A stretch of DNA of 46,459 nucleotides from a virus. This document shows, one piece after another, positions 1 to 46,459 of this stretch. Under the pieces are notes generated by a model that searched no databases, was not told the DNA's origin, and saw only the letters and a program-made list of their open reading frames with translations. Every line of letters starts with the position of its first letter. The first letter of the stretch is position 1. Where the stretch lies: positions 1-46,459 of IMG/VR virus record IMGVR_UViG_3300018476_000003; one strand, given 5' to 3'. The translations under genes were made by a program, and so were the position numbers.

Positions 1-108
1 CTCCGGCGCTGCAGTCCTCTCTCTCGGGCAAGGCACGAGCTTGCTGTGGCTGTACCCGTCGTGATGGCACATCTCGGGGGCTGCGGGTGGCGTACGGCTC
101 ATCGCAGC
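1..108. repeat. Terminal direct repeat, left copy (identical to 46352..46459)
   Basis: Base-by-base comparison by eye: ctccggcgctgcagtcctctctctcgggc...ggctcatcgcagc occurs at both contig ends. Confidence 0.95.
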
Positions 109-944
109 GCCTCCAGTGCGCGCGCCACGTGCGTCGGGTCGGGGTCTTCGTGCGTGAGTATCCCAGACGCCTCCAGCTCCGCCACGGCTCGGGCGATGCG
201 GAACTCGTACCGTACTCCCTGCTGCACATTGTGTTCTGTCAGCTCCGCGATGCGGGCCAGCGCCGTGTCCCGTTCACCCTGAGCCTTGATGCGCGCGGTT
301 ATCTCATCGTTCCAGGCGGGCAGCGCGGTCCGGTAGTTGTCGCACTTCTGGGCCAGCGGCACGCTCGCAAGCGCCGTGTCCCGTTCGGCGCGCGCGGACA
401 ACTCGCGCTGTCGACAAGCCGCGTGTGCACGCAGTTCCGCATCCCATCCTGCCCGGCACTCCCGGAGCGCTGTTTCGGTCGTCTCTTGCTTGGTCTCGTA
501 CTTGTCTAAGACTCCGCGGTAGACAGCCACTGAGCGACGCAACGCCTCCAGCTCGCTGTCATCCGCGGATTGATGCACGGTCACCCCAGCAATGATGCAC
601 GGATACTCATCCGTCACCCTAGCGGACGGCTCCGGCTCCGCTGCCTGCGCGGGGGTGGCGGGAATCCTAAGCATGCGCTCCAGCCTTTCGATGCGACTCG
701 ACTTGCCGTGTGACGGGGTAAAGTCAGTGTCGAAAACCACGTCTCGAATATCTTTCAGCAGCGCGGTCGCCTCGGCCAGGCGAGACTCGGCTCCACACCG
801 CAGCACCTCCTCGATGTGGGCTTGCTCTTCCGCCGCCTCCGCACGGGCCAGCGCGGCGTCGTAGAGGCGCAGGAGCTTGGCCGCGTGATCCGTGTCTCCG
901 CCGCACACCATGGCCCGCTCCTCTGCCGTCAGAGCTTCCGTCAT
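99..944 (-). CDS. Hypothetical coiled-coil protein with internal ERDTALA repeats
   Basis: ORF 99..986. The ATG at 944 (MTEALTAEER) follows gaggagagacg. Its stop forms an ATGA overlap with the start of the gene at 46064..46453 once the ends are joined. Confidence 0.6.
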   Translation of the reverse strand: MTEALTAEERAMVCGGDTDHAAKLLRLYDAALARAEAAEEQAHIEEVLRCGAESRLAEATALLKDIRDVVFDTDFTPSHGKSSRIERLERMLRIPATPAQAAEPEPSARVTDEYPCIIAGVTVHQSADDSELEALRRSVAVYRGVLDKYETKQETTETALRECRAGWDAELRAHAACRQRELSARAERDTALASVPLAQKCDNYRTALPAWNDEITARIKAQGERDTALARIAELTEHNVQQGVRYEFRIARAVAELEASGILTHEDPDPTHVARALEALR

Positions 945-1071
945 CGTCTCTCCTCGATGTTGGTGCCCGCGCGCAGGGGCCTTCACTGGCTGCCCCCATG
1001 GTTCTGCCCCGAGACGGTAGCCCGAGGGAATCCCGTCTGCCAGACACGCAGGCGACGCCCTCTCTACCAGT

Positions 1072-1491
1072 TCACCTGCCCGACAGTCCAGTCGCCCCGG
1101 CTGCTACGTTCATGCACACCACCGCGGTTTCGGCGATTCCGATATTCGCAGGCGCTTCGCTGGCTCTATCTTCTGCTCCGGCTCTAGAGATTGCAAGAGC
1201 CTTCTTCGCTCGCCTCCGTTGGCAGAGTAGCTCTGCCTCCCGTGCTCGCACTTCATGAAACTGCCTCCCCTGTAGGTACTCATCCCCCTGCACGGCGCGG
1301 ATGTAGGCGATGATGCGCTGAGCGGCGTACGGAGATACGTACGCCACCCGCCCGTGCGTCATCGAGAGCGTCGTGCGCAGCCAACCGTGTCGCTTGGCGA
1401 AGGCGCGGATGGTCGTCAAGCTGTGGTGCAGATACCAGGCGAGTTCCTTGAGGTAGATGCGCTCCTTCGAGGGCCTCCGGTCCTCGGGCAT
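1072..1491 (-). CDS. Hypothetical protein with HTH-like segment
   Basis: ORF 1072..1548; likely start MPEDRRPSKERIYLKELAWYLHHSLTTIRAFAKRHGW. Divergent from the plus-strand late genes. The start is uncertain. Confidence 0.5.
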   Translation of the reverse strand: MPEDRRPSKERIYLKELAWYLHHSLTTIRAFAKRHGWLRTTLSMTHGRVAYVSPYAAQRIIAYIRAVQGDEYLQGRQFHEVRAREAELLCQRRRAKKALAISRAGAEDRASEAPANIGIAETAVVCMNVAAGATGLSGR

Positions 1492-1520
1492 GACGAGACG
1501 CTCGTCATCGGCGGGCCGAC

Positions 1521-1961
1521 ATGGTATTTTGCTGGACAATGGGCGCATTCCTCCTGTCGAGAGAGCTGAAGGACGAAACCAAGAAGTCCGAGCGCCTCGC
1601 GCGCATCGAGGAGCTGGAGAGCGAAATCTCAGAGAAGTCCGCCGGGGTCGTCAACGCCATGCTCGCTGCCGTCGAGATTGACCCCAAGCAATCCGACCCG
1701 CCGCCGGCCTGGGTCGAGGAGTTCGGCGAAGAAGGCGCCCGCCTGCGCCTGAAAGTCGCCCAAGCCGCCTGGTTTCCCGCCGCTACGACCCCTGCGTTCT
1801 TCAAGCTCGCTATCCAGGTGCAAGTGGGCCTCGCCCGAGGCCGCCAGTACCGTATGAAAATCACCCAGAACAACCTCAACGTCAAACTCACCCTACCAGC
1901 ACCCACCAGCGCTGCGCACCCCGGACCCGTCACGTACGAAGTCCGAGATTTGGAAACCTGA
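1521..1961 (+). CDS. Hypothetical protein, first gene of the plus-strand block (small terminase not excluded)
   Basis: ORF in track with high third-position GC. Alternative start at ATG 1539. No recognisable motif. Confidence 0.5.
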   Translation: MVFCWTMGAFLLSRELKDETKKSERLARIEELESEISEKSAGVVNAMLAAVEIDPKQSDPPPAWVEEFGEEGARLRLKVAQAAWFPAATTPAFFKLAIQVQVGLARGRQYRMKITQNNLNVKLTLPAPTSAAHPGPVTYEVRDLET

Positions 1962-1964
1962 CCG

Positions 1965-2321
1965 ATGCCCTTTGAAGAAAACACCGTCCTGGCGAAGTTC
2001 GACCGCTCCTTCGGCGACAAAAAGGAAGAGCTGCGCCTCGAGCGAGGCGAATACAACGGCAAGCCCACCTTCACGCTCCGGCTCTACTGGCAGACCCCCG
2101 ACGGGGCCTGGCGCTGGGCATCCCAGAAGCCAACCACTTCGGGCAAGTGCTGGGAACGCCTGAATCTGAAGGCAAAGGAGCTGCAGGCCGTCGGCGAGGC
2201 CCTCATCGCTGCGGCCAACGACACCGGCGTGCCCTCGAAGGAAGACTTCCGCGCATCTCGTCTCCGCACCCCGGTGCCGGAGCATCACGAAGACGCCCTG
2301 GTCGATGACATCCCGTTCTGA
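1965..2321 (+). CDS. Possible PC4/YdbC-like ssDNA-binding protein
   Basis: The pattern ...ELRLERGEYNGKPTFTLRLYWQTPDGAWRWASQKPTTSGKCWERLNLKAKELQAVGEAL resembles bacterial/phage PC4-type proteins. This is from recollection, not a search. Confidence 0.4.
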   Translation: MPFEENTVLAKFDRSFGDKKEELRLERGEYNGKPTFTLRLYWQTPDGAWRWASQKPTTSGKCWERLNLKAKELQAVGEALIAAANDTGVPSKEDFRASRLRTPVPEHHEDALVDDIPF

Positions 2322-2324
2322 GCC

Positions 2325-2672
2325 ATGACCCTCATCTTCGGGCAGCGCATGGTGCGCATCAGTGATGGGATGCAAGGGGTCGTCGCGCAGGACGGCCCCG
2401 AGCTGCGCATCGCGTACACCGACCGCGGCGAGGAACGCCTCGCCGGCAAGGCCGAAAAATGGACGCCGGACGAGCTGGTGCCGGGCCCACTGCAACCCGC
2501 AGAGCGGTTTCTCATCGCGGCGACGTGTGACCGTGCGCTCCGCGCCTACGAGTGCAACGAGCCGCACAAGTACTGGGAAACCATCCCGCTCACGTATCGC
2601 GCCTACGATGAGGGGCTCATGGACGTCATCGACGAGTACCTCATCCGGCGGGAGACTTTGCCGGCGGGGTAG
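2325..2672 (+). CDS. Hypothetical protein
   Basis: ORF in track; starts 4 nt after the previous stop; codon bias matches its neighbours. Confidence 0.55.
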   Translation: MTLIFGQRMVRISDGMQGVVAQDGPELRIAYTDRGEERLAGKAEKWTPDELVPGPLQPAERFLIAATCDRALRAYECNEPHKYWETIPLTYRAYDEGLMDVIDEYLIRRETLPAG

Positions 2673-2967
2673 CGCGGCGCCGGCTGCAGTCCATCTTGTG
2701 ATGTCCGGCCCACTGCCGGCACTCGGGGCACGGCGGGTTTTGCTTGCGGATGAGCACGTCCATCTCGTCCACCTCGAGCAACGAAAAGTCGTCGATGCAC
2801 TTGCGCACGTGCCCGCTCGACCGCTTGCCCTTCGGGCGGCCCTGGTAGAACACCTCCTCGACGTCCTCGACGGTCGGGTTCTCCGGCGCGTCGCCGTCGG
2901 GCCAGATCTCTTCGATGGTCAAGTCGATGTCGATGTCGATGTGAAAGTTGAAGGTGGGTCCCGCCAT
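2641..2967 (-). CDS. Reverse-oriented small protein with C-terminal CxxC...HxxxC knuckle
   Basis: ORF 2641..3078; the internal ATG at 2967 gives MAGPTFNFHIDIDIDLTIEEIW...NPPCPECRQWAGHHKMDC. High GC3. Convergent with 2325..2672, overlapping by 32 nt. Confidence 0.5.
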   Translation of the reverse strand: MAGPTFNFHIDIDIDLTIEEIWPDGDAPENPTVEDVEEVFYQGRPKGKRSSGHVRKCIDDFSLLEVDEMDVLIRKQNPPCPECRQWAGHHKMDCSRRRATPPAKSPAG

Positions 2968-3013
2968 GTCGGCAGGGTGCCAGCGCGGCCGCGCCCGGCA
3001 TAATCGTCTGTTC

Positions 3014-3037
3014 CTATCAGTGCGCCGTGTCTGATAG
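3014..3037. promoter_or_regulatory. Inverted repeat CTATCAG-N10-CTGATAG (operator/late-control candidate)
   Basis: Read directly in the AT-richer gap between 2967 (minus-strand start) and the terminase frame. The same unit, spacing and trailing TT occur at 9318-9343. Confidence 0.5.
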
Positions 3038-3062
3038 TTCTGGACTATTGAAAAAACAGTAG

Positions 3063-4607
3063 GTATGGGCGCCGCCATCGCGAGAGAGGCGGTGGCGTAT
3101 CGACAGGTCCTCTTACCAGCCGAGCCCCTGGAGCCAGAAGTTCCACCAGACGACGGCCGATGAGGTCCTCGGTGGCGGTAGCGCTGGCCCCGGCAAGAGC
3201 CTCACGCTGCTCTGGGACCCCATCGTCAAGCAGGCGGTCGTCGAGCATGCGCGCGCGACGGGGCAGCTGCTGGACGAGCTGCCCGAGTGGCTCGCGACGC
3301 TCTGCCGCCAGCATCCCATCCGCCCCGGCGAGAGTGAGGGCCATGCGCTCCACATGCGCCGCACGATGCCGATGTTGCAAGAGACCATCGACCGCGCCGA
3401 GCGCATGTTTCGGCAGTTCGACCCGGGCGTCGTCTACAACAAGGAGCTGCACCGGTACACGTTCACCAGCGGCTTCAAGAACACCTTCGGGCACTGTCGT
3501 GAGCCCAAAGACCACATCAACTATCTCAGCAAGCAGTACACGTACCTCGGCCTCGACGAGGCGGGGCAGTTCCTCGAGGACCAGTACGAAGAGCTAGATG
3601 CCCGCGTCCGCAGCGCCGACCCGGTCCTGAAGTACCTGCTCGCGACTCGCCTCATGAGCAACCCGACGCCGGGGTGGCTCAAGGCGCGATTCGTCGACCC
3701 GGACCCGAAGGGCAACGTCGTCTTCCGCGTGAAGGTGTTCGACCCCGACACGGGCGAGACCAAGTACAAGACGCGGCTCTTCCTGCCGGCGAAGCTCGAC
3801 GACAACCCGGACAAGGCGTTCGTCACGCAGTACAAGCTGAAGCTGCTCAGCAAGCCGGCGCACATGCGCGCGCGCTACCTCTACGGCGATTGGGACAGCG
3901 TCGAGGGCGGCTTCTTCGAGGACGACTACAACCGCGACGTCCACGTCATCGAGCCGTTCAAGATTCCGCGCGACTGGCCGAAGTTCCGCAGCATGGACTG
4001 GGGCTACAAGGCCCAGGGCGTCATCGGCTGGTTCGCCATGGACCCCGACGACAACCTCTACCAGTTCTACGAGTTCAACTTCCGCTTGATGCGCGACATC
4101 GAGGTGGCCAAGCGCGTCATCGAGATTGAGAGCCGCTTCGGCTTCTGGAACAAGCGGGAGAGAAAAAGCCGCCTCACCGGTGTTGCAGACACTCAACTCT
4201 GGGAAGAGCGCGGCGACAGCGGCAAGAGCAAGGCCGCCGTGTTTGCCGCCGAGGGCATCTACTGGCAGCAAGCCGACAAGGCCAGCATCGCGCGCAACGC
4301 CGAGCGCATCACCGAGCGCCTGCGGGACTACGACAAGACCAAGCCGCCGGGGCTGCAGATCTTCAAGAACTGCCGCGAGACCGCCGCCATGCTCGCCAGC
4401 ATCGGGGTCGATGAGAATGACGACACGGTGCCGGACAAGAAGAGCCCGAAGAAGCACTGGTTCGACGTCCTGGCGTACGCCTCGGCGCGCGCGTCCCGCG
4501 GTCGCGGCAGCATCGTGATGGACCTGCACGACTTCGACAAAAACGCCGACAACGACAACGATGAGGCCGAGCTGCCGAAGGCCGGAGGGTTCGGTTATGG
4601 GAGCTAA
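3063..4607 (+). CDS. terL: Terminase large subunit (5' end unresolved)
   Basis: The frame is open from 3063. It encodes YQPSPWSQKFHQTTADEVLGGGSAGPGKS (Walker A, ~3171-3200), LGLDEAGQF (Walker B, ~3546-3572) and a nuclease-type acidic C-terminal half. The first canonical in-frame start (ATG 3354) lies downstream of Walker A. Confidence 0.85.
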   Translation, partial: VWAPPSRERRWRIDRSSYQPSPWSQKFHQTTADEVLGGGSAGPGKSLTLLWDPIVKQAVVEHARATGQLLDELPEWLATLCRQHPIRPGESEGHALHMRRTMPMLQETIDRAERMFRQFDPGVVYNKELHRYTFTSGFKNTFGHCREPKDHINYLSKQYTYLGLDEAGQFLEDQYEELDARVRSADPVLKYLLATRLMSNPTPGWLKARFVDPDPKGNVVFRVKVFDPDTGETKYKTRLFLPAKLDDNPDKAFVTQYKLKLLSKPAHMRARYLYGDWDSVEGGFFEDDYNRDVHVIEPFKIPRDWPKFRSMDWGYKAQGVIGWFAMDPDDNLYQFYEFNFRLMRDIEVAKRVIEIESRFGFWNKRERKSRLTGVADTQLWEERGDSGKSKAAVFAAEGIYWQQADKASIARNAERITERLRDYDKTKPPGLQIFKNCRETAAMLASIGVDENDDTVPDKKSPKKHWFDVLAYASARASRGRGSIVMDLHDFDKNADNDNDEAELPKAGGFGYGS

Positions 4608-4929
4608 CCCGCCCCATCTGTCGAAGTACCAGCAGCGCGTGTTTGAGGCGCACCAGCCCAAGACTGCGCGCGCGGCGATGAGGCTGGTCGGGCTGGGGCG
4701 CAGGTCCGTGCGACTGCTCGTGCTGCAGGGCTTGGTCTCCAACGACATGTGGCCCGACTTGCCGGGGTGGTCCATTCGTTGCGCGGGCCGCCGTTGCTTC
4801 CCGCTGCCCCTCATCAATCGCCAGACCATCACCGCCGACCGCCACGTCTGCCCATTGCGCGGATGGCAATGCCCCTGCTGCGCCGAATGCACGCGAGCGT
4901 GCGAGGAGTCGACCGACCATGGCCACTGA
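4597..4929 (+). CDS. Small Cys-rich protein between terminase and portal
   Basis: ORF 4561..4929; ATG 4597 follows ggaggg. C-terminus HVCPLRGWQCPCCAECTRAC. Overlaps the terL stop and the portal start. Confidence 0.45.
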   Translation: MGANPPHLSKYQQRVFEAHQPKTARAAMRLVGLGRRSVRLLVLQGLVSNDMWPDLPGWSIRCAGRRCFPLPLINRQTITADRHVCPLRGWQCPCCAECTRACEESTDHGH

Positions 4930-7201
4930 AGAAGAGCACCCGCGCCCCGACGCGACCGACGGCGATGTCGCCAACGACACCGAGAGCGTTTTCGAGATGG
5001 GCCAGGACAGCCCGAGCGAGGAGCCGTTCGAATACAGCGAGGACGAGATGAACCTCGTCAAGGCCTTCAAAGAGCACCCCGAGGGGCGCGCTGCGCTCAA
5101 GCGCCTGAGCGAAAAGTGCATCACCGACTTCGACGCGGCGTGGGAGGCGACCGAGGGGTTCCGCAAGACGATGGCCGACACGTGGAAGTTGTTTGCCGGC
5201 ACCCTCGACCCGAAGGGGCCGCCGTTTCAGCACATGGCCAACGCGCACGTGCCGCTGCTCATGGAGAACACCATCCGCATGGGCTACCGCCAGGCGTACG
5301 AGCTGTTCGGCAACTGGACCAACGTCTTCGGCGTCAACCCCATCGGGCCCGATGACGAGCACACCGCGAAATTGCTCTCGCTCCACGGCAACTGGCAGAT
5401 TCGCAAGCGCATCAAAGACTTCAAGCGCCAGCTCGGCTACCGCGGCCTGCTCGCCTTCAATCTCTTCGGCGACGTCACCTGCCACAGCTACTGGGACCCG
5501 CAGCGCCGCTACAACCGCCACGAGATTCTCACCCCGAACGAGTTCGTCTGCGCCAACGCGCACGTGTCCACCATGCCCGACTACTCGGATGTGTCGTGGG
5601 TGGCGAAGGTCATCTTCATGGACGGGCACGAGGTCCGGAAGATGAAAAGGCTCTGGGAAGACGTGGAGACGATGCTCGCGCACCTGCCGCCGGACTGGGA
5701 CGAGGGCAGCATCACCCAGGAGATGCGCGAGGCGGTCGACAAGAACCTCGGGGTCGACTCGACCGCGTACCAGAAGGGGCAGTACAAAATCATCCAGTAC
5801 GAGGGCTGGCTCAACCTGCCGCCGAGCACGGTGCAGCCTACCGAAGAGGGCGAAGAGCCCGAGGAGCCACGCGACCGCTACTGCAAGCTGCTCATCGACC
5901 ACCAGACGAGCACGGTGCTCTCGCTGCAGATCCACGAGCGCGTCGACCCGTACGACAAGCGCCGCTTCGAGTTCGAGAGCGAGCAGCTGAAAAAGTACCA
6001 GGACGGCATCGCCGAGCTGGAGGCCTTCAAGCAGGAGATGGAAGAGACTCGCCGCGCCGCGCTCTCCATGGGCCACGAAATGGACCCCGCCAGCGACGGG
6101 CCCGCGCAGGCCATCGTCATGGCGCGCGCCATCGAGGAGCTGCCGCCGCCACCCGAGCCCCCGATGCCCGAGTGGATGCGCGGCGACCCCAACGCTCGCC
6201 CGCGCCCGCCCGAGAGCGTGCCCATTCAGCTGTTTGCCCACGGCGTCAACATCGAGCCCATCCTGGGCATCCTGGGCCTGGGCACCGGAGCTATCCACGC
6301 CGCGCAGAACAAGGCGGCCAACATCGCGCTGTCCGCCTTCATCGACCAGGGCACGCTCGGCAACTTCAAAAACTTCCTGATGAAGGGCGACGTGCGCTTC
6401 CCGGGTGGGGAGAAAATCATCATCGAGCCCGGCAAGATTCATAAAGTGGAGGGCGCCATGGACCTGTCCAAAGACATGGTCGCGCTCGACTTCGGCGAGG
6501 CCAGCCCGCAGATGCTGCAGCTGGTCGAGATGCTGATGAAGTTCGGCAACACGGTGACCAACACCCCCGAGGTGCTCTCGGGCGAGAGCGGCAAGAGCGG
6601 GGAGACCGCGCAGGGCATCAGCGCCCGCATCGAGCAGGCGACCAAGATGCTGAGCGTACCGACGGGCAAGTACGCCGACTTCCTCACGCAGGTGCTCATC
6701 AACAACGCCGGGCTCAACGCCATCTTCATGGACGACGCCGAGTTCTTCGCCGTCAACAACCACGACCCCGCGCTCGGCCCGATGGGGCAGCAAATGATGA
6801 GCGTGGGCCGCGAGCTGTACGACCGCCCCTATGACATCGAGATTAGCGCGGACCTGAAGTTCACCAGCACCGCCCAGCGCATCAGCGAGGCCGATGCGCT
6901 CGTGCAACTGCCGAACGCCGTGCCCGAGCTGCAGGGCAACTTCACCTTCAAGCACATGACCGTGCAGAAGGCGCTCGAGGCCCGCAACCGCTACGACCTC
7001 ATCTCGACGCTCGGCGCCCCGCCGCCTGCGCCGCAGTTCTACGGCGCTCCGACCTCTCCGCCTGCTCCGCCGCCGGGAGCGCCCATGCCAGGTCCTGGCG
7101 GACCGGCGGGGCCAGGAGGGCCGCCACCAGCTAACCAGAACGGCGGTCCCCCGAAGCCGCAACCGAAACCCCAACAGCCGCAACCCCCGAAGGCCGCATG
7201 A
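4919..7201 (+). CDS. Portal protein (by size and position) with Pro-rich C-terminal tail
   Basis: A 760-aa ORF immediately after the terminase. The C-terminus is APPPAPQFYGAPTSPPAPPPGAPMPGPGGPAGPGGPPPANQNGGPPKPQPKPQQPQPP. No diagnostic motif can be read by eye. Confidence 0.55.
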   Translation: MATEEEHPRPDATDGDVANDTESVFEMGQDSPSEEPFEYSEDEMNLVKAFKEHPEGRAALKRLSEKCITDFDAAWEATEGFRKTMADTWKLFAGTLDPKGPPFQHMANAHVPLLMENTIRMGYRQAYELFGNWTNVFGVNPIGPDDEHTAKLLSLHGNWQIRKRIKDFKRQLGYRGLLAFNLFGDVTCHSYWDPQRRYNRHEILTPNEFVCANAHVSTMPDYSDVSWVAKVIFMDGHEVRKMKRLWEDVETMLAHLPPDWDEGSITQEMREAVDKNLGVDSTAYQKGQYKIIQYEGWLNLPPSTVQPTEEGEEPEEPRDRYCKLLIDHQTSTVLSLQIHERVDPYDKRRFEFESEQLKKYQDGIAELEAFKQEMEETRRAALSMGHEMDPASDGPAQAIVMARAIEELPPPPEPPMPEWMRGDPNARPRPPESVPIQLFAHGVNIEPILGILGLGTGAIHAAQNKAANIALSAFIDQGTLGNFKNFLMKGDVRFPGGEKIIIEPGKIHKVEGAMDLSKDMVALDFGEASPQMLQLVEMLMKFGNTVTNTPEVLSGESGKSGETAQGISARIEQATKMLSVPTGKYADFLTQVLINNAGLNAIFMDDAEFFAVNNHDPALGPMGQQMMSVGRELYDRPYDIEISADLKFTSTAQRISEADALVQLPNAVPELQGNFTFKHMTVQKALEARNRYDLISTLGAPPPAPQFYGAPTSPPAPPPGAPMPGPGGPAGPGGPPPANQNGGPPKPQPKPQQPQPPKAA

Positions 7202-7473
7202 GCATCATCGACCAAACCATCGCCAGCCAGGACCTCATCGGGCAGCTCGCGTCGAGCAACTGCATCCCGACCTTCGGGTGTCCGTCCGCCTACTACCCGC
7301 AGCCCATCCCCTACTCGACGTCAAAGGTGACCATCGAGGCGGTCGAGGGCGGCTACATCATCAGTAGCTACTTCCAAGGCAAAGGCGACGTGCGGACGGT
7401 GGCTCTCGACGCCGAGGGACTCGCAAAGATTATAAAGAGCTGGTGCACGCGATTCCAAGCAAAGAGCAAGTGA
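7198..7473 (+). CDS. Hypothetical protein
   Basis: ATGA overlap with the portal stop; ORF in track. Confidence 0.55.
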   Translation: MSIIDQTIASQDLIGQLASSNCIPTFGCPSAYYPQPIPYSTSKVTIEAVEGGYIISSYFQGKGDVRTVALDAEGLAKIIKSWCTRFQAKSK

Positions 7474-7474
7474 C

Positions 7475-7684
7475 ATGCGCGACCTGCAGCTGCTCGCCGA
7501 CTACCTCGTGCGCCTGCGCCAGGAGAAGCTGCAGCTCGGGCACAGCCAGGCGCTCGCGGACGACCCGCGCATCATCCACCTCGTCATCACCGCGCACGAG
7601 GCTGAGCTGTGCAGCCGCATCCTCGCCGCCGTCAAAGTGCTCGAGCGCGACTCGGGCAAGTTCATCCAGGAGTATCTTTCGTGA
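7475..7684 (+). CDS. Hypothetical protein
   Basis: ORF in track; starts 1 nt after the previous stop. Confidence 0.5.
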   Translation: MRDLQLLADYLVRLRQEKLQLGHSQALADDPRIIHLVITAHEAELCSRILAAVKVLERDSGKFIQEYLS

Positions 7685-8412
7685 GCAGAAGCATCCCCGT
7701 ATCGGTGGGCGACCCCGACAAGGTCACCGCCTGGCCGTTCCCTGAGCCCGAGAAGACGAGCGCCTGGAACGACAACGCCGTCCTGCCGAAGGAGCCCAGC
7801 ATCGAGCTGCGCGACTTCGAGAAGGACACCGCAGAGAAGCGCACGGCGCTGATTCGCGCCCGCATGAGCCCGCCCGGGGCCTTGCACCTGCCGCCGCTGC
7901 TCGAAGCCCAGCGCCTGAAGTGGGGCATCTCGGACGGCTTCTTCAAGAGCCAGGCTGCCTTCGACCGCATCTATGTCTTCCCCATCGACCAGTTCGACGA
8001 CAAGGAGACGTACTCGCCGACCGGCACCATCATCCGCGGCACGCTCACCAAGCTAAAAGACATGCAGGAGGGCAATCGCGGCGTGCTCATCAGCGCCGGG
8101 CTCACCGCCGCCGACCGCCTGATGAGCCACGGCATCGAGCTAGGCCACATCATCACGACCAACAAAAACGTGCCCTTCGCGCGCCGGTGTGACCGCCTCG
8201 AAGACGGCACGCCCATGTTCTATCTCGTGATGCGGGAGGCGGACCTCGCCGGCAGCGAGACCCTGGCAGAGGAAATTCTCGCGGGCAAGAAGCGTGTGAT
8301 GGAGGTTGGCCTCGACGACGGCTACCAGCACCAAATCGCCTGCATCGGGGAAGACGGCATCATCGACGATATCCGGAAGAAGAAGAGCGTGTTCATCAAC
8401 GACACGTGGTGA
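7681..8412 (+). CDS. Hypothetical head-module protein
   Basis: ORF 7609..8412; the GTG at 7681 forms a GTGA overlap with the upstream stop. Sequence begins VSRSIPVSVGDPDK. The segment RIYVFPIDQFDDKETYSPTGTIIRG...GVLISAG weakly recalls a GroES-like fold. Confidence 0.55.
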   Translation: MSRSIPVSVGDPDKVTAWPFPEPEKTSAWNDNAVLPKEPSIELRDFEKDTAEKRTALIRARMSPPGALHLPPLLEAQRLKWGISDGFFKSQAAFDRIYVFPIDQFDDKETYSPTGTIIRGTLTKLKDMQEGNRGVLISAGLTAADRLMSHGIELGHIITTNKNVPFARRCDRLEDGTPMFYLVMREADLAGSETLAEEILAGKKRVMEVGLDDGYQHQIACIGEDGIIDDIRKKKSVFINDTW

Positions 8413-8419
8413 GGAAACC

Positions 8420-9307
8420 ATGAGCAACTCATACATGCAGGGCGACCACGACAACTCGGCCGCGGTCCCGTTTTCGGACGATGACGAGAAGGGCAGCGCC
8501 GCCGACCTCGATGAGGACTCACCCGACGCGAGCCCCGAGGAGCGGCTCAATCGAAAGCAGCGCCGGCAGGCGCGGCTGCAGGCCATGCTCGCCGACGGCA
8601 AGAAGAGCAAGGCGGAGCTGGCCGAGCTGAAGGGCGCCACCGACACGCTCAAGACCGAGCTGGCCACCCTGCGCGGCTACGTTGCGGCGCAGCAACAGCA
8701 GCGCCCCGTCAACGATGACGGCAAGGACCCGTACGAGCGCCGCCTCGATGCGGTCTACGAGAAGCAGAGCGAGGCCTACAACGGAGCCCAGGCCGAGATT
8801 GCCGCCGGCACCTTCAGCGCCGAGCGCCAGAAGTACTACGAGAAGATTGCGCGCGAGGTCGAGAGCGAGAAGACCCGCATCCACACCGAGCGCACGCTGG
8901 CCGCCCAAGCGCACAGCCAGCGCGCCGAGCAGGCGCAGCAGGTCTGGGTGCAGAAGTACCCCGAGGTCTACGGCAACCGCGCCGCCTACGAATACGCCGA
9001 GGGCACATGGAAGCGGCGCAAGGCACGCGGCGAGGCCGTCACCAGCGAGATGGTCGACGACATCATGCGCGAGACGATGGCCGAGTTTAAGCTCGGCAAG
9101 CGCGCAGCGCCGTCGGCGAGCGACCGCGCGCGCATGAGCGGGATGCCGTCATCGGGCGGCGGCGGCACCGCGCGACCCGCAGGCGCGCTACCGCCCGAGC
9201 TGCGCCGCATGGCCATCGCTGCTCACAGCGACTTGCCCGAAGCCGACGCTATCAAGAAGTGGCAAGCCACCACCGGCAAGAAGCTGCGGGACAAAAAGGT
9301 TATCTGA
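8420..9307 (+). CDS. Scaffolding-like protein
   Basis: ATG 8420 follows gaggaaacc. Acidic N-terminus, long Q/A/E/R coiled-coil-type sequence, located upstream of the capsid gene. Confidence 0.5.
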   Translation: MSNSYMQGDHDNSAAVPFSDDDEKGSAADLDEDSPDASPEERLNRKQRRQARLQAMLADGKKSKAELAELKGATDTLKTELATLRGYVAAQQQQRPVNDDGKDPYERRLDAVYEKQSEAYNGAQAEIAAGTFSAERQKYYEKIAREVESEKTRIHTERTLAAQAHSQRAEQAQQVWVQKYPEVYGNRAAYEYAEGTWKRRKARGEAVTSEMVDDIMRETMAEFKLGKRAAPSASDRARMSGMPSSGGGGTARPAGALPPELRRMAIAAHSDLPEADAIKKWQATTGKKLRDKKVI

Positions 9308-9341
9308 TAGGATGTAGCTATCAGTCTTGACTTCCTGATAG
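9304..9341. promoter_or_regulatory. Three CTGATAG/CTATCAG half-sites (CTGATAG-N7-CTATCAG-N10-CTGATAG) with embedded TTGACT
   Basis: Half-sites at 9304-9310, 9318-9324 and 9335-9341. TTGACT (9327-9332), 16-nt spacer, CACAAT (9349-9354). The region lies between the scaffold-like gene and the capsid block. Confidence 0.5.
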
Positions 9342-9444
9342 TTTTCTTCACAATCCCGAGCATCACCCCTCCGTCGGCTTCGGTCGATGGGGGAGTGACC
9401 CAATCCCCGGCGGCCGTCCCCCACGATGAGCCCGTCTGCACCCA

Positions 9445-9933
9445 GTGGGCAGCGGAGCGTTCGTGGAAGACCAACCGGTCGCCGCGCGCAATGGCAAGCG
9501 CGGCATCAGGCGTGAGGACCCGCCGGCACGTCCCGTCGAGGGCGTAGCCAACCGAGGCTTCCTCGAAGGGGGCGACCCCAACAAGCATTACGTGTGGGTG
9601 AGTGAGGTCAACGACCCCACCATCAACGTCGGGTACTACAAGCACCTCGGGTACAAGGTCGCGCAGTACGACCCGGACGAGGCGCGCCCCACCATCGGGT
9701 ACCAAGAGTTCGTGCAGGGGGACCCCATCAAATCGATGGGCATGGTGCTGATGGAGTGCCCGCTCGAGCGCAAGACTGCGCTCGACCAAGTCGGATGGGA
9801 CAAGGCCTCGCGCATCGAGGACACCATCCGCAACCGCGACGTCGACCCGCTCTCGCCCGAAGAGAAGCAGTCGTTCCGCGGCATCACCTCCGTGCGCACC
9901 GATCTCGACGACCGGAAGCGTTGGCAATTCTGA
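9445..9933 (+). CDS. Hypothetical head-module protein
   Basis: ORF in track with a GTG start. An alternative GTG at 9463 has GGAG 5 nt upstream. Confidence 0.55.
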   Translation: MGSGAFVEDQPVAARNGKRGIRREDPPARPVEGVANRGFLEGGDPNKHYVWVSEVNDPTINVGYYKHLGYKVAQYDPDEARPTIGYQEFVQGDPIKSMGMVLMECPLERKTALDQVGWDKASRIEDTIRNRDVDPLSPEEKQSFRGITSVRTDLDDRKRWQF

Positions 9934-9947
9934 CCCCGAGGCATTGA

Positions 9948-10613
9948 ATGGCGAACCCTCATCGTTACGGTTTCCGGTTCCTGAAGAACCGTTGGGGTGG
10001 CGACACTCCCGAGGTTTACACGGGCTTCTTCGCGAACGCCTACCAGCCGAACGTCACCGGCGCCACGACGTGTAACGTCAACATCGGCGACCCGGTGCGC
10101 ATGATGAATACCGGCGCGTTCCAGCTCACCGAGCCCGGAGAGCTGGACGATGACGACGCCAACGAGCGCACGTTCGGCATCGTGTGCGGCTTTCCGCAGG
10201 TGCTCATCAACGGCGCCGTGCGACCGAACGCCTACTACCCGACGCTCACGACGTACGGCACGAACCTGAACGCGCAGACGCTGGTGCAGGTGATTCCGGT
10301 CGAAGGCTGCGTGTGGGAAATCGACACCGCGACCACGAGCGCGAGTTTCGACACGAAGGCCGAGTATCAGGCCATCATCAACTCGGTCTGCAGCTTCAGC
10401 TACACGCAAATCAACACGACCACGAGCAACCCGAAGGCCAACCCGATGGCGGTGCTGTCCTTCGTGGAGAGCACGGAAACTCGGCAGCTGCGGGTGGTGG
10501 GCCTCGGTCGAGGCTTCGACCAGTACGACCTGACGCTGGCGAACGTGCCGCTGCAGGTGGTCTTCAACCAAGTCCAGGCAACGCCGTGGCGCATCACTGG
10601 GAACCAGGAGTAA
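9948..10613 (+). CDS. Hypothetical virion protein (decoration/cement candidate)
   Basis: ORF in track; GAGG upstream; sits directly before the capsid gene. Confidence 0.55.
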   Translation: MANPHRYGFRFLKNRWGGDTPEVYTGFFANAYQPNVTGATTCNVNIGDPVRMMNTGAFQLTEPGELDDDDANERTFGIVCGFPQVLINGAVRPNAYYPTLTTYGTNLNAQTLVQVIPVEGCVWEIDTATTSASFDTKAEYQAIINSVCSFSYTQINTTTSNPKANPMAVLSFVESTETRQLRVVGLGRGFDQYDLTLANVPLQVVFNQVQATPWRITGNQE

Positions 10614-10616
10614 GCC

Positions 10617-11528
10617 ATGAGTGAAGTCTTCACCAGCACCGCGGCCCTCGCGCTCAAAGACACGCTTGAGGACATCGACACCGACGACCACGGGTCAGAG
10701 GGCAGCAAGGCTGTCTTCCCGAAGTGGATGACGGTCAAATCGATGAGCGACAACTACATCGAGTACTACGAGGTCGCGGGCTCGGGCCTGGCGGGCGAGA
10801 AGCCCGAGGGCGAGAGCATCCCGGTCGGCACCATCATCGAGGGCCCGCTCACCCGCTTCAACACGCGCACCTACGGGCAGCGCATGATTGTCTCGGACGA
10901 AGCCCTCGAGGACATGAAGTACGACAAGGTCATCCAGGCCGCCAAGCGCAACAACCGCTCGCTCTGGAAACTGGCGGACTTCGACGCGACCCTCATCTGG
11001 GTGCGTGCGACCAACACCGCCTTCGTGGGCGGCGACGGTCAGCCGCTGGCGAGCACGGCGCACACGCTGCCGGGCGGCAGCACCTACTCGAACATGCTGG
11101 TAACGGCCATGTCCCCGAGCAAGGCATCGCTCATCATCGCCAACGCCCAGGCGATGCAGCAGGTCGGCCACGACAACCTCGTGGACGGCGTCGAGCTGAA
11201 GAAGGCCACGTTCCCGGTCCAGCAATGGGGCGTGTGGCGTGAGATTCTGGGCTCCTCGATGGACCCGACGCCGGGCGCGTACAACGCCATCAACGTCATC
11301 AACCGCGACCTCGACATCAAGCCGGTGGCCAACAAGTACTGGTCGAACACGACCACCAACTGGGCGCTCATCACGGACGCCGACTTGGGGCTCATGTGGT
11401 TCTGGCGGCGCAAGCCCAAGAGCAACACCTGGGTCACCGAGGACAAGACGATGATGAACTACGCCATCACGGCTCGCTGGAGCCGAGGCTGGGTCAACCC
11501 GCGCGCCGTCCTGTTCAGCAACGCCTGA
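10617..11528 (+). CDS. Major capsid protein (HK97-fold type)
   Basis: 303 aa. The overall pattern (FPKWMTVKSMSDNYIEY..., ...STAHTLPGGSTYSNM..., ...NTTTNWALITDADLGLMWFWRRKP...) resembles Mu/T7-size capsid families. Position after the scaffold. GGAG RBS. Confidence 0.7.
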   Translation: MSEVFTSTAALALKDTLEDIDTDDHGSEGSKAVFPKWMTVKSMSDNYIEYYEVAGSGLAGEKPEGESIPVGTIIEGPLTRFNTRTYGQRMIVSDEALEDMKYDKVIQAAKRNNRSLWKLADFDATLIWVRATNTAFVGGDGQPLASTAHTLPGGSTYSNMLVTAMSPSKASLIIANAQAMQQVGHDNLVDGVELKKATFPVQQWGVWREILGSSMDPTPGAYNAINVINRDLDIKPVANKYWSNTTTNWALITDADLGLMWFWRRKPKSNTWVTEDKTMMNYAITARWSRGWVNPRAVLFSNA

Positions 11529-11536
11529 GGAGCACC

Positions 11537-11608
11537 ATGGCCAAGAAGACCAAGAACCCGATTCCGGTGCCGCCCAAGGGTAAGAGCACCAAAGGCAAGG
11601 GCTGCTAA
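11537..11608 (+). CDS. Candidate 23-aa basic micro-ORF (MAKKTKNPIPVPPKGKSTKGKGC)
   Basis: Not in the track because it is under 60 aa. GAGGAG lies 5 nt upstream of the ATG. Its TAATG junction overlaps the next gene start. Confidence 0.3.
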   Translation: MAKKTKNPIPVPPKGKSTKGKGC

Positions 11609-12612
11609 TGTCCCTCTTTGCAAACGCCTACGGCAACTTTCTCAGCTCGGCGCTGCCTTTCTACCAGGCCATGCCGGGCATCGTCACCCCGTTCGGCACC
11701 CTGCTGAAGCCGGGCGGTCGCGTCGCGGCCTACGTGCGCAGCACCGGCGCGCAGGACGGCGAAGACCACTTCGCCTCGTCCGGCATGCTGGTGCGCACGC
11801 TCAACGATGCTCTCGCGCGCTGCCGCTCTGGCCAGAATGACATCGTGTACGTGCTGCCGGGCCACACCGAGAACGTCTCGACAGCGGACTTCTTCACGAA
11901 CCTAGTAGCGGGCACGCAGATTGTCGGCGTGGGCCGCCCGGGTTCGACGAACAACCCGAGCCTCACCTGGACGGCGACGGGCGCGACCTTCCTGCTCGAC
12001 GTGGCCAACGTGACCCTCGCAGGGCTGACGCTGAACTTCGACGGGGCGGACGCCATCGCGGCGCCCATCACGGTGACGGCGGCGGGCTGCTCGATTCTCG
12101 GGTGCCACATCAACCACGGGTCGTCCACCACGACCGACTCGCTCATCGGCATCACGGTCCACACGGGCGCCGACGACTTCACGTTCGCCAACAACTACTC
12201 CTTCACGACCAGCACGGCCGTGATTACCAACGTGCTCTCCAGCACGGCGGCGAACAACAACCTGAAGATTCTTGGCAACTACGCCAACGTGCCGCTCACG
12301 ACCACCAACGGAGCCTTCAACATCGGCACCGCCGCGGTGGTCTCGACGAACCTCGTCATGGCCTACAACCGCGTGGTCAATAAGAGCACCGGCACGGCGG
12401 GAGTGGCGAGCTTCACGGACGTCGCTCACACCGGCATGGTCCACGACAACTACAGCGGTGTCACGGCAAGCTCGGACCCGGACGCCATCACCAGCGGTAT
12501 CGTGCTGGCGGGCGTGACCAACATCCTGGTCGCCTTCTTCAACAACTTCGACTCCGCGGAGGAGAAGGGCCAGCAAGGCATCCTCGGCTTCGCAGCGGCC
12601 ACGGCCACCTAA
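11608..12612 (+). CDS. Parallel beta-helix (pectate-lyase-like) repeat protein
   Basis: LNDALARCRSGQNDIVYVLPGHTENV followed by repeated short G/N/T/V-rich rungs (VANVTLAGLTLNF..., ILGCHINHG..., FTFANNYSF...). Confidence 0.55.
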   Translation: MSLFANAYGNFLSSALPFYQAMPGIVTPFGTLLKPGGRVAAYVRSTGAQDGEDHFASSGMLVRTLNDALARCRSGQNDIVYVLPGHTENVSTADFFTNLVAGTQIVGVGRPGSTNNPSLTWTATGATFLLDVANVTLAGLTLNFDGADAIAAPITVTAAGCSILGCHINHGSSTTTDSLIGITVHTGADDFTFANNYSFTTSTAVITNVLSSTAANNNLKILGNYANVPLTTTNGAFNIGTAAVVSTNLVMAYNRVVNKSTGTAGVASFTDVAHTGMVHDNYSGVTASSDPDAITSGIVLAGVTNILVAFFNNFDSAEEKGQQGILGFAAATAT

Positions 12613-12628
12613 AGCACACGGAGATGCA

Positions 12629-12970
12629 ATGCGCAGCGTACCCCGCAACGTCGACCGAAAGGGCGAGCATCTCTCTGGATGCGACGTGTGCGGGGTACCG
12701 TATCTGCGCTCGGCGCTGCGCCGGGGCCGTGATGGGCTCCTGCGCTGCGCCAACGATACACCGGGTCGCGACGAGCTGACCCTGGCAGAACTAACAGCAT
12801 CCCGGGCGGCTACTCTCTCTCAGCAGCTCGGGATGCGGTCTATTGGCGACGGCGCCCGCCCGGATGTCGACAGCAACGGGCAGCCGTCGAGCAGCTCCAG
12901 CTACACGGGACCGACTCGGCGATACAACGCGGAGGACGTCTACAACAACGATGTGCCGACGGGGTTCTGA
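12629..12970 (+). CDS. Hypothetical protein with CxxC
   Basis: ORF in track; GGAG upstream; contains GCDVCGVPYL...LLRC. Confidence 0.5.
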   Translation: MRSVPRNVDRKGEHLSGCDVCGVPYLRSALRRGRDGLLRCANDTPGRDELTLAELTASRAATLSQQLGMRSIGDGARPDVDSNGQPSSSSSYTGPTRRYNAEDVYNNDVPTGF

Positions 12971-13699
12971 GTGAGCATCAACCCAGCCCCGTCGACTCCC
13001 ATCAGCATCAACACGCTGATTCTCCTCGCCTACAAGCGCGCGGGGATTCTGCCCGTGGAGGCGAAGCTGTCGGGCGCCAACATGGTGCCGAAGCTCGAGC
13101 ACGGCCGGCAGACGCTCGACCTCATCATCGACGAGCTGGCCACCGAGGGCTTCATCGCGCGCTCGACCGAGTTCTACGATCTCTCGATGGTGGCGGGAGA
13201 GAGCCAGTACACGCTGCCGGACACCATCCTCGATGTGTTCGAGGACGCGATGTTTGTGCCGAGCAGCAACGTCGACACCAAGCACACGACCGGGGAGATG
13301 ATTTGCAAGCAGGTGGACACCAGCACCTGGCAGACGCTGACCACCAAGGGCAGCATCTCGACGCGCCCGCAGCTGTACGTCGCGCTTCGCAGCGGCGCCA
13401 CGGTCGAGCTGCGGTTCTGGCCCGTGCCGAGCGAGGCGGGGACGATGCGCCTGAAGACCGTGCGCCTGCTCGGGACCAGCGCCGACGGGGGCAAGAACCC
13501 GGACCTGCAGCGCTACTGGTACGACGCGCTCGTCTGGTGCCTGGCCTACTACGTCGCCATCGACTCCTCGATGCCGGCGGAGAAGGTGGGGATGCTGCAG
13601 GCCATCGCCGAGGACAAGAAGAAGGCGTGTGTCCGCTACGCCTTCGAGCACACCGGTAGCCAGGCGATGGTGAGCTACCAGACCCAGTGGGGCTGCTGA
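12971..13699 (+). CDS. Head-tail adaptor / tail-tubular-A-like protein (positional)
   Basis: GTG start abuts the previous stop. 242 aa, at the position T7 gp11 occupies after the capsid. No motif proof. Confidence 0.4.
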   Translation: MSINPAPSTPISINTLILLAYKRAGILPVEAKLSGANMVPKLEHGRQTLDLIIDELATEGFIARSTEFYDLSMVAGESQYTLPDTILDVFEDAMFVPSSNVDTKHTTGEMICKQVDTSTWQTLTTKGSISTRPQLYVALRSGATVELRFWPVPSEAGTMRLKTVRLLGTSADGGKNPDLQRYWYDALVWCLAYYVAIDSSMPAEKVGMLQAIAEDKKKACVRYAFEHTGSQAMVSYQTQWGC

Positions 13700-13759
13700 T
13701 GTGTCGCGCTTCGCTACCGACCGCTGCGGCTCGTGTCTCGCCAACCGGGGGCTATCATC

Positions 13760-15373
13760 ATGCCCGCTGAGGCCCGCACCGAGCCCATCGTCTTCGGACC
13801 TACTCTCGAGACGAGCAGCGAGGAAATCAGCGGCGGAAGCCCAGAGGCTTACAACGTTGTCGTTGACGCCCGAGGAGCGCTCCGCAAGCGACCCGGGCTC
13901 GCCGCGTACACGGGTGTCGCTCCCGCTACTACCGTCGACTCGGCGGGCGTGCTCGGGCTGTACCTGACGGAGCAACGGGTAGCGCACACGACTGGAACGC
14001 CCACGGTCAGCGGGACTCACGCGGGAGTGCTGTACGCTGTAGGAGCAACCGTAAACGCCTCCGGTGGCGGTCACAACACCGGCAGGAATGTTTACCGCAT
14101 CGTAGGAGGTGCCGCGACGCTAGTCGGAACCGGCGCCGCGAATGAGGACCGCCTCGCAACGCCAGCCGCAGCGGCAACAACTCGTTTTCCACGACCCACG
14201 TTCGCAGAGACGGAAGCATTGCTCGTCATCGCAGGCGGGGCTGAGATGGGCAAGGTGGACATTCGCCCCGAGACCTTCTCGGCGCCGAACTTCACCAATC
14301 CCAATCCCGACCGCCACGAGATGAGCTTCCTCGGCGGCTGCCCGCCCTTGGCGAGCCACGTCTTCTGTAACTCCTCCCGTATCTGCGCCAACGACACGCA
14401 GCTCGACCAGACCAAGGTCCGGTACTCGGACATCACCCAGGGCATCGTGAGCTTCGCGGCGCACGAGAGCTGGGACCCGAGCCCCGGCGCCGCCGGCTTC
14501 TTCACGGCGGAGGCGCGCGCCGACAGCATCGTGGCCTGCGCCGAGAACACCAACGACATCTTCTGCTTCGGGCGCACCAGCCTGCAGCTCTTCGCCCCCG
14601 ACGGGTCCACGACCTTTGCGCCCAGCATCACGCGCGAGGTCGGGTGCTTGGCGCCGTACAGCCCGGTGAAGGTGGACGACCAGTACTGCTGGCTCGACCA
14701 CCAGACGCGCTTCATCATGAGCGACGGGCGGGAGTGGAAGGACGTGGGCGCGGCTATCCAGGCCACGCTCGACGCGCTCACCACGCCGTCTGACTGCTAC
14801 GGCTACCGCTTCAGCGAGAGCTTCGCCGACTGCGTCGTCTTCCGCTTCGAGGCGGATGACGAGACGCTCGTGCTGCAGCCGGGCATCGGCTGGGCGCGCT
14901 GGGCGCTGCACACGGCCACCACCGACGCCTTCAGCATGTTCCCGGTGCTGAGCCACCACCAGCGCCAAGACGGCGGTCTGAACGTCGTGGGGCTCGAGAG
15001 CGGCGTCATCTGCACGCTGTCGCTCGACAATACCACCGACCTCGGCGCGGCCATCGTGGCCTACGTGACCACCGGCTTCGAGGACCGCAAGAGCGACAAC
15101 CTGAAGCTGACCGTCTCGGTGCAGCTCAGCTTCAAGCGCACGCAGGCTCTCAGCGAAGGCGTCGTCTGCTACCTCGACTACCGCGACGACCTGAGCCAGG
15201 AGTGGGTGACCATCGACCTCGACCTCGGCGTCGATGACGGCGACCTCACCCCGATGCTGCAACTGCGCTCGCTCGGCACCTACCGGCGCCGGCAGTGGCG
15301 CTTCCGGTTCCCGGATGCGGCGGGGCTGCATCTCGTGCGGGCGACGGAAACCTTCCTGGTGCTGGAGAACTGA
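13760..15373 (+). CDS. Nozzle / tail-tubular-B-like protein (positional)
   Basis: ORF 13733..15373 (GTG) with an ATG alternative at 13760. About 540 aa with a beta-rich composition. Follows the adaptor-like gene. Confidence 0.45.
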   Translation: MPAEARTEPIVFGPTLETSSEEISGGSPEAYNVVVDARGALRKRPGLAAYTGVAPATTVDSAGVLGLYLTEQRVAHTTGTPTVSGTHAGVLYAVGATVNASGGGHNTGRNVYRIVGGAATLVGTGAANEDRLATPAAAATTRFPRPTFAETEALLVIAGGAEMGKVDIRPETFSAPNFTNPNPDRHEMSFLGGCPPLASHVFCNSSRICANDTQLDQTKVRYSDITQGIVSFAAHESWDPSPGAAGFFTAEARADSIVACAENTNDIFCFGRTSLQLFAPDGSTTFAPSITREVGCLAPYSPVKVDDQYCWLDHQTRFIMSDGREWKDVGAAIQATLDALTTPSDCYGYRFSESFADCVVFRFEADDETLVLQPGIGWARWALHTATTDAFSMFPVLSHHQRQDGGLNVVGLESGVICTLSLDNTTDLGAAIVAYVTTGFEDRKSDNLKLTVSVQLSFKRTQALSEGVVCYLDYRDDLSQEWVTIDLDLGVDDGDLTPMLQLRSLGTYRRRQWRFRFPDAAGLHLVRATETFLVLEN

Positions 15374-16434
15374 TGAGCGCGACCACCGGCAACTTCATCG
15401 ACGGCGGGGAGATTGACCCGTTCCCTCGCGCCACGGGTGCGCCTCTCACGCTTGCCGAGCAGGCGGCGATGGAAGAGCGCAACCGCCAGCGTCGGGTGGC
15501 GGAGAGCGCGCGCAACACCGCCAACATCAACAATCGGCGCGGCGGCTACAACGAGACGGCGGGTCGCGACTACCAGGACTCGGTCGATGCGAGCAACCGG
15601 CGCGTGCAGGAGGACCGGGTCGACCGAGGGCGCTCCGGCAAGAACATGCGTCTCGGGTTCGCTGACGCGCTCAGCCGCGACCCGGTCACGATGGGCGTGC
15701 TGGCGGGTCCTCTGTTCGCCACCGGTGCCGGCGCTGCCTTCGGCGGGCTCGGCTTCGGCGCCGGGGCGGGCACCATCGCGGCGGGGGAGGCGGTCGCTCC
15801 CGCTATCACGACCGGCGGAGCCGTGACCGTGCCGACGCTCGCTGCGCCCACTGCCGTCGGGGCAACGACTGGCACTACTGCTGCAGCCACCGCCGCGCCC
15901 GCCGCAGACGCGGCCTTCACGGTGGGCGGCGCCCTGAAGGAGGTCGCTCCCATCCTCTCTGCCGTGGCCCCGTTTGCCATCGACGCCATCGCAGGCGGCA
16001 ACACCAAGGAGCAGGACGCTCTCATCGCCAAGCAGAAGCAGATGGCGCAGGAGGCCGAGGCGCGGCGCGCTCAGGTGCAGGAGTCACGCATGAACGCGCT
16101 CGGCCAGCAGCTGCTGGCTATGAACCCGTCCAACCAGATGATGGCGCAGATGTTCGGCCCCGGCGCGGCCTACCAGCCCGAGCAGATGGCGGCGATGGTG
16201 CAGAACCCCATGCCGCCGCCGGAGATGCCTAAGGAGCTGCAGGCGCTCGAGGGCAACACCAAGCCGCTCACTCCGCAGCAGAAGGCCGCGTACGCCGCCT
16301 TCGCCAAGCAGAAGCAGCAGTACGAGCAGGGCAACCAACAGCGCACCGACATGATGATGAACGGCGTGACGCCGCCCGGCCCCGGTCCGGCACCGCTGCA
16401 GCCGCGCACCCCGCAACCGGCGAGGAAGTACTGA
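15373..16434 (+). CDS. Internal virion / ejection-type protein 1
   Basis: TGATG junction with the upstream gene. Has a central Ala/Gly/Thr-rich hydrophobic stretch and a Q/P-rich C-terminus. Confidence 0.5.
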   Translation: MSATTGNFIDGGEIDPFPRATGAPLTLAEQAAMEERNRQRRVAESARNTANINNRRGGYNETAGRDYQDSVDASNRRVQEDRVDRGRSGKNMRLGFADALSRDPVTMGVLAGPLFATGAGAAFGGLGFGAGAGTIAAGEAVAPAITTGGAVTVPTLAAPTAVGATTGTTAAATAAPAADAAFTVGGALKEVAPILSAVAPFAIDAIAGGNTKEQDALIAKQKQMAQEAEARRAQVQESRMNALGQQLLAMNPSNQMMAQMFGPGAAYQPEQMAAMVQNPMPPPEMPKELQALEGNTKPLTPQQKAAYAAFAKQKQQYEQGNQQRTDMMMNGVTPPGPGPAPLQPRTPQPARKY

Positions 16435-18173
16435 TGGCCGTCAATAGCAGCCAACTTTGGACGCAGAAAGCCCCCGCACGGACCGGAGGTCTGACGGTGT
16501 CGTCCCCAACGCAGAAGGCGTTTGGCGCTTTCGATGGCGCCAACACGACCCCGCTCCCGTCCGGGTCGACGACGCAGCGCCAGCCCTATACGGCCGCCTC
16601 GACGCTACCCGCTGGCAGCGGCACCTGGCAGGGCGGCGCGTCAGCGCAGCCCGAGAGCCACCCCGCGTTTGCAGGCTTCGACGACCCATCGCAGCGCCCG
16701 CCGCTCCAGTCGCCGGGCAACAACATGACCAACCCCGGCTACACCGAACAGGGCGTCGAGGCGGTGCAGAACCGGCTCTTGCAGGACCCGTACGCCGACC
16801 AGATGCAGGACCAGTACCAGCAGACGCAAACGCCGTCGCAGGGCGAGGACTACCTCAACAACAACCTCGGCTCCCTCGATGGCCCCGGGCAGGGCGAGCA
16901 GTACTGGCAGCAGCAGCAGGGCGCCTTCAACGGCCCCGGCATGGGCTCGTCCTTCACGCAGGGAGCGACCGACGCTTTTGACGCGCAGGGCCCTTCCGCT
17001 GCCTTCAACAACCAGGCGCAGGGGCAGTACGACGATTTCACCGGGTACGAGGGCGCGGGCAACTCGCAGGGCCAGTACGAGGCCAACGCCAGCAGCGGAC
17101 CCAACAGCTCGCAGCAGTTCTACGACCAGGCGGCAGGGGACTACGACTCGCGCGGCACCTTCAGCGACCCCAACCGCGCAGCGGGCCAGTACGAGCAGAC
17201 CCAGGGCGCCTTCGGCGACATGCCCATCGCCGAGTTCGACCCGTTCTACGACCGCGCTCGCCAGCTCGGTGTGCAGAGCTACAACCAGGACGCGGCGGGG
17301 CGCGGCGTGTACGGCTCGAGCGAGAGCCTGTCCGGCGTCGGCAACGTCATCACGGACATCGAGGCCCAGCGCGCCAACCGCAGCTTCGACGCCGAGATGC
17401 AGCGGACGCAGGAACAGCGCATGCGCCAGCAGCTGCTCGGCGAGCAGGCTCGCGCGGGCGACCTGTCGGCGCTCGGCGCCTTCGACGCCAACCTGGCGGG
17501 CACCAAGACCTACGGTGACCTCGCCAACCAGGCGGCAGGGCAGACCACCGCGCAGCAAACGATGCTCGGCAACCAGGCGGACCAGGCCGACGACAACGCG
17601 CAGGCGGCCCAGAACAGCAACATCCAGGGCATGCAAACGCTCGGGGACATCGCCCACAACGCCGACACGGACGAGACCGACCGCTACGAGGCCACCACCG
17701 GCGCCATGAACGACGCCGAGCGCACCGACACGGACCGCCGACGCGCGGGCGCCGACATCGCCAACATGGCGGACGACAACGCGCGCGACGACTTCACCGC
17801 GTCGACCGGCGCGGCAGTGGACTCGGCCAACGTGCGCGACCAGCGCATCGACACCGGCATCCAGGCGGGCGACGTGGGCAGCGACAACGACCTGGCTCGC
17901 CTCGACGAGTTCGGCGACCAGACGGGCCAGGCCGAGGACGACCGCCAGGCGCGGATGCAGTCGGAGATTGACGCAACCCTCGGCAGGGACTCCATGGCGG
18001 CCAACCTCGTTGGCAAGGCGATGGAGGGCCTCATGGGCGCCGACCAGGAAGCTTTCGACGACAAGTGGGCCAAAGAGATTCTCCCCGCGCTGCAGGCCGC
18101 CAACCTGAGCGAGCAGGACCAAGAGCGGTTCTACCAGCTGCTCCAGAGCGTAGTCACCCAGGTGACGGACTAA
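16434..18173 (+). CDS. Internal virion / ejection-type protein 2 (Q/D/G/A low complexity)
   Basis: TGATG junction; 579 aa; strongly biased composition. Confidence 0.5.
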   Translation: MAVNSSQLWTQKAPARTGGLTVSSPTQKAFGAFDGANTTPLPSGSTTQRQPYTAASTLPAGSGTWQGGASAQPESHPAFAGFDDPSQRPPLQSPGNNMTNPGYTEQGVEAVQNRLLQDPYADQMQDQYQQTQTPSQGEDYLNNNLGSLDGPGQGEQYWQQQQGAFNGPGMGSSFTQGATDAFDAQGPSAAFNNQAQGQYDDFTGYEGAGNSQGQYEANASSGPNSSQQFYDQAAGDYDSRGTFSDPNRAAGQYEQTQGAFGDMPIAEFDPFYDRARQLGVQSYNQDAAGRGVYGSSESLSGVGNVITDIEAQRANRSFDAEMQRTQEQRMRQQLLGEQARAGDLSALGAFDANLAGTKTYGDLANQAAGQTTAQQTMLGNQADQADDNAQAAQNSNIQGMQTLGDIAHNADTDETDRYEATTGAMNDAERTDTDRRRAGADIANMADDNARDDFTASTGAAVDSANVRDQRIDTGIQAGDVGSDNDLARLDEFGDQTGQAEDDRQARMQSEIDATLGRDSMAANLVGKAMEGLMGADQEAFDDKWAKEILPALQAANLSEQDQERFYQLLQSVVTQVTD

Positions 18174-20516
18174 ATGGCCTTCAACATCAACTCAGCGCTG
18201 ATGCAGCTCGACCCGCTCAAGCCGCTCGGGCCCCGCCCCGACAAGAAGGCCGAGAGCATGGAGCGCCAGCGCCTGCAGCTCATGCGCGAGCAGTTCGAGG
18301 AGACCAAGCGCCAGAACGCGCAGGACGCCGAGTGGCGCAAGATTGCCGAGGCGGGCGCGATGACCCGCGAGCAGATGCAGAGCGACCGCCAGGCGGAGCA
18401 CGACCGGCAGGCGGCAGTCGCCGAGAACATCAAGCAGCGCACGCTCGCTTTCGACAGCTTCAACAAGCGCGTCGACAGTGCCGACTACGAGGGGATGGAC
18501 CTCGATGCGACCCGCATCAACCAGCTGGGCGGTCTGGTGGAGCGCACCGGCGAAGACGAGAACGGCTTCCCGTCGTACCGGGTCGAGTTCGACGCCGAAG
18601 AGGCCCGCAAGCGCGATGCCGAGCAGGAAGACCAGACCACCGCCTTCTTCGACGACTCCGACGAGGGCTCGGACACGAAGCTGCCGCGCGAGGCTATCCC
18701 GCAGTCGCTCGACCGCATGAACGCGCTCGGCTACGACACGCTCGGGCTGCGCGACAACCTCGCCGGCACGGGCGTAGGCGAAGGCCAACAGCTCTCGACC
18801 GAGGACGCCTTCCGCTCGGCGCAGCGCGCAGCCCGTGGCCCCGACGAGAAGGCAGCGGTAGCGCCTGAGCCCGCAGCGCCGAAGCCCTGGCAGCCCGGCG
18901 ACCTCGACCGCGACGAGCCGGAGCCGGAGCCCGCCGACCCCGGCGCGCCCTACGACCTCGCAGCCGAAGCGGACGCCGCCAAGAACTTCCTAGAGCCGGG
19001 CCGCTCCACGCCGATGGCGACCCCGCCGCCGCAGCTCGAACCCAGCATCTTCCAAGCCACCGGGCGCCCTGCTCGCGTGGGCCAGCGCGACATCATGGGA
19101 GGCGTGCCGAAGAACGTCGTCGACACGGGCTCGATGCAGGACCAGCGCGTGCAGCGCCTGGGCCCGGTCATGGACAACATGGTCAAGTCCATGCCGGAGG
19201 CCTACCAGGCCGGCACGCGACACAGCGCCGACGCCGCGCTCGGGATGGGTCTGCCCGCCGACAAGGCCGCCAAGCAGGCGCTCGACTTCAACGCGCCCGC
19301 CAACGCGGCGCAGGCGAGCGAGCTGGAGGCGGAGCGCAAGGAGAAGGCCGAGGAGCGCAAGGCTATCGAGGCGGCCAAGCTCGACCCGCAGGGCGAGCAG
19401 AAGCTCATCAACTACGGCCACAAGCGCGCGGACCTCACCTACCAGCGGCACAAGATTCAGGGCAACATCGAGGCGCTGCAGTCGGTCACGCAGATCGAGG
19501 CGCTGCTCGACGACAAGTATCCAGAGAACGACGCCTACGCCATCAACTTCCTGATGAAGGCGGGCGAGAACGTCGGGCCACAAACGGATAGGGACGCGGC
19601 TCGCTTCGAGGGCCTGAGCAGCGCGAGCACGCTCGAGCAGGTGCAGGCGTGGGTGAACAGCAAGATTACGGGCGGCACCTACGAGACGATGAAGCGGTCC
19701 ATGAAGGAGTTCACAGGCCAGGTGCGGGAGCGCGGCCAGAAGAACGTCTTCTCGTGGATGGAGAGCACGCAGAAGGCCGCCGCCGCCGCAGAGCATCCGC
19801 TCGTTCGCAAGGGGTACGAAGAGTATCTCGACAGCGTGCCGGACTGGGTGAAGGAGGCGTACGAGAAGACCATCCCCGAAGATGAGGACGAGCCCACCGC
19901 CGGCACGACCGCATCGAACGCGAGCCTATACCAGGCGCCGCCGCCGAGCGGCGCCCTGACCAATGACACCGAGTTCATGACGTCGCTCACCCAGAACGCC
20001 GAGGCGCAAGGCGTCGACCCCAACAAGATGCTCGCTATCATGGGGCCCGAGAGCGGTGGAGACCCGTCCGCGAAGAACGCCAGCTCGAGCGCGAGCGGGC
20101 TCATCCAGATGATGGACTCGGTGGCGCGTGGCTACGTCAACCCGCGCACTGGCAAGAAGATGGAGAGCGCCGCCGAGCTGCGGACGTTGTCGCGCGCCGA
20201 GCAGGCGCCCATCGCGGTGCAGTACTTCGCCGACCGCGGGGTCACGGCAGACAGCCCGGTCGAGGACTACGCGCTCGCAGTGGCAGCGCCGGCCTTCGTG
20301 GGCAGGTCCGCGGAGCGCGACGCGGTCGTCTACCCGAAGGGCTCGAAGGAGCACGCCGCCAATCGTCCATGGTGGCCCGAGGACGGCGGCGACGTCACCG
20401 TCGGCAGCCTGCTCGACTTCTACATGGGCAAAGGAAAGGGCGGAAAGAAGAGCCCCGCGGCTCCCGCGAGCACGGCTGCGGCGGATACGGATGATGACCA
20501 GCTGGAGGGCATCTAA
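18174..20516 (+). CDS. Internal virion protein with C-terminal lytic transglycosylase-like domain
   Basis: The motif LAIMGPESGGDPSAKNASSSASGLIQMM (~20040-20110) matches the E-S...GL(I/M)Q signature of SLT-type domains. Confidence 0.65.
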   Translation: MAFNINSALMQLDPLKPLGPRPDKKAESMERQRLQLMREQFEETKRQNAQDAEWRKIAEAGAMTREQMQSDRQAEHDRQAAVAENIKQRTLAFDSFNKRVDSADYEGMDLDATRINQLGGLVERTGEDENGFPSYRVEFDAEEARKRDAEQEDQTTAFFDDSDEGSDTKLPREAIPQSLDRMNALGYDTLGLRDNLAGTGVGEGQQLSTEDAFRSAQRAARGPDEKAAVAPEPAAPKPWQPGDLDRDEPEPEPADPGAPYDLAAEADAAKNFLEPGRSTPMATPPPQLEPSIFQATGRPARVGQRDIMGGVPKNVVDTGSMQDQRVQRLGPVMDNMVKSMPEAYQAGTRHSADAALGMGLPADKAAKQALDFNAPANAAQASELEAERKEKAEERKAIEAAKLDPQGEQKLINYGHKRADLTYQRHKIQGNIEALQSVTQIEALLDDKYPENDAYAINFLMKAGENVGPQTDRDAARFEGLSSASTLEQVQAWVNSKITGGTYETMKRSMKEFTGQVRERGQKNVFSWMESTQKAAAAAEHPLVRKGYEEYLDSVPDWVKEAYEKTIPEDEDEPTAGTTASNASLYQAPPPSGALTNDTEFMTSLTQNAEAQGVDPNKMLAIMGPESGGDPSAKNASSSASGLIQMMDSVARGYVNPRTGKKMESAAELRTLSRAEQAPIAVQYFADRGVTADSPVEDYALAVAAPAFVGRSAERDAVVYPKGSKEHAANRPWWPEDGGDVTVGSLLDFYMGKGKGGKKSPAAPASTAAADTDDDQLEGI

Positions 20517-23153
20517 ATGCTCACCGCCGCACAGTTCGAAAAGAACCAGGCGCTTCTCGCCGACCCGAGCAAGAACTTCACGCCCGAGGCCCGCGCGAAG
20601 GCGCAGGCGGCGGTCGATGAGTTCCGCACGCAGTTCCTGACCCGCGGCGCCTACTCGGGCCAGGGCGGCTCGCTCTCGGACGTGCAGAGCGTCGGCAGCA
20701 CGCGCGCGCCCATCGGCGCAACGCCCCCTCCTGCTGACCCTGAGCAGATGAAGGTGCAGGAGCTGCTCAGCAAGCTCGACCCGGGCATGTCTATCCCGGC
20801 GCAGGTGTACGCGACCCAGCCCTCAACGACGCACCCCGAGGGCGACGAGAAGGCCGAAGAGGAATGGGTGCGCGGCGACCTGTCGAACCCCAACCTCGTG
20901 GTGGTCTACGACGCCCCCGTCAAGAAGGTGCGCGAAGACCTGCTCGAGCACCCGGAACTATTCCGCGCGCTCGGGCTCGACATCCCCTCCACTCCCGAGG
21001 AGGTGATGAACATCCAGCCGGGCGACAGCACGCACCAGGCCTACAACGGCATGAAGTGGCGCGAGACGGCAGACGCCGCCGCGCAGGCGGGCAAGACGGC
21101 CTACCGCTACAGCATGGCGCCGTGGATGTCCGGCGGGAAAAACGCTGGCTTCCTCGACACGCTGAAGACCAAGGTCACGGCGGCGACCGCCCCCTTCGGC
21201 GAGGGGACGATGGCCTTCGTGATGGGCGTCGACAAGACGGCCGTCTTCGGCGCTGGTCGCGCAGCGCTCGAAGCGGCCAACCCGGAGATGGGGACCGCGC
21301 GACTCGGGCAAGAGACGGCGGGCGGTATTCCCGACGCGCCCGCTCGCGAGCGCGACGCAATGCTGCAGGAGGAGCACCCGATGCTCTACGCGCTCGGGCA
21401 GGGCGTGGGCGCGCTGGCGCCCTGGAGCCTCTCGAACAAAGTCTACAACGCCACGCTCGCTGCGGGCGCGAAGGTGGCGGGCAAGGTCGGCGGAGCCGCT
21501 GCCCCTCTCGCTCGCGTGGCAGGTGCCGCTGCTGGCGGAGCTGCTGGCGGGGCCTTGAACCAGGCCGCCGAGGAAGGAGTGGACGCAGCCGCCAGCGGCG
21601 GCGCGTCGCTGGAGGGCGCCCCGCGGCGCGTGGGTAGCGCTGCGGCGACGGCGGGCGCCTTGGGCTCAGCGGGCAAGCTCGCCGAGGAAGCTGTCACTGG
21701 CGTGGGCAACTGGGTGCGGGAAGGTGAGTACCTCGAGGGGCTGCCCGGTCGCATCGAGCGCCACGGCGTCCAGCCGAAGTTCGGACGCGGCTATGTCGAC
21801 CCGCCCGAGGTGGTGGCAGCCAAGCGCGAAGCGAAGGCCTCGGGCCGCGACGACAAGCCCATCGACGTGCTGGCGGAGAAGCTCGACAAGCCCATGACGG
21901 ACGCCGCCAAGGCGCACACCGAGAGCGTGACCGAGCGGGTGAAGCGGGAGAACGCCGCGGTCTACGCGAGCCCGGAGGGGCAACAGCTTCTGCCGACCCG
22001 AAGGACAACCGAGGAGGCATACGCCCAGCTCAAGCAGCGCGCCGCTTCCAACAGCAAGCAGCAGGCGCCCACGGCCGTGGGCATCCCGAACGCGCCCAGC
22101 GCCGTGAAGGGTGTCTTCAACACCCACATCGAGGGCGTGTCGGTGAAGCCGGTGGACGGCTGGATTCCGATGCCCGCCAATCACGCCGAGGCGTTCCTCA
22201 GCCCCGTGATGCAGAAGCGCACGCTGCGCGCTGCCCGGACCGGCAAGCCCGCCATGCGAGGGGACAGGCCGCGCGCGCCCAAGGCGCCGGCTCCCGAAGG
22301 GGCGCCCAAGCCTGCAGGCGTGCTCGACTTTGAAGGGGCCAAGGCCCGCCCGCCCGCGGCGCGCGTCACCGGAAAGCCGGGCGCCTTCATCCGCAAGCTA
22401 GAGAAGCGGGGCGTCGACACCGTCTACGTGGCCCCGCGGCTGCTCAACGCAGAGCACCAGGAGTCGGCGATTCGCCGCCTGCGTACGAAGTTCCGGAAGA
22501 ACAAATCCGACCCGGACCTGGAGAAGCCCTACCGGGCCGCCATGGAGGACCGCAAGCAGCGCGTCTGGCAGGGCGAGCAGGGCGGCTTCTCCAAGCTGCA
22601 GAAGCAGCATTCCAAGGACATCGACGCTGCGAAGAAGACGCAGCAGCGCGTGGCGCCCGATGCGACCGGCGCCTACCAGCAAATCATCAAGCTCTCGCAG
22701 CAGCGCTCCGGGCAGGGCCGCGCGCAGCAAGCGATGCGAGAGACCGCGGCGCGTGCCGGTGGCGACGCTCCCGCGCAGCTCAACGCCTCGCAGGTGATGC
22801 ACCCGATGCAGAAGCTCAAGGCGCGCACCAGCTTCGGCAAAGACTCGCGCGGCCAGCGGCGCGGCTGGTTCGGTATCCCTATCCCGCAGGTCGGCGACAT
22901 GGCGCTGATGCGCGGCATCTACCCCACGACGCGCGCTCTGGAAAAGGCGCCCATCGCCAAGCACGCGGTCAAGCTCGCTCGCGCCCGCCGCATCCCCGAC
23001 GACCGTGCCGAGGCGGTGGAGAAGGAACGCGAGAAGCTGAAGGCCAAGGCAGAAGGCTACGCGGAGCGCGCCGGTACCGCCGAGCCCAAGAAGAGCGAGA
23101 GCCACGCCAAGAAGAGCCACCGCCGCCGGCTCCGACGGAAGGACAGCAAATGA
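20517..23153 (+). CDS. Large internal virion / ejection-type protein
   Basis: 878 aa, Ala/Lys/Arg-rich. Starts at the nt after the previous stop. Confidence 0.5.
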   Translation: MLTAAQFEKNQALLADPSKNFTPEARAKAQAAVDEFRTQFLTRGAYSGQGGSLSDVQSVGSTRAPIGATPPPADPEQMKVQELLSKLDPGMSIPAQVYATQPSTTHPEGDEKAEEEWVRGDLSNPNLVVVYDAPVKKVREDLLEHPELFRALGLDIPSTPEEVMNIQPGDSTHQAYNGMKWRETADAAAQAGKTAYRYSMAPWMSGGKNAGFLDTLKTKVTAATAPFGEGTMAFVMGVDKTAVFGAGRAALEAANPEMGTARLGQETAGGIPDAPARERDAMLQEEHPMLYALGQGVGALAPWSLSNKVYNATLAAGAKVAGKVGGAAAPLARVAGAAAGGAAGGALNQAAEEGVDAAASGGASLEGAPRRVGSAAATAGALGSAGKLAEEAVTGVGNWVREGEYLEGLPGRIERHGVQPKFGRGYVDPPEVVAAKREAKASGRDDKPIDVLAEKLDKPMTDAAKAHTESVTERVKRENAAVYASPEGQQLLPTRRTTEEAYAQLKQRAASNSKQQAPTAVGIPNAPSAVKGVFNTHIEGVSVKPVDGWIPMPANHAEAFLSPVMQKRTLRAARTGKPAMRGDRPRAPKAPAPEGAPKPAGVLDFEGAKARPPAARVTGKPGAFIRKLEKRGVDTVYVAPRLLNAEHQESAIRRLRTKFRKNKSDPDLEKPYRAAMEDRKQRVWQGEQGGFSKLQKQHSKDIDAAKKTQQRVAPDATGAYQQIIKLSQQRSGQGRAQQAMRETAARAGGDAPAQLNASQVMHPMQKLKARTSFGKDSRGQRRGWFGIPIPQVGDMALMRGIYPTTRALEKAPIAKHAVKLARARRIPDDRAEAVEKEREKLKAKAEGYAERAGTAEPKKSESHAKKSHRRRLRRKDSK

Positions 23154-23566
23154 GCAAGACCCGCATCCCATTCAAGAACACGCAGACCCTCAACGGCCTC
23201 GGGCTGCCCGGCGCCGCCGAGGTGGTGACGCTCTTCAACAGCGTGACGGCGTTCCCGGGCCCCGGAGGGCTACAGAACCTCGGACCCGAGTACTGGTTCA
23301 CCTACAGCATCGCGCCGTCCACCAACGCGACCGGCAACAGCGTGACCGCGCAGTACAGCAACGACGGCGGCACCACCTGGAACGAGTTCTACGCCAGCTC
23401 GACGAACGAGCCCGTGGGGGACTCGACGACGTTCACGGACGAAATCTTCATCGGCCAGTACCAGAACATCCGGGTGCGCTTCAACAACGGGACCTTGGCG
23501 CAGGCCACGCTCTTCGCCGTCAACATGTCTCTCGACGCCAAGGAGCGCGCGAGCGCGGGCATCTGA
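23150..23566 (+). CDS. Hypothetical beta-rich virion protein
   Basis: ATGA overlap with the upstream gene; ORF in track. Confidence 0.55.
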   Translation: MSKTRIPFKNTQTLNGLGLPGAAEVVTLFNSVTAFPGPGGLQNLGPEYWFTYSIAPSTNATGNSVTAQYSNDGGTTWNEFYASSTNEPVGDSTTFTDEIFIGQYQNIRVRFNNGTLAQATLFAVNMSLDAKERASAGI

Positions 23567-24321
23567 TGAGCGTTCGGGCCAGCTTCCGTGGGCTCGGGTT
23601 CAACCCGGTCCAGCAGAGCAAGGTTAGCTCCTGGCTGCGGCTCGCGGTGTCCTCTCAGACGGGCGGCGAGTGGGTCGACTGGGTTGACGTCCTCAACAAC
23701 AACCCGGGCGTCATCAACGCAGCTCGGCGCCCTGCTGTAGGGGCGAGCGCCAACGGCCTGCCCATCGCGACGTTCGCCACCAACGACTGCGTCTCGGTCC
23801 CGCTCATCGCGAACAACAACCAGACGTCGCGCACCGGCATCGCGATGTGGGTGCGCGTCGGCAACTTGACGGGGACATCGACGCTCGTCATCTACTCCGT
23901 TGGGACGGGCGGCGCTTCAGCGCGCAAGCTGTTCTTCCTTCTGGATTCGGCAGAGCGAGTCCGTGTGGACGCCTACATTGCGGGCTCGGCGGGCAGGTCG
24001 TTTCTCTCCACCGCCAGCCTGACGCAGAACGCCTGGGCCTGGCTGCGGCTCAAGTATGACAGCTTGCTCGGCGGCGATCCCAACCTGTCCGCCTTCGTCA
24101 ACGGGGCGTCGGCGGCAGGTGCCTACACGGACGTCGGCGCCGGAGGCACACTGGGCGTGCTCCCGACGGTCACGGGAAACCTGCTCATCGGCAACACCAA
24201 CGACTCGGGCACCCCGTCGTCTTTTCTGGCGGGTGACATCGGCCCCAACATCTTCTTTTTGAGCGAAGACCTCACGGCCGCCGAGGAGCTAATCCTCATG
24301 AACTTCGAGAGGCCCACCTGA
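23566..24321 (+). CDS. LamG/concanavalin-A-like lectin-fold protein
   Basis: IAMWVRVGNLTGTSTLVIYSVG...WAWLRLKYDS...LSAFVNGAS resembles the Laminin_G_3 type pattern. TGATG junction. Confidence 0.5.
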   Translation: MSVRASFRGLGFNPVQQSKVSSWLRLAVSSQTGGEWVDWVDVLNNNPGVINAARRPAVGASANGLPIATFATNDCVSVPLIANNNQTSRTGIAMWVRVGNLTGTSTLVIYSVGTGGASARKLFFLLDSAERVRVDAYIAGSAGRSFLSTASLTQNAWAWLRLKYDSLLGGDPNLSAFVNGASAAGAYTDVGAGGTLGVLPTVTGNLLIGNTNDSGTPSSFLAGDIGPNIFFLSEDLTAAEELILMNFERPT

Positions 24322-24515
24322 TGGCCACCCGCCGCAAGCCCTTCGTCCCCAAGCCGCCCCAGCGCAAGCCGCGCAAGTCGTCCGACATCGACGCCTACGG
24401 GCACGCCGACTTTCTGCGCGCGCTGTTGGCCGGCACTGTGCAGGCCACCAAGCTCATCGAGGCGCGCGACTCACTCGGGCGGCTCGTGCTCGCCTATGAC
24501 GACCCCAACGGCTGA
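24321..24515 (+). CDS. Hypothetical small basic protein
   Basis: TGATG junction; ORF in track. Confidence 0.45.
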   Translation: MATRRKPFVPKPPQRKPRKSSDIDAYGHADFLRALLAGTVQATKLIEARDSLGRLVLAYDDPNG

Positions 24516-24523
24516 AGGACACT

Positions 24524-24943
24524 ATGAGCCCCACCATCGCTCTCACCGCCCGCGCCTATATGCTCGACGGCCTGGAGACCTTCATGCTGGTCGGCGGCGG
24601 CACGGCCAACCTCACCATCTACCAGGGCAGCACCGCGCTCTGTGTCTTCCCGCTCGCCGCATCCCCCTTCGGCTCGGCCGTGGGTGACAGCCTCGTGCTG
24701 GCGTCCGCGCCCATCAGCTCCACCGGCACGGAGGTAGCGGGGCAAGCCAACCGCTTCATCCTCACCAACCAGAATGCCGAGACCGGGCTGAGCGGCACGG
24801 TGAGCGGCATCGGAGGCGGCGGCGCGCTGCAGGCGCCGAACCTCACGGTCACCGCAGACGCAACGCAGACGCTCAACGCGCTGGTCGTGCGCATGGCCAT
24901 GGACGGCAGCCTCACCCTCGAAGGGAGTCTCACTTTCGTATGA
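24524..24943 (+). CDS. Fibre-cluster protein, paralog A
   Basis: ORF in track. Shares a spaced pattern with 25104..25481: AR..D..T...G...L..F.L...FG.A...P.S...G.A. Confidence 0.55.
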   Translation: MSPTIALTARAYMLDGLETFMLVGGGTANLTIYQGSTALCVFPLAASPFGSAVGDSLVLASAPISSTGTEVAGQANRFILTNQNAETGLSGTVSGIGGGGALQAPNLTVTADATQTLNALVVRMAMDGSLTLEGSLTFV

Positions 24944-25104
24944 ACGTCACCGCCCCCACGCCCACTGTGCAGATCGAGTTTCACGTGGAACCTCACCCGG
25001 ACCCCGTCGTGCAATCGCTCATCGAAAAGGTCGAGCGGCTGCAAGCGGAGAACGAACAGCTCAGGGCGGAGCTGGACAGCGCCGACCGCAACGGAGGCTC
25101 GTAA
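24940..25104 (+). CDS. Candidate 54-aa coiled-coil protein
   Basis: Not in the track because it is under 60 aa. ATGA overlap upstream and TAATG junction downstream. Contains ...LIEKVERLQAENEQLRAELDSADRNGGS. Confidence 0.4.
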   Translation: MNVTAPTPTVQIEFHVEPHPDPVVQSLIEKVERLQAENEQLRAELDSADRNGGS

Positions 25105-25481
25105 TGGCACTCACTCTCGGCGCAGCTACCACCATCGCCACCAACGCACGCAACGCGCAGGCGGACGCCTTCGACACGCTCGTCAACACCGGCACGGCGC
25201 AGACCCTCGTGCTCATCGACTCGACCGGCCCTACCGTGCTGGTCACCTTCACGCTCGACACGACCAACGCCTTCGGCGCGGCAGCCTCGGGTGCCATCAC
25301 GGTGACGGGCCTGCCACTGTCGGCGGCGGCCTCGGCGGGCGCAGCGGCCACCGCCGAGACGTACGAGATTCGCATCGACGGCACGGCGTGCTGGACGGGC
25401 GGCGTCACCGGCGCCGACACCATCACCAGCGGGCAGACCGTCAACCTCACGGCCTTCACCATCACGTGGCCCGCGTCCTGA
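25104..25481 (+). CDS. Fibre-cluster protein, paralog B
   Basis: ORF in track; distant similarity to 24524..24943. Confidence 0.55.
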   Translation: MALTLGAATTIATNARNAQADAFDTLVNTGTAQTLVLIDSTGPTVLVTFTLDTTNAFGAAASGAITVTGLPLSAAASAGAAATAETYEIRIDGTACWTGGVTGADTITSGQTVNLTAFTITWPAS

Positions 25482-25489
25482 GCTGAGCC

Positions 25490-26383
25490 ATGGCAGCGTT
25501 CGTCTCCTTCACGACGGGCGCAGCCTCGCGTTCGGTGACCGTGCCTGCGGGTACGGACCGGCTGCTCGTTGCCATCGCGCACTCGAGCGCGTCGACCGCG
25601 GCGCGCACGGCGACCTACAACGGCGTGAGCATGTCGGTCGCCACCACGGCGAACGGCTGGACACAGATCTTCTACATGCTGAGCCCGCCCGCGGGGTCAG
25701 CGACGATGGCCGTCTCGGGCGCCGACATCAGCTCGGTCGTTGCTGCCCACTACACGGGCGTTGGCTCGTTCCAGAGCGGGCAAGCGGGGAGTGTCGCGAG
25801 CGCGAGCTTCGCCCCCAACATGGGCGGCGCCATCGTCTTTGGCATGGTGGCGGGCAGCTCCAGCCACACGCCCGTCGCCAGCACGAACGAGCGCCAGGAC
25901 GGCAGCGATTACTACGCCGACCGCCTCGTCACGACTTCGGGCTCGGTCACCGTTGGCGTGGCAGCGGCTACCGACCCTGACTACGCCGGGGCCATCTTCG
26001 GCGACTCGGTCAGCGCCAGCGGCAGCATCAATGCCCCCGTCGCTACCTCCACCGGCACCGCGTCCACGGGGCTCAGCGCCAGCGGGAGTGTGACCGCGCC
26101 CAAGGCCACCTCGAGCGGCAGCGTCTCGGTCATCGTGAGCGTGAGCGGCAGCGTCGCGGCACCCGCGGCCACCTCCACTGGCAGCGCGCTACCCATCATC
26201 CCCACCGTCAGCGGCAGCGTCTCGGCGCCCGCGCCCACGGTCTCGGGCTCGGTGGAGGTGGTTGGCACCGACATCTCCCACGCTGCGGCCGTCACGAGCC
26301 GCGCACGCGGCAGCGCCGCCGTCTCTCTGCCCACGGCTACCCTCGCTCGCTCACGCGCTCGCGGCACTGCAACGGAGAACTGA
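25490..26383 (+). CDS. Fibre-cluster protein with C-terminal ~21-aa tandem repeats
   Basis: ORF in track. Repeats: SASGSINAPVATSTGTASTGL / SASGSVTAPKATSSGSVSVIV / SVSGSVAAPAATSTGSALPIIPT / VSGSVSAPAPTVSGSVEVV. Confidence 0.55.
   Translation: MAAFVSFTTGAASRSVTVPAGTDRLLVAIAHSSASTAARTATYNGVSMSVATTANGWTQIFYMLSPPAGSATMAVSGADISSVVAAHYTGVGSFQSGQAGSVASASFAPNMGGAIVFGMVAGSSSHTPVASTNERQDGSDYYADRLVTTSGSVTVGVAAATDPDYAGAIFGDSVSASGSINAPVATSTGTASTGLSASGSVTAPKATSSGSVSVIVSVSGSVAAPAATSTGSALPIIPTVSGSVSAPAPTVSGSVEVVGTDISHAAAVTSRARGSAAVSLPTATLARSRARGTATEN
26008..26256 (+). repeat. Coding tandem repeat, ~63-69 nt unit, ~3.5 copies
   Basis: Recurring agcg(c/t)(c/g)agcggcagc(a/g)tc...gc(c/g)cc...gccacctc... units read in the DNA and in the protein. 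Confidence 0.7.
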
Positions 26384-26384
26384 C

Positions 26385-26723
26385 ATGGCTCAAGTCGGCA
26401 ACAGCATCACCTTCTCGGTCGCGTTCACCAACGCGAGCGGCAGCGCGACGGACCCCACTGTCGTTACGTTCTCTTTGAGGGAGCATCTCGACGGGACCGA
26501 GCGACAGTGGACTTACAACGCAGTCCCGGTCGAAGGCACACATTACCCGACAGGCGCCAACCCCATCGTGCGCGACAGCGCGGGCGCCTTCCACGTGGTC
26601 TACGTGACGCGCAAGCCCGAGCGCCACGTGGGCTTCTGGCTCGGCACCGGCACCGTGAACCAGTCGAGCCAGACCACCGAGTTCGTGAGACACTCGGACC
26701 TGACGAGCAACGATGGCGTGTGA
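26385..26723 (+). CDS. Hypothetical fibre-cluster protein
   Basis: ORF 26262..26723; the ATG at 26385 gives MAQVGNSITFSVAFTNASGSATDPTVVTF (Ig-like beta pattern). Confidence 0.5.
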   Translation: MAQVGNSITFSVAFTNASGSATDPTVVTFSLREHLDGTERQWTYNAVPVEGTHYPTGANPIVRDSAGAFHVVYVTRKPERHVGFWLGTGTVNQSSQTTEFVRHSDLTSNDGV

Positions 26724-28803
26724 CGATAGGCAGCTCACCCAGGCGCAGCGCGCCGCCGCCTTTGCGCAGCAGAGGACGGGAGTGGTGCGCGCGGTGCGCC
26801 CCTTCAGTGGCAGCGCGACCGTCGAGAACCTCATCGACTACATCAACCGCGAGCTAGGGCCCGCGGTGCGGGACTCGCGCCAGGCCGTCAACGACGTGTA
26901 CCTGCAGGTCGCCGACAACGCGCCCAGCGCCAACCCCCTGGCCTTCTACTTCTCGACGGAGACGGCGGCAGCGGACCCAACGGTGGGGCGCATCCGTCTC
27001 AACCAGGCCGTGCAGAACACGGCCACGGTGCTGCGAGTCTCGCAGAGCAACGGGCGCCTGGTGGACGTGCAGCCCTGGCTCGATGTCATGGCGGGCGGCC
27101 CGACGACGCCACTCGGGGTGGTGACGCTGACCGACGCCATCAACCCCGGGCGCTTCATCCGCTGGGACCTCAACACCATGACGGACCAAGGCGCCTACTG
27201 GGACCTCGGCGTCACCGTCATCGAGTCGAGCGACGCCGTGCCCTTCGTCGATGGCGAGGCGGTCACCATCGGTTTCATCTCGGGTGTGTCCGCGGCGGGC
27301 AGCACCATCCCCGTCGGCGCTCTCAGCCCCATCGCGCCCGACACCTTCGTCGGCAACATCACGACCGGCACGGTAGCGCCCGTCGCCGTCCCGCTTGCCG
27401 ACGTCGACTCGACCAGCGTCCCCTACGATGCCACGACGCATACCTTCCGGCGCGCTGCGCTGACCGGCTTTGCCGAGGCGGCGCTCAACACCAACGCGAC
27501 CACCAGCGCCGAGCCCATCGTCACCTATTCGCTCAGCTCCAACATGAGCGCCGAGCGCGTGCTGACCAGCTCGACCAGCAACACGGTCTCGACCAGCGTA
27601 GCGAGTCAGATTGCGGTGCAGCGCGCCGCGCTCACGGGGGCCATCGCGGCGGCGGCGGACGCCAACACGACGCTCTTCTCCGGCATCCGGGACAACGGCA
27701 GCGCCGAGACGGACCGCACGAACCTGAACTTCGTGAGCGGCGACTCGAACACCGCCGTCATCACCGACGACGCCGGCAATGACGAGCTGGAGGTCACCTA
27801 CAACTACGTCGGCTCGACCACCAACGTCAACCTGACCAGCGTGACCGGCGCGCAAGGTGTCATCGACATCAGCGCGCTGCGCTGCGGTGGCTCCGTCACG
27901 GTCGAGACGGTGTCGGCGGACTACACCATTGCAGGCTTCACCGCCAAGCCGGTGGGCTTCTGGTTCGACTTCATCGACCGCCGCACGAGCGGCGCCACCA
28001 TTGGGACCATCCTCGACAACTCCGGCGCGACCACCACCAGCGTGCGCTGCCCTGGCAGCGAAGACCTCATCCAGCCCTTCTCGGCGACGACGCAATACTA
28101 CTACTTCAGCGACCGATGGCGCGCGTTCCCGGCGTCTCCTCCAGCAGGGCGACTCATCGCCACCACCGTCTATACGAGCGGGTCGGGCACGCACACCTAC
28201 GACGCACGTTGTCGCCGCGCGCTCGTCCGCATGAAGGGCGGCGGCGGCGGCGGCGGCGGCGCGGGCACAGCGGATGGCAACATCGGCAGCGGTGGCGGCG
28301 AAGGCGGGCTCGAAGAGCTGGACATCACCAGCGTCCCGACAAGCAGCGCGTACGCCGTGGGCGCCGCTGGGACAGCGGGAGCGGCCACGCCTGACCCGGG
28401 GACTGCGGGCGGCACCGGTGGCGACACGACGTTTCATGATGGCTCGGTCACCAGGACAGCCAGCGGTGGGGTCGGGGGCGCCGTGGGCGGCACCATGGCG
28501 GAGCCCGGCAACGGCGGCGCCGTTGATTCGATTGGCGGCACGGTTTCCTATTCCTGCCGTGGAGCCCCCGGCGAGCACGGCTTCTACGACACCACCAACG
28601 GCACCGCCCACGGAGGCACTGGCGGAGGCACTGGCGGAGGCAAGGGCGGCTTCGGTGGCACCCAAGGGACCACGTCAGAAGCGGGCGTGGCGGCGGGCAC
28701 CAACTCCGGCGGCGGCGGCGGCGGCGGAAGCCGCCCAGCAAGCCCAGCCGTAGCCGGCGGTGCCGGAGCGGCGGGCTACATCATCGTCGAGGAGTACACG
28801 TGA
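26713..28803 (+). CDS. Tail fibre / receptor-binding protein with glycine-rich C-terminal domain
   Basis: 696 aa. The C-terminal ~190 aa contain GGGGGGGAGTADGNIGSGGGEGG..., GTGGDTTF, GGTGGGTGGGKGGFGG and end AGGAGAAGYIIVEEYT, as in phage glycine-rich fibre domains. Confidence 0.65.
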   Translation: MACDDRQLTQAQRAAAFAQQRTGVVRAVRPFSGSATVENLIDYINRELGPAVRDSRQAVNDVYLQVADNAPSANPLAFYFSTETAAADPTVGRIRLNQAVQNTATVLRVSQSNGRLVDVQPWLDVMAGGPTTPLGVVTLTDAINPGRFIRWDLNTMTDQGAYWDLGVTVIESSDAVPFVDGEAVTIGFISGVSAAGSTIPVGALSPIAPDTFVGNITTGTVAPVAVPLADVDSTSVPYDATTHTFRRAALTGFAEAALNTNATTSAEPIVTYSLSSNMSAERVLTSSTSNTVSTSVASQIAVQRAALTGAIAAAADANTTLFSGIRDNGSAETDRTNLNFVSGDSNTAVITDDAGNDELEVTYNYVGSTTNVNLTSVTGAQGVIDISALRCGGSVTVETVSADYTIAGFTAKPVGFWFDFIDRRTSGATIGTILDNSGATTTSVRCPGSEDLIQPFSATTQYYYFSDRWRAFPASPPAGRLIATTVYTSGSGTHTYDARCRRALVRMKGGGGGGGGAGTADGNIGSGGGEGGLEELDITSVPTSSAYAVGAAGTAGAATPDPGTAGGTGGDTTFHDGSVTRTASGGVGGAVGGTMAEPGNGGAVDSIGGTVSYSCRGAPGEHGFYDTTNGTAHGGTGGGTGGGKGGFGGTQGTTSEAGVAAGTNSGGGGGGGSRPASPAVAGGAGAAGYIIVEEYT

Positions 28804-28805
28804 CG

Positions 28806-29042
28806 TCAGCGCGGGGGGCACTCGTGCCAGAAGTTGCAGTAGCCCACGAGCGGGCTGTGGCGCAGCTCCTGACAGAGTTCAGGGGTCTGCTCGAGCGAGC
28901 CCGCGCACAGCGGCAGCGCGCGCTCTGCATGGCCAGCGTCCACCTCGGCGTCACCAACCTCATCAGTCACGACGTCGCCAGCCTCCGCGGAGCCACCGCA
29001 CGCGAGGACCAGAGAGAGGATGCACCAGTGAAACACCTTCAT
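28806..29042 (-). CDS. Small lipoprotein (moron; superinfection-exclusion candidate)
   Basis: MKVFHWCILSLVLAC|GGSAEAG has a lipobox-type signal. The mature part has 4 Cys. Convergent with the fibre gene. The competing plus-frame ORF 28800..29129 cannot be fully excluded. Confidence 0.45.
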   Translation of the reverse strand: MKVFHWCILSLVLACGGSAEAGDVVTDEVGDAEVDAGHAERALPLCAGSLEQTPELCQELRHSPLVGYCNFWHECPPR

Positions 29043-29125
29043 CGCCTCAGCATGCCACCGGCGCAGCATCGCGCCACTGAACCATATCGACACAACGGGA
29101 CCGGGAGAATGCGACATGACCCACA

Positions 29126-29443
29126 ATGAACCTCGACCACCTGCTGCACGAGCACAGCGAGGAGCTGCTCGCCGCGCTTGGGATTGGCTCGTATCTAGCC
29201 CGCAGTTTCTGGCTACTTATTCGCGAGAGGAACTGCTGTCGCGCGCTCTTACTCCGCGAGCAGCAGTCGCATACGCAGAAGCAGAGCGAGACGCTGAGGA
29301 AAAGCATCGAGCGGCAGAACGAGATACTGAGGATTCTTTCCACAGCCTATGCGAGCGGGGAGCCGCCTACACTCGACGACTTGCTCTCGCACGCCGAGCG
29401 CGACTGGAGTCTGAAATCGTCTCCGACGCCGTCCGAGCCGTAG
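29126..29443 (+). CDS. Hypothetical helical protein (moron island)
   Basis: By manual codon reading this frame has much higher GC3 than the competing frame 29116..29499. Confidence 0.55.
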   Translation: MNLDHLLHEHSEELLAALGIGSYLARSFWLLIRERNCCRALLLREQQSHTQKQSETLRKSIERQNEILRILSTAYASGEPPTLDDLLSHAERDWSLKSSPTPSEP

Positions 29444-29526
29444 AGCCCATGGATCGCGTCGAGACCGTGCGCTTCACCTACCCGCACCCCGCGGGGTAGA
29501 CAGCTGGCCCCCGACTATCCGCGACC

Positions 29527-29536
29527 GGGGGGGGGG
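29527..29536. repeat. G10 homopolymer
   Basis: gcgaccGGGGGGGGGGatgcc read directly from the sequence. Confidence 0.9.
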
Positions 29537-29636
29537 ATGCCGCTAACGACAGCCGGGGGCCCGCCCACTGAGCACGGTACAGGTTCGGGGCGACGCCGGC
29601 AAAGTTTCGACGTCACCCCACCGGGTGTTGCCCGGA

Positions 29637-29665
29637 TTGATGCGCCGTGCCGCCAGGTGTATCAT
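29637..29665 (+). promoter_or_regulatory. Sigma70-like promoter candidate upstream of the lysis genes
   Basis: TTGATG (29637-29642), a 17-nt spacer, then TATCAT (29660-29665). It lies about 65 nt upstream of ATG 29731. Confidence 0.3.
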
Positions 29666-29730
29666 TGTGGTACATGGCGCGTCCGGTTCTCGCCCGCCCC
29701 TGCCCGACCTACCCGTGGTCGGAGGTCCTG

Positions 29731-29796
29731 ATGGGTCTCCTGCTCTGCGCGTTTGCCCTGGCGGGGCTCGCTGCGGCCTGCGGGGTGCTGCCGTGA
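29731..29796 (+). CDS. 21-aa hydrophobic micro-ORF resembling a lipoprotein signal peptide
   Basis: GGAGG lies 5 nt upstream of the ATG. Sequence MGLLLCAFALAGLAAACGVLP. Its stop forms a GTGA overlap with the next ORF. Confidence 0.25.
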   Translation: MGLLLCAFALAGLAAACGVLP

Positions 29797-30119
29797 GCCG
29801 CCCGCCGCCCCTGCCGCCGCCCTTCCTGCGCGCCGTGGAGGACGTTACGGAGCCCGGACTGGGCGCCCTGGCGCTGCGGCAGGAGAATGCGCGCCTGATG
29901 GAGGACAACGCCCGCCTGCGTCGCGAGCGCAACGAGGCGCGCGCCGAGAAGACGAGCACGGCTCCACCTCCCCGGCGAGGCAAGGGCCTGGCCGTGGGCG
30001 CTGCCGCCGGCTCGGGGCTCTTCCTGGCCCTGCGCCTCGTCCTGCGCGCCGTCGCTGACCAGTGGCCAGAGTACGCGCCGCTGGCCGAGGCGCTGCTCGG
30101 GATGTTGGGGGGGCTCTGA
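29793..30119 (+). CDS. Lysis-cassette protein: Pro-rich N-terminus, coiled coil, C-terminal hydrophobic segment
   Basis: GTG 29793 in ORF 29625..30119: VSRPPPLPPPFLRAVEDV...RQENARLMEDNARLRRERNEARAEK...GLAVGAAAGSGLFLALRLVLRAV. TGATG junction with the endolysin. Confidence 0.45.
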   Translation: MSRPPPLPPPFLRAVEDVTEPGLGALALRQENARLMEDNARLRRERNEARAEKTSTAPPPRRGKGLAVGAAAGSGLFLALRLVLRAVADQWPEYAPLAEALLGMLGGL

Positions 30120-30553
30120 TGGCGCGCTACCTCGACGTCTGCCGCTTCGGGGTGCTCTCTGCCTACCAGCTCTCGAGCTGCACCCCGGCGCTGCAGCGGC
30201 TGCTCACCGAGGCCATCCGGCGCGCGCCCAAGTGGCTCGACTTCGCCATCCTCTGCGGGCACCGCAACGAGGTCGACCAGAACAAAGCCTTCGCCGATGG
30301 GCAGAGCAAGAAGCGCTGGCCCGACGGCGAGCACAACCACCTGCCGAGCCGCGCTGTCGACATCCGCCCGGCATCCCCCTTTAACGCTGCCGACTGGCAG
30401 GACCAAGTACGCTTCGGCCGCATCATGGGCTTCATCGAAGGCGTCGCCGTCGATCTGGGCATTCCCATCCGTCTCGGCCTGGACTGGAACCGGGACGGGC
30501 GCAGCATCGACGAGACGTTCAAAGACCTGGGTCATCTCGAGGAGGCAGCGTGA
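30119..30553 (+). CDS. Endolysin, peptidase M15 (VanY / L-Ala-D-Glu peptidase-like)
   Basis: GEHNHLPSRAVDIRP and DLGHLE match the H..(S)xAxD / DxxH zinc-ligand motifs of the M15 family. Confidence 0.75.
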   Translation: MARYLDVCRFGVLSAYQLSSCTPALQRLLTEAIRRAPKWLDFAILCGHRNEVDQNKAFADGQSKKRWPDGEHNHLPSRAVDIRPASPFNAADWQDQVRFGRIMGFIEGVAVDLGIPIRLGLDWNRDGRSIDETFKDLGHLEEAA

Positions 30554-30726
30554 GCCTCTGGACGCGCAGCGTGGACGTGGCCTTCGACGTATTCGAGGGC
30601 GTCGTCTCGCTCTACGACTTCGTGCGCCGCTTCCGACAGCCCGAGCCCATCCCGCTCACCCGCCGCAGCGTCGCTCACCAGCAAGAGCAGATCCGGCGGG
30701 CCACCATCCGCCCGCCACCGCCGTGA
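30550..30726 (+). CDS. Hypothetical 58-aa protein
   Basis: Not in the track. GAGGAGG lies upstream of GTG 30550. GTGA overlaps at both ends. Confidence 0.35.
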   Translation: MSLWTRSVDVAFDVFEGVVSLYDFVRRFRQPEPIPLTRRSVAHQQEQIRRATIRPPPP

Positions 30727-31025
30727 CCATCAACAGCCGGCGCAAGGGCTCGAGCTACGAGCGGGAGGTGGGCGCCGAGCTGGGCCTGGCTCGCGCGCTC
30801 GACCAATGCCGCGACGGCGGCGGGGACCTGGAGCACCCGAGCCTGGCCATCGAGTGCAAGCGCTACGCTCGCGCCGTCAACGTACCGAAGGCCATGGACC
30901 AAGCCGTACGCTCAGCCCATGGCCGCATCCCCGTGGTGATTCACCGCGTCGACCGCACCGAGAGCCTCGTCACCATGAGGCTCTCGGACTGGCTGCCGCT
31001 CTACCGGGAGCGGTGGAAGCCTTAG
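30723..31025 (+). CDS. PD-(D/E)XK nuclease, Holliday-junction-resolvase-like
   Basis: GTG 30723 in ORF 30297..31025: INSRRKGSSYEREVGAEL...GGGDLEHPSLAIECKRY. This is the RKG..ERE ... D ... ExK arrangement. Confidence 0.55.
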   Translation: MTINSRRKGSSYEREVGAELGLARALDQCRDGGGDLEHPSLAIECKRYARAVNVPKAMDQAVRSAHGRIPVVIHRVDRTESLVTMRLSDWLPLYRERWKP

Positions 31026-32668
31026 GCGGCCTCCCGCGCGTCCAGCTCTTCCGCCGTGTAGCCCATCTCCTCTGGGCAGTAGCAGCCCATCGTGGCGCCG
31101 GGCCAGAGGATACGAGCGAGCTTGCTGCCCGCCGTCTTCATCAGCATATCCTGCGGCCGCTTCTCCCAATTGCCTGGCTTGCCGTAGTTGGCACCGCGGC
31201 AGAGCCCGGCCTGGCGCGCATCCTCGATGGTGTAGGTGTACTCGACCGGCTGCGGCTGGCGCTTGTGCTTGCCGACCCACGTCACCGAGGTGGCGCTCAT
31301 CTTCGTGGGCATCAGGTACTCGAAGTTGGCATCCCGCTCGCACAGCGCACGGATGAGGTCGGCCGAGGCCACTGGCTTGCCTTCGACGATGTGATGGTTG
31401 GCGAGCGCGGTGGTGATGCCGAGCCCCATCTCCTTGGCGCGCACCATGACCGTGAAGATTTGGGCCTCGCTCTTGTACTGCGAATAGAGCTGGCCCTTGT
31501 AGAGCCAGGTGCTCATCTGATAGGCGCTCGTCAGATCCATGGGCTGCAGCTCGCTCGTCACGAGCCCGTATTTGGTCTGCGTCACCTCGGGCTGAGCCTT
31601 CACCATCTGCGTGCGCGGCACGACCACCGAGGCGCGCGCCGGCTCGGCTGCCTTGTCGCCCGGGGCGTTGCTGACCGTGTCACTCTCGCCGTTCTGCTGA
31701 CGCTCGCGGTCGTACTGCTGCTCGAGCAGGTCTTCCCGGCTGGCCTGGTCGTTGGAAGCGCGGGCCTTCAGGCTCTCCTGATACAGGCGCCCCGCCTCTT
31801 CGAGCGCTGGGTCTTTGACTTCGTCCATGCTGTTCGCTTTCTCCTGCTCGGGTTCAGGCTCGCGCGCCACGAGCAGCGCGTCCGCATCGATGGGGACGTT
31901 GGTGTCTAGGGTCGCGAGCTTGATGCTCATCACCAGTGAGTTCCAGCCCTCGGCCAGCGACTTGACGGTCGCGCTCGGCTTGCTGCCCTGCAACTGCGCG
32001 GTGGTCGCCATGCCCTCGGCGAGCTTCTCGACCGTGAGGTACTTGTTGACCAGCTCGGAGGCTCGCTTGGGGCCGATGCCGGTGACGCCGGGGATGTTGT
32101 CGCTGCTGTCGCCGACCAGCCCCTGGTAGAAGGGCATCAGCTCCGGGGTGACGCCCCACTTGGCGACGACGCCGTCCACGTCCCGCACCACCCAGTCATT
32201 GGTGCCCACCGGCGGGATGTACTGCTTGACGTGCTTGTTCAGGCATTGGGCCGCGTCCTTGTCGACGCTGACGATGCGCACGTCATCGCACCAGACGCTG
32301 TATTTGGCAGCCAAGGTCGCGATGACGTCGTCCGCCTCGTAGCCCTCGCACCAGCCGACGTTGAAGCCGAGCCGCTGAATCTCCTTGTAGAGCCACGCGC
32401 GCTGCGCTCGCTCCTCGGGCTCGAGCACGGGGCGGGTCGCCTTGTAGTCGGGAGAGATAGCGAGACGGTGCGTGTAGGGCGGCGCATCGCGGCAGATGAT
32501 GACGTGCTCGACGCCTTGCTTCAGGTGCTCGAGGTCACGCAGGGTCGCCTTTGCCGCGCCGAGCGGCAGCCCATCGGTGATGGTGTGCCAGCGTTTTTTG
32601 AAGAGGTAGGCCAGGTCGACCAGCGCGATGGACTCGGGAGCGGGGAGCAGCGTTGCTTCTTGGGTCAT
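31022..32668 (-). CDS. Fusion protein: FEN/Pol I-type 5'-3' exonuclease plus Red-beta/RecT-like annealase
   Basis: N-terminal half: DLAYLFKKRWH, CRDAPPYTHRLAISPDYKATR, GYEADDVIATLA, VSVDKDAAQ, GDSSDNIPGVTGIGPKRASELV. C-terminal part: GNWEKRPQDMLMKTAGSKLARILWPGATMGCYCPEEMG, compare lambda Beta GPWQSHPKRMLRHKAMIQCARLAFGFAGIYDKDEA. The ATG at 32668 gives MTQEATLL. Confidence 0.75.
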   Translation of the reverse strand: MTQEATLLPAPESIALVDLAYLFKKRWHTITDGLPLGAAKATLRDLEHLKQGVEHVIICRDAPPYTHRLAISPDYKATRPVLEPEERAQRAWLYKEIQRLGFNVGWCEGYEADDVIATLAAKYSVWCDDVRIVSVDKDAAQCLNKHVKQYIPPVGTNDWVVRDVDGVVAKWGVTPELMPFYQGLVGDSSDNIPGVTGIGPKRASELVNKYLTVEKLAEGMATTAQLQGSKPSATVKSLAEGWNSLVMSIKLATLDTNVPIDADALLVAREPEPEQEKANSMDEVKDPALEEAGRLYQESLKARASNDQASREDLLEQQYDRERQQNGESDTVSNAPGDKAAEPARASVVVPRTQMVKAQPEVTQTKYGLVTSELQPMDLTSAYQMSTWLYKGQLYSQYKSEAQIFTVMVRAKEMGLGITTALANHHIVEGKPVASADLIRALCERDANFEYLMPTKMSATSVTWVGKHKRQPQPVEYTYTIEDARQAGLCRGANYGKPGNWEKRPQDMLMKTAGSKLARILWPGATMGCYCPEEMGYTAEELDAREAA

Positions 32669-33108
32669 GATGCAATCCTTTGTGCCGACCGAAGCCGGCA
32701 GTAGATGGGGTCGTGGGTGAGAGCGGCTTCGGCTTCCGCCTCGCTCAGTGTGTCGAAAGAGGCGCCGCCGACGTCGAACACCCACGGTGGGGCAGGAGGA
32801 ACGATGAAACCAACGAGGTCCAAATCCCCGTGGGGAAGAGCACCTGTTCTGGGCAGTGTACAATTGTATTGGTCAGTGTCAACGTTGGATGTCAGTTCAG
32901 TGTCCTGGACCGGCACGGCATTCGCCGCTTCGCGCTGTTTGCAGCCGCGATGGGAGAGCCGCGGCTGGTAGTTCAGCTGCCGCGAGTGGACCGTGCGCAG
33001 CGCCCCGCAATCGCACCGGCAGTACCAGCGCGGGGAGACGGCGTTGACGGCTGCGAGCACGGTGTCGAGCCCGAAGCGCCGTCCCGTCAGGTCTTTGCGG
33101 GCCCTCAT
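32665..33108 (-). CDS. Zinc-ribbon-like protein
   Basis: LTGRRFGLDTVLAAVNAVSPRWYCRCDCGALRTVHSRQL...HRGC. ATGA overlaps at both ends. Confidence 0.55.
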   Translation of the reverse strand: MRARKDLTGRRFGLDTVLAAVNAVSPRWYCRCDCGALRTVHSRQLNYQPRLSHRGCKQREAANAVPVQDTELTSNVDTDQYNCTLPRTGALPHGDLDLVGFIVPPAPPWVFDVGGASFDTLSEAEAEAALTHDPIYCRLRSAQRIAS

Positions 33109-33317
33109 GGCTCCTCCTGCTCGATGAGCTGACGCAGCGCCTTGCTGCGCGCCAGCTGGCTCTTGCGGTTGCCCCGGCGCCGGCTCTGGTAGGTGCGCGC
33201 CTCGGGTGTCCGGAGGCAGCGGCGCGGCGCCACTCCGAGGGCGGCAGCGCGCTCGGTCTCGTCGGGGCTGGTGACCCCGCGGGTGAAGGCCTCGGTCCAG
33301 CCGAGCGACACGCTCAC
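33105..33317 (-). CDS. Hypothetical 70-aa protein
   Basis: GTG 33317 follows GGAGG and forms a GTGA overlap with the upstream stop. It is the 3' part of ORF 33105..33476. Confidence 0.4.
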   Translation of the reverse strand: MSVSLGWTEAFTRGVTSPDETERAAALGVAPRRCLRTPEARTYQSRRRGNRKSQLARSKALRQLIEQEEP

Positions 33318-33850
33318 GAGGCCTCCGTGGCGCGCTTGCGCTTGGCCTTCGTCTTCACTGGCACGGTGAGCGCCTGAGCGAGAGCGAGCGGCATCTGCTG
33401 GCGGTCGGGCAGCGTCATGCCCGGCGTGGGCTCGCGGTTGGCGTGCGACCGGTGCGCGTTCTCGATCTGCGCCCATCGGGCGACGGCGAAGAACGTCTCA
33501 CCCTTCGGGTCCCAATCGAACACCGCATCGACTCGCAGGCGCTGAAAGTCGACAGGGGCCAGCGCTTGGGCCAGGGCGGTCATCAGCTCGCCGGACTTTC
33601 GAGGCCTCGGGTAGTTCGTCTCGAACACGTCGGTGGGCCCGTTGTCGTTGGCCACCTCGAGCCGCAGCTCGAGCAGCCGAAGGCGCTCCTCGGCCTGGCG
33701 CAGCTCCGTGCATTCGCGGTGGCAGTCGAAGCTGGCGAGCAGCAGGTGAGCCATGTCCAGGCCCTTGCCGCGGTCGTAGCTCTCGCGGCAGCGCACCTTG
33801 CGGGCAGCCACCTCGGCGCGCGCGTTGTCGATGGCGACGATGACGTTCAT
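33314..33850 (-). CDS. Hypothetical protein
   Basis: ORF in track; ATGA overlap with the upstream gene. Confidence 0.6.
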   Translation of the reverse strand: MNVIVAIDNARAEVAARKVRCRESYDRGKGLDMAHLLLASFDCHRECTELRQAEERLRLLELRLEVANDNGPTDVFETNYPRPRKSGELMTALAQALAPVDFQRLRVDAVFDWDPKGETFFAVARWAQIENAHRSHANREPTPGMTLPDRQQMPLALAQALTVPVKTKAKRKRATEAS

Positions 33851-34806
33851 GCGGCCTCCTTCGGGCTGACGCCCTTGCGTTTGCGTAGTGAGATGCTGAG
33901 CCGCTCGCCGAGCATCTCGAGGGCGCGCTTGGCGCCCAACTCCACCATGGCGCTTTGCAGCTCGCGGACGTGGGCGTCGAGGTCGAGCCCGTGCTTTTTA
34001 GCGAAGGCTCGGTGTTTGTCGGTGGGCTCGAGCAGCGGGACGGCGTCGAATCTGCCGCCGCTCGCTCGCGGCTTGCTCGCCGCTGCGGCTTTCGCCCGCT
34101 CGGTCTCGTCCCAAGTGCGCCATTTGCCGAAAAAGCTGCGGACGTAGTTGTCGAGCTGGTCGGGCAACACCCCGCGCTGCCCGCCGATCGGGCCCGTGCG
34201 CAGCGACAGGATGCGAGCGTCCAGGTCCGCAATGCCCGCCATCGTCGCCTCGGCGCGCAGCGCAGCGCAGGGCTTCCACGACTCCGGGAGTTTATCCAGG
34301 GCTACCGAACGACTCATGGGGGGTAGGGGGGATTCCCTGTCTTCAGGGAATGTTTTAGTTGTGGGTTTGGGTTTGGTTTTGGGTGGGGTAACGATCGGGT
34401 CACAGGGGGTAACCGGGACCACGTCATTGGCCGCCTTGGCAGCAGCTCGGGTGTTGGCCATGTAGCGACGGGTGCGAGCGTTCTTTGCTTCGCGCTTGGC
34501 CAGGTCGCGCTGCTCCTCGAAGCCGAGCACCCGCCACCCTCCGGGCACGCGCTCGATGAGCCGCCCCTGGTTGGGGTCCTCGGGGTCGGCGTCGGCATCC
34601 TGGAGAGCGAGCACCTCGAGGGCCTCACGCGCCTCGCCGCCGGTGACGTGGGCGCCGATGGCGACCCCTGCCACATCGGTGCTCATGTAGCCCTCGGGGT
34701 CACACCGCAGCTCAAGCCAGAGCCAGACGCAGCGGGTCGCGGGCGACAGCGCCCAGAGTCGGGACGAGAGAACCTTTTGGAAGATGGGGGTGTACTGTTG
34801 TCGCAT
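33847..34806 (-). CDS. Replication-organiser-like protein (N-terminal winged-helix pattern)
   Basis: ATG 34806 follows aaggaggg. IFQKVLSSRLWALSPATRCVWLWLELRCDPEGYMS...GRLIERVPGGWRVLGF resembles the N-terminal domains of phage replication initiator/organiser proteins. Confidence 0.5.
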   Translation of the reverse strand: MRQQYTPIFQKVLSSRLWALSPATRCVWLWLELRCDPEGYMSTDVAGVAIGAHVTGGEAREALEVLALQDADADPEDPNQGRLIERVPGGWRVLGFEEQRDLAKREAKNARTRRYMANTRAAAKAANDVVPVTPCDPIVTPPKTKPKPTTKTFPEDRESPLPPMSRSVALDKLPESWKPCAALRAEATMAGIADLDARILSLRTGPIGGQRGVLPDQLDNYVRSFFGKWRTWDETERAKAAAASKPRASGGRFDAVPLLEPTDKHRAFAKKHGLDLDAHVRELQSAMVELGAKRALEMLGERLSISLRKRKGVSPKEAA

Positions 34807-34872
34807 GGTGTGGGGGCCCTCCTTGGCCCCTGATGTGGGCACCGTCCTTGGTGCCATTGTGGGTGCTTCGTT

Positions 34873-34903
34873 CGACCTACGCTTTGGGTCGAATGGGTCA
34901 AAC
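34873..34903 (+). repeat. attP arm-type repeat candidates (left)
   Basis: CGACCTACGCTTTGGGTC (34873-34890) and TGGGTCAAAC (34894-34903). Compare 35070-35091. Confidence 0.5.
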
Positions 34904-34975
34904 TGGCCGTCATCTACGGTGGTCAGCCGTGTGCAGTTACGAGCACTTAGGAGTGCGTGAGGGGGTTACTATCCC

Positions 34976-35020
34976 TTCGCAATGCATAGGCCGTGAGTTC
35001 GATCCTCACCGGCTCCACCA
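34976..35020 (+). other. attP core candidate: 3' portion (anticodon loop to CCA) of a tRNA-Ala(CGC)-like gene
   Basis: ttcgcaa (7-nt loop, anticodon CGC), tgcat, aggcc (5-nt variable loop), gtgag-ttcgatc-ctcac (T arm), cggctcc (acceptor 3' strand with T at position 70), a, cca. The upstream sequence does not form the 5' half. Confidence 0.6.
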
Positions 35021-35069
35021 AAGGAATCAGATAGTTAGAGTGGGGATGGGTCATGATGAGTAGCTCTTA

Positions 35070-35091
35070 CGACCTACGTTCTGGGTCAAAC
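35070..35091 (+). repeat. attP arm-type repeat candidate (right)
   Basis: CGACCTACGTTCTGGGTCAAAC. 16 of 18 positions match 34873-34890 and the GGGTCAAAC tail is shared. It overlaps the int stop codon. Confidence 0.5.
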
Positions 35092-36513
35092 GCCAGAAAA
35101 CGGGCTTCCCGGTCCACGCTGGGCAGCGTTGAGCAGCTGCCGCATCTGGTCGAGCAGGGCGGCAGCGTCCAGCGGCGGCGCGACAAACCCGGACACCCCC
35201 TGTCCGGGTTTAGACGCAGCGCTTGCGTCAAAACTAGTGGCCGCATCAGCCACCGGTTTCGCCGGTCGCGGCAAGGCGGCGTCGGGGGCCTGCACCAGGC
35301 GCGCCGTGTCGTAGCGGCTGGAGGTCGCCAGCTGCGTGTGCCCGGCCAGCGCCAGCACGTCGGCGGTGGGCACGCCGGCACCCTTGAGCGCCGTCACGAA
35401 GGCTCGGCGCAGGGAGTGGAAGTCCAGGGCCCGGGACTCGTCGGTGTCCGTCTGGAACGCGCAGTAGCGCTTGTCCGGGTTGGCAGGGTCCCAGCCCGGC
35501 AGCGGGCGCACGATGCCTGCCCCCCAAAAGGCACGCCGCAGCGCCTTGGTGAAGCTGGTGCCATTGCGGGCCTTGGCTGCCCCCACCTTGGTCGCCTTGC
35601 GCTGGTAGGTGCTCCCGTCCTTCCGGGTCACCGTGCCGCCCTTGGTGGTGCGCTCCACGGGGAAGACGGGGCCACTCTTGGGGCTGCCCTGCTTCTGCCA
35701 CCAGGCCTTGAAGTGGATCCACGCGCTCGGCGGCACGCCGTGCTCGACCATCTCGTACGACTTGACCCGGCGGGTGGTGACGAGCTTGCCCTCGGTATCC
35801 GTCTTGGGACGACGGACCTTCATGCGTCCCGTCTCCCAGTCGGTGACGTGCTCCCAGCGAGCCTCGAGCAAGTCGCTCGTGCGGTGCCCGGCCATGTCCC
35901 GGCAGAGCAGGCAGGCGATGTCGAGCTGCGTCTCGAAGCCCCTCTTCTCTCGGAAGCGCAGAAGCTCGGCGTCGCTCGGCACCTGGCGCAGCCGCCCGTC
36001 TTCTACGGCGTTGCTCGGCATGGCGAGGCTGCGGGCGGGGTTGTCCTCCCGGACGTTGCCGCGCACCAGCTTGGCCATCACCTGGCTCATGTCCGTGCGC
36101 ACGTAGGCGATGGTGCCCTTGAGCAGGCCGAGCGCCGGCATCCGATCCAAGACCGACGAGCAGTGCCCGGCATTGACCGCCCACGCTTCGATATGCCCGA
36201 TGATGGGGAACACGTACGTGCGCAGGCGCGTGCGCCGGTCGTGCGCCTTCTTCACCTCGGGGCGCGTCTTGGTCGGCATCGCGTCCACGATGCGCTCGGC
36301 CGCCTCTTTGAAAGTCTCGGTGCGGGCCTCCTTGGGTGGTTCGCCGGTGGCCAGCCAGCGCTCGTAACGCTGGCTGGCCACGTGTTTATCGTCCGTGCCG
36401 AGCGATAGCCAGCGCCCGCGCGCGCAGCCCTCGGGGTAGCCGCGCACGCGGCCCACCCAGGTCTTCATCGACTGGCGCCACCGCGGCGCTTCTCCCGTCA
36501 CTTTTCTCGGCAT
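35086..36513 (-). CDS. int: Tyrosine recombinase / phage integrase
   Basis: AGHRTSDL (Arg), HSLRRAF (H-x-x-R), LAGH and SSRY (Tyr) occur in the canonical order. Adjacent to the tRNA fragment. Confidence 0.9.
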   Translation of the reverse strand: MPRKVTGEAPRWRQSMKTWVGRVRGYPEGCARGRWLSLGTDDKHVASQRYERWLATGEPPKEARTETFKEAAERIVDAMPTKTRPEVKKAHDRRTRLRTYVFPIIGHIEAWAVNAGHCSSVLDRMPALGLLKGTIAYVRTDMSQVMAKLVRGNVREDNPARSLAMPSNAVEDGRLRQVPSDAELLRFREKRGFETQLDIACLLCRDMAGHRTSDLLEARWEHVTDWETGRMKVRRPKTDTEGKLVTTRRVKSYEMVEHGVPPSAWIHFKAWWQKQGSPKSGPVFPVERTTKGGTVTRKDGSTYQRKATKVGAAKARNGTSFTKALRRAFWGAGIVRPLPGWDPANPDKRYCAFQTDTDESRALDFHSLRRAFVTALKGAGVPTADVLALAGHTQLATSSRYDTARLVQAPDAALPRPAKPVADAATSFDASAASKPGQGVSGFVAPPLDAAALLDQMRQLLNAAQRGPGSPFSGV

Positions 36514-36543
36514 TGGTTTCTCTCTCTCTGACGAGCGGCTGGC

Positions 36544-36795
36544 TCAAGCTTGGTGCTTGCGCTCCCTCAACCACTCGATGCACTTTTCGGGCTCGAACCG
36601 CACGACCTGAGGCCCCAAGCTCACGGTCGGCATGCCCTCGCGCCGGAGGCGGTCGACGCTCGACGGGCTGCACCCAAAGGCGCGCGCCAGGTTCTGCCGG
36701 TCCACGAGTGACGGGCCCCCGATGCCCTTGTCCATGGCCTCGCACACGGCCCGGGTGAGCAGCGTCACGAGCTGACCACGGGTGAGGGTGACCAT
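36544..36795 (-). CDS. Excisionase-like HTH protein
   Basis: 3' part of ORF 36544..37020: LVDRQNLARAFGCSPSSVDRLRREGMPTVSLGPQVVRFEPEKCIEWLRERK. Immediately upstream of int. The ATG at 36795 is tentative. Confidence 0.5.
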   Translation of the reverse strand: MVTLTRGQLVTLLTRAVCEAMDKGIGGPSLVDRQNLARAFGCSPSSVDRLRREGMPTVSLGPQVVRFEPEKCIEWLRERKHQA

Positions 36796-37030
36796 CGGCT
36801 CATCGTTGTCGTTGGCGGGCGTGTGATTGCTCACGCTCCGCCCGTCCCATCTGCGTACGTATACATTGGGTAGCCCATCCTTTGGCTGTGGACCACGGGA
36901 GGTCACGAAGGACTCACCCGGGGTCGAAGGGGACTCAGTGTGACGATTTGAAACAGTCGTGTCACTACTGAAGCAACATGCCCCTTGCTTTTCTCGTAGA
37001 TGTAGGTATGGGGCGGACAAGGGAGGTGGT

Positions 37031-37043
37031 TTGGTCTGACCAA
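37031..37043. promoter_or_regulatory. 13-bp perfect palindrome TTGGTCTGACCAA (operator candidate)
   Basis: Read directly. Lies 41 nt upstream of ATG 37084 in the xis/int to lexA-like divergent region. Confidence 0.4.
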
Positions 37044-37083
37044 CACTATTGTCGCAACCCCACCGCCGCGCTAGGGTTTTGCG

Positions 37084-37350
37084 ATGCCAGCCCCCAAGTT
37101 AGCGAACCTCGAGCTGACCACCCGCGAGCGAGCGGCGCTCGCCTTCTACCGGAGCCATGTCGACGAGCATGGGCGCCCACCGACCCAGCGCGCGCTCGCC
37201 GAGCACCTCGGCGTCTACCTGAGCGCGGCGCAGTACATCCTGCGGCGCCTGGTCGACAAGCGCTACCTCTCGCGCGTGTCGCGCCCCGTCACCGAGTACC
37301 GGTTGCGCTTGAGCCCCAAGGGGCGCAAGGCTCCGCCCCCCACGGGGTGA
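37084..37350 (+). CDS. LexA-N-terminal-domain-like winged-helix DNA-binding protein (repressor candidate)
   Basis: LTTRERAALAFYRSHVDEHGRPPTQRALAEHLGVYLSAAQYILRRLVDKRYLSRV matches the LexA_DNA_bind layout. There is no peptidase S24 domain. Confidence 0.6.
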   Translation: MPAPKLANLELTTRERAALAFYRSHVDEHGRPPTQRALAEHLGVYLSAAQYILRRLVDKRYLSRVSRPVTEYRLRLSPKGRKAPPPTG

Positions 37351-37361
37351 TGCTCCGTGCT

Positions 37362-37383
37362 TGACACGAACGGAGGTGTGTCA
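37362..37383. promoter_or_regulatory. Inverted repeat TGACAC-N10-GTGTCA overlapping a TTGACA hexamer
   Basis: Read directly, just after the stop of 37084..37350. Could be an operator or a stem-loop. Confidence 0.3.
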
Positions 37384-37459
37384 GAAAGGTACGCTTCCGG
37401 GGACGCTGGGGTTGCCGGGGTGGTGGGCAACGACGGGGGGACGAGAGGGAGCGGGAGCA

Positions 37460-37687
37460 ATGGATGCAGCACCAACGGCGGCAACGTGGTTGCCCAGTCG
37501 CGCGGACTTTGCCGCGCTCGAGCTTTCCGACGAAGATGAGCGCGACGTGAACGAGACGATGGCGCTCATCGTGGTCAGCGTGCGGGTGGGCAGCATCAGC
37601 CCGCACTTTGCCAACTGGCTCGTCAGCAAGCTGGCCGAAGAAAAAGCCGAGGCCTGCGCCCGGCGTATCGAGAGAGAGAGAGCATGA
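37460..37687 (+). CDS. Hypothetical protein
   Basis: ATG 37460 follows gggagcgggagca. It is the 3' part of ORF 37361..37687. Confidence 0.45.
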   Translation: MDAAPTAATWLPSRADFAALELSDEDERDVNETMALIVVSVRVGSISPHFANWLVSKLAEEKAEACARRIERERA

Positions 37688-38409
37688 AGAAAAAACAGAA
37701 GCGCCGCAGACACGACCCGCAAACCAAAGCCGCCGCCGTGGCGCGCGCCCAAGTCGTGGGCCTCACCCAGGCGGGTCGCGAGATCGGCTGCGCCGCGTCG
37801 GTGGTCGGACGCTGGGCGAAGAAGGCCGGCGTGACCGTGCCGCAGTTTCACTTCGCCCCGGGGCGAGGCCTGCGCCGCGTCGAGGAGCCCGAGGCCCCGG
37901 GGCTCGGCGCAGGCAACCCCGAGCCGCGACCGGTGACGGTCACGCCGCCCGCGAACAAATACCACCAATACGCCGCCGACACACCGGAGCACCGCGCCAT
38001 CGCGCTGCGCATCGTGCGCGGCGAGGCGCGCCAGGTCGTCGCCAATGAGATCGGGGTCAGCTCCACTCGCATCTCGCAAATCGCGCTCGCGCTCGGCCCT
38101 CGCGTGGCCGCCGAGCACGGCATCGACTGGACCCCCAAGTCCTATCCCCAGCGACGCCCCAAGGGCACCGGGAGCGGCACGCTCGTCAGCAGCGCCGGGC
38201 GCCCGCCCGAGCAGCTGGCCATGTACTCGCCGCCCACCACCCCGCTGCCGCGCGTGACGGCGCAGCCCGTGCGCGACGAGGCCGAGCAGGCCCGCGCCCA
38301 GGCGCAGAGCGAAATGCTCGAGACCGCGCTGCGCCAAGCGTTGCGCGAACGCGACGCCTTCAAGCTCGTCCACGAAGTCCTCATGAGAGAGAAAGACCCC
38401 AGCCGATGA
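37684..38409 (+). CDS. HTH DNA-binding protein (two HTH-like segments)
   Basis: ATGA overlap upstream. GLTQAGREIGCAASVVGRWAKKAG and ARQVVANEIGVSSTRISQIA. Confidence 0.55.
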   Translation: MKKKQKRRRHDPQTKAAAVARAQVVGLTQAGREIGCAASVVGRWAKKAGVTVPQFHFAPGRGLRRVEEPEAPGLGAGNPEPRPVTVTPPANKYHQYAADTPEHRAIALRIVRGEARQVVANEIGVSSTRISQIALALGPRVAAEHGIDWTPKSYPQRRPKGTGSGTLVSSAGRPPEQLAMYSPPTTPLPRVTAQPVRDEAEQARAQAQSEMLETALRQALRERDAFKLVHEVLMREKDPSR

Positions 38410-39656
38410 TGCCCGCCAAGCTGCCTCCCACGCCATACCCGTTTCAGGCCCGCGCTATCCCTCAGGTGCTCAAGAAGTTTGACGACGGAGTGAAGGCGCT
38501 CGTGCTCGTGAGCCCGACCGGCTCCGGTAAGACCGTGATGGCCGCACACGTCATGATGGCGCTCAACAGAGCAAACGAGCACCGTTTCGAGAAAGTGAAC
38601 TGCATCAGTCACCGCCTCAGCATCAACGAGCAGAACGAGCAATTGCTCTGCCCGACGTTTACGCCGCAGGAGTTCTACGACGGCAAGCCGGAGAAGTTTG
38701 GCACACCGGATCTGGTCATTTGGGAGGAGTGCCACCACTCGGAGGCGCCTACATTCAAGGCCGCGCGCAAGCGCTTCCCGAACGCGCTGATGCTCGGACT
38801 GACAGCGACTCCACAACGGTCCGACGGGCTCGCGCTCGACCTCTTCGAGGATATGGTGGTGGCTGCGCACAATTCCGAATTGCTGCTCAACAAGACCATC
38901 GCACCGTGTCAGGTGGACGTGCCTGAAAGCTTCTACGAAGACCAGACGCCAGACCTGGCGTTGGCCTATCTCGACTATCGAGAGGCGCACAATCGCGCGC
39001 TCATCTTCTGCCCGAGCATCGAAGAGGCGGAGAGCGTGGCCAAGCGCCTGAAGAAAGTCCAACCGTACCATTGCCAGCGAGGGCGCAAGACCAATGCAGC
39101 CGCGCTCACTGCCTTCAAAAACGGCACGTTGGATGCGCTCACTACGGTAGACGCGCTCGGCGAAGGAATTGACGTGCCACAAGCGGACTTGCTCGTGCTC
39201 GGCCGCCGTTGTGAAAACATCAGCACGTGGCTCCAATACTGCGGGCGCATCTTGCGGCGCTTCGAGGGCAAGAGAAAGTCGCGCGTGCTCGATTGCGTGG
39301 GCGCCAGCCTGCGTCATGGCTCCCCCACCGAGGACTTGGTCTACAGCATCACGGGCACCGGCATTCAACGGCGCGGCGGTCAGGGCCAGTCGTTCGAACG
39401 CGAGTACACGGGACGCGGAGAGCTGAAGCCCTACCGGGCGAAGTTCCGCACGCTCTTTGGGTGGCAGGACGCCACGCCCGAAGACAAGCGCCGACAGCTC
39501 GGGTGGCTACGCCAGCATGCGGCGACCCGTGGCTACACCGAAGACGTAGCGCTGGCGTGCTTCGAAGCGCTCTTCGGCGAAGCGCCGGCGGCTCAGAGCA
39601 GCGCACGCCGGCTGGCTCCGCCGAGCAGTCGCGTCACCAATGGGAAAGCGTCGTGA
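38406..39656 (+). CDS. SF2 DEAD/DEAH-type helicase
   Basis: SPTGSGKT (Walker A), VIWEECHH (DExH), LGLTATPQR, GEGIDVP, QYCGRILR. Confidence 0.85.
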   Translation: MMPAKLPPTPYPFQARAIPQVLKKFDDGVKALVLVSPTGSGKTVMAAHVMMALNRANEHRFEKVNCISHRLSINEQNEQLLCPTFTPQEFYDGKPEKFGTPDLVIWEECHHSEAPTFKAARKRFPNALMLGLTATPQRSDGLALDLFEDMVVAAHNSELLLNKTIAPCQVDVPESFYEDQTPDLALAYLDYREAHNRALIFCPSIEEAESVAKRLKKVQPYHCQRGRKTNAAALTAFKNGTLDALTTVDALGEGIDVPQADLLVLGRRCENISTWLQYCGRILRRFEGKRKSRVLDCVGASLRHGSPTEDLVYSITGTGIQRRGGQGQSFEREYTGRGELKPYRAKFRTLFGWQDATPEDKRRQLGWLRQHAATRGYTEDVALACFEALFGEAPAAQSSARRLAPPSSRVTNGKAS

Positions 39657-39865
39657 AGTTCCGAATCCAAATCATGGAGGTGGACCACGGCGCCACGCTC
39701 GACAGCCCCGAGGGATGCGACGGGTACCCGCACACCATCGAGCCCTGCTACGTCGCGGACCGGGGCTGCTTCGTGCTCTTTGTCGCTTGGCGGGTGACTC
39801 CGCCTCCCGTCCCGGACGCTCCCCCGCGGGCGCCCAAGGTACGGAAGGCGAAGCTCACCAAGTGA
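39653..39865 (+). CDS. Hypothetical 70-aa protein
   Basis: GTG 39653 forms a GTGA overlap with the helicase stop. It is the 3' part of ORF 39227..39865. Confidence 0.4.
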   Translation: MKFRIQIMEVDHGATLDSPEGCDGYPHTIEPCYVADRGCFVLFVAWRVTPPPVPDAPPRAPKVRKAKLTK

Positions 39866-39869
39866 GGGC

Positions 39870-40124
39870 TCACTCCCCCCGCACGGCCCACTGACCCGAG
39901 CTGACCATTTTGGGCACATCGCACAAGAGGCCCTTGGTCTCGAGCAGGCGCAGCGCCTCGAGGGCGGTCTGTCTGCTGACCCCGAGCCGGGTCCCCACCT
40001 CGACCGCATTGGGGGCTCGGCCTAGCTCCCGGGTCAGGACCCGCACCGCCTCGATATAATCGCTCTGGCGGGCCGTAGCGGGGCGCGGCGGGGCATACGG
40101 GGAGCGAGCGCGCTTAGCGGCCAT
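39870..40124 (-). CDS. Winged-helix DNA-binding protein (LexA-DBD/MarR-like), last gene of the early operon
   Basis: YIEAVRVLTRELGRAPNAVEVGTRLGVSRQTALEALRLLETKGLL. Confidence 0.6.
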   Translation of the reverse strand: MAAKRARSPYAPPRPATARQSDYIEAVRVLTRELGRAPNAVEVGTRLGVSRQTALEALRLLETKGLLCDVPKMVSSGQWAVRGE

Positions 40125-40344
40125 GGTTTGCCCCCTGGAGCCAGTCGTGCAGGCTCTCTAGCTCGTACGCCGTGACAGCGTCCAGAGGGTGGGCGGCATG
40201 CTCGGCCGAGTTGTCGGCGCTCTCGAGGCAGTAGGCGAGCAGGGCTCCACCGGTGAGGTCGCGCAGCTCGTCTAGCTCGCCAGCGGCCGCCGTCCAGTCG
40301 TACGCGGCGTGCAGGTGTTTCGGCAAGTGCGGGTCAGCAGCCAT
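40114..40344 (-). CDS. Hypothetical acidic protein
   Basis: ORF in track; overlaps both neighbours. Confidence 0.5.
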   Translation of the reverse strand: MAADPHLPKHLHAAYDWTAAAGELDELRDLTGGALLAYCLESADNSAEHAAHPLDAVTAYELESLHDWLQGANHGR

Positions 40345-40537
40345 CGGGGTCGACCTTTCGGGTGGTGCGCTTGGGCAGCTGCGTGCGGGTGACGCAGCGG
40401 CGCTCTTTGGACTCGGCCACGGCTTGGCGGTAGCTGGCCTTTAGGGCAGCGTCGGCCGTGTCGAGCGCGAGATACACGCGCGGCAAGCCGATGAGCCAGA
40501 GGATACCGAGCAGAATGAGGGTGAATAGGGCTTTCAT
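40334..40537 (-). CDS. Small membrane protein (one TM segment)
   Basis: ATG 40537 forms an ATGA overlap. Sequence MKALFTLILLGILWLIGLPRVYLAL. Confidence 0.5.
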   Translation of the reverse strand: MKALFTLILLGILWLIGLPRVYLALDTADAALKASYRQAVAESKERRCVTRTQLPKRTTRKVDPDGC

Positions 40538-41070
40538 GCCGGCACCGCTTCCGGCTCGAGCCGATCGCACAGGGCCGCCAGTTCTGCCACTACCTCAGCC
40601 GGAACGCGCTTGACCAGCCAGCGGCTACCGAATTTGTAGCCACGGTCCACCAGCAGATCGGCGGCTCCCAGTGCAGTGCACGCGGAGAGATACCAGTCGC
40701 CACGGTCGAGCGGTTCGGCCGCGTCCAAGATTGCTTTCTGCGCGGCCGTGCCGGCCTGCATATCGTTCAAATGCCACTGGCGCCAGAGTACGCACAGCCG
40801 CTGTAGGTCCGTGCGGGTCTGCCCTCCGCATGATGCGGCGTAGCGCTCTAGCAGGTCGTGGCACTGGCCGAAGGAGTCTTCGCGCCACTTGTGGCGCTGG
40901 GTCGGCCGCTCCCAACTGCCCACCGATACCGATAGGCGGTTATAGGGCTCGTCGATAGGTTGCAGGTCAGTGTCCATGGAGCCGGGTTGCGCCTCTTGGC
41001 GCGTAATCTCCACATAGACTTCAATGCGCCTGGTCAGTGACTGGAAGCGTAGCGTGCGCTTGATGCTCAT
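40534..41070 (-). CDS. Hypothetical protein (WHLNDMQAGT motif)
   Basis: ATG 41070 is abutted by a (GA)9-type tract. 3' part of ORF 40534..41109. Confidence 0.6.
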   Translation of the reverse strand: MSIKRTLRFQSLTRRIEVYVEITRQEAQPGSMDTDLQPIDEPYNRLSVSVGSWERPTQRHKWREDSFGQCHDLLERYAASCGGQTRTDLQRLCVLWRQWHLNDMQAGTAAQKAILDAAEPLDRGDWYLSACTALGAADLLVDRGYKFGSRWLVKRVPAEVVAELAALCDRLEPEAVPA

Positions 41071-41147
41071 TCTCTCTCTCTCTCTCTCTTTTCCGGGCTG
41101 AATGCCCACGCGGAGCCGTCACCCGTGTGACGGCGCCGGATGGGAGG
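41071..41147 (-). promoter_or_regulatory. Intercistronic spacer 1: GC hairpin + GCATTCAGCCCGG box + (GA)n leader
   Basis: Hairpin at 41115-41134 (gCCGTCAC-ccgt-GTGACGGc). A 19-nt (TC)n tract at 41071-41089 on the plus strand abuts the ATG. Confidence 0.6.
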
Positions 41148-41345
41148 TCAGCCAATGCGGCGCAAGTAGGCTTGCGCTAGTTCGTGCTGCCCTTGGTGGA
41201 TACGCAGGCGCGCGCACAGGCGCCGCATTTCCACCCGGGCCTCCCGTAGCCAGTCGCGGCTCACCTTGGTGCGACCCGCTTTGCCGGCGGCAATCTCTCG
41301 ACGCAGGCACAGAATCTCGCCCTTCAAGCGCTCAATCTCAGTCAC
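41148..41345 (-). CDS. Hypothetical 65-aa coiled-coil protein
   Basis: GTG 41345 forms a GTGA overlap with the stop of the TM micro-gene. Sequence VTEIERLKGEILCLRREIAAGK.... Confidence 0.45.
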   Translation of the reverse strand: MTEIERLKGEILCLRREIAAGKAGRTKVSRDWLREARVEMRRLCARLRIHQGQHELAQAYLRRIG

Positions 41346-41494
41346 AGGCACCCCACGAAATGCAAGAGCCACCAGCAGACGAGCAGGCCGATAGCGGCCG
41401 GCAGTAGCTCGAGCAGAGCGCCTAGAACCATCATGGCCAGGCAGAGCGCGGCGAAGCCGAGCACGCACAGAACGAGCAGGGCGAGCAGGCTCAT
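41342..41494 (-). CDS. 50-aa two-TM membrane protein (not in ORF track)
   Basis: MSLLALLVLCVLGFAALCLAMMVLGALLELLPAAIGLLVCWWLLHFVGCL. ATGA overlap upstream and GTGA overlap downstream. Confidence 0.45.
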   Translation of the reverse strand: MSLLALLVLCVLGFAALCLAMMVLGALLELLPAAIGLLVCWWLLHFVGCL

Positions 41495-41766
41495 TGGGGC
41501 ACCCGCTTTCCGGCGTGCACCGGTCGCGGCTCACCAGAAGAGCCAGCCTCCCAAACAGGGGCCACGCCAAAGTGAGCGCACATATGCAGCTGTAGCGGGG
41601 TCCAGTTGTCCGGGTAAATGTCCCAGGCGCTCTCACGTTGCGCGCGAGCGATGGTCAGCAATTGCTCCGCGGAGTATTGCTGACCGATGGTCTCGCTGCA
41701 TGCGTTGAATAGCTGCACCGCGTAGCGGAGCAGCTCAATGCCGGTCAATTCTGGTTTCTGGCTCAT
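41491..41766 (-). CDS. Hypothetical protein
   Basis: ORF in track; the ATG is preceded by agaaagagagagagaagc. Confidence 0.6.
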   Translation of the reverse strand: MSQKPELTGIELLRYAVQLFNACSETIGQQYSAEQLLTIARAQRESAWDIYPDNWTPLQLHMCAHFGVAPVWEAGSSGEPRPVHAGKRVPQ

Positions 41767-41842
41767 GCTTCTCTCTCTCTTTCTGCCGAGCTGAATGCTC
41801 GCCGGGCTCTAGTAGCAGGGCTGCTAGAGCCAAGCGGACGGG
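41767..41842 (-). promoter_or_regulatory. Intercistronic spacer 2: hairpin + GCATTCAGCTCGG box + (GA)n
   Basis: Inverted repeat GGCTCTAG...CTAGAGCC at 41805-41831. (TC)n at 41769-41781. Confidence 0.6.
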
Positions 41843-42097
41843 TCAGCCTGCGTCGTCTTCCGGGCATGGCCCGTCTTGCGGCGTTATCTCGACATAGTCC
41901 GCGCATGCGGCGTGGAACTGATAGCGACCCGTCCGGCGCAGCGCTTCCCTTGCTCGACGCAAGACGGCTGGTGGCAGGTCAAAAAAGGGTGACAAGGCCG
42001 CATCGATCGCCTCTTCTTTCGTTTCGGCAAAGCCGGGCCCGCCGTCATACAAGCAACCGACCGTGCCAGAACCGTAGCTCCAATGCGTTGCAGTCAT
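41843..42097 (-). CDS. Hypothetical protein
   Basis: ORF in track; the ATG is abutted by gaaggaagagagaga. Confidence 0.6.
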   Translation of the reverse strand: MTATHWSYGSGTVGCLYDGGPGFAETKEEAIDAALSPFFDLPPAVLRRAREALRRTGRYQFHAACADYVEITPQDGPCPEDDAG

Positions 42098-42169
42098 TCT
42101 CTCTCTTCCTTCTCGGCTGATGTGGCCGCACGGGCCTGTTGCACGGATGCAACTGGCCCGAACGGGACA
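42098..42169 (-). promoter_or_regulatory. Intercistronic spacer 3: hairpin + CATCAGCCGAG box + (GA)n
   Basis: Hairpin at 42131-42160: CGGGCCtGTTGCA-cgga-TGCAACtGGCCCG. Confidence 0.6.
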
Positions 42170-42688
42170 TTAGGCGTTGTACTGGTTGCGCCAAGCCTCG
42201 AAATTGGAGTCCACCTTGACGGACTTGCGTTGCAGGTCGCGACGGTTGGCAAAGTAGACACCGTTTGCAGCGAGCATGCGCGCGATGCGCTCTAACGTGC
42301 CGTAGCTGGTGCCCTGCACGTGTAGGTCATAGTCGACCGACACGACACGCGAGCCGCGAAAGCTTTCCACGTCGCAGCCTTGGTAGGCGCCTGTGCAGCT
42401 GACAGATAGCGACCGGTCGCAGCCGTCCCAGCACGTCTCATGGTGAGAGCACGATTGACGGTCAATGAACGCTAGCGCCTCTCGGATGCTGGGAAACTCG
42501 AAAGCACCCGCTTGCGCGCGCCTGATGTTTCGCTGAACGTCGCGCTTGCGCCCGTTGCTGAACGAGCGGCGCCGCTCGGTTGCGGGGTCAATGTAGCCGT
42601 TATCGGCGCTATCCCCGTCTTGGGAGCTTTCTTCCGTGATGAGCGTATAGGTGACGCTCACCTTGTGCAGCTTGCTGGTTGCAGACAT
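42170..42688 (-). CDS. Hypothetical protein
   Basis: ORF in track; 172 aa; several Cys/His (SCSHHETCWDGCD). Confidence 0.6.
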   Translation of the reverse strand: MSATSKLHKVSVTYTLITEESSQDGDSADNGYIDPATERRRSFSNGRKRDVQRNIRRAQAGAFEFPSIREALAFIDRQSCSHHETCWDGCDRSLSVSCTGAYQGCDVESFRGSRVVSVDYDLHVQGTSYGTLERIARMLAANGVYFANRRDLQRKSVKVDSNFEAWRNQYNA

Positions 42689-42758
42689 TGGGTCTCTCTC
42701 TTTCTGGCGCTTGGCGCACCCTGCTACGCGCTAGACGGCTAGCGCGTAGTGAGGCGGG
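42689..42758 (-). promoter_or_regulatory. Intercistronic spacer 4: perfect 11-bp hairpin + (GA)n
   Basis: CTACGCGCTAG-acgg-CTAGCGCGTAG at 42724-42749. (TC)n at 42693-42703. Confidence 0.65.
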
Positions 42759-42986
42759 TCAAGGCAGCGGACGGCGGAAGCGGCCTAGGTGGCCCGGGTC
42801 CGCCGTGAAGCAATCCGCGCCAGCTGACAACGGGTCGATCCGCACCTTGCCGTTCTTGTAGACCTTGAATGGTCGGATGCGGGTCGGCGCATAGTCCAGC
42901 GGAGCATGGTAGAAAAGCGGAGCATTGCTCGCGACGTATGCGAGCAAGTCAGACCATTGCGCGAAACCGGTAAAGCCGTGTTGCAT
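42759..42986 (-). CDS. Hypothetical protein
   Basis: ORF in track. Confidence 0.55.
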   Translation of the reverse strand: MQHGFTGFAQWSDLLAYVASNAPLFYHAPLDYAPTRIRPFKVYKNGKVRIDPLSAGADCFTADPGHLGRFRRPLP

Positions 42987-43062
42987 GATGCGTGTCTCTC
43001 TCTCGGGTCAAGCGGACCCGCCGTGCCCTGCTAGCCGTGGCTGGCAGGGCAGAGCGGAGCGC
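42987..43062 (-). promoter_or_regulatory. Intercistronic spacer 5: two hairpins + (GA)n
   Basis: CGGGTC-aagcg-GACCCG at 43004-43020. GCCCTGCTAGCC...GGCTGGCAGGGC at 43025-43050. (TC)n at 42994-43004. Confidence 0.6.
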
Positions 43063-43455
43063 TTACCGTACGCGCCCATCGTCAACGCCGTTGGGTCCGG
43101 CGAATAGATACACCTCACCGTAAGCGTGAGCTACGCGGGTTAGGTACTCTCCGCGGTCCACGTCGTAGCCCCGATCGGTCTCCCAATAGCCCACCCCGTG
43201 GCCGTTGCGCGTAAACCAGAAGTCACGCCCCGCTTGCTCGTCGCCCGCGTCGCACCACTGGAGCACGCTTTCGACCTGACACTGGAACGCCGCGCATTCG
43301 TGCGCCATTCTCGCCAGCGTATCGTCGTCAATGTCGTCAATGCCGTAGTTGCGATCCAGCGGGTAACCGCCGCTCGGGGTCGTCTCATCAGTGGTGCTGA
43401 ACAGCGCGGCTTCCACGTAGCCGCGTAGAAACTTGCTGATTGCTGGACGGGTCAT
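43063..43455 (-). CDS. Hypothetical protein (GYVEAALFS...FWFTRNGHGVGYWE family)
   Basis: ORF in track. I recall this motif family from phage/plasmid accessory regions; its function is unknown. Confidence 0.6.
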   Translation of the reverse strand: MTRPAISKFLRGYVEAALFSTTDETTPSGGYPLDRNYGIDDIDDDTLARMAHECAAFQCQVESVLQWCDAGDEQAGRDFWFTRNGHGVGYWETDRGYDVDRGEYLTRVAHAYGEVYLFAGPNGVDDGRVR

Positions 43456-43556
43456 GCTCTCTCTCGTTTCCGGGCTCTCTCGAGCCGTTGTAGTGGCCGC
43501 TGTGGCTCACCTTTCCGCGCAGTACCGTTGCCAGTGCTGCGCGGGATAGGCGGGTC
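43456..43556 (-). promoter_or_regulatory. Intercistronic spacer 6: hairpin + CCCGGAAAC box + (GA)n
   Basis: Hairpin at 43515-43544: CCGCGCAGtAC-cgttgcca-GTgCTGCGCGG. (TC)n at 43457-43465. Confidence 0.6.
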
Positions 43557-43763
43557 TCAGGGGTAGTTGGTGACAGACGACATCTCGTCTTGAGCGTCCC
43601 GATCGCCGTATGCGTCGGCGGTAGCGCTCACAACGTCAATGCCGCCTGGGTACAGGAACGCCGTGATGCGGTCGCATACGGCCTGGCTTGCCTCAGCCAG
43701 CGTCACGCCGTGCCAGTCGTGGTCCACCTCGAGGGTCACGGTCACTTGAACGACGTGCTTCAC
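43557..43763 (-). CDS. Hypothetical 68-aa protein
   Basis: GTG 43763 forms a GTGA overlap with the upstream stop. 3' part of ORF 43557..43832. Confidence 0.45.
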   Translation of the reverse strand: MKHVVQVTVTLEVDHDWHGVTLAEASQAVCDRITAFLYPGGIDVVSATADAYGDRDAQDEMSSVTNYP

Positions 43764-43939
43764 TTGCCACCCCGCACAACCAGGGTCGGGCACGTAATGA
43801 CGGCATCGCCATTGATGTAGACGATGCGGCAACGTTGCGGCGCTGCGGGAGCAAGCTCGGCAGCGTCAGCGGCGGTAATGCCGAGCACGGCGCCAGCCAC
43901 GAATGCTGCGAGGGTGATAGCGATGATTCGAGCGGTCAT
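43760..43939 (-). CDS. 59-aa secreted/signal-peptide protein (not in ORF track)
   Basis: MTARIIAITLAAFVAGAVLGITAADAAELAPAAPQRCRIVYINGDAVITCPTLVVRGGK. Signal-peptide-like N-terminus and 2 Cys. Confidence 0.45.
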   Translation of the reverse strand: MTARIIAITLAAFVAGAVLGITAADAAELAPAAPQRCRIVYINGDAVITCPTLVVRGGK

Positions 43940-44027
43940 GGGTTCTCGTTTCCGGCCCTGTAGGGGCGTGTTGCAGGCTGAGTGCCTGGTAGGGGCCGCG
44001 AGCCGTCTCGCGAGCCCTGCCAGAAGC
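43940..44027 (-). promoter_or_regulatory. Intercistronic spacer 7: hairpin + GCCGGAAACGAGA box
   Basis: CGCGAG-ccgt-CTCGCG at 43998-44013. The leader is ggccggaaacgagaaccc and has no long (GA)n. Confidence 0.5.
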
Positions 44028-44276
44028 TCAGTCGACCAGACCGACTAGGTTGCCGTCCCGCCAGCACACGCCGTCCGCAACCAGGCTGCGCACGCTAGCG
44101 GCCAGCCCTGCACAAGAGCCGGTGCGGGCCAACGCAACCGACAGGTCACCCATCGTGAGCGGCGAGTCAGCGGCCACCAGCAGGTCATACACGCGCATCT
44201 CAGTACGGGAGAGCGTTGGTTCGGTCGTGCGTTCGGTCGGTTGGGCGTCGGCCAGGGAGCGGAATGTGAGGGTCAT
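44028..44276 (-). CDS. Winged-helix (MarR-like) protein, first gene of the early minus-strand operon
   Basis: ATG 44276 gives MTLTFRSL.... The segment LSRTEMRVYDLLVAADSPLTMGDLSVALA is wHTH-like. Confidence 0.5.
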   Translation of the reverse strand: MTLTFRSLADAQPTERTTEPTLSRTEMRVYDLLVAADSPLTMGDLSVALARTGSCAGLAASVRSLVADGVCWRDGNLVGLVD

Positions 44277-44368
44277 GTTGCGTCCTGTGGGAGTGGGGTG
44301 AGCCTGCTGTGAGCAGGGTGTCAGGGGGGCCGCCGTTCGTTGCGTCGCCCCGTCCACACCAAGATAGC

Positions 44369-44381
44369 CCTGTCAGACAGG
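44369..44381. promoter_or_regulatory. 13-bp perfect palindrome CCTGTCAGACAGG (operator candidate)
   Basis: Read directly. Lies 93-105 nt upstream of ATG 44276 on the minus strand. Shares the GTC-N-GAC centre with 37031-37043. Confidence 0.4.
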
Positions 44382-44446
44382 TTGTGCAAGCCACAGGGGG
44401 CATTTTGCTCGCCGTTTTGGGACACTGCGCGTTTGCGCCTCTACTC

Positions 44447-44542
44447 CGCGCGTGCAGCGTGTGCGCGCGTCACGTGTGCGCGTGTGCAGTGCGCGCGAGT
44501 GCAGGCCTGCGCGTGCGTGCGCGTGCGCGCGTACCCGGGTAC
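44447..44542. repeat. Alternating purine-pyrimidine (GC/GT) tract ending in the palindrome GTACCCGGGTAC
   Basis: Runs such as gcgcgtgcgtgcgcgtgcgcgcgtac (26 nt of strict Pu/Py alternation). GTGCAG/GTGCGCGCG motifs recur. The 12-bp palindrome is at 44531-44542. Confidence 0.8.
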
Positions 44543-44595
44543 CCCCCCGGGCCAGGATCGGGGGACGCGGTCGCCCCACCTGCCCCGACCGACAC

Positions 44596-44619
44596 GAAAA
44601 TTCTGAACCCAAATCCCCC
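44596..44619 (+). promoter_or_regulatory. Upstream element copy 1 (GAAAATTCTGAaCcCAAAtCCCCC)
   Basis: Begins 41 nt upstream of ATG 44637. A near-identical element lies 41 nt upstream of ATG 44954. Confidence 0.55.
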
Positions 44620-44636
44620 TGTGGTACAGCGCGAGC

Positions 44637-44891
44637 ATGACCCCCGGGGACCTCATCGCTCAGCGCCGTGCCGAGCTGGGCGAAAGCTTGGCTATTTTCA
44701 GCAAACGACTCGGTGTGGACCGGTCATTTCTCTGCGACGTGGAGCACGGAAAGCGCCGTGTCGCCCTCAAACACGCCCAGCGCTGGGCAGAGCCTCTCGG
44801 CATCGAGCCTGCCGCACTCGCCAAGCTCATCTTCCAAGAGCTGCTCGACGAGGCGGGCCTGGATTTGGTCGTCCAGGTGAGGCGCCGCTGA
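44637..44891 (+). CDS. XRE/Cro-CI-type HTH protein
   Basis: LIAQRRAELGESLAIFSKRLGVDRSFLCDVEHGKRRV is a typical HTH_3 pattern. Confidence 0.7.
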   Translation: MTPGDLIAQRRAELGESLAIFSKRLGVDRSFLCDVEHGKRRVALKHAQRWAEPLGIEPAALAKLIFQELLDEAGLDLVVQVRRR

Positions 44892-44912
44892 CCCACCTCA
44901 GCCGACAGACAT

Positions 44913-44935
44913 GAAAATTCTGACTCAAACCCCCA
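44913..44935 (+). promoter_or_regulatory. Upstream element copy 2 (GAAAATTCTGActCAAAcCCCCA)
   Basis: Begins 41 nt upstream of ATG 44954. Confidence 0.55.
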
Positions 44936-44953
44936 TCTCAGCTACACGCGGGC

Positions 44954-45298
44954 ATGCCCAATGACTACGTCGAGCCCCTGTATCTCGAGATTGGCGCCCT
45001 CGTCCGCAGCGCTCGCGAGGCTCTGGGCCTCACGCAGACCGACGTGGGGCAGAAGCTCGTGCCACCCGTCACGCGCGCCGCCATGGCCAACATGGAGTGC
45101 GGCAACCAGCGCATCATGCTGCACGTCCTGGTGCAGATTTCGGTCATTCTCGGCGTTCCGCTCACTGAACTGTTGCCGGGGATGCCGCAAAAGCGGGCGA
45201 CCTCCTACGAGAGCCGCAGAGTCCGCTCTCTCGAGCGGCAAAACGCCGCTCTACAGCGCACCATCTCCAGGGCCCGCGCCGAGCTAGAAAAAACCTGA
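44954..45298 (+). CDS. XRE/Cro-CI-type HTH protein with C-terminal coiled coil
   Basis: IGALVRSAREALGLTQTDVGQKL...MANMECGNQRIMLHVLVQISVILGVPLTELL. Confidence 0.7.
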   Translation: MPNDYVEPLYLEIGALVRSAREALGLTQTDVGQKLVPPVTRAAMANMECGNQRIMLHVLVQISVILGVPLTELLPGMPQKRATSYESRRVRSLERQNAALQRTISRARAELEKT

Positions 45299-45300
45299 CC

Positions 45301-45504
45301 CTACTTCGGAGGCAAAGCCTTGGCCGTGTAGTGCACGAAGCCAAATTCGAACGCCATGCGCTCCAGGTTCTCGCCGCGCACCCCACCGCGCCACAAATCC
45401 CGCCGCATCAGCTCCACCGCCGCCTGCATCTCCGCATCCAGCGCTGAATCTGCATCCCATCGGAGGGGTTTGTACCCCTTCATGGCGTCGACCTTGCCCC
45501 TCAT
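45301..45504 (-). CDS. Hypothetical protein
   Basis: ORF in track; convergent with 44954..45298. Confidence 0.5.
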   Translation of the reverse strand: MRGKVDAMKGYKPLRWDADSALDAEMQAAVELMRRDLWRGGVRGENLERMAFEFGFVHYTAKALPPK

Positions 45505-45514
45505 CGCTGAATTT

Positions 45515-45676
45515 TCACAAACTCCGCCCCGCTTCGGCCTCTTCGTCGCGCCACTCGCTCAGTAGGCCGTATTTCTCGACGAAAGCGCAGAATTTGGCGA
45601 TCCATTCCTGTCGCCGCGCCAGGCGCAGCTGCCGCCTGCGTCGTTTTTCGCGAGCTTTCACCAGCTCGCCACCCAT
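45515..45676 (-). CDS. Hypothetical 53-aa basic protein
   Basis: The internal ATG of ORF 45515..45805 gives MGGELVKAREKRRRRQLRLARRQEW.... The start is tentative. Confidence 0.35.
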   Translation of the reverse strand: MGGELVKAREKRRRRQLRLARRQEWIAKFCAFVEKYGLLSEWRDEEAEAGRSL

Positions 45677-45752
45677 TGCCCGAACTTCCACAGCAGGAAC
45701 GTCGCGCAGAGCGTGAATATCGACCAGAAGATGCCGTCGCCGGTGGTCACTG

Positions 45753-46067
45753 TCAGACCTCGCCCCAACACAGGTCAAAAGGAGGGTGCCCGAGGTCGCC
45801 TCCACAGTTGGGGCACTCTGGCTTCGGCTTGCTCATCGGGCCATCGCTGAACAGGCACGCCTTGCCGTCCACGCACACCAGATGCGTGTCCCAGTCGATG
45901 CGCTTGTCGAAGCTGCCGTACTTCTCGACGGTGACGACGCTGCTCGGCCTGTACGCGACCCAGTGCTTCTCGAGGAAGGCGATGAGCGCGGCCCAGTCAG
46001 CAATCTCGCGCACGTGCTCCATCGACTCGTCGATGGTCATGAATCCGGTGGCAGGACGGATTTTCAT
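45753..46067 (-). CDS. Hypothetical protein with C-terminal CPNCGG zinc-ribbon-like motif
   Basis: ATG 46067 follows GGAGGGAG and forms an ATGA overlap with the upstream stop. 3' part of ORF 45753..46421. Confidence 0.6.
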   Translation of the reverse strand: MKIRPATGFMTIDESMEHVREIADWAALIAFLEKHWVAYRPSSVVTVEKYGSFDKRIDWDTHLVCVDGKACLFSDGPMSKPKPECPNCGGDLGHPPFDLCWGEV

Positions 46068-46453
46068 GGCTTCTCCCTCCGGGCCAGCTCGGCAATCGCT
46101 ATTTCCGCCGTGCTGGCAGAAGAGAAAGCCACGCCGCTGGGGTGCGTCGAGCGGAACTTGGCGACGCGGCACGCCTCCAGCACCGCCCGGTCCTTCGCAT
46201 CCACGATGCTGAGCCCCTGGGTGGCGAGTAGCTCCGCGAACGCCTTGCACGAGATGACGAACACGTGAGCGGTGCGCCGGTGCTTGAACTGCCACCCCAC
46301 GTGGGTGTCTTCGCCGGTCAGCACGCGGCTCAGCTCCCACCCCTCCGGCAGCTCCGGCGCTGCAGTCCTCTCTCTCGGGCAAGGCACGAGCTTGCTGTGG
46401 CTGTACCCGTCGTGATGGCACATCTCGGGGGCTGCGGGTGGCGTACGGCTCAT
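46064..46453 (-). CDS. Hypothetical protein (its start lies inside the terminal repeat)
   Basis: ORF in track. Its ATG corresponds to nt 100-102 of the left repeat copy and overlaps the stop of 99..944 as ATGA. Confidence 0.55.
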   Translation of the reverse strand: MSRTPPAAPEMCHHDGYSHSKLVPCPRERTAAPELPEGWELSRVLTGEDTHVGWQFKHRRTAHVFVISCKAFAELLATQGLSIVDAKDRAVLEACRVAKFRSTHPSGVAFSSASTAEIAIAELARREKP

Positions 46454-46459
46454 CGCAGC
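46352..46459. repeat. Terminal direct repeat, right copy (identical to 1..108)
   Basis: Same 108 nt as the contig start. It implies a circular or terminally redundant unit of 46,351 bp. Confidence 0.95.

Follow-up and report, generated by a model that had tools for sequence, protein, structure and literature searches.

In the two-protein model of phage recombination, as drawn for lambda Exo/Beta and for RecE/RecT, a PD-(D/E)XK exonuclease passes single-stranded DNA to an annealase through a specific contact. Nucleases of the flap endonuclease (FEN) family serve in recombination elsewhere: the T7 gene 6 exonuclease with gp2.5, eukaryotic EXO1, and poxvirus G5, the last a FEN-like nuclease that reportedly acts in recombination, as Senkevich is said to have described in 2009. 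In the cultured phages closest to the case considered here, nuclease and annealase are encoded separately: Gordonia phage Wizard has a RecE-type exonuclease (exonuclease VIII, gp53) with a RecT-like annealase (gp54) directly downstream, and Glutamicibacter phage BIM BV-113 has a Cas4-family exonuclease, again with a RecT-like annealase directly downstream. For a covalent FEN-annealase form we found no published description. No FEN-RecT/Red-beta fusion was found in the SSAP, EATR, or PIN-superfamily literature, with Iyer, Koonin & Aravind 2002 lying outside the search, and the words fusion, fused, FEN, and flap do not occur in a 2023 review of exonuclease-annealase systems (PMC11611040).

The gene analyzed here comes from an uncultivated temperate tailed phage, represented by a stretch of 46,459 nucleotides (IMG/VR virus record IMGVR_UViG_3300018476_000003, positions 1 to 46,459; hereafter, the window). 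Its large terminase is at most 33% identical to any cultured-phage counterpart. As for the host, a scan of species-representative genomes matched a single MAG contig, labeled Microcella sp., and no tRNA or Rfam features pointing to an attachment site were found.

The fused gene and its neighborhood

The initial annotation, made from the letters alone, had proposed a single frame encoding both a FEN-type exonuclease and an annealase. The single frame stands; its strand, which had been left unstated, is minus (Table 1). Every motif quoted in that annotation (DLAYLF, CRDAP, YKATR, GYEADDVIA, VDKD, GDSSDNIPGVTGIGPKRA, and GNWEKRPQDMLMKTAGSKLARILWPGATMGCYCPEEMG) is present in the translation. The start codon, an ATG at 32668, shares an ATGA with the stop of the Cys-rich gene upstream, and the two genes are predicted to be translationally coupled through this overlap. 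The start is the same one chosen by the gene caller for an identical protein in a public collection (P0001), encoded on a contig of 46,492 bp, and this protein was assembled independently in an ENA assembly and a Logan assembly. Met355 was considered as an internal start for a separate annealase product and rejected, since the Met is not conserved and the family consensus at that position is Ala-Leu.

Both neighbors are as the annotation had them, a convergent PD-(D/E)XK-type gene on one side and, on the other, the ATGA-coupled gene, called a zinc-ribbon gene there, whose product is Cys-rich. The former overlaps the stop of the fusion gene by 4 nt; its Pfam PDDEXK_15 match, at 24 bits, falls under the cut-off of 27, and the same resolvase-like neighbor is found in related loci L004 and L005. 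Profile searches of the window genes recognized no separate exonuclease, SSB, or DNA polymerase. Several neighboring genes are without detectable function, and a partner nuclease or SSB could be hidden among them.

Table 1. Coordinates of the fusion gene, its parts, and its neighbors in the window.
Feature	Residues	Position	Strand	Evidence or remark
PD-(D/E)XK-type junction-resolvase-like gene, 100 aa		30723..31025	+	PHROG 244, E 4.6e-17; convergent
Fusion gene, FEN-linker-annealase		31022..32668	minus	548 codons plus stop (31022-31024); one uninterrupted ORF
Short acidic C-terminal tail ending EAA	536-548	31025..31063	minus	Homologue alignment
Red-beta/RecT-fold SSAP core (predicted)	366-535	31064..31573	minus	Pfam RecT, PHROG 4171, AF2, Foldseek
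Ala/Glu/Pro-rich linker	265-365	31574..31876	minus	Homologue alignment, AF2
H3TH/SAM-fold DNA-binding domain (5_3_exonuc), with GDSSDNIPGVTGIGPKRA, D187, D190	173-264	31877..32152	minus	Pfam E 1.7e-20
PIN-like 5'-nuclease core (5_3_exonuc_N)	15-172	32153..32626	minus	Pfam E 1.5e-23
Cys-rich gene, 147 aa, upstream		32665..33108	minus	Partial match to PHROG 374 HNH endonuclease, E 4.9e-7
Integrase gene		35086-36513		Leftward early operon begins here; includes the Cys-rich and fusion genes

The nuclease half

That the N-terminal half carries a full FEN/Pol I 5' nuclease, as had been claimed, is borne out by Pfam, where both domains score far above their gathering cut-offs and in canonical order (5_3_exonuc_N, 83.8 against 34.3 bits; 5_3_exonuc, 73.8 against 40), and by a PHROGs match to an exonuclease family (E 2e-28). 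Sequence matches in the PDB are to the 5' nucleases of Taq and mycobacterial Pol I, Xni, FenA, and T5 FEN. The NCBIfam pola model, by comparison, gives 168 bits against a cut-off of 600, and all of the Pol I and 5'-3' exonuclease models there remain far under their cut-offs.

The core carboxylates D18, D61, E111, D113, D114, D136, and D138 correspond to D13, D63, E113, D115, D116, D138, and D140, the metal-site carboxylates of E. coli Pol I (PMC5499597). In a phmmer comparison with the Taq Pol I 5' nuclease (2e-21), the carboxylates from D61 to D190 align with Taq acidic residues; this alignment begins at residue 29, so that D18 is matched to E. coli D13 by position only. Across 119 sequences all seven, together with D187 and D190 of the second domain, are invariant or at least 90% conserved, D187 and D190 being invariant, and the arch residues K76 and R79 are at least 90% conserved as well. 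The AF2 model has the helical arch as helices 66-71 and 84-99 (pLDDT ~95) and the H3TH stretch at pLDDT 95-98. On this showing, the N-terminal 265 residues form a predicted FEN 5' nuclease of the Pol I type, in which both metal sites, A and B, are intact.

The annealase half and the linker

The assignment of the C-terminal half had been made by eye, from an alignment with lambda Beta, and both a profile match and an annealase fold were to be expected if it was right. Both are found. Residues 475-539 are hit by Pfam RecT (PF03837), whose gathering cut-off is 24 bits: searched as a whole, the protein scores 26.8 bits, and its C-terminal half on its own scores 29.4. The match covers profile positions 129-188 of 198, the last third, and clears the cut-off by only 3-5 bits. 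The PHROG 4171 "RecT-like" annealing family matches over profile positions 71-203 (E 4.5e-10), and NCBIfam bet_lambda matches at E 3.5e-5, under its cut-off. The AF2 model of the C-terminal domain (pLDDT 87.8, pTM 0.79) has one significant Foldseek match in the PDB, 7ujl_A, the lambda Red-beta N-terminal domain (E 1.5e-6, probability 1.0, TM 0.52/0.60, 153 columns). In BFVD there are 31 matches at E<=1e-3, of which the named ones are RecT or Bet except for the top match, PIN_53EXO, which is the same fusion.

HMMER and hhalign reproduce the by-eye alignment in register, with positions 95-179 of the domain set against Bet 96-178. Taken alone, this direct profile comparison with lambda Bet is weak (hhalign probability 23%, HMMER E 0.11), and a single-sequence phmmer search of the PDB with the C-terminal domain gave no match, the family profile reaching Red-beta only at the same E 0.11. 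It is the fold search, together with intermediate homologues, that carries the annealase assignment. The annotated RecT-like protein Wizard gp54 aligns with the domain by hhalign (probability 97.3%, 148 columns, ~28% identity). In Red-beta, W143 and R161 bind the template strand, and F66 is also near-universal (PMC9512822). The alignment equates W501 and R519 of the fusion with W143 and R161, and both are invariant in the 119 sequences, where K511, T512, and K516 are likewise invariant or nearly so; the N-terminal half of the domain, the region of F66, has no sequence alignment to Bet. We read the C-terminal 183 residues as a predicted SSAP core of the Red-beta/RecT fold, with the Trp and Arg that contact the template strand retained. 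From these patterns of conservation, both active sites, nuclease and annealase, appear to be under selection.

Beyond the core there is little protein left. Only 13 residues follow it here, and no more than 15 in any of 115 FEN-carrying representatives (115/115), so that a Red-beta-like C-terminal partner-binding domain is absent from this protein and from all 115; EAA are the last three residues in 82 of 119 homologues. Such a domain is typical of the RecT/Red-beta family and does not define it, and its loss is to be expected if the linkage to the nuclease is covalent.

A flexible linker of ~100 residues connects the two domains; across 119 homologues it varies from 43 to 192 aa (median 105) and contains 14% Ala, 13% Glu, and 12% Pro. 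Two helices are predicted within it, 287-307 and 311-325, with a semi-conserved E..Y.RER motif, followed by disorder over residues 328-357 (AF2 pLDDT <50). Although the full-length and C-terminal models both reach pLDDT 87-88, the full-length pTM is 0.60, and thus the interdomain geometry is not defined.

A family of fusions, and relatives that stand alone

The proposal of a single-polypeptide fusion holds, but not the implication of a one-off protein: the gene is a member of a large fused family, with many related phage sequences recovered from metagenomes that keep the fusion. There are 118 full-length homologues, 43-92% identical, every one a single ORF, and both domains are carried by 115 of 148 representatives at the 50% identity level. 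Pfam confirms the FEN plus RecT architecture in a family member just 36% identical, and a UniProt viral entry, A0A6J5MUB0, has both domains. Automated pipelines label the family only as "5'-3' exonuclease" or "DNA polymerase-1".

An obvious concern, raised in the initial annotation, was that two ordinary neighboring genes, FEN and RecT, only look fused because sequencing or assembly introduced an indel into the low-complexity linker. A related IMG/VR contig, L010, does have the two halves in different frames, as this explanation would have it. However, L010 matches a fused copy, L009, at 99.6% identity and departs from its frame through one inserted base; it is the one split case among 24 IMG/VR loci showing both domains (34-71% identical to the annealase domain), 23 of which keep one ORF. 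The persistence of one frame in the 118 homologues and in the 115 distant representatives, despite linkers of such different lengths, and the recovery of the same protein in the two independent assemblies leave the artefact virtually no chance of being the explanation, and the frameshift was rejected. The conservation indicates instead that the fusion is real and ancient, and that selection has long maintained the FEN-annealase architecture across a large clade of phages.

All 4 clear standalone relatives have an extension of 69-144 residues past the SSAP core, and Wizard gp54 has one of ~130, so that, in the sequences compared, the N-terminal FEN and the annealase C-terminal extension are mutually exclusive. 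By gene order, the FEN domain seems to occupy the position of the RecE/Cas4-type exonuclease in cultured relatives, and the best reading of this arrangement is that a FEN nuclease displaced the usual PD-(D/E)XK partner. Near two remote standalone annealases (L037 and L032, 25-27% identity), Pfam scans of the adjoining genes gave no recognizable exonuclease. In a neighbor-joining tree of annealase domains, three standalone proteins cluster together, yet inside the fused radiation, and the tree does not resolve a single from a multiple origin of the fusion.

Proposed function and its alternatives

We think it probable that the protein is a recombinase in which exonuclease and annealase are covalently coupled, doing in a single chain what lambda Exo plus Beta or RecE plus RecT do in two; on this view it would be a "one-protein recombineering module". 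Where the DNA has a double-strand end, for instance at the terminally redundant termini of an injected genome or at a replication intermediate that has broken, the FEN domain would degrade the 5' strand 5'->3'. As the 3' single strand emerges, the SSAP domain, being tethered, would load onto it in cis and oligomerize; the oligomer would hold the nuclease domains at the junction of single- and double-stranded DNA, and the filament would pair the strand with a complementary one. Any 5' flaps arising from branch migration might then be trimmed by the FEN domain as well, giving ligatable nicks. The covalent linkage would thus take the place of the hand-off between proteins for which Red-beta uses its C-terminal domain, the part that binds lambda Exo. 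Two qualifications belong to this scheme. Pol I-type FENs are structure-specific and are not known to act processively on long duplexes; hence resection on a kilobase scale is an assumption. Moreover, the flaps left by classical single-strand annealing once the 5' strand is resected are 3' rather than 5', so that the trimming step would apply to some intermediates only. A stronger version, in which the protein is a self-sufficient single-polypeptide recombinase for double-stranded DNA, with one FEN site both resecting and trimming, the SSAP in cis, and the partner- and SSB-binding domain made dispensable by the linkage, is tentative, and we would not wager on it.

The Pol I character of the nuclease half invites a different view, namely that the protein is a replication or repair nuclease, with the FEN removing primers and Okazaki flaps and processing nicks, and the SSAP-fold domain serving merely in DNA targeting, by binding single-stranded or gapped DNA and concentrating the nuclease at forks, not in a Red-like recombinase. 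By sequence, the N-terminal half is indeed closest to the 5' nuclease domains of Pol I (Taq 2e-21; NCBIfam pola 168 bits), the order of FEN, linker, and second domain mirrors Pol I, and when lambda Red recombines oligonucleotides, the annealed strand enters the lagging strand, a site that calls for a flap nuclease. Still, no polymerase, primase, or other replisome part was recognized in this phage except an SF2 helicase, the annealing-specific residues W143 and R161 of Red-beta are invariant in the SSAP domain, and the standalone homologues belong to exonuclease plus RecT recombination modules. This role is unlikely.

It is also conceivable that the annealase does the central work, on single strands supplied by host nucleases or by packaging ends, and that the FEN cuts 5' flaps only, after synapsis. 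Flap cleavage is the best-established activity of FENs. Among the relatives, Xni-type proteins are without exonuclease activity, whereas Pol I and T4 RNase H, with metal sites A and B, are exonuclease-proficient (PMC5499597). Unlike Xni, the present protein keeps sites A and B, with all seven Pol I carboxylates and D187 and D190. Furthermore, no other resection nuclease was recognized in the phage, and the FEN domain stands where relatives have RecE or Cas4-type exonucleases. We consider this a rather remote prospect, and a coupled exonuclease-annealase recombinase is the reading carried forward here.

Significance

What the family presents is a Pol I-type flap nuclease welded to an annealase core, with the contact domain deleted and the arrangement repeatedly kept. 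It amounts to a natural experiment on the need for nuclease-annealase coupling, and it exemplifies non-orthologous displacement of the resection nuclease. There is a practical side as well, both for annotation and for engineering. Hundreds of fused proteins are labeled just "5'-3' exonuclease" or "DNA polymerase I", and thus surveys of RecT genes will miss the recombinases of these phages. For recombineering or editing with dsDNA, moreover, the fusion offers a candidate tool made of one gene. Should the protein prove to be self-sufficient, it would stand for a previously unrecognized, widespread third solution to phage single-strand-annealing recombination, and its compactness as a one-gene recombineering or genome-editing tool might come with less dependence on the host.

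Comparison with known systems

One parallel is with EXO1 and RAD52, and with poxvirus G5, where, as in the fusion, a nuclease of the FEN/Rad2 superfamily serves resection or recombination with a Rad52-superfamily annealase. EXO1 and G5 belong to other FEN subfamilies (XPG_I and Pox_G5, respectively) and, unlike the fusion, act as separate proteins; there is no evidence of direct descent. On the annealase side, the likeness is at the level of the Rad52-SSAP superfamily (PMC9870868). Bacterial DNA polymerase I has the most similar 5' nuclease, with all of the carboxylates, and the same plan of a FEN, a flexible linker, and a second DNA-handling domain. In Pol I, however, what follows the linker is Klenow, and the fusion has an SSAP domain in place of the 3'-5' exonuclease and polymerase. 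For a FEN-family 5'-3' exonuclease at work in phage recombination beside an annealing protein, the precedent is T7 gene 6 with gp2.5. We group that pair with T5 D15 FEN and T4 RNase H, and the T5 FEN structure matches the N-terminal half of the fusion; in T7, unlike here, the proteins are separate, and the annealing protein is OB-fold and SSB-like, not an SSAP of the Red-beta/RecT/Rad52 fold.

The RecE/RecT modules of the actinophages Wizard and BIM BV-113 share with the fusion the order of nuclease first and annealase second, and theirs are the closest annotated cultured-phage homologues found for the annealase domain. They differ from it in having separate genes, a PD-(D/E)XK-type exonuclease, and an annealase with a C-terminal extension of ~130 aa. 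With lambda Red Exo plus Beta (EATR) the fusion shares a 5'-3' nuclease, a Red-beta-fold core of ~180 aa, and a place among temperate-phage early genes; no Gam homologue was recognized in the phage. Against lambda Bet, just the C-terminal half of the core aligns by sequence, with W143 and R161 kept, and the fusion is without the C-terminal domain by which lambda Beta binds Exo and host SSB (PMC11611040). Lambda Exo, for its part, is a toroidal PD-(D/E)XK trimer, whereas the nuclease of the fusion is a monomeric PIN/FEN fold in the same polypeptide as the annealase. The described class consists of separate polypeptides in a non-covalent complex with a PD-(D/E)XK exonuclease, and what is found here is a single ORF with a PIN/FEN fold. 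Accordingly, we file the fusion as working like the two-component exonuclease-annealase recombinases, and not as a member of them.

Organization and conservation of the fusion gene

The fusion gene is a single uninterrupted ORF of 548 codons plus a stop on the minus strand, its start codon (ATG, 32668) shares bases with the stop codon of the gene upstream, and all the sequence motifs quoted in the initial annotation are found in its translation. Its GC3 of 0.86, in a window of 67% GC, is typical for the real genes of this genome. An identical 548-aa protein (P0001) is present in a public collection on a 46,492-bp contig, and an independent assembly of another data set yielded it too. The proposal of a single polypeptide with both a FEN nuclease and an annealase thus stands, as one ORF holds both domains and the fusion is kept across homologues. 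An indel or frameshift artefact of assembly is effectively excluded as the source of the fusion, which is kept as one ORF in 23 of the 24 IMG/VR loci that show both domains (34-71% identical to the annealase domain). The sole split locus, L010 (IMGVR_UViG_3300044699_000195, 3742-5588), has the two halves in different frames, yet it shares 99.6% identity with the fused gene in a related locus, L009, and differs by a single inserted A within the codons for LDTNVPLD; L010 holds either a mistake of assembly or a pseudogene of very recent origin. Another IMG/VR locus, outside the 24, is cut by its contig end before the FEN region (L019).

The fusion is genuine, and it is both ancient and widespread. 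More than 115 homologues of full length, 40-91% identical, came from a word-indexed search, many on 46-49 kb contigs and nearly all with the same precomputed three-Pfam architecture. Exhaustive HMMER searching with the C-terminal domain alone gave 8,209 representatives (50% identity) at E<=1e-3 and 1,625 at E<=1e-10; among the best 148, 115 also have the N-terminal FEN domain, as judged by a FEN profile built from the fused family's own alignment. Pfam's own models also find the architecture in L027, a member of just 36% identity set in a different genome context. Two homologues, P0047 (694 aa) and P0078 (706 aa), have some 130-145 extra residues ahead of the FEN domain, which may reflect a wrongly called start or a further domain at the N terminus.

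The nuclease and the linker

Pfam places 5_3_exonuc_N at residues 15-172 (E 1.5e-23) and 5_3_exonuc at 173-264 (E 1.7e-20), both as anticipated and far over their cut-offs, and AlphaFold models this half at pLDDT 90-98. Among solved structures, the Pol I 5' nuclease domains from Taq and mycobacteria come closest, followed by E. coli Xni, the "5'-3' exonuclease" entries 9l56 and 6c33, and T5 FEN. The alignment of 119 full-length members shows nine acidic residues, D18, D61, E111, D113, D114, D136, D138, D187 and D190, that never vary or are conserved in 90% or more of the sequences. The first seven pair off, in order, with E. coli Pol I D13, D63, E113, D115, D116, D138 and D140, D18 being matched to D13 by position only since the Taq alignment begins at residue 29; in Pol I these residues make up metal sites A and B (PMC5499597). 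By sequence, the N-terminal half is a complete Pol I-type 5' nuclease and a bona fide FEN family member.

The Ala/Glu/Pro-rich linker (residues 265-365; 43-192 aa across the family, median 105) is modeled with helices at 287-307 and 311-325, then disorder at 328-357. As the full-length model has a pTM of 0.60, the nuclease and annealase domains have no fixed mutual orientation. Together the helices (pLDDT 65-87) carry a semi-conserved E..Y.RER....E.D motif, the linker elsewhere being variable; this element may serve for interaction or autoinhibition.

The annealase core

For the C-terminal half, the expected Pfam RecT match was obtained over the gathering cut-off of 24 (26.8 bits for the whole protein, 29.4 bits for the half), spanning just the last third of the profile. 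PHROG 4171 ("RecT-like ssDNA annealing protein"; E 4.5e-10) and NCBIfam bet_lambda (E 3.5e-5) also match. The by-eye alignment to lambda Bet was recovered weakly but in exact register, both by the family profile (E 0.11, positions 95-179 on Bet 96-178) and by hhalign (E 8.9e-4, probability 23%). Residues 360-548, modeled from the family alignment, fold confidently (pLDDT 87.8, pTM 0.79). By Foldseek the model has a single significant PDB match, the lambda Red-beta N-terminal domain (7UJL, E 1.5e-6, TM 0.52/0.60), and there are 31 matches at E<=1e-3 among predicted viral structures (BFVD), where all the named ones below the top match, the same fusion, are RecT or Bet. Red-beta W143 is almost universal in its family, the template strand is held by W143, H153, K154 and R161, and mutation of R161 lowers in vivo annealing 1000-fold (Newing et al. 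2022; PMC9512822). In a gap-free alignment W501 and R519 correspond to W143 and R161, and both are invariant in 119 sequences. Moreover, hhalign aligns the whole domain to Gordonia phage Wizard gp54 (residues 30-180; probability 97.3%), whose annotation is RecT-like annealing protein. By sequence and model, the C-terminal 183 aa are a Red-beta/RecT-fold annealase core, a bona fide member of that family.

EAA closes the short acidic tail in 82 of 119 members, xAA in most of the rest, and lambda Bet likewise ends in ...EQKVAA; the motif is a candidate contact site for a partner or SSB, or else a coincidence.

Genome context

The genes of the window are those of a temperate tailed phage, repressor-like genes included.

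Features of the window
Feature	Position	Strand	Remark
Large terminase	3354-4607		
Tail fibre	26713-28803		
Endolysin	30062-30553		
PD-(D/E)XK-type resolvase-like gene	30723-31025	+	100 aa; very end of late (lysis) operon
Fusion gene	31022-32668	-	
Acidic tail	31025-31063	-	residues 536-548
Linker helix element	31694-31810	-	residues 287-325
Gene upstream of fusion	32665-33108		
Matchless early genes	33105-34857, 37684-38409		336, 178, 123, 241 aa
Tyrosine integrase	35086-36513	-	
PHROG 3502 paralogue	37084-37347	+	
SF2 helicase	38406-39656		
PHROG 3502 paralogue	39873-40124	-	

A leftward, translationally coupled operon begins with the integrase and ends with the fusion gene. The convergent resolvase-like neighbor reported initially is present, with a 4-nt overlap at the fusion stop. 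The databases disagree on it: PHROG 244 gives "RusA-like Holliday junction resolvase" (E 4.6e-17), but Pfam gives PDDEXK_15 at 24 bits, below cut-off. Its product is probably a PD-(D/E)XK junction nuclease. No gene of the window was recognised as encoding a DNA polymerase, primase, SSB or second exonuclease; several early-operon genes (336, 178, 123 and 241 aa) lack any Pfam, PHROG or NCBIfam match, and a hidden SSB, Gam-like inhibitor or replication initiator could be among them. The two small PHROG 3502 paralogues, one also matching a repressor PHROG, lie on either side of the helicase region, on opposite strands. They are a possible pair of immunity regulators, because their counterparts in a related locus (L001) carry LexA_DNA_bind matches. 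Neither tRNA genes nor Rfam matches were found in the window. The lineage is remote from anything cultured: the large terminase shares no more than 33% identity with its counterparts in Rhizobium, Pelagibacter and Roseobacter phages. Among species-representative genomes, the window matches just a single 22-kb contig, from a MAG labeled Microcella sp.

Proposed function

The fusion is probably a Red-like coupled exonuclease-annealase recombinase. Going beyond the computed features (what the domains are, their conserved catalytic and DNA-binding residues, the flexible tether, the selection that has kept the fusion, and the missing C-terminal domain), we infer a mechanism in which the FEN domain would strip the 5' strand at DNA ends and the tethered annealase would load in cis onto the 3' strand and oligomerize. 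The oligomer would also keep the nuclease domains at the junction, the filament would anneal with a complementary strand, and 5' flaps from branch migration would be trimmed by the same FEN nuclease. FEN-family nucleases act in recombination elsewhere, as with T7 gene 6 exonuclease and gp2.5, EXO1 and poxvirus G5.

The main rival, a flap nuclease of replication or repair for which the SSAP fold is merely a DNA-targeting module, seems unlikely to us. Among annotated phages, the closest ones encode the homologous annealase in a gene of its own, a short way downstream of a PD-(D/E)XK exonuclease: Wizard has gp53, "exonuclease VIII / RecE", then gp54, and Glutamicibacter phage BIM BV-113 has a Cas4-family exonuclease, one small gene, then a RecT-like gene. 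Given that exonuclease upstream of the standalone annealases, the FEN domain in the fused form fills its slot. A narrower rival, flap trimming after annealing with no resection, we hold to be quite improbable; because all seven site A and B carboxylates of Pol I are matched, the nuclease is predicted to be of the exonuclease-proficient Pol I / T4 RNase H type, and not of the site-A-only Xni type.

At most 15 residues follow the annealase core in all 115 FEN-carrying representatives, versus 69-144 extra residues in four clear standalone relatives and about 130 in Wizard gp54; among the few standalone relatives sampled, N-terminal FEN and C-terminal extension are mutually exclusive. The Red-beta C-terminal domain binds lambda Exo and host SSB (PMC11611040), and its consistent loss from fused proteins, judged against this small standalone sample, is what would be expected if covalent linkage replaced the Exo/SSB contact.

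Comparison with known systems

The fusion was not found in any cultured phage of the INPHARED collection, and it goes unmentioned in the full-text literature (older work being incompletely covered), in a 2023 review of exonuclease-annealase recombinases and in the PIN-superfamily classification. Fused proteins are already in databases, mislabeled and uncharacterised; the sole two-domain protein in the UniProt viral set, A0A6J5MUB0, is named just "PIN_53EXO domain containing protein". In predicted function the fusion would work like the lambda Red and RecET modules, but it has neither of their class-defining features, two polypeptides and a PD-(D/E)XK exonuclease. In layout it parallels Pol I, with an annealase in place of the Klenow part.

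Follow-up and report, generated by a model that had tools for sequence, protein, structure and literature searches.

The early operon of an uncultured, temperate phage is divided by seven spacers that form one genuine family built on one plan, as the first-pass annotation had proposed. The spacers carry a coding-strand RNA structure of regular geometry, which is conserved and covaries in relatives, and they end in an open purine leader and persist while the gene content around them is mosaic. In the predicted folds, the module runs, 5' to 3', from the stop codon through a strong GC hairpin (HP1), a small hairpin (HP2) and an unpaired purine leader to the ATG. The most likely reading, to which we give about an even chance, is that the module insulates and stabilises the RNA between cistrons and keeps the ribosome-binding site open; it would also act as a linker for cassette shuffling.

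Organization of the early operon and its spacers

The window, the whole stretch of 46,459 nucleotides analysed, is the circular 46.35-kb genome of a metagenomic phage, with a G+C content of 65%. Its early operon (39870..44276, minus strand) comprises 14 small co-oriented ORFs in eight blocks, within which the genes overlap or abut, and the seven spacers divide these blocks. The early genes are almost all ORFans; the last gene is of the winged-helix type (LexA-N/MarR-like, 39870-40124).

The seven gaps have the coordinates assigned in the first-pass annotation, all fall between minus-strand ORFs and measure 77, 76, 72, 70, 76, 101 and 88 nt. A strong GC stem-loop lies just past the stop codon in 7/7, the quoted hairpins and leaders are present in the sequence, and none of the seven hairpins is followed by a U tract. 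The minimum free energies of the gaps range from -27.7 to -42.7 kcal/mol (z-scores -1.2 to -4.3 against shuffles), and six of the seven hairpins are within the genome's 45 most stable 44-nt windows. In all seven gaps the fold leaves the purine tract unpaired. The modules are confined to the early/lysogeny part of the genome, again as described.

At the base of the module, a helix (P0) formed by the last codon and the stop codon with a box farther 3' closes the irregular hairpin HP1. The 5' strand of HP1 spans about 24-26 nt from stop codon to loop, roughly two helical turns, and the hairpin has two symmetric 1x1 mismatches, a conserved C.A mismatch near the apex and a tetraloop that is usually GNRA or UNCG. 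HP2 (4-6 bp) is an alternative fold formed by the 3' strand of the hairpin base, and its pairings and those of P0 with outer HP1 are mutually exclusive. An unstructured, purine-rich leader of about 17 nt follows HP2.

All seven modules are on the minus strand. Module 1 (class I, 41071..41147), a match to the covariance model R1 (E=3.5e-5), contains HP1 at 41105-41144 (CCCAUcCGGcGCCGUCAC-acgg-GUGACGGCuCCGcGUGGG), HP2 at 41094-41108 (UGGGC-auuca-GCCCG) and a purine leader (41071-41094) abutting the ATG of gene 40534-41070; in its P0, GGCUGA (last codon and stop, 41148-41153) pairs with UCAGCC. Module 2 (class I, 41767..41842) has orthologues in L004 and L019, and consists of HP1 (41800-41836), HP2 (41787-41801, CGAGC-auuca-GCUCG) and the leader AGAAAGAGAGAGAGAAG (41768-41784), with GGCUGA pairing with UCAGCU. 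Module 3 (class I, 42098..42169), located 3' of the 172-aa gene A, belongs to the orthologous set A3; its HP1 (42126-42165) and HP2 (42114-42128, CGGC-cacauca-GCCG) precede the leader GAGAAGGAAGAGAGAGA (42098-42114). Module 4 (42689..42758) was placed in the class II alignment; HP1 (42717-42756) has the apex CUACGCGCUAG-ccgu-CUAGCGCGUAG, HP2 occupies 42706-42720, and the leader AGAAAGAGAGAGA (42693-42705) ends 4 nt from the ATG. Module 5 (class I, 42987..43062; R1 match E=0.002) combines HP1 (43017-43058), HP2 (43004-43020, CGGGUC-cgcuu-GACCCG) and a P0 of UAAGCG with CGCUUG, and its leader GAGAGAGAGA (42995-43004) lies 8 nt from the ATG.

The remaining two modules are long forms. Module 6 (43456..43556), also in the class II alignment, has HP1 at 43515-43544 (CCGCGCAGcACUG-gcaa-CGGUaCUGCGCGG), further small hairpins after it (e.g. 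43473-43486) and the leader GAGAGAGAG (43457-43465). Module 7 (class I, 43940..44027; R1 match E=0.28) has HP1 at ~43985-44024, HP2 at ~43974-43988 (CAGGC-acuca-GCCUG) and one further small hairpin before its weak leader GGAAACGAGAACCC (43940-43953), which lies 5' of a 59-aa ORF (43760-43939) that is kept in L017.

Conservation, covariation and strand of the module

The spacers are conserved in relatives: each locus has 3-6 copies of the module, about 74 nt long, in 12 or more related phages from metagenomes, and compensatory base changes are seen across them in both hairpins. R1, which was built from one orthologous spacer, matched paralogous spacers in early operons only. While the spacers persist, the gene blocks between them are mosaic among relatives. 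The spacer 3' of gene A forms an orthologous set across 10 loci; identical leaders occur before different genes, and homologous genes have different leaders. Among 54 spacers from the window phage and its relatives, the length has a median of 74 nt (IQR 72-77) and the stop-to-loop distance an IQR of 24-26 nt, and the loop is 4 nt long in 41. From the HP2 3' end to the start codon the distance is 12-23 nt, with a median of 17 nt.

For HP1 in set A3, 93.8% of cells were paired, as compared to 21-50% in slid controls, and four pairs had double (compensatory) changes. The covariation score was 0.281, as compared to 0.127 in shuffles, and was reached by 0/500. For class II (set A6), RNAalifold on an unguided MAFFT alignment returned 15 pairs, 8 of them compensatory. 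HP2 was found in 85% of spacers but in 22% of shuffles, with a covariation score of 0.375 against 0.216 (0/500), and the P0 pairing of a stop region with its cognate box was stronger than with non-cognate boxes (-6.81 versus -5.65 kcal/mol; 0/5000 permutations), although hairpin finding had a part in choosing the spacers for both tests and many of these are orthologues, so that the permutation p-values overstate independence. The matched P0 variants are GGCUGA/UCAGCC, UAAGCG/CGCUUG, UAACG/CGUUA and UAAUC/GAUUA. The CAGCYCGG-like box, earlier taken for a free motif, is the 3' strand of two alternative, covarying helices, one with the last codon and stop and the other in HP2.

Of the 41 apical tetraloops, 25 belong to the GNRA or UNCG type when read on the coding strand, while none does on the antisense (binomial p=3e-23), indicating that the module acts as sense RNA. 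The predicted stabilities give the sense strand no advantage, as the antisense fold is more stable by 1.3 kcal/mol on average and the sense fold wins in 14/38 spacers; the strand assignment draws on loop identity and orientation to the genes.

The purine leader as a probable ribosome-binding site

The motif GAGAGAGA occurs 22 times, as compared to 1.66 in shuffles, where 22 was reached by 0/100. The end of the window is duplicated, and with the duplicate taken out 11 distinct sites are left, 9 of them 0-13 nt 5' of a start codon. The description of seven related (GA)n leaders holds, except that the seventh (43940-43953) is only weakly GA-like. An in-frame stop precedes the ATG in six of the seven gaps, and there the tract cannot be coding. 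For gene 40534-41070, an alternative in-frame GTG at 41109 is possible but falls within a hairpin arm, and the ATG is the start both in the public gene call and in the L015 orthologue.

The tracts are not limited to the spacers. As the first-pass annotation had noted, the integrase gene (35086-36513, start 36513) has a similar leader, (GA)5-AAACCA (36514..36530, minus strand), which abuts its ATG. On the plus strand, the (GA)6-type leader GAGAGAGAGAGAGC (37668..37683) abuts the ATG of gene 37684-38409 and lies within the 3' end of the upstream gene 37460-37687, and GAGAGAGAAAGA (38383..38405), within the 3' end of gene 37684-38409, is located 13 nt 5' of the helicase gene 38406-39656. All three lack the hairpin.

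The use of ordinary GGAG/GAGG boxes by late genes was borne out: GGAG, GAGG or AGGA occurs within 18 nt 5' of the start in 18 of 31 plus-strand late genes, and in only one gene with a GA leader. The early tracts had been judged too close to the ATG for a classical Shine-Dalgarno (SD) interaction. This argument fails, because the tracts span -1 to between -9 and -24 and thus cover the usual -5 to -12, because in sister phages the place of (GA)n is taken by ordinary GGAG or AAGGA boxes, and because pairing with a 16S tail of the type ...CCUCCUUUCU-3' is predicted. The duplex predicted for such a tail has -8.4 to -9.8 kcal/mol, like the SDs of late genes, and that with an E. coli-type tail only -5.3 kcal/mol. 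The ribosome-binding site was predicted to be unpaired with a probability of 0.62 in GA-leader genes and 0.40 in other genes (p=5e-4). Sister phages have GGAGUUACC, GAAGGAAACCAGGAAC or AAGGAUUGA at the leader position, and leaders from the same genome resemble one another more than do leaders from different genomes (7.72 versus 5.38; p=6e-14). (GA)n is only one genome-specific "house style" of SD-like leader.

Relation to known intergenic elements

The statement that no described system has this combination was too strong. The PeSL cassettes of T4-type phages (PMC2839356) and the SAS/ESAS elements of Cluster K mycobacteriophages (PMC3203893) share the layout of stop, inverted repeat, SD and ATG, although the module lacks the defining features of either. 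Together with the RNase III sites between T7 early genes, they are the closest analogues, and the module belongs to none of the three. It resembles known phage intergenic cassettes and matches none, and related phages share its design.

Possible functions of the module

An RNA-level role (processing, stabilisation or a translational leader), which the first-pass annotation had listed, fits the evidence best. What we infer from the anatomy is processing or stabilisation of the RNA, insulation of translation and SD pairing. In the proposed mechanism, the module would recur between the gene blocks of a single polycistronic early transcript, and its hairpin would tie up every stretch of ribosome-free RNA between cistrons, so that the 3' end of the upstream cistron would be shielded, either by a barrier to exonucleases or through dsRNA processing (RNase III-type) of the kind that takes place between T7 early genes. 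The hairpin would also stop ribosome carry-over, and the blocks would thus be translated independently of each other. Secondary structure just 3' of a stop codon is reported to reduce the coupling of translation (PMC12548453), which we count in favour of insulation. The purine-only leader of about 17 nt, being unable to pair with itself, would leave the start site open in a genome of such high G+C and serve as the ribosome-binding site, (GA)n being probably a local, slippage-prone form of SD-like leader. Their mutual similarity may let the modules double as homology linkers for swapping gene blocks.

The two-turn length, the C.A mismatch and the mutually exclusive pairings are not needed by a simple exonuclease barrier or insulator, and point to something more specific. 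A terminating ribosome might melt P0 and outer HP1 (up to ~12 nt from the stop), whereupon the freed 3' strand would form HP2; as the hairpin base sets the stop codon beside the leader, the ribosome or its 30S subunit would be passed over the hairpin to this purine 'landing pad', in a shunt-like reinitiation over the structured 74-nt gap. Covariation backs both P0 and HP2 despite their exclusivity, the 5' strand of P0 and outer HP1 matches the downstream footprint of a terminating ribosome, the helix base keeps its strict 12-23 nt from the start codon, and in the GGAGUUACC subclade the stop-adjacent flank can pair with the SD and leader. However, the leader of the window phage is predicted to be open in either conformation, leaving no visible gating of the ribosome-binding site, and we are aware of no case in bacteria of a shunt over a hairpin. 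Given also that published data tie structure just after a stop to less coupling, not more (PMC12548453), we consider such a switch or hand-over unlikely. A somewhat smaller chance goes to transcription attenuation, in which the hairpins would act as terminators or pause sites limiting read-through of the early operon, which a phage antiterminator would overcome, with HP2 as a boxB-like protein-binding hairpin. Like terminators, the hairpins do lie directly past stop codons and move together with the gene 5' of them, and termination of transcription has been shown for comparable stem-loops of PeSLs (PMC2839356). Yet no hairpin has a U tract, a terminator scan of the seven gaps gave no site, no antiterminator homologue was detected in the phage, and the HP2 loop, though semi-conserved (AYUYCA), covaries with the stop codon instead of staying constant.

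Insulation and stabilisation are also to be weighed against readings in which the spacers or leaders serve another purpose. That the primary role is on DNA, as recombination linkers (PeSL-like homology patches or attC-like folded sites) with secondary RNA features, is as improbable as attenuation. It would account for the mosaic blocks between lasting spacers, for the likeness of leaders within a genome, which suggests gene conversion between spacers, and for stems that vary in sequence while geometry and mismatch positions are kept, as in attC sites; moreover, an exonuclease-RecT fusion and a tyrosine integrase are among the products of the phage's genes. The coding-strand tetraloop bias, however, is an RNA signature, GTTRRRY/RYYYAAC core sites were not evident on reading the spacer sequences, the mismatches are 1x1 rather than bulged bases, the integrase has no match to NCBIfam models, and the breakpoints are not fixed at one point, given that leaders and genes occur in differing combinations. 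We attach an equally low probability to the leader being the operator of a phage RNA-binding regulator or nuclease that silences early and lysogeny genes together. T4 offers two precedents, RegA, which represses at start sites, and RegB, which cleaves the GGAG of early SDs (PMC3014915). The leader stands before about nine early/lysogeny genes in three transcription units and before no late gene, and every related genome has its own leader type over non-orthologous spacers, but no candidate RNA-binding protein or RNase was detected among the early genes, and the house style has a simpler explanation in gene conversion among the repeated spacers. Far less probable is the earlier suggestion that the tracts are H-DNA-forming mirror repeats: the tract at 41071-41091 consists of GA alone over about 20 nt, but it is the only one above ~15 nt, the remaining tracts being 7-13 nt, sister phages have non-mirror sequences in the same place, and the tracts always lie on the coding strand, abutting start codons.

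The genome and its relatives

The window is a rotated copy of the ENA metagenome contig k141_6480944 (ERZ27251438). Its bases 1–108 recur identically at 46352–46459 and the source contig has a terminal overlap of 141 bp, so that the genome is complete at 46,351 bp and either circular or terminally redundant. The G+C content is about 65%. The plus strand carries podovirus-like structural genes, and the gene set includes a tyrosine integrase, a helicase, an exonuclease-RecT fusion and HTH repressor-like genes. The fusion, a 613-aa protein (31022–32863), joins a 5′-3′ exonuclease (N-terminal and SAM-fold domains) to a C-terminal RecT-like domain, an unusual single-chain recombination module. A DNA similarity search against 50,697 GenBank phages gave no match for the window, and a tRNA search of the window found none.

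The terminase large subunit (TerL) has more than 470 metagenomic relatives in public metagenomes, many of them on 46–48-kb contigs. Its nearest cultured relatives, with 30–33% identity, belong to phages of Alphaproteobacteria (Rhizobium, Pelagibacter, Roseobacter, HMO-2011), which gives a hint of an alphaproteobacterial host and no more. Two scans of the GTDB genomes, with a profile of gene A (the 172-aa early gene upstream of the spacer at 42098–42169) and with TerL, found neither a prophage copy nor a host. The gene A protein has 23 metagenomic homologues, with 47–74% identity. The relatives compared here (loci with L numbers, such as L017) are the contigs of these homologues and IMG/VR contigs related by TerL, and gene starts were taken from public gene calls and ORF logic. 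The TerL ORF of the window (3354–4607) is called at 417 aa while its homologues have about 500 aa, and the true start probably lies further upstream.

Architecture of the early-operon spacers

The early operon lies on the minus strand (39870–44276) and is composed of 14 small ORFs, nearly all without a known family. Searches with ten early proteins gave no match in Pfam, and in PHROGs one family of unknown function (for a 130-aa protein) and one marginal match. The first-pass annotation had described seven gaps between the small genes (41071–44027) as spacers built on one plan, and all seven are present in the sequence with the lengths, hairpins and leaders reported there. Each contains a strong stem-loop beginning 2–12 nt past the stop codon, while the purine tract is left unpaired in the predicted fold. 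Six of the seven hairpins rank among the 45 most stable 44-nt windows genome-wide. A consensus promoter scan of 39800–46459 detected 0 promoter-like sites.

The same plan was found in the relatives. In all of the fetched contigs, small co-oriented gene blocks are separated by gaps of 69–82 nt, in which the stop codon is followed by a long hairpin (HP1), a small hairpin (HP2), a purine box and the ATG. We measured the geometry of this module over 54 distinct spacers from the window and its relatives. The distance from the stop codon to the apical loop is 24–26 nt (interquartile range), and the loop has 4 nt in 41 of the 54. From the start of the 3′ arm to the end of HP2 the median is 30 nt, the end of HP2 lies 12–23 nt (median 17) from the start codon, and the whole spacer has a median length of 74 nt. 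HP1 thus spans about two helical turns and is irregular, with two symmetric 1×1 mismatches. In the HP1 stems of 38 spacers (window and L004–L016), the non-Watson-Crick positions show a strong bias to one side: 5′U.G3′ pairs number 47 and 5′G.U3′ pairs 6, and 5′C.A3′ mismatches number 34 and 5′A.C3′ mismatches 6. A conserved C.A mismatch is located 2–4 bp beneath the HP1 loop (CcAG-loop-CUaG).

Covariation and strand of the structure

The sequence of the HP1 stem differs from spacer to spacer, while its pairing is kept. Applied to a plain MAFFT alignment of the whole set of 36 spacers, RNAalifold returned no structure, since stems this divergent cannot be aligned by sequence, and orthologous and class-wise alignments (A3, A5 and A6) were therefore used. 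In A3, a MAFFT alignment of the spacer following gene A in ten loci, 93.8% of the HP1 cells are paired and four pairs have changed on both sides. Shifting the partner by 1–3 columns reduced the pairing to 21–50%. The HP1 covariation score in A3 is 0.281, as compared to 0.127 in shuffled alignments, and was reached by 0 of 500 shuffles, although many of the spacers are orthologues and the permutation statistics, here and for HP2 and P0 below, overstate independence. For the class II spacers (A6), which include those at 42689 and 43456 and were aligned by sequence, unguided RNAalifold returned an HP1 of 15 pairs, 8 of them compensatory.

A covariance model, R1, was built from A3 alone. It finds non-orthologous spacers of the window on the sense strand (41075, 42984, 43953 and 41768), and beyond the spacers only antisense echoes of two spacer hairpins score better than E=0.7 in the window. 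R1 also finds non-orthologous spacers in the relatives. In IMG/VR, a pattern scan with the outer stem of the spacer that follows gene A picked up 16 contigs. Two of these are those of L017 and L019, and R1 confirmed only 2 of the remaining 14.

Apical tetraloops of the GNRA or UNCG type occur in 25 of 41 cases on the coding strand and in none on the antisense strand (p=3e-23), while the folding energies of sense and antisense do not tell the strands apart. The identity of the tetraloops on the coding strand, together with the fixed orientation of the structure to the stop and start codons, argues for a structure that acts as sense RNA. A protein-bound DNA site, on the other hand, would keep its sequence, which the stems do not. 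Rfam gave no match at the gathering score across the window, and none at E<=1 in 40000–46459. As judged from its covariation, the module is a structured RNA family that has not been catalogued.

Two alternative partners for the CAGCYCGG-like box

The CAGCYCGG-like box, which the first-pass annotation had read as a sequence motif, proved to be structural, with two alternative partners that both covary. On the one hand, it forms the 3′ arm and part of the loop of HP2, whose matched arms include GGGC/GCCC, GAGC/GCUC, CGGC/GCCG, GGCC/GGCC, AGGC/GCCU and GGGU/ACCC. HP2 was found in 85% of the spacers and in 22% of the shuffles, and its covariation score is 0.375 as compared to 0.216 in shuffles (0/500), in spacer sets that the hairpin finder had partly picked. 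On the other hand, the box is complementary to the last sense codon and the stop codon of the upstream gene, forming a helix termed P0. Its pairs include GGCUGA/UCAGCC, AGCUGA/UCAGCU, UAAGCG/CGCUUG, UAACG/CGUUA, UAAUC/GAUUA and UGAUA/UAUCA, and in a set partly chosen in the same way the cognate pairs outscore non-cognate ones in 5000 of 5000 permutations. Given that they share nucleotides, P0 and the outer stem of HP1 are mutually exclusive with HP2. Between them the two folds thus pair nearly all of the spacer bases except the leader, and structure prediction leaves the leader of the window phage open in both.

The purine leader

GAGAGAGA occurs 22 times, as compared to 1.66 expected, and 9 of its 11 distinct sites are located 0–13 nt upstream of a start codon. 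The idea that (GA)n is restricted to the spacers was rejected: three of the nine start-proximal sites are outside the operon, preceding the integrase gene, gene 37684 and the helicase gene, and in the latter two the tract lies within the 3′ end of the preceding gene, without a hairpin. With this placement (GA)n looks like a ribosome-binding element, and the tract and the hairpin are separable parts. The tract had been judged too close to the ATG for a Shine-Dalgarno (SD) interaction, but the tracts extend back to between −9 and −24. In position (5–12 nt upstream of the start) and in purine content the leader resembles an SD sequence.

At the position of (GA)n, sister phages have ordinary SD-like boxes (GGAG or AAGGA), each genome with its own type, so that (GA)n appears as one interchangeable form of a ribosome-binding leader. 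The leader is GGAGUUACC in L005, L013, L014 and L016, GAAGGAAACCAGGAAC in L017 (whose TerL is 90% identical), AAGGAUUGA in L027, and (GA)4 or longer in L010, L011 and the window. Two leaders from non-orthologous spacers resemble each other more when they come from one genome than when they come from two (local score 7.72 vs 5.38; Mann-Whitney p=6e-14), a pattern that speaks for either gene conversion among the spacer repeats or a reader specific to each genome.

A tract composed only of purines is incapable of pairing with itself. For the start region, the predicted probability of being unpaired is 0.62 in the nine GA-leader genes and 0.40 in the other 51 genes (p=5e-4). Against an assumed 16S tail (...CCUCCUUUCU-3′), (GA)n reaches −8.4 to −9.8 kcal/mol, like the SD sequences of the late genes, with AGAAAG or AGAGAG modelled as pairing to CUUUCU and GAG to CUC. 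With an E. coli-type tail (...CCUCCUUA-3′), the value is only −5.3 kcal/mol. We infer that (GA)n could form an SD pairing with the 16S tail of the host.

A coding role of (GA)n was rejected for the window. In L017, two paralogous early genes on the minus strand (around 2400–2410 and 3640–3650) start with GTG AAC GAG AGA GAG ACC; the GA tract is coding in both, so that start-proximal GA runs can be read both ways. TCTCTCTC, read as GAGAGAGA on the antisense strand, lies at 12814–12821 on the sense strand of the late gene 12629–12970, without an associated ORF.

Gene cassettes between conserved spacers

Mapping the early protein families of nine loci revealed a conserved skeleton, with gene A at its centre and a winged-helix gene as its last member. 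The slots between the spacers are filled by differing ORFans, so that the blocks are mosaic while the spacers are conserved, and ten loci share orthologous hairpins downstream of gene A despite a differing next gene. One leader can precede unrelated genes, and homologous genes can carry different leaders. These variable combinations place the exchange points in or near the spacers, at no one fixed nucleotide. Homologous exchange via similar linkers fits this pattern better than site-specific recombination.

Proposed function and alternatives

The module is most likely a post-transcriptional, intercistronic RNA insulator and stabilizer with an open ribosome-binding site. In this model, the stop-anchored, two-turn hairpin would hide all of the ribosome-free RNA between cistrons. 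By acting as a barrier to exonucleases or as an RNase III-type site, it could protect the upstream cistron at its 3′ end or define that end; the length and internal mismatches of HP1 resemble those of the sites between the T7 early genes. The hairpin may also suppress ribosome carry-over; in library data, structure just past the stop codon has been linked with weaker translational coupling (PMC12548453). The purine leader would then recruit ribosomes independently. The model builds on the structure, strand, conservation, geometry, open leader and mosaicism seen in the sequences, from which we infer the effects on nucleases and ribosomes.

This simple model requires neither a fixed length, nor the C.A mismatch, nor exclusive folds, and more specific readings were therefore kept. 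A ribosome at the stop codon has to melt P0 together with the outer stem, which would free the strand that forms HP2. The module might accordingly sense termination: HP2 formation could hand the ribosome over to the leader across the hairpin base or decide whether the hairpin is cut, with a phage-specific factor reading the genome-specific leader. Such a sensor would link the translation of one cassette to the fate of the next, and would constitute a new class of repeated bacterial-virus riboregulator. We consider it improbable though worth retaining, as the leader of the window phage is predicted to be open in either fold. A phage-specific factor acting on the leader as its operator has a precedent in RegA/RegB (PMC3014915), but a candidate protein was not found, and this reading seems somewhat less probable still.

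About equally doubtful is the view that the hairpins are terminators subject to antitermination, given the missing U tract. Intrinsic (Rho-independent) terminators were rejected, since, as the first-pass annotation had already noted, a U tract follows none of the seven hairpins, and a terminator scan found no site in any gap. A promoter inside each spacer was likewise rejected, as there is no consensus and the approximately 17 nt between the structure and the ATG leave no room for one. Recombination sites on the DNA, as the primary function, would suit the cassette-like arrays: as in integrons, each promoterless ORF has a folded site behind it, all of the ORFs share one orientation, and the sites vary in sequence while keeping their geometry and mismatch positions. 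Nevertheless, the attC core sites R″/R′ (RYYYAAC ... GTTRRRY) are not evident in the spacers as read, and the module has no extrahelical bases. Its symmetric 1×1 mismatches, variable junctions and RNA-type loop signatures, together with an integrase that matches no NCBIfam model (E<=0.01), led us to reject attC sites and make a primary role at the DNA level unlikely, to much the same degree as termination. The proposal that (GA)n acts as H-DNA was rejected as extremely improbable.

The module recurs 3–7 times per examined locus, and the clade of uncultured, approximately 47-kb phages that carries it is widespread. It shows a high-G+C phage packing unrelated ORFan cassettes into one operon, each of which receives a spacer that is anchored on the stop codon and folded throughout, and a purine start site free of structure. 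Should RNase III or the sensing of ribosomes lie behind the fixed two-turn geometry, the module would provide a compact, portable part for operon design and a handle on early-gene control in phages that have so far been uncultivable.

Comparison with known systems

Overall, the module is a phage intergenic regulatory cassette or intercistronic hairpin, a variant of a known sort; its two unusual traits are the pairing of the stop codon with a box that has an alternative fold, and the homogenized, genome-specific leaders. T7 early RNase III hairpins are irregular, mismatched intercistronic structures of about two turns in a polycistronic early mRNA, without a U tract, and the hairpin stays at the 3′ end of the upstream message, where it is stabilizing. 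The module similarly is an irregular, two-turn intercistronic dsRNA hairpin, with 24–26 nt from stop to loop and two 1×1 mismatches, and is a putative RNase III site by this analogy. However, the T7 sites have an asymmetric internal loop, whereas the module has symmetric mismatches, an alternative 3′ hairpin and stop-codon pairing. REP elements in E. coli operons, like the hairpins of the Rhodobacter puf operon, stop 3′ exonucleases and make stability differ within an operon. They are also GC-rich stem-loops after a cistron, but their length is not stereotyped, they are not repeated behind every gene block, and no fixed leader is coupled to them.

The PeSL (promoter-early stem-loop) cassettes of T4-type phages (Arbiol et al. 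2010, PMC2839356; PMC4122927) are likewise repeated elements of about 70–100 nt, spanning the stop of a small early ORFan to the next ATG, with a stem-loop inside and an SD or SD-like sequence at the end. In both systems the flanking genes are gained, lost or replaced among close relatives, as in the nine-locus map, and the elements appear to mediate modular shuffling. PeSLs are defined by a strong sigma-70 promoter, and their stem-loop is a demonstrated terminator (PMC2839356). In contrast, the module has neither a sigma-70 promoter consensus (0 sites in 39800–46459) nor room for one, and its stems are much longer, stop-anchored and sequence-variable, with RNA-type tetraloops and no U tract.

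The start-associated sequences (SAS/ESAS) of Cluster K mycobacteriophages (Pope et al. 2011, PMC3203893) also combine a conserved, start-associated ribosome-binding sequence with a preceding inverted repeat. The SAS is a 13-bp conserved sequence including the ribosome-binding site, 3–8 bp upstream of many starts, and about half of the copies have an imperfect 17-bp inverted repeat in front of them, with a variable short spacer. Their consensus is subcluster-specific, and no function has been established, though a translational one is suspected (PMC3203893). The genome-specific leaders of the module ((GA)n, GGAGUUACC and others) are unrelated in sequence to the SAS consensus. The ESAS repeats are sequence-conserved and possibly protein-binding DNA sites, whereas the module stems keep only their pairing; moreover, the module hairpin is tied to the upstream stop codon, unlike ESAS, and the hosts and phage lineages are unrelated.

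Surroundings of the early operon

A 59-aa ORF (MTARIIAI...; 43760–43939, minus strand) is absent from the calls of the public record. It is retained in L017, there also with a spacer module upstream, and it probably encodes a small peptide that is secreted or resides in the membrane. TTGCAC-N17-TATCTT (44361–44389, minus strand), about 85 nt ahead of the first early gene, was spotted by eye; it matches 7 of 12 sigma-70 positions, under the scan threshold, and is the sole early-promoter candidate seen by eye.

Between the divergent HTH genes and the early operon, 44457–44552 holds alternating purine/pyrimidine repeats, four GCGTGTGCGCGCGT-like copies plus GGGGGTACCCGG, and similar repeat blocks occur at the same place in L006, L008 and L017. 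An operator array, an origin and a Z-DNA-prone region are possible readings of the block. Both plus-strand HTH genes are preceded by a copy of a 52-nt sequence (44566–44617 and 44883–44934; 73% identity) with the core GACAYGAAAATTCTGA; it is found in L017 too, and is probably a shared promoter or operator. Upstream of spacer-bearing genes, non-coding stretches of 560–810 nt are present in L005 (4624–5234), L006 (4040–4599) and L008 (4385–5197), and hold short direct repeats such as GCGCAGTG and CACTGAACA(N)CTGAGGAGCTGCA.
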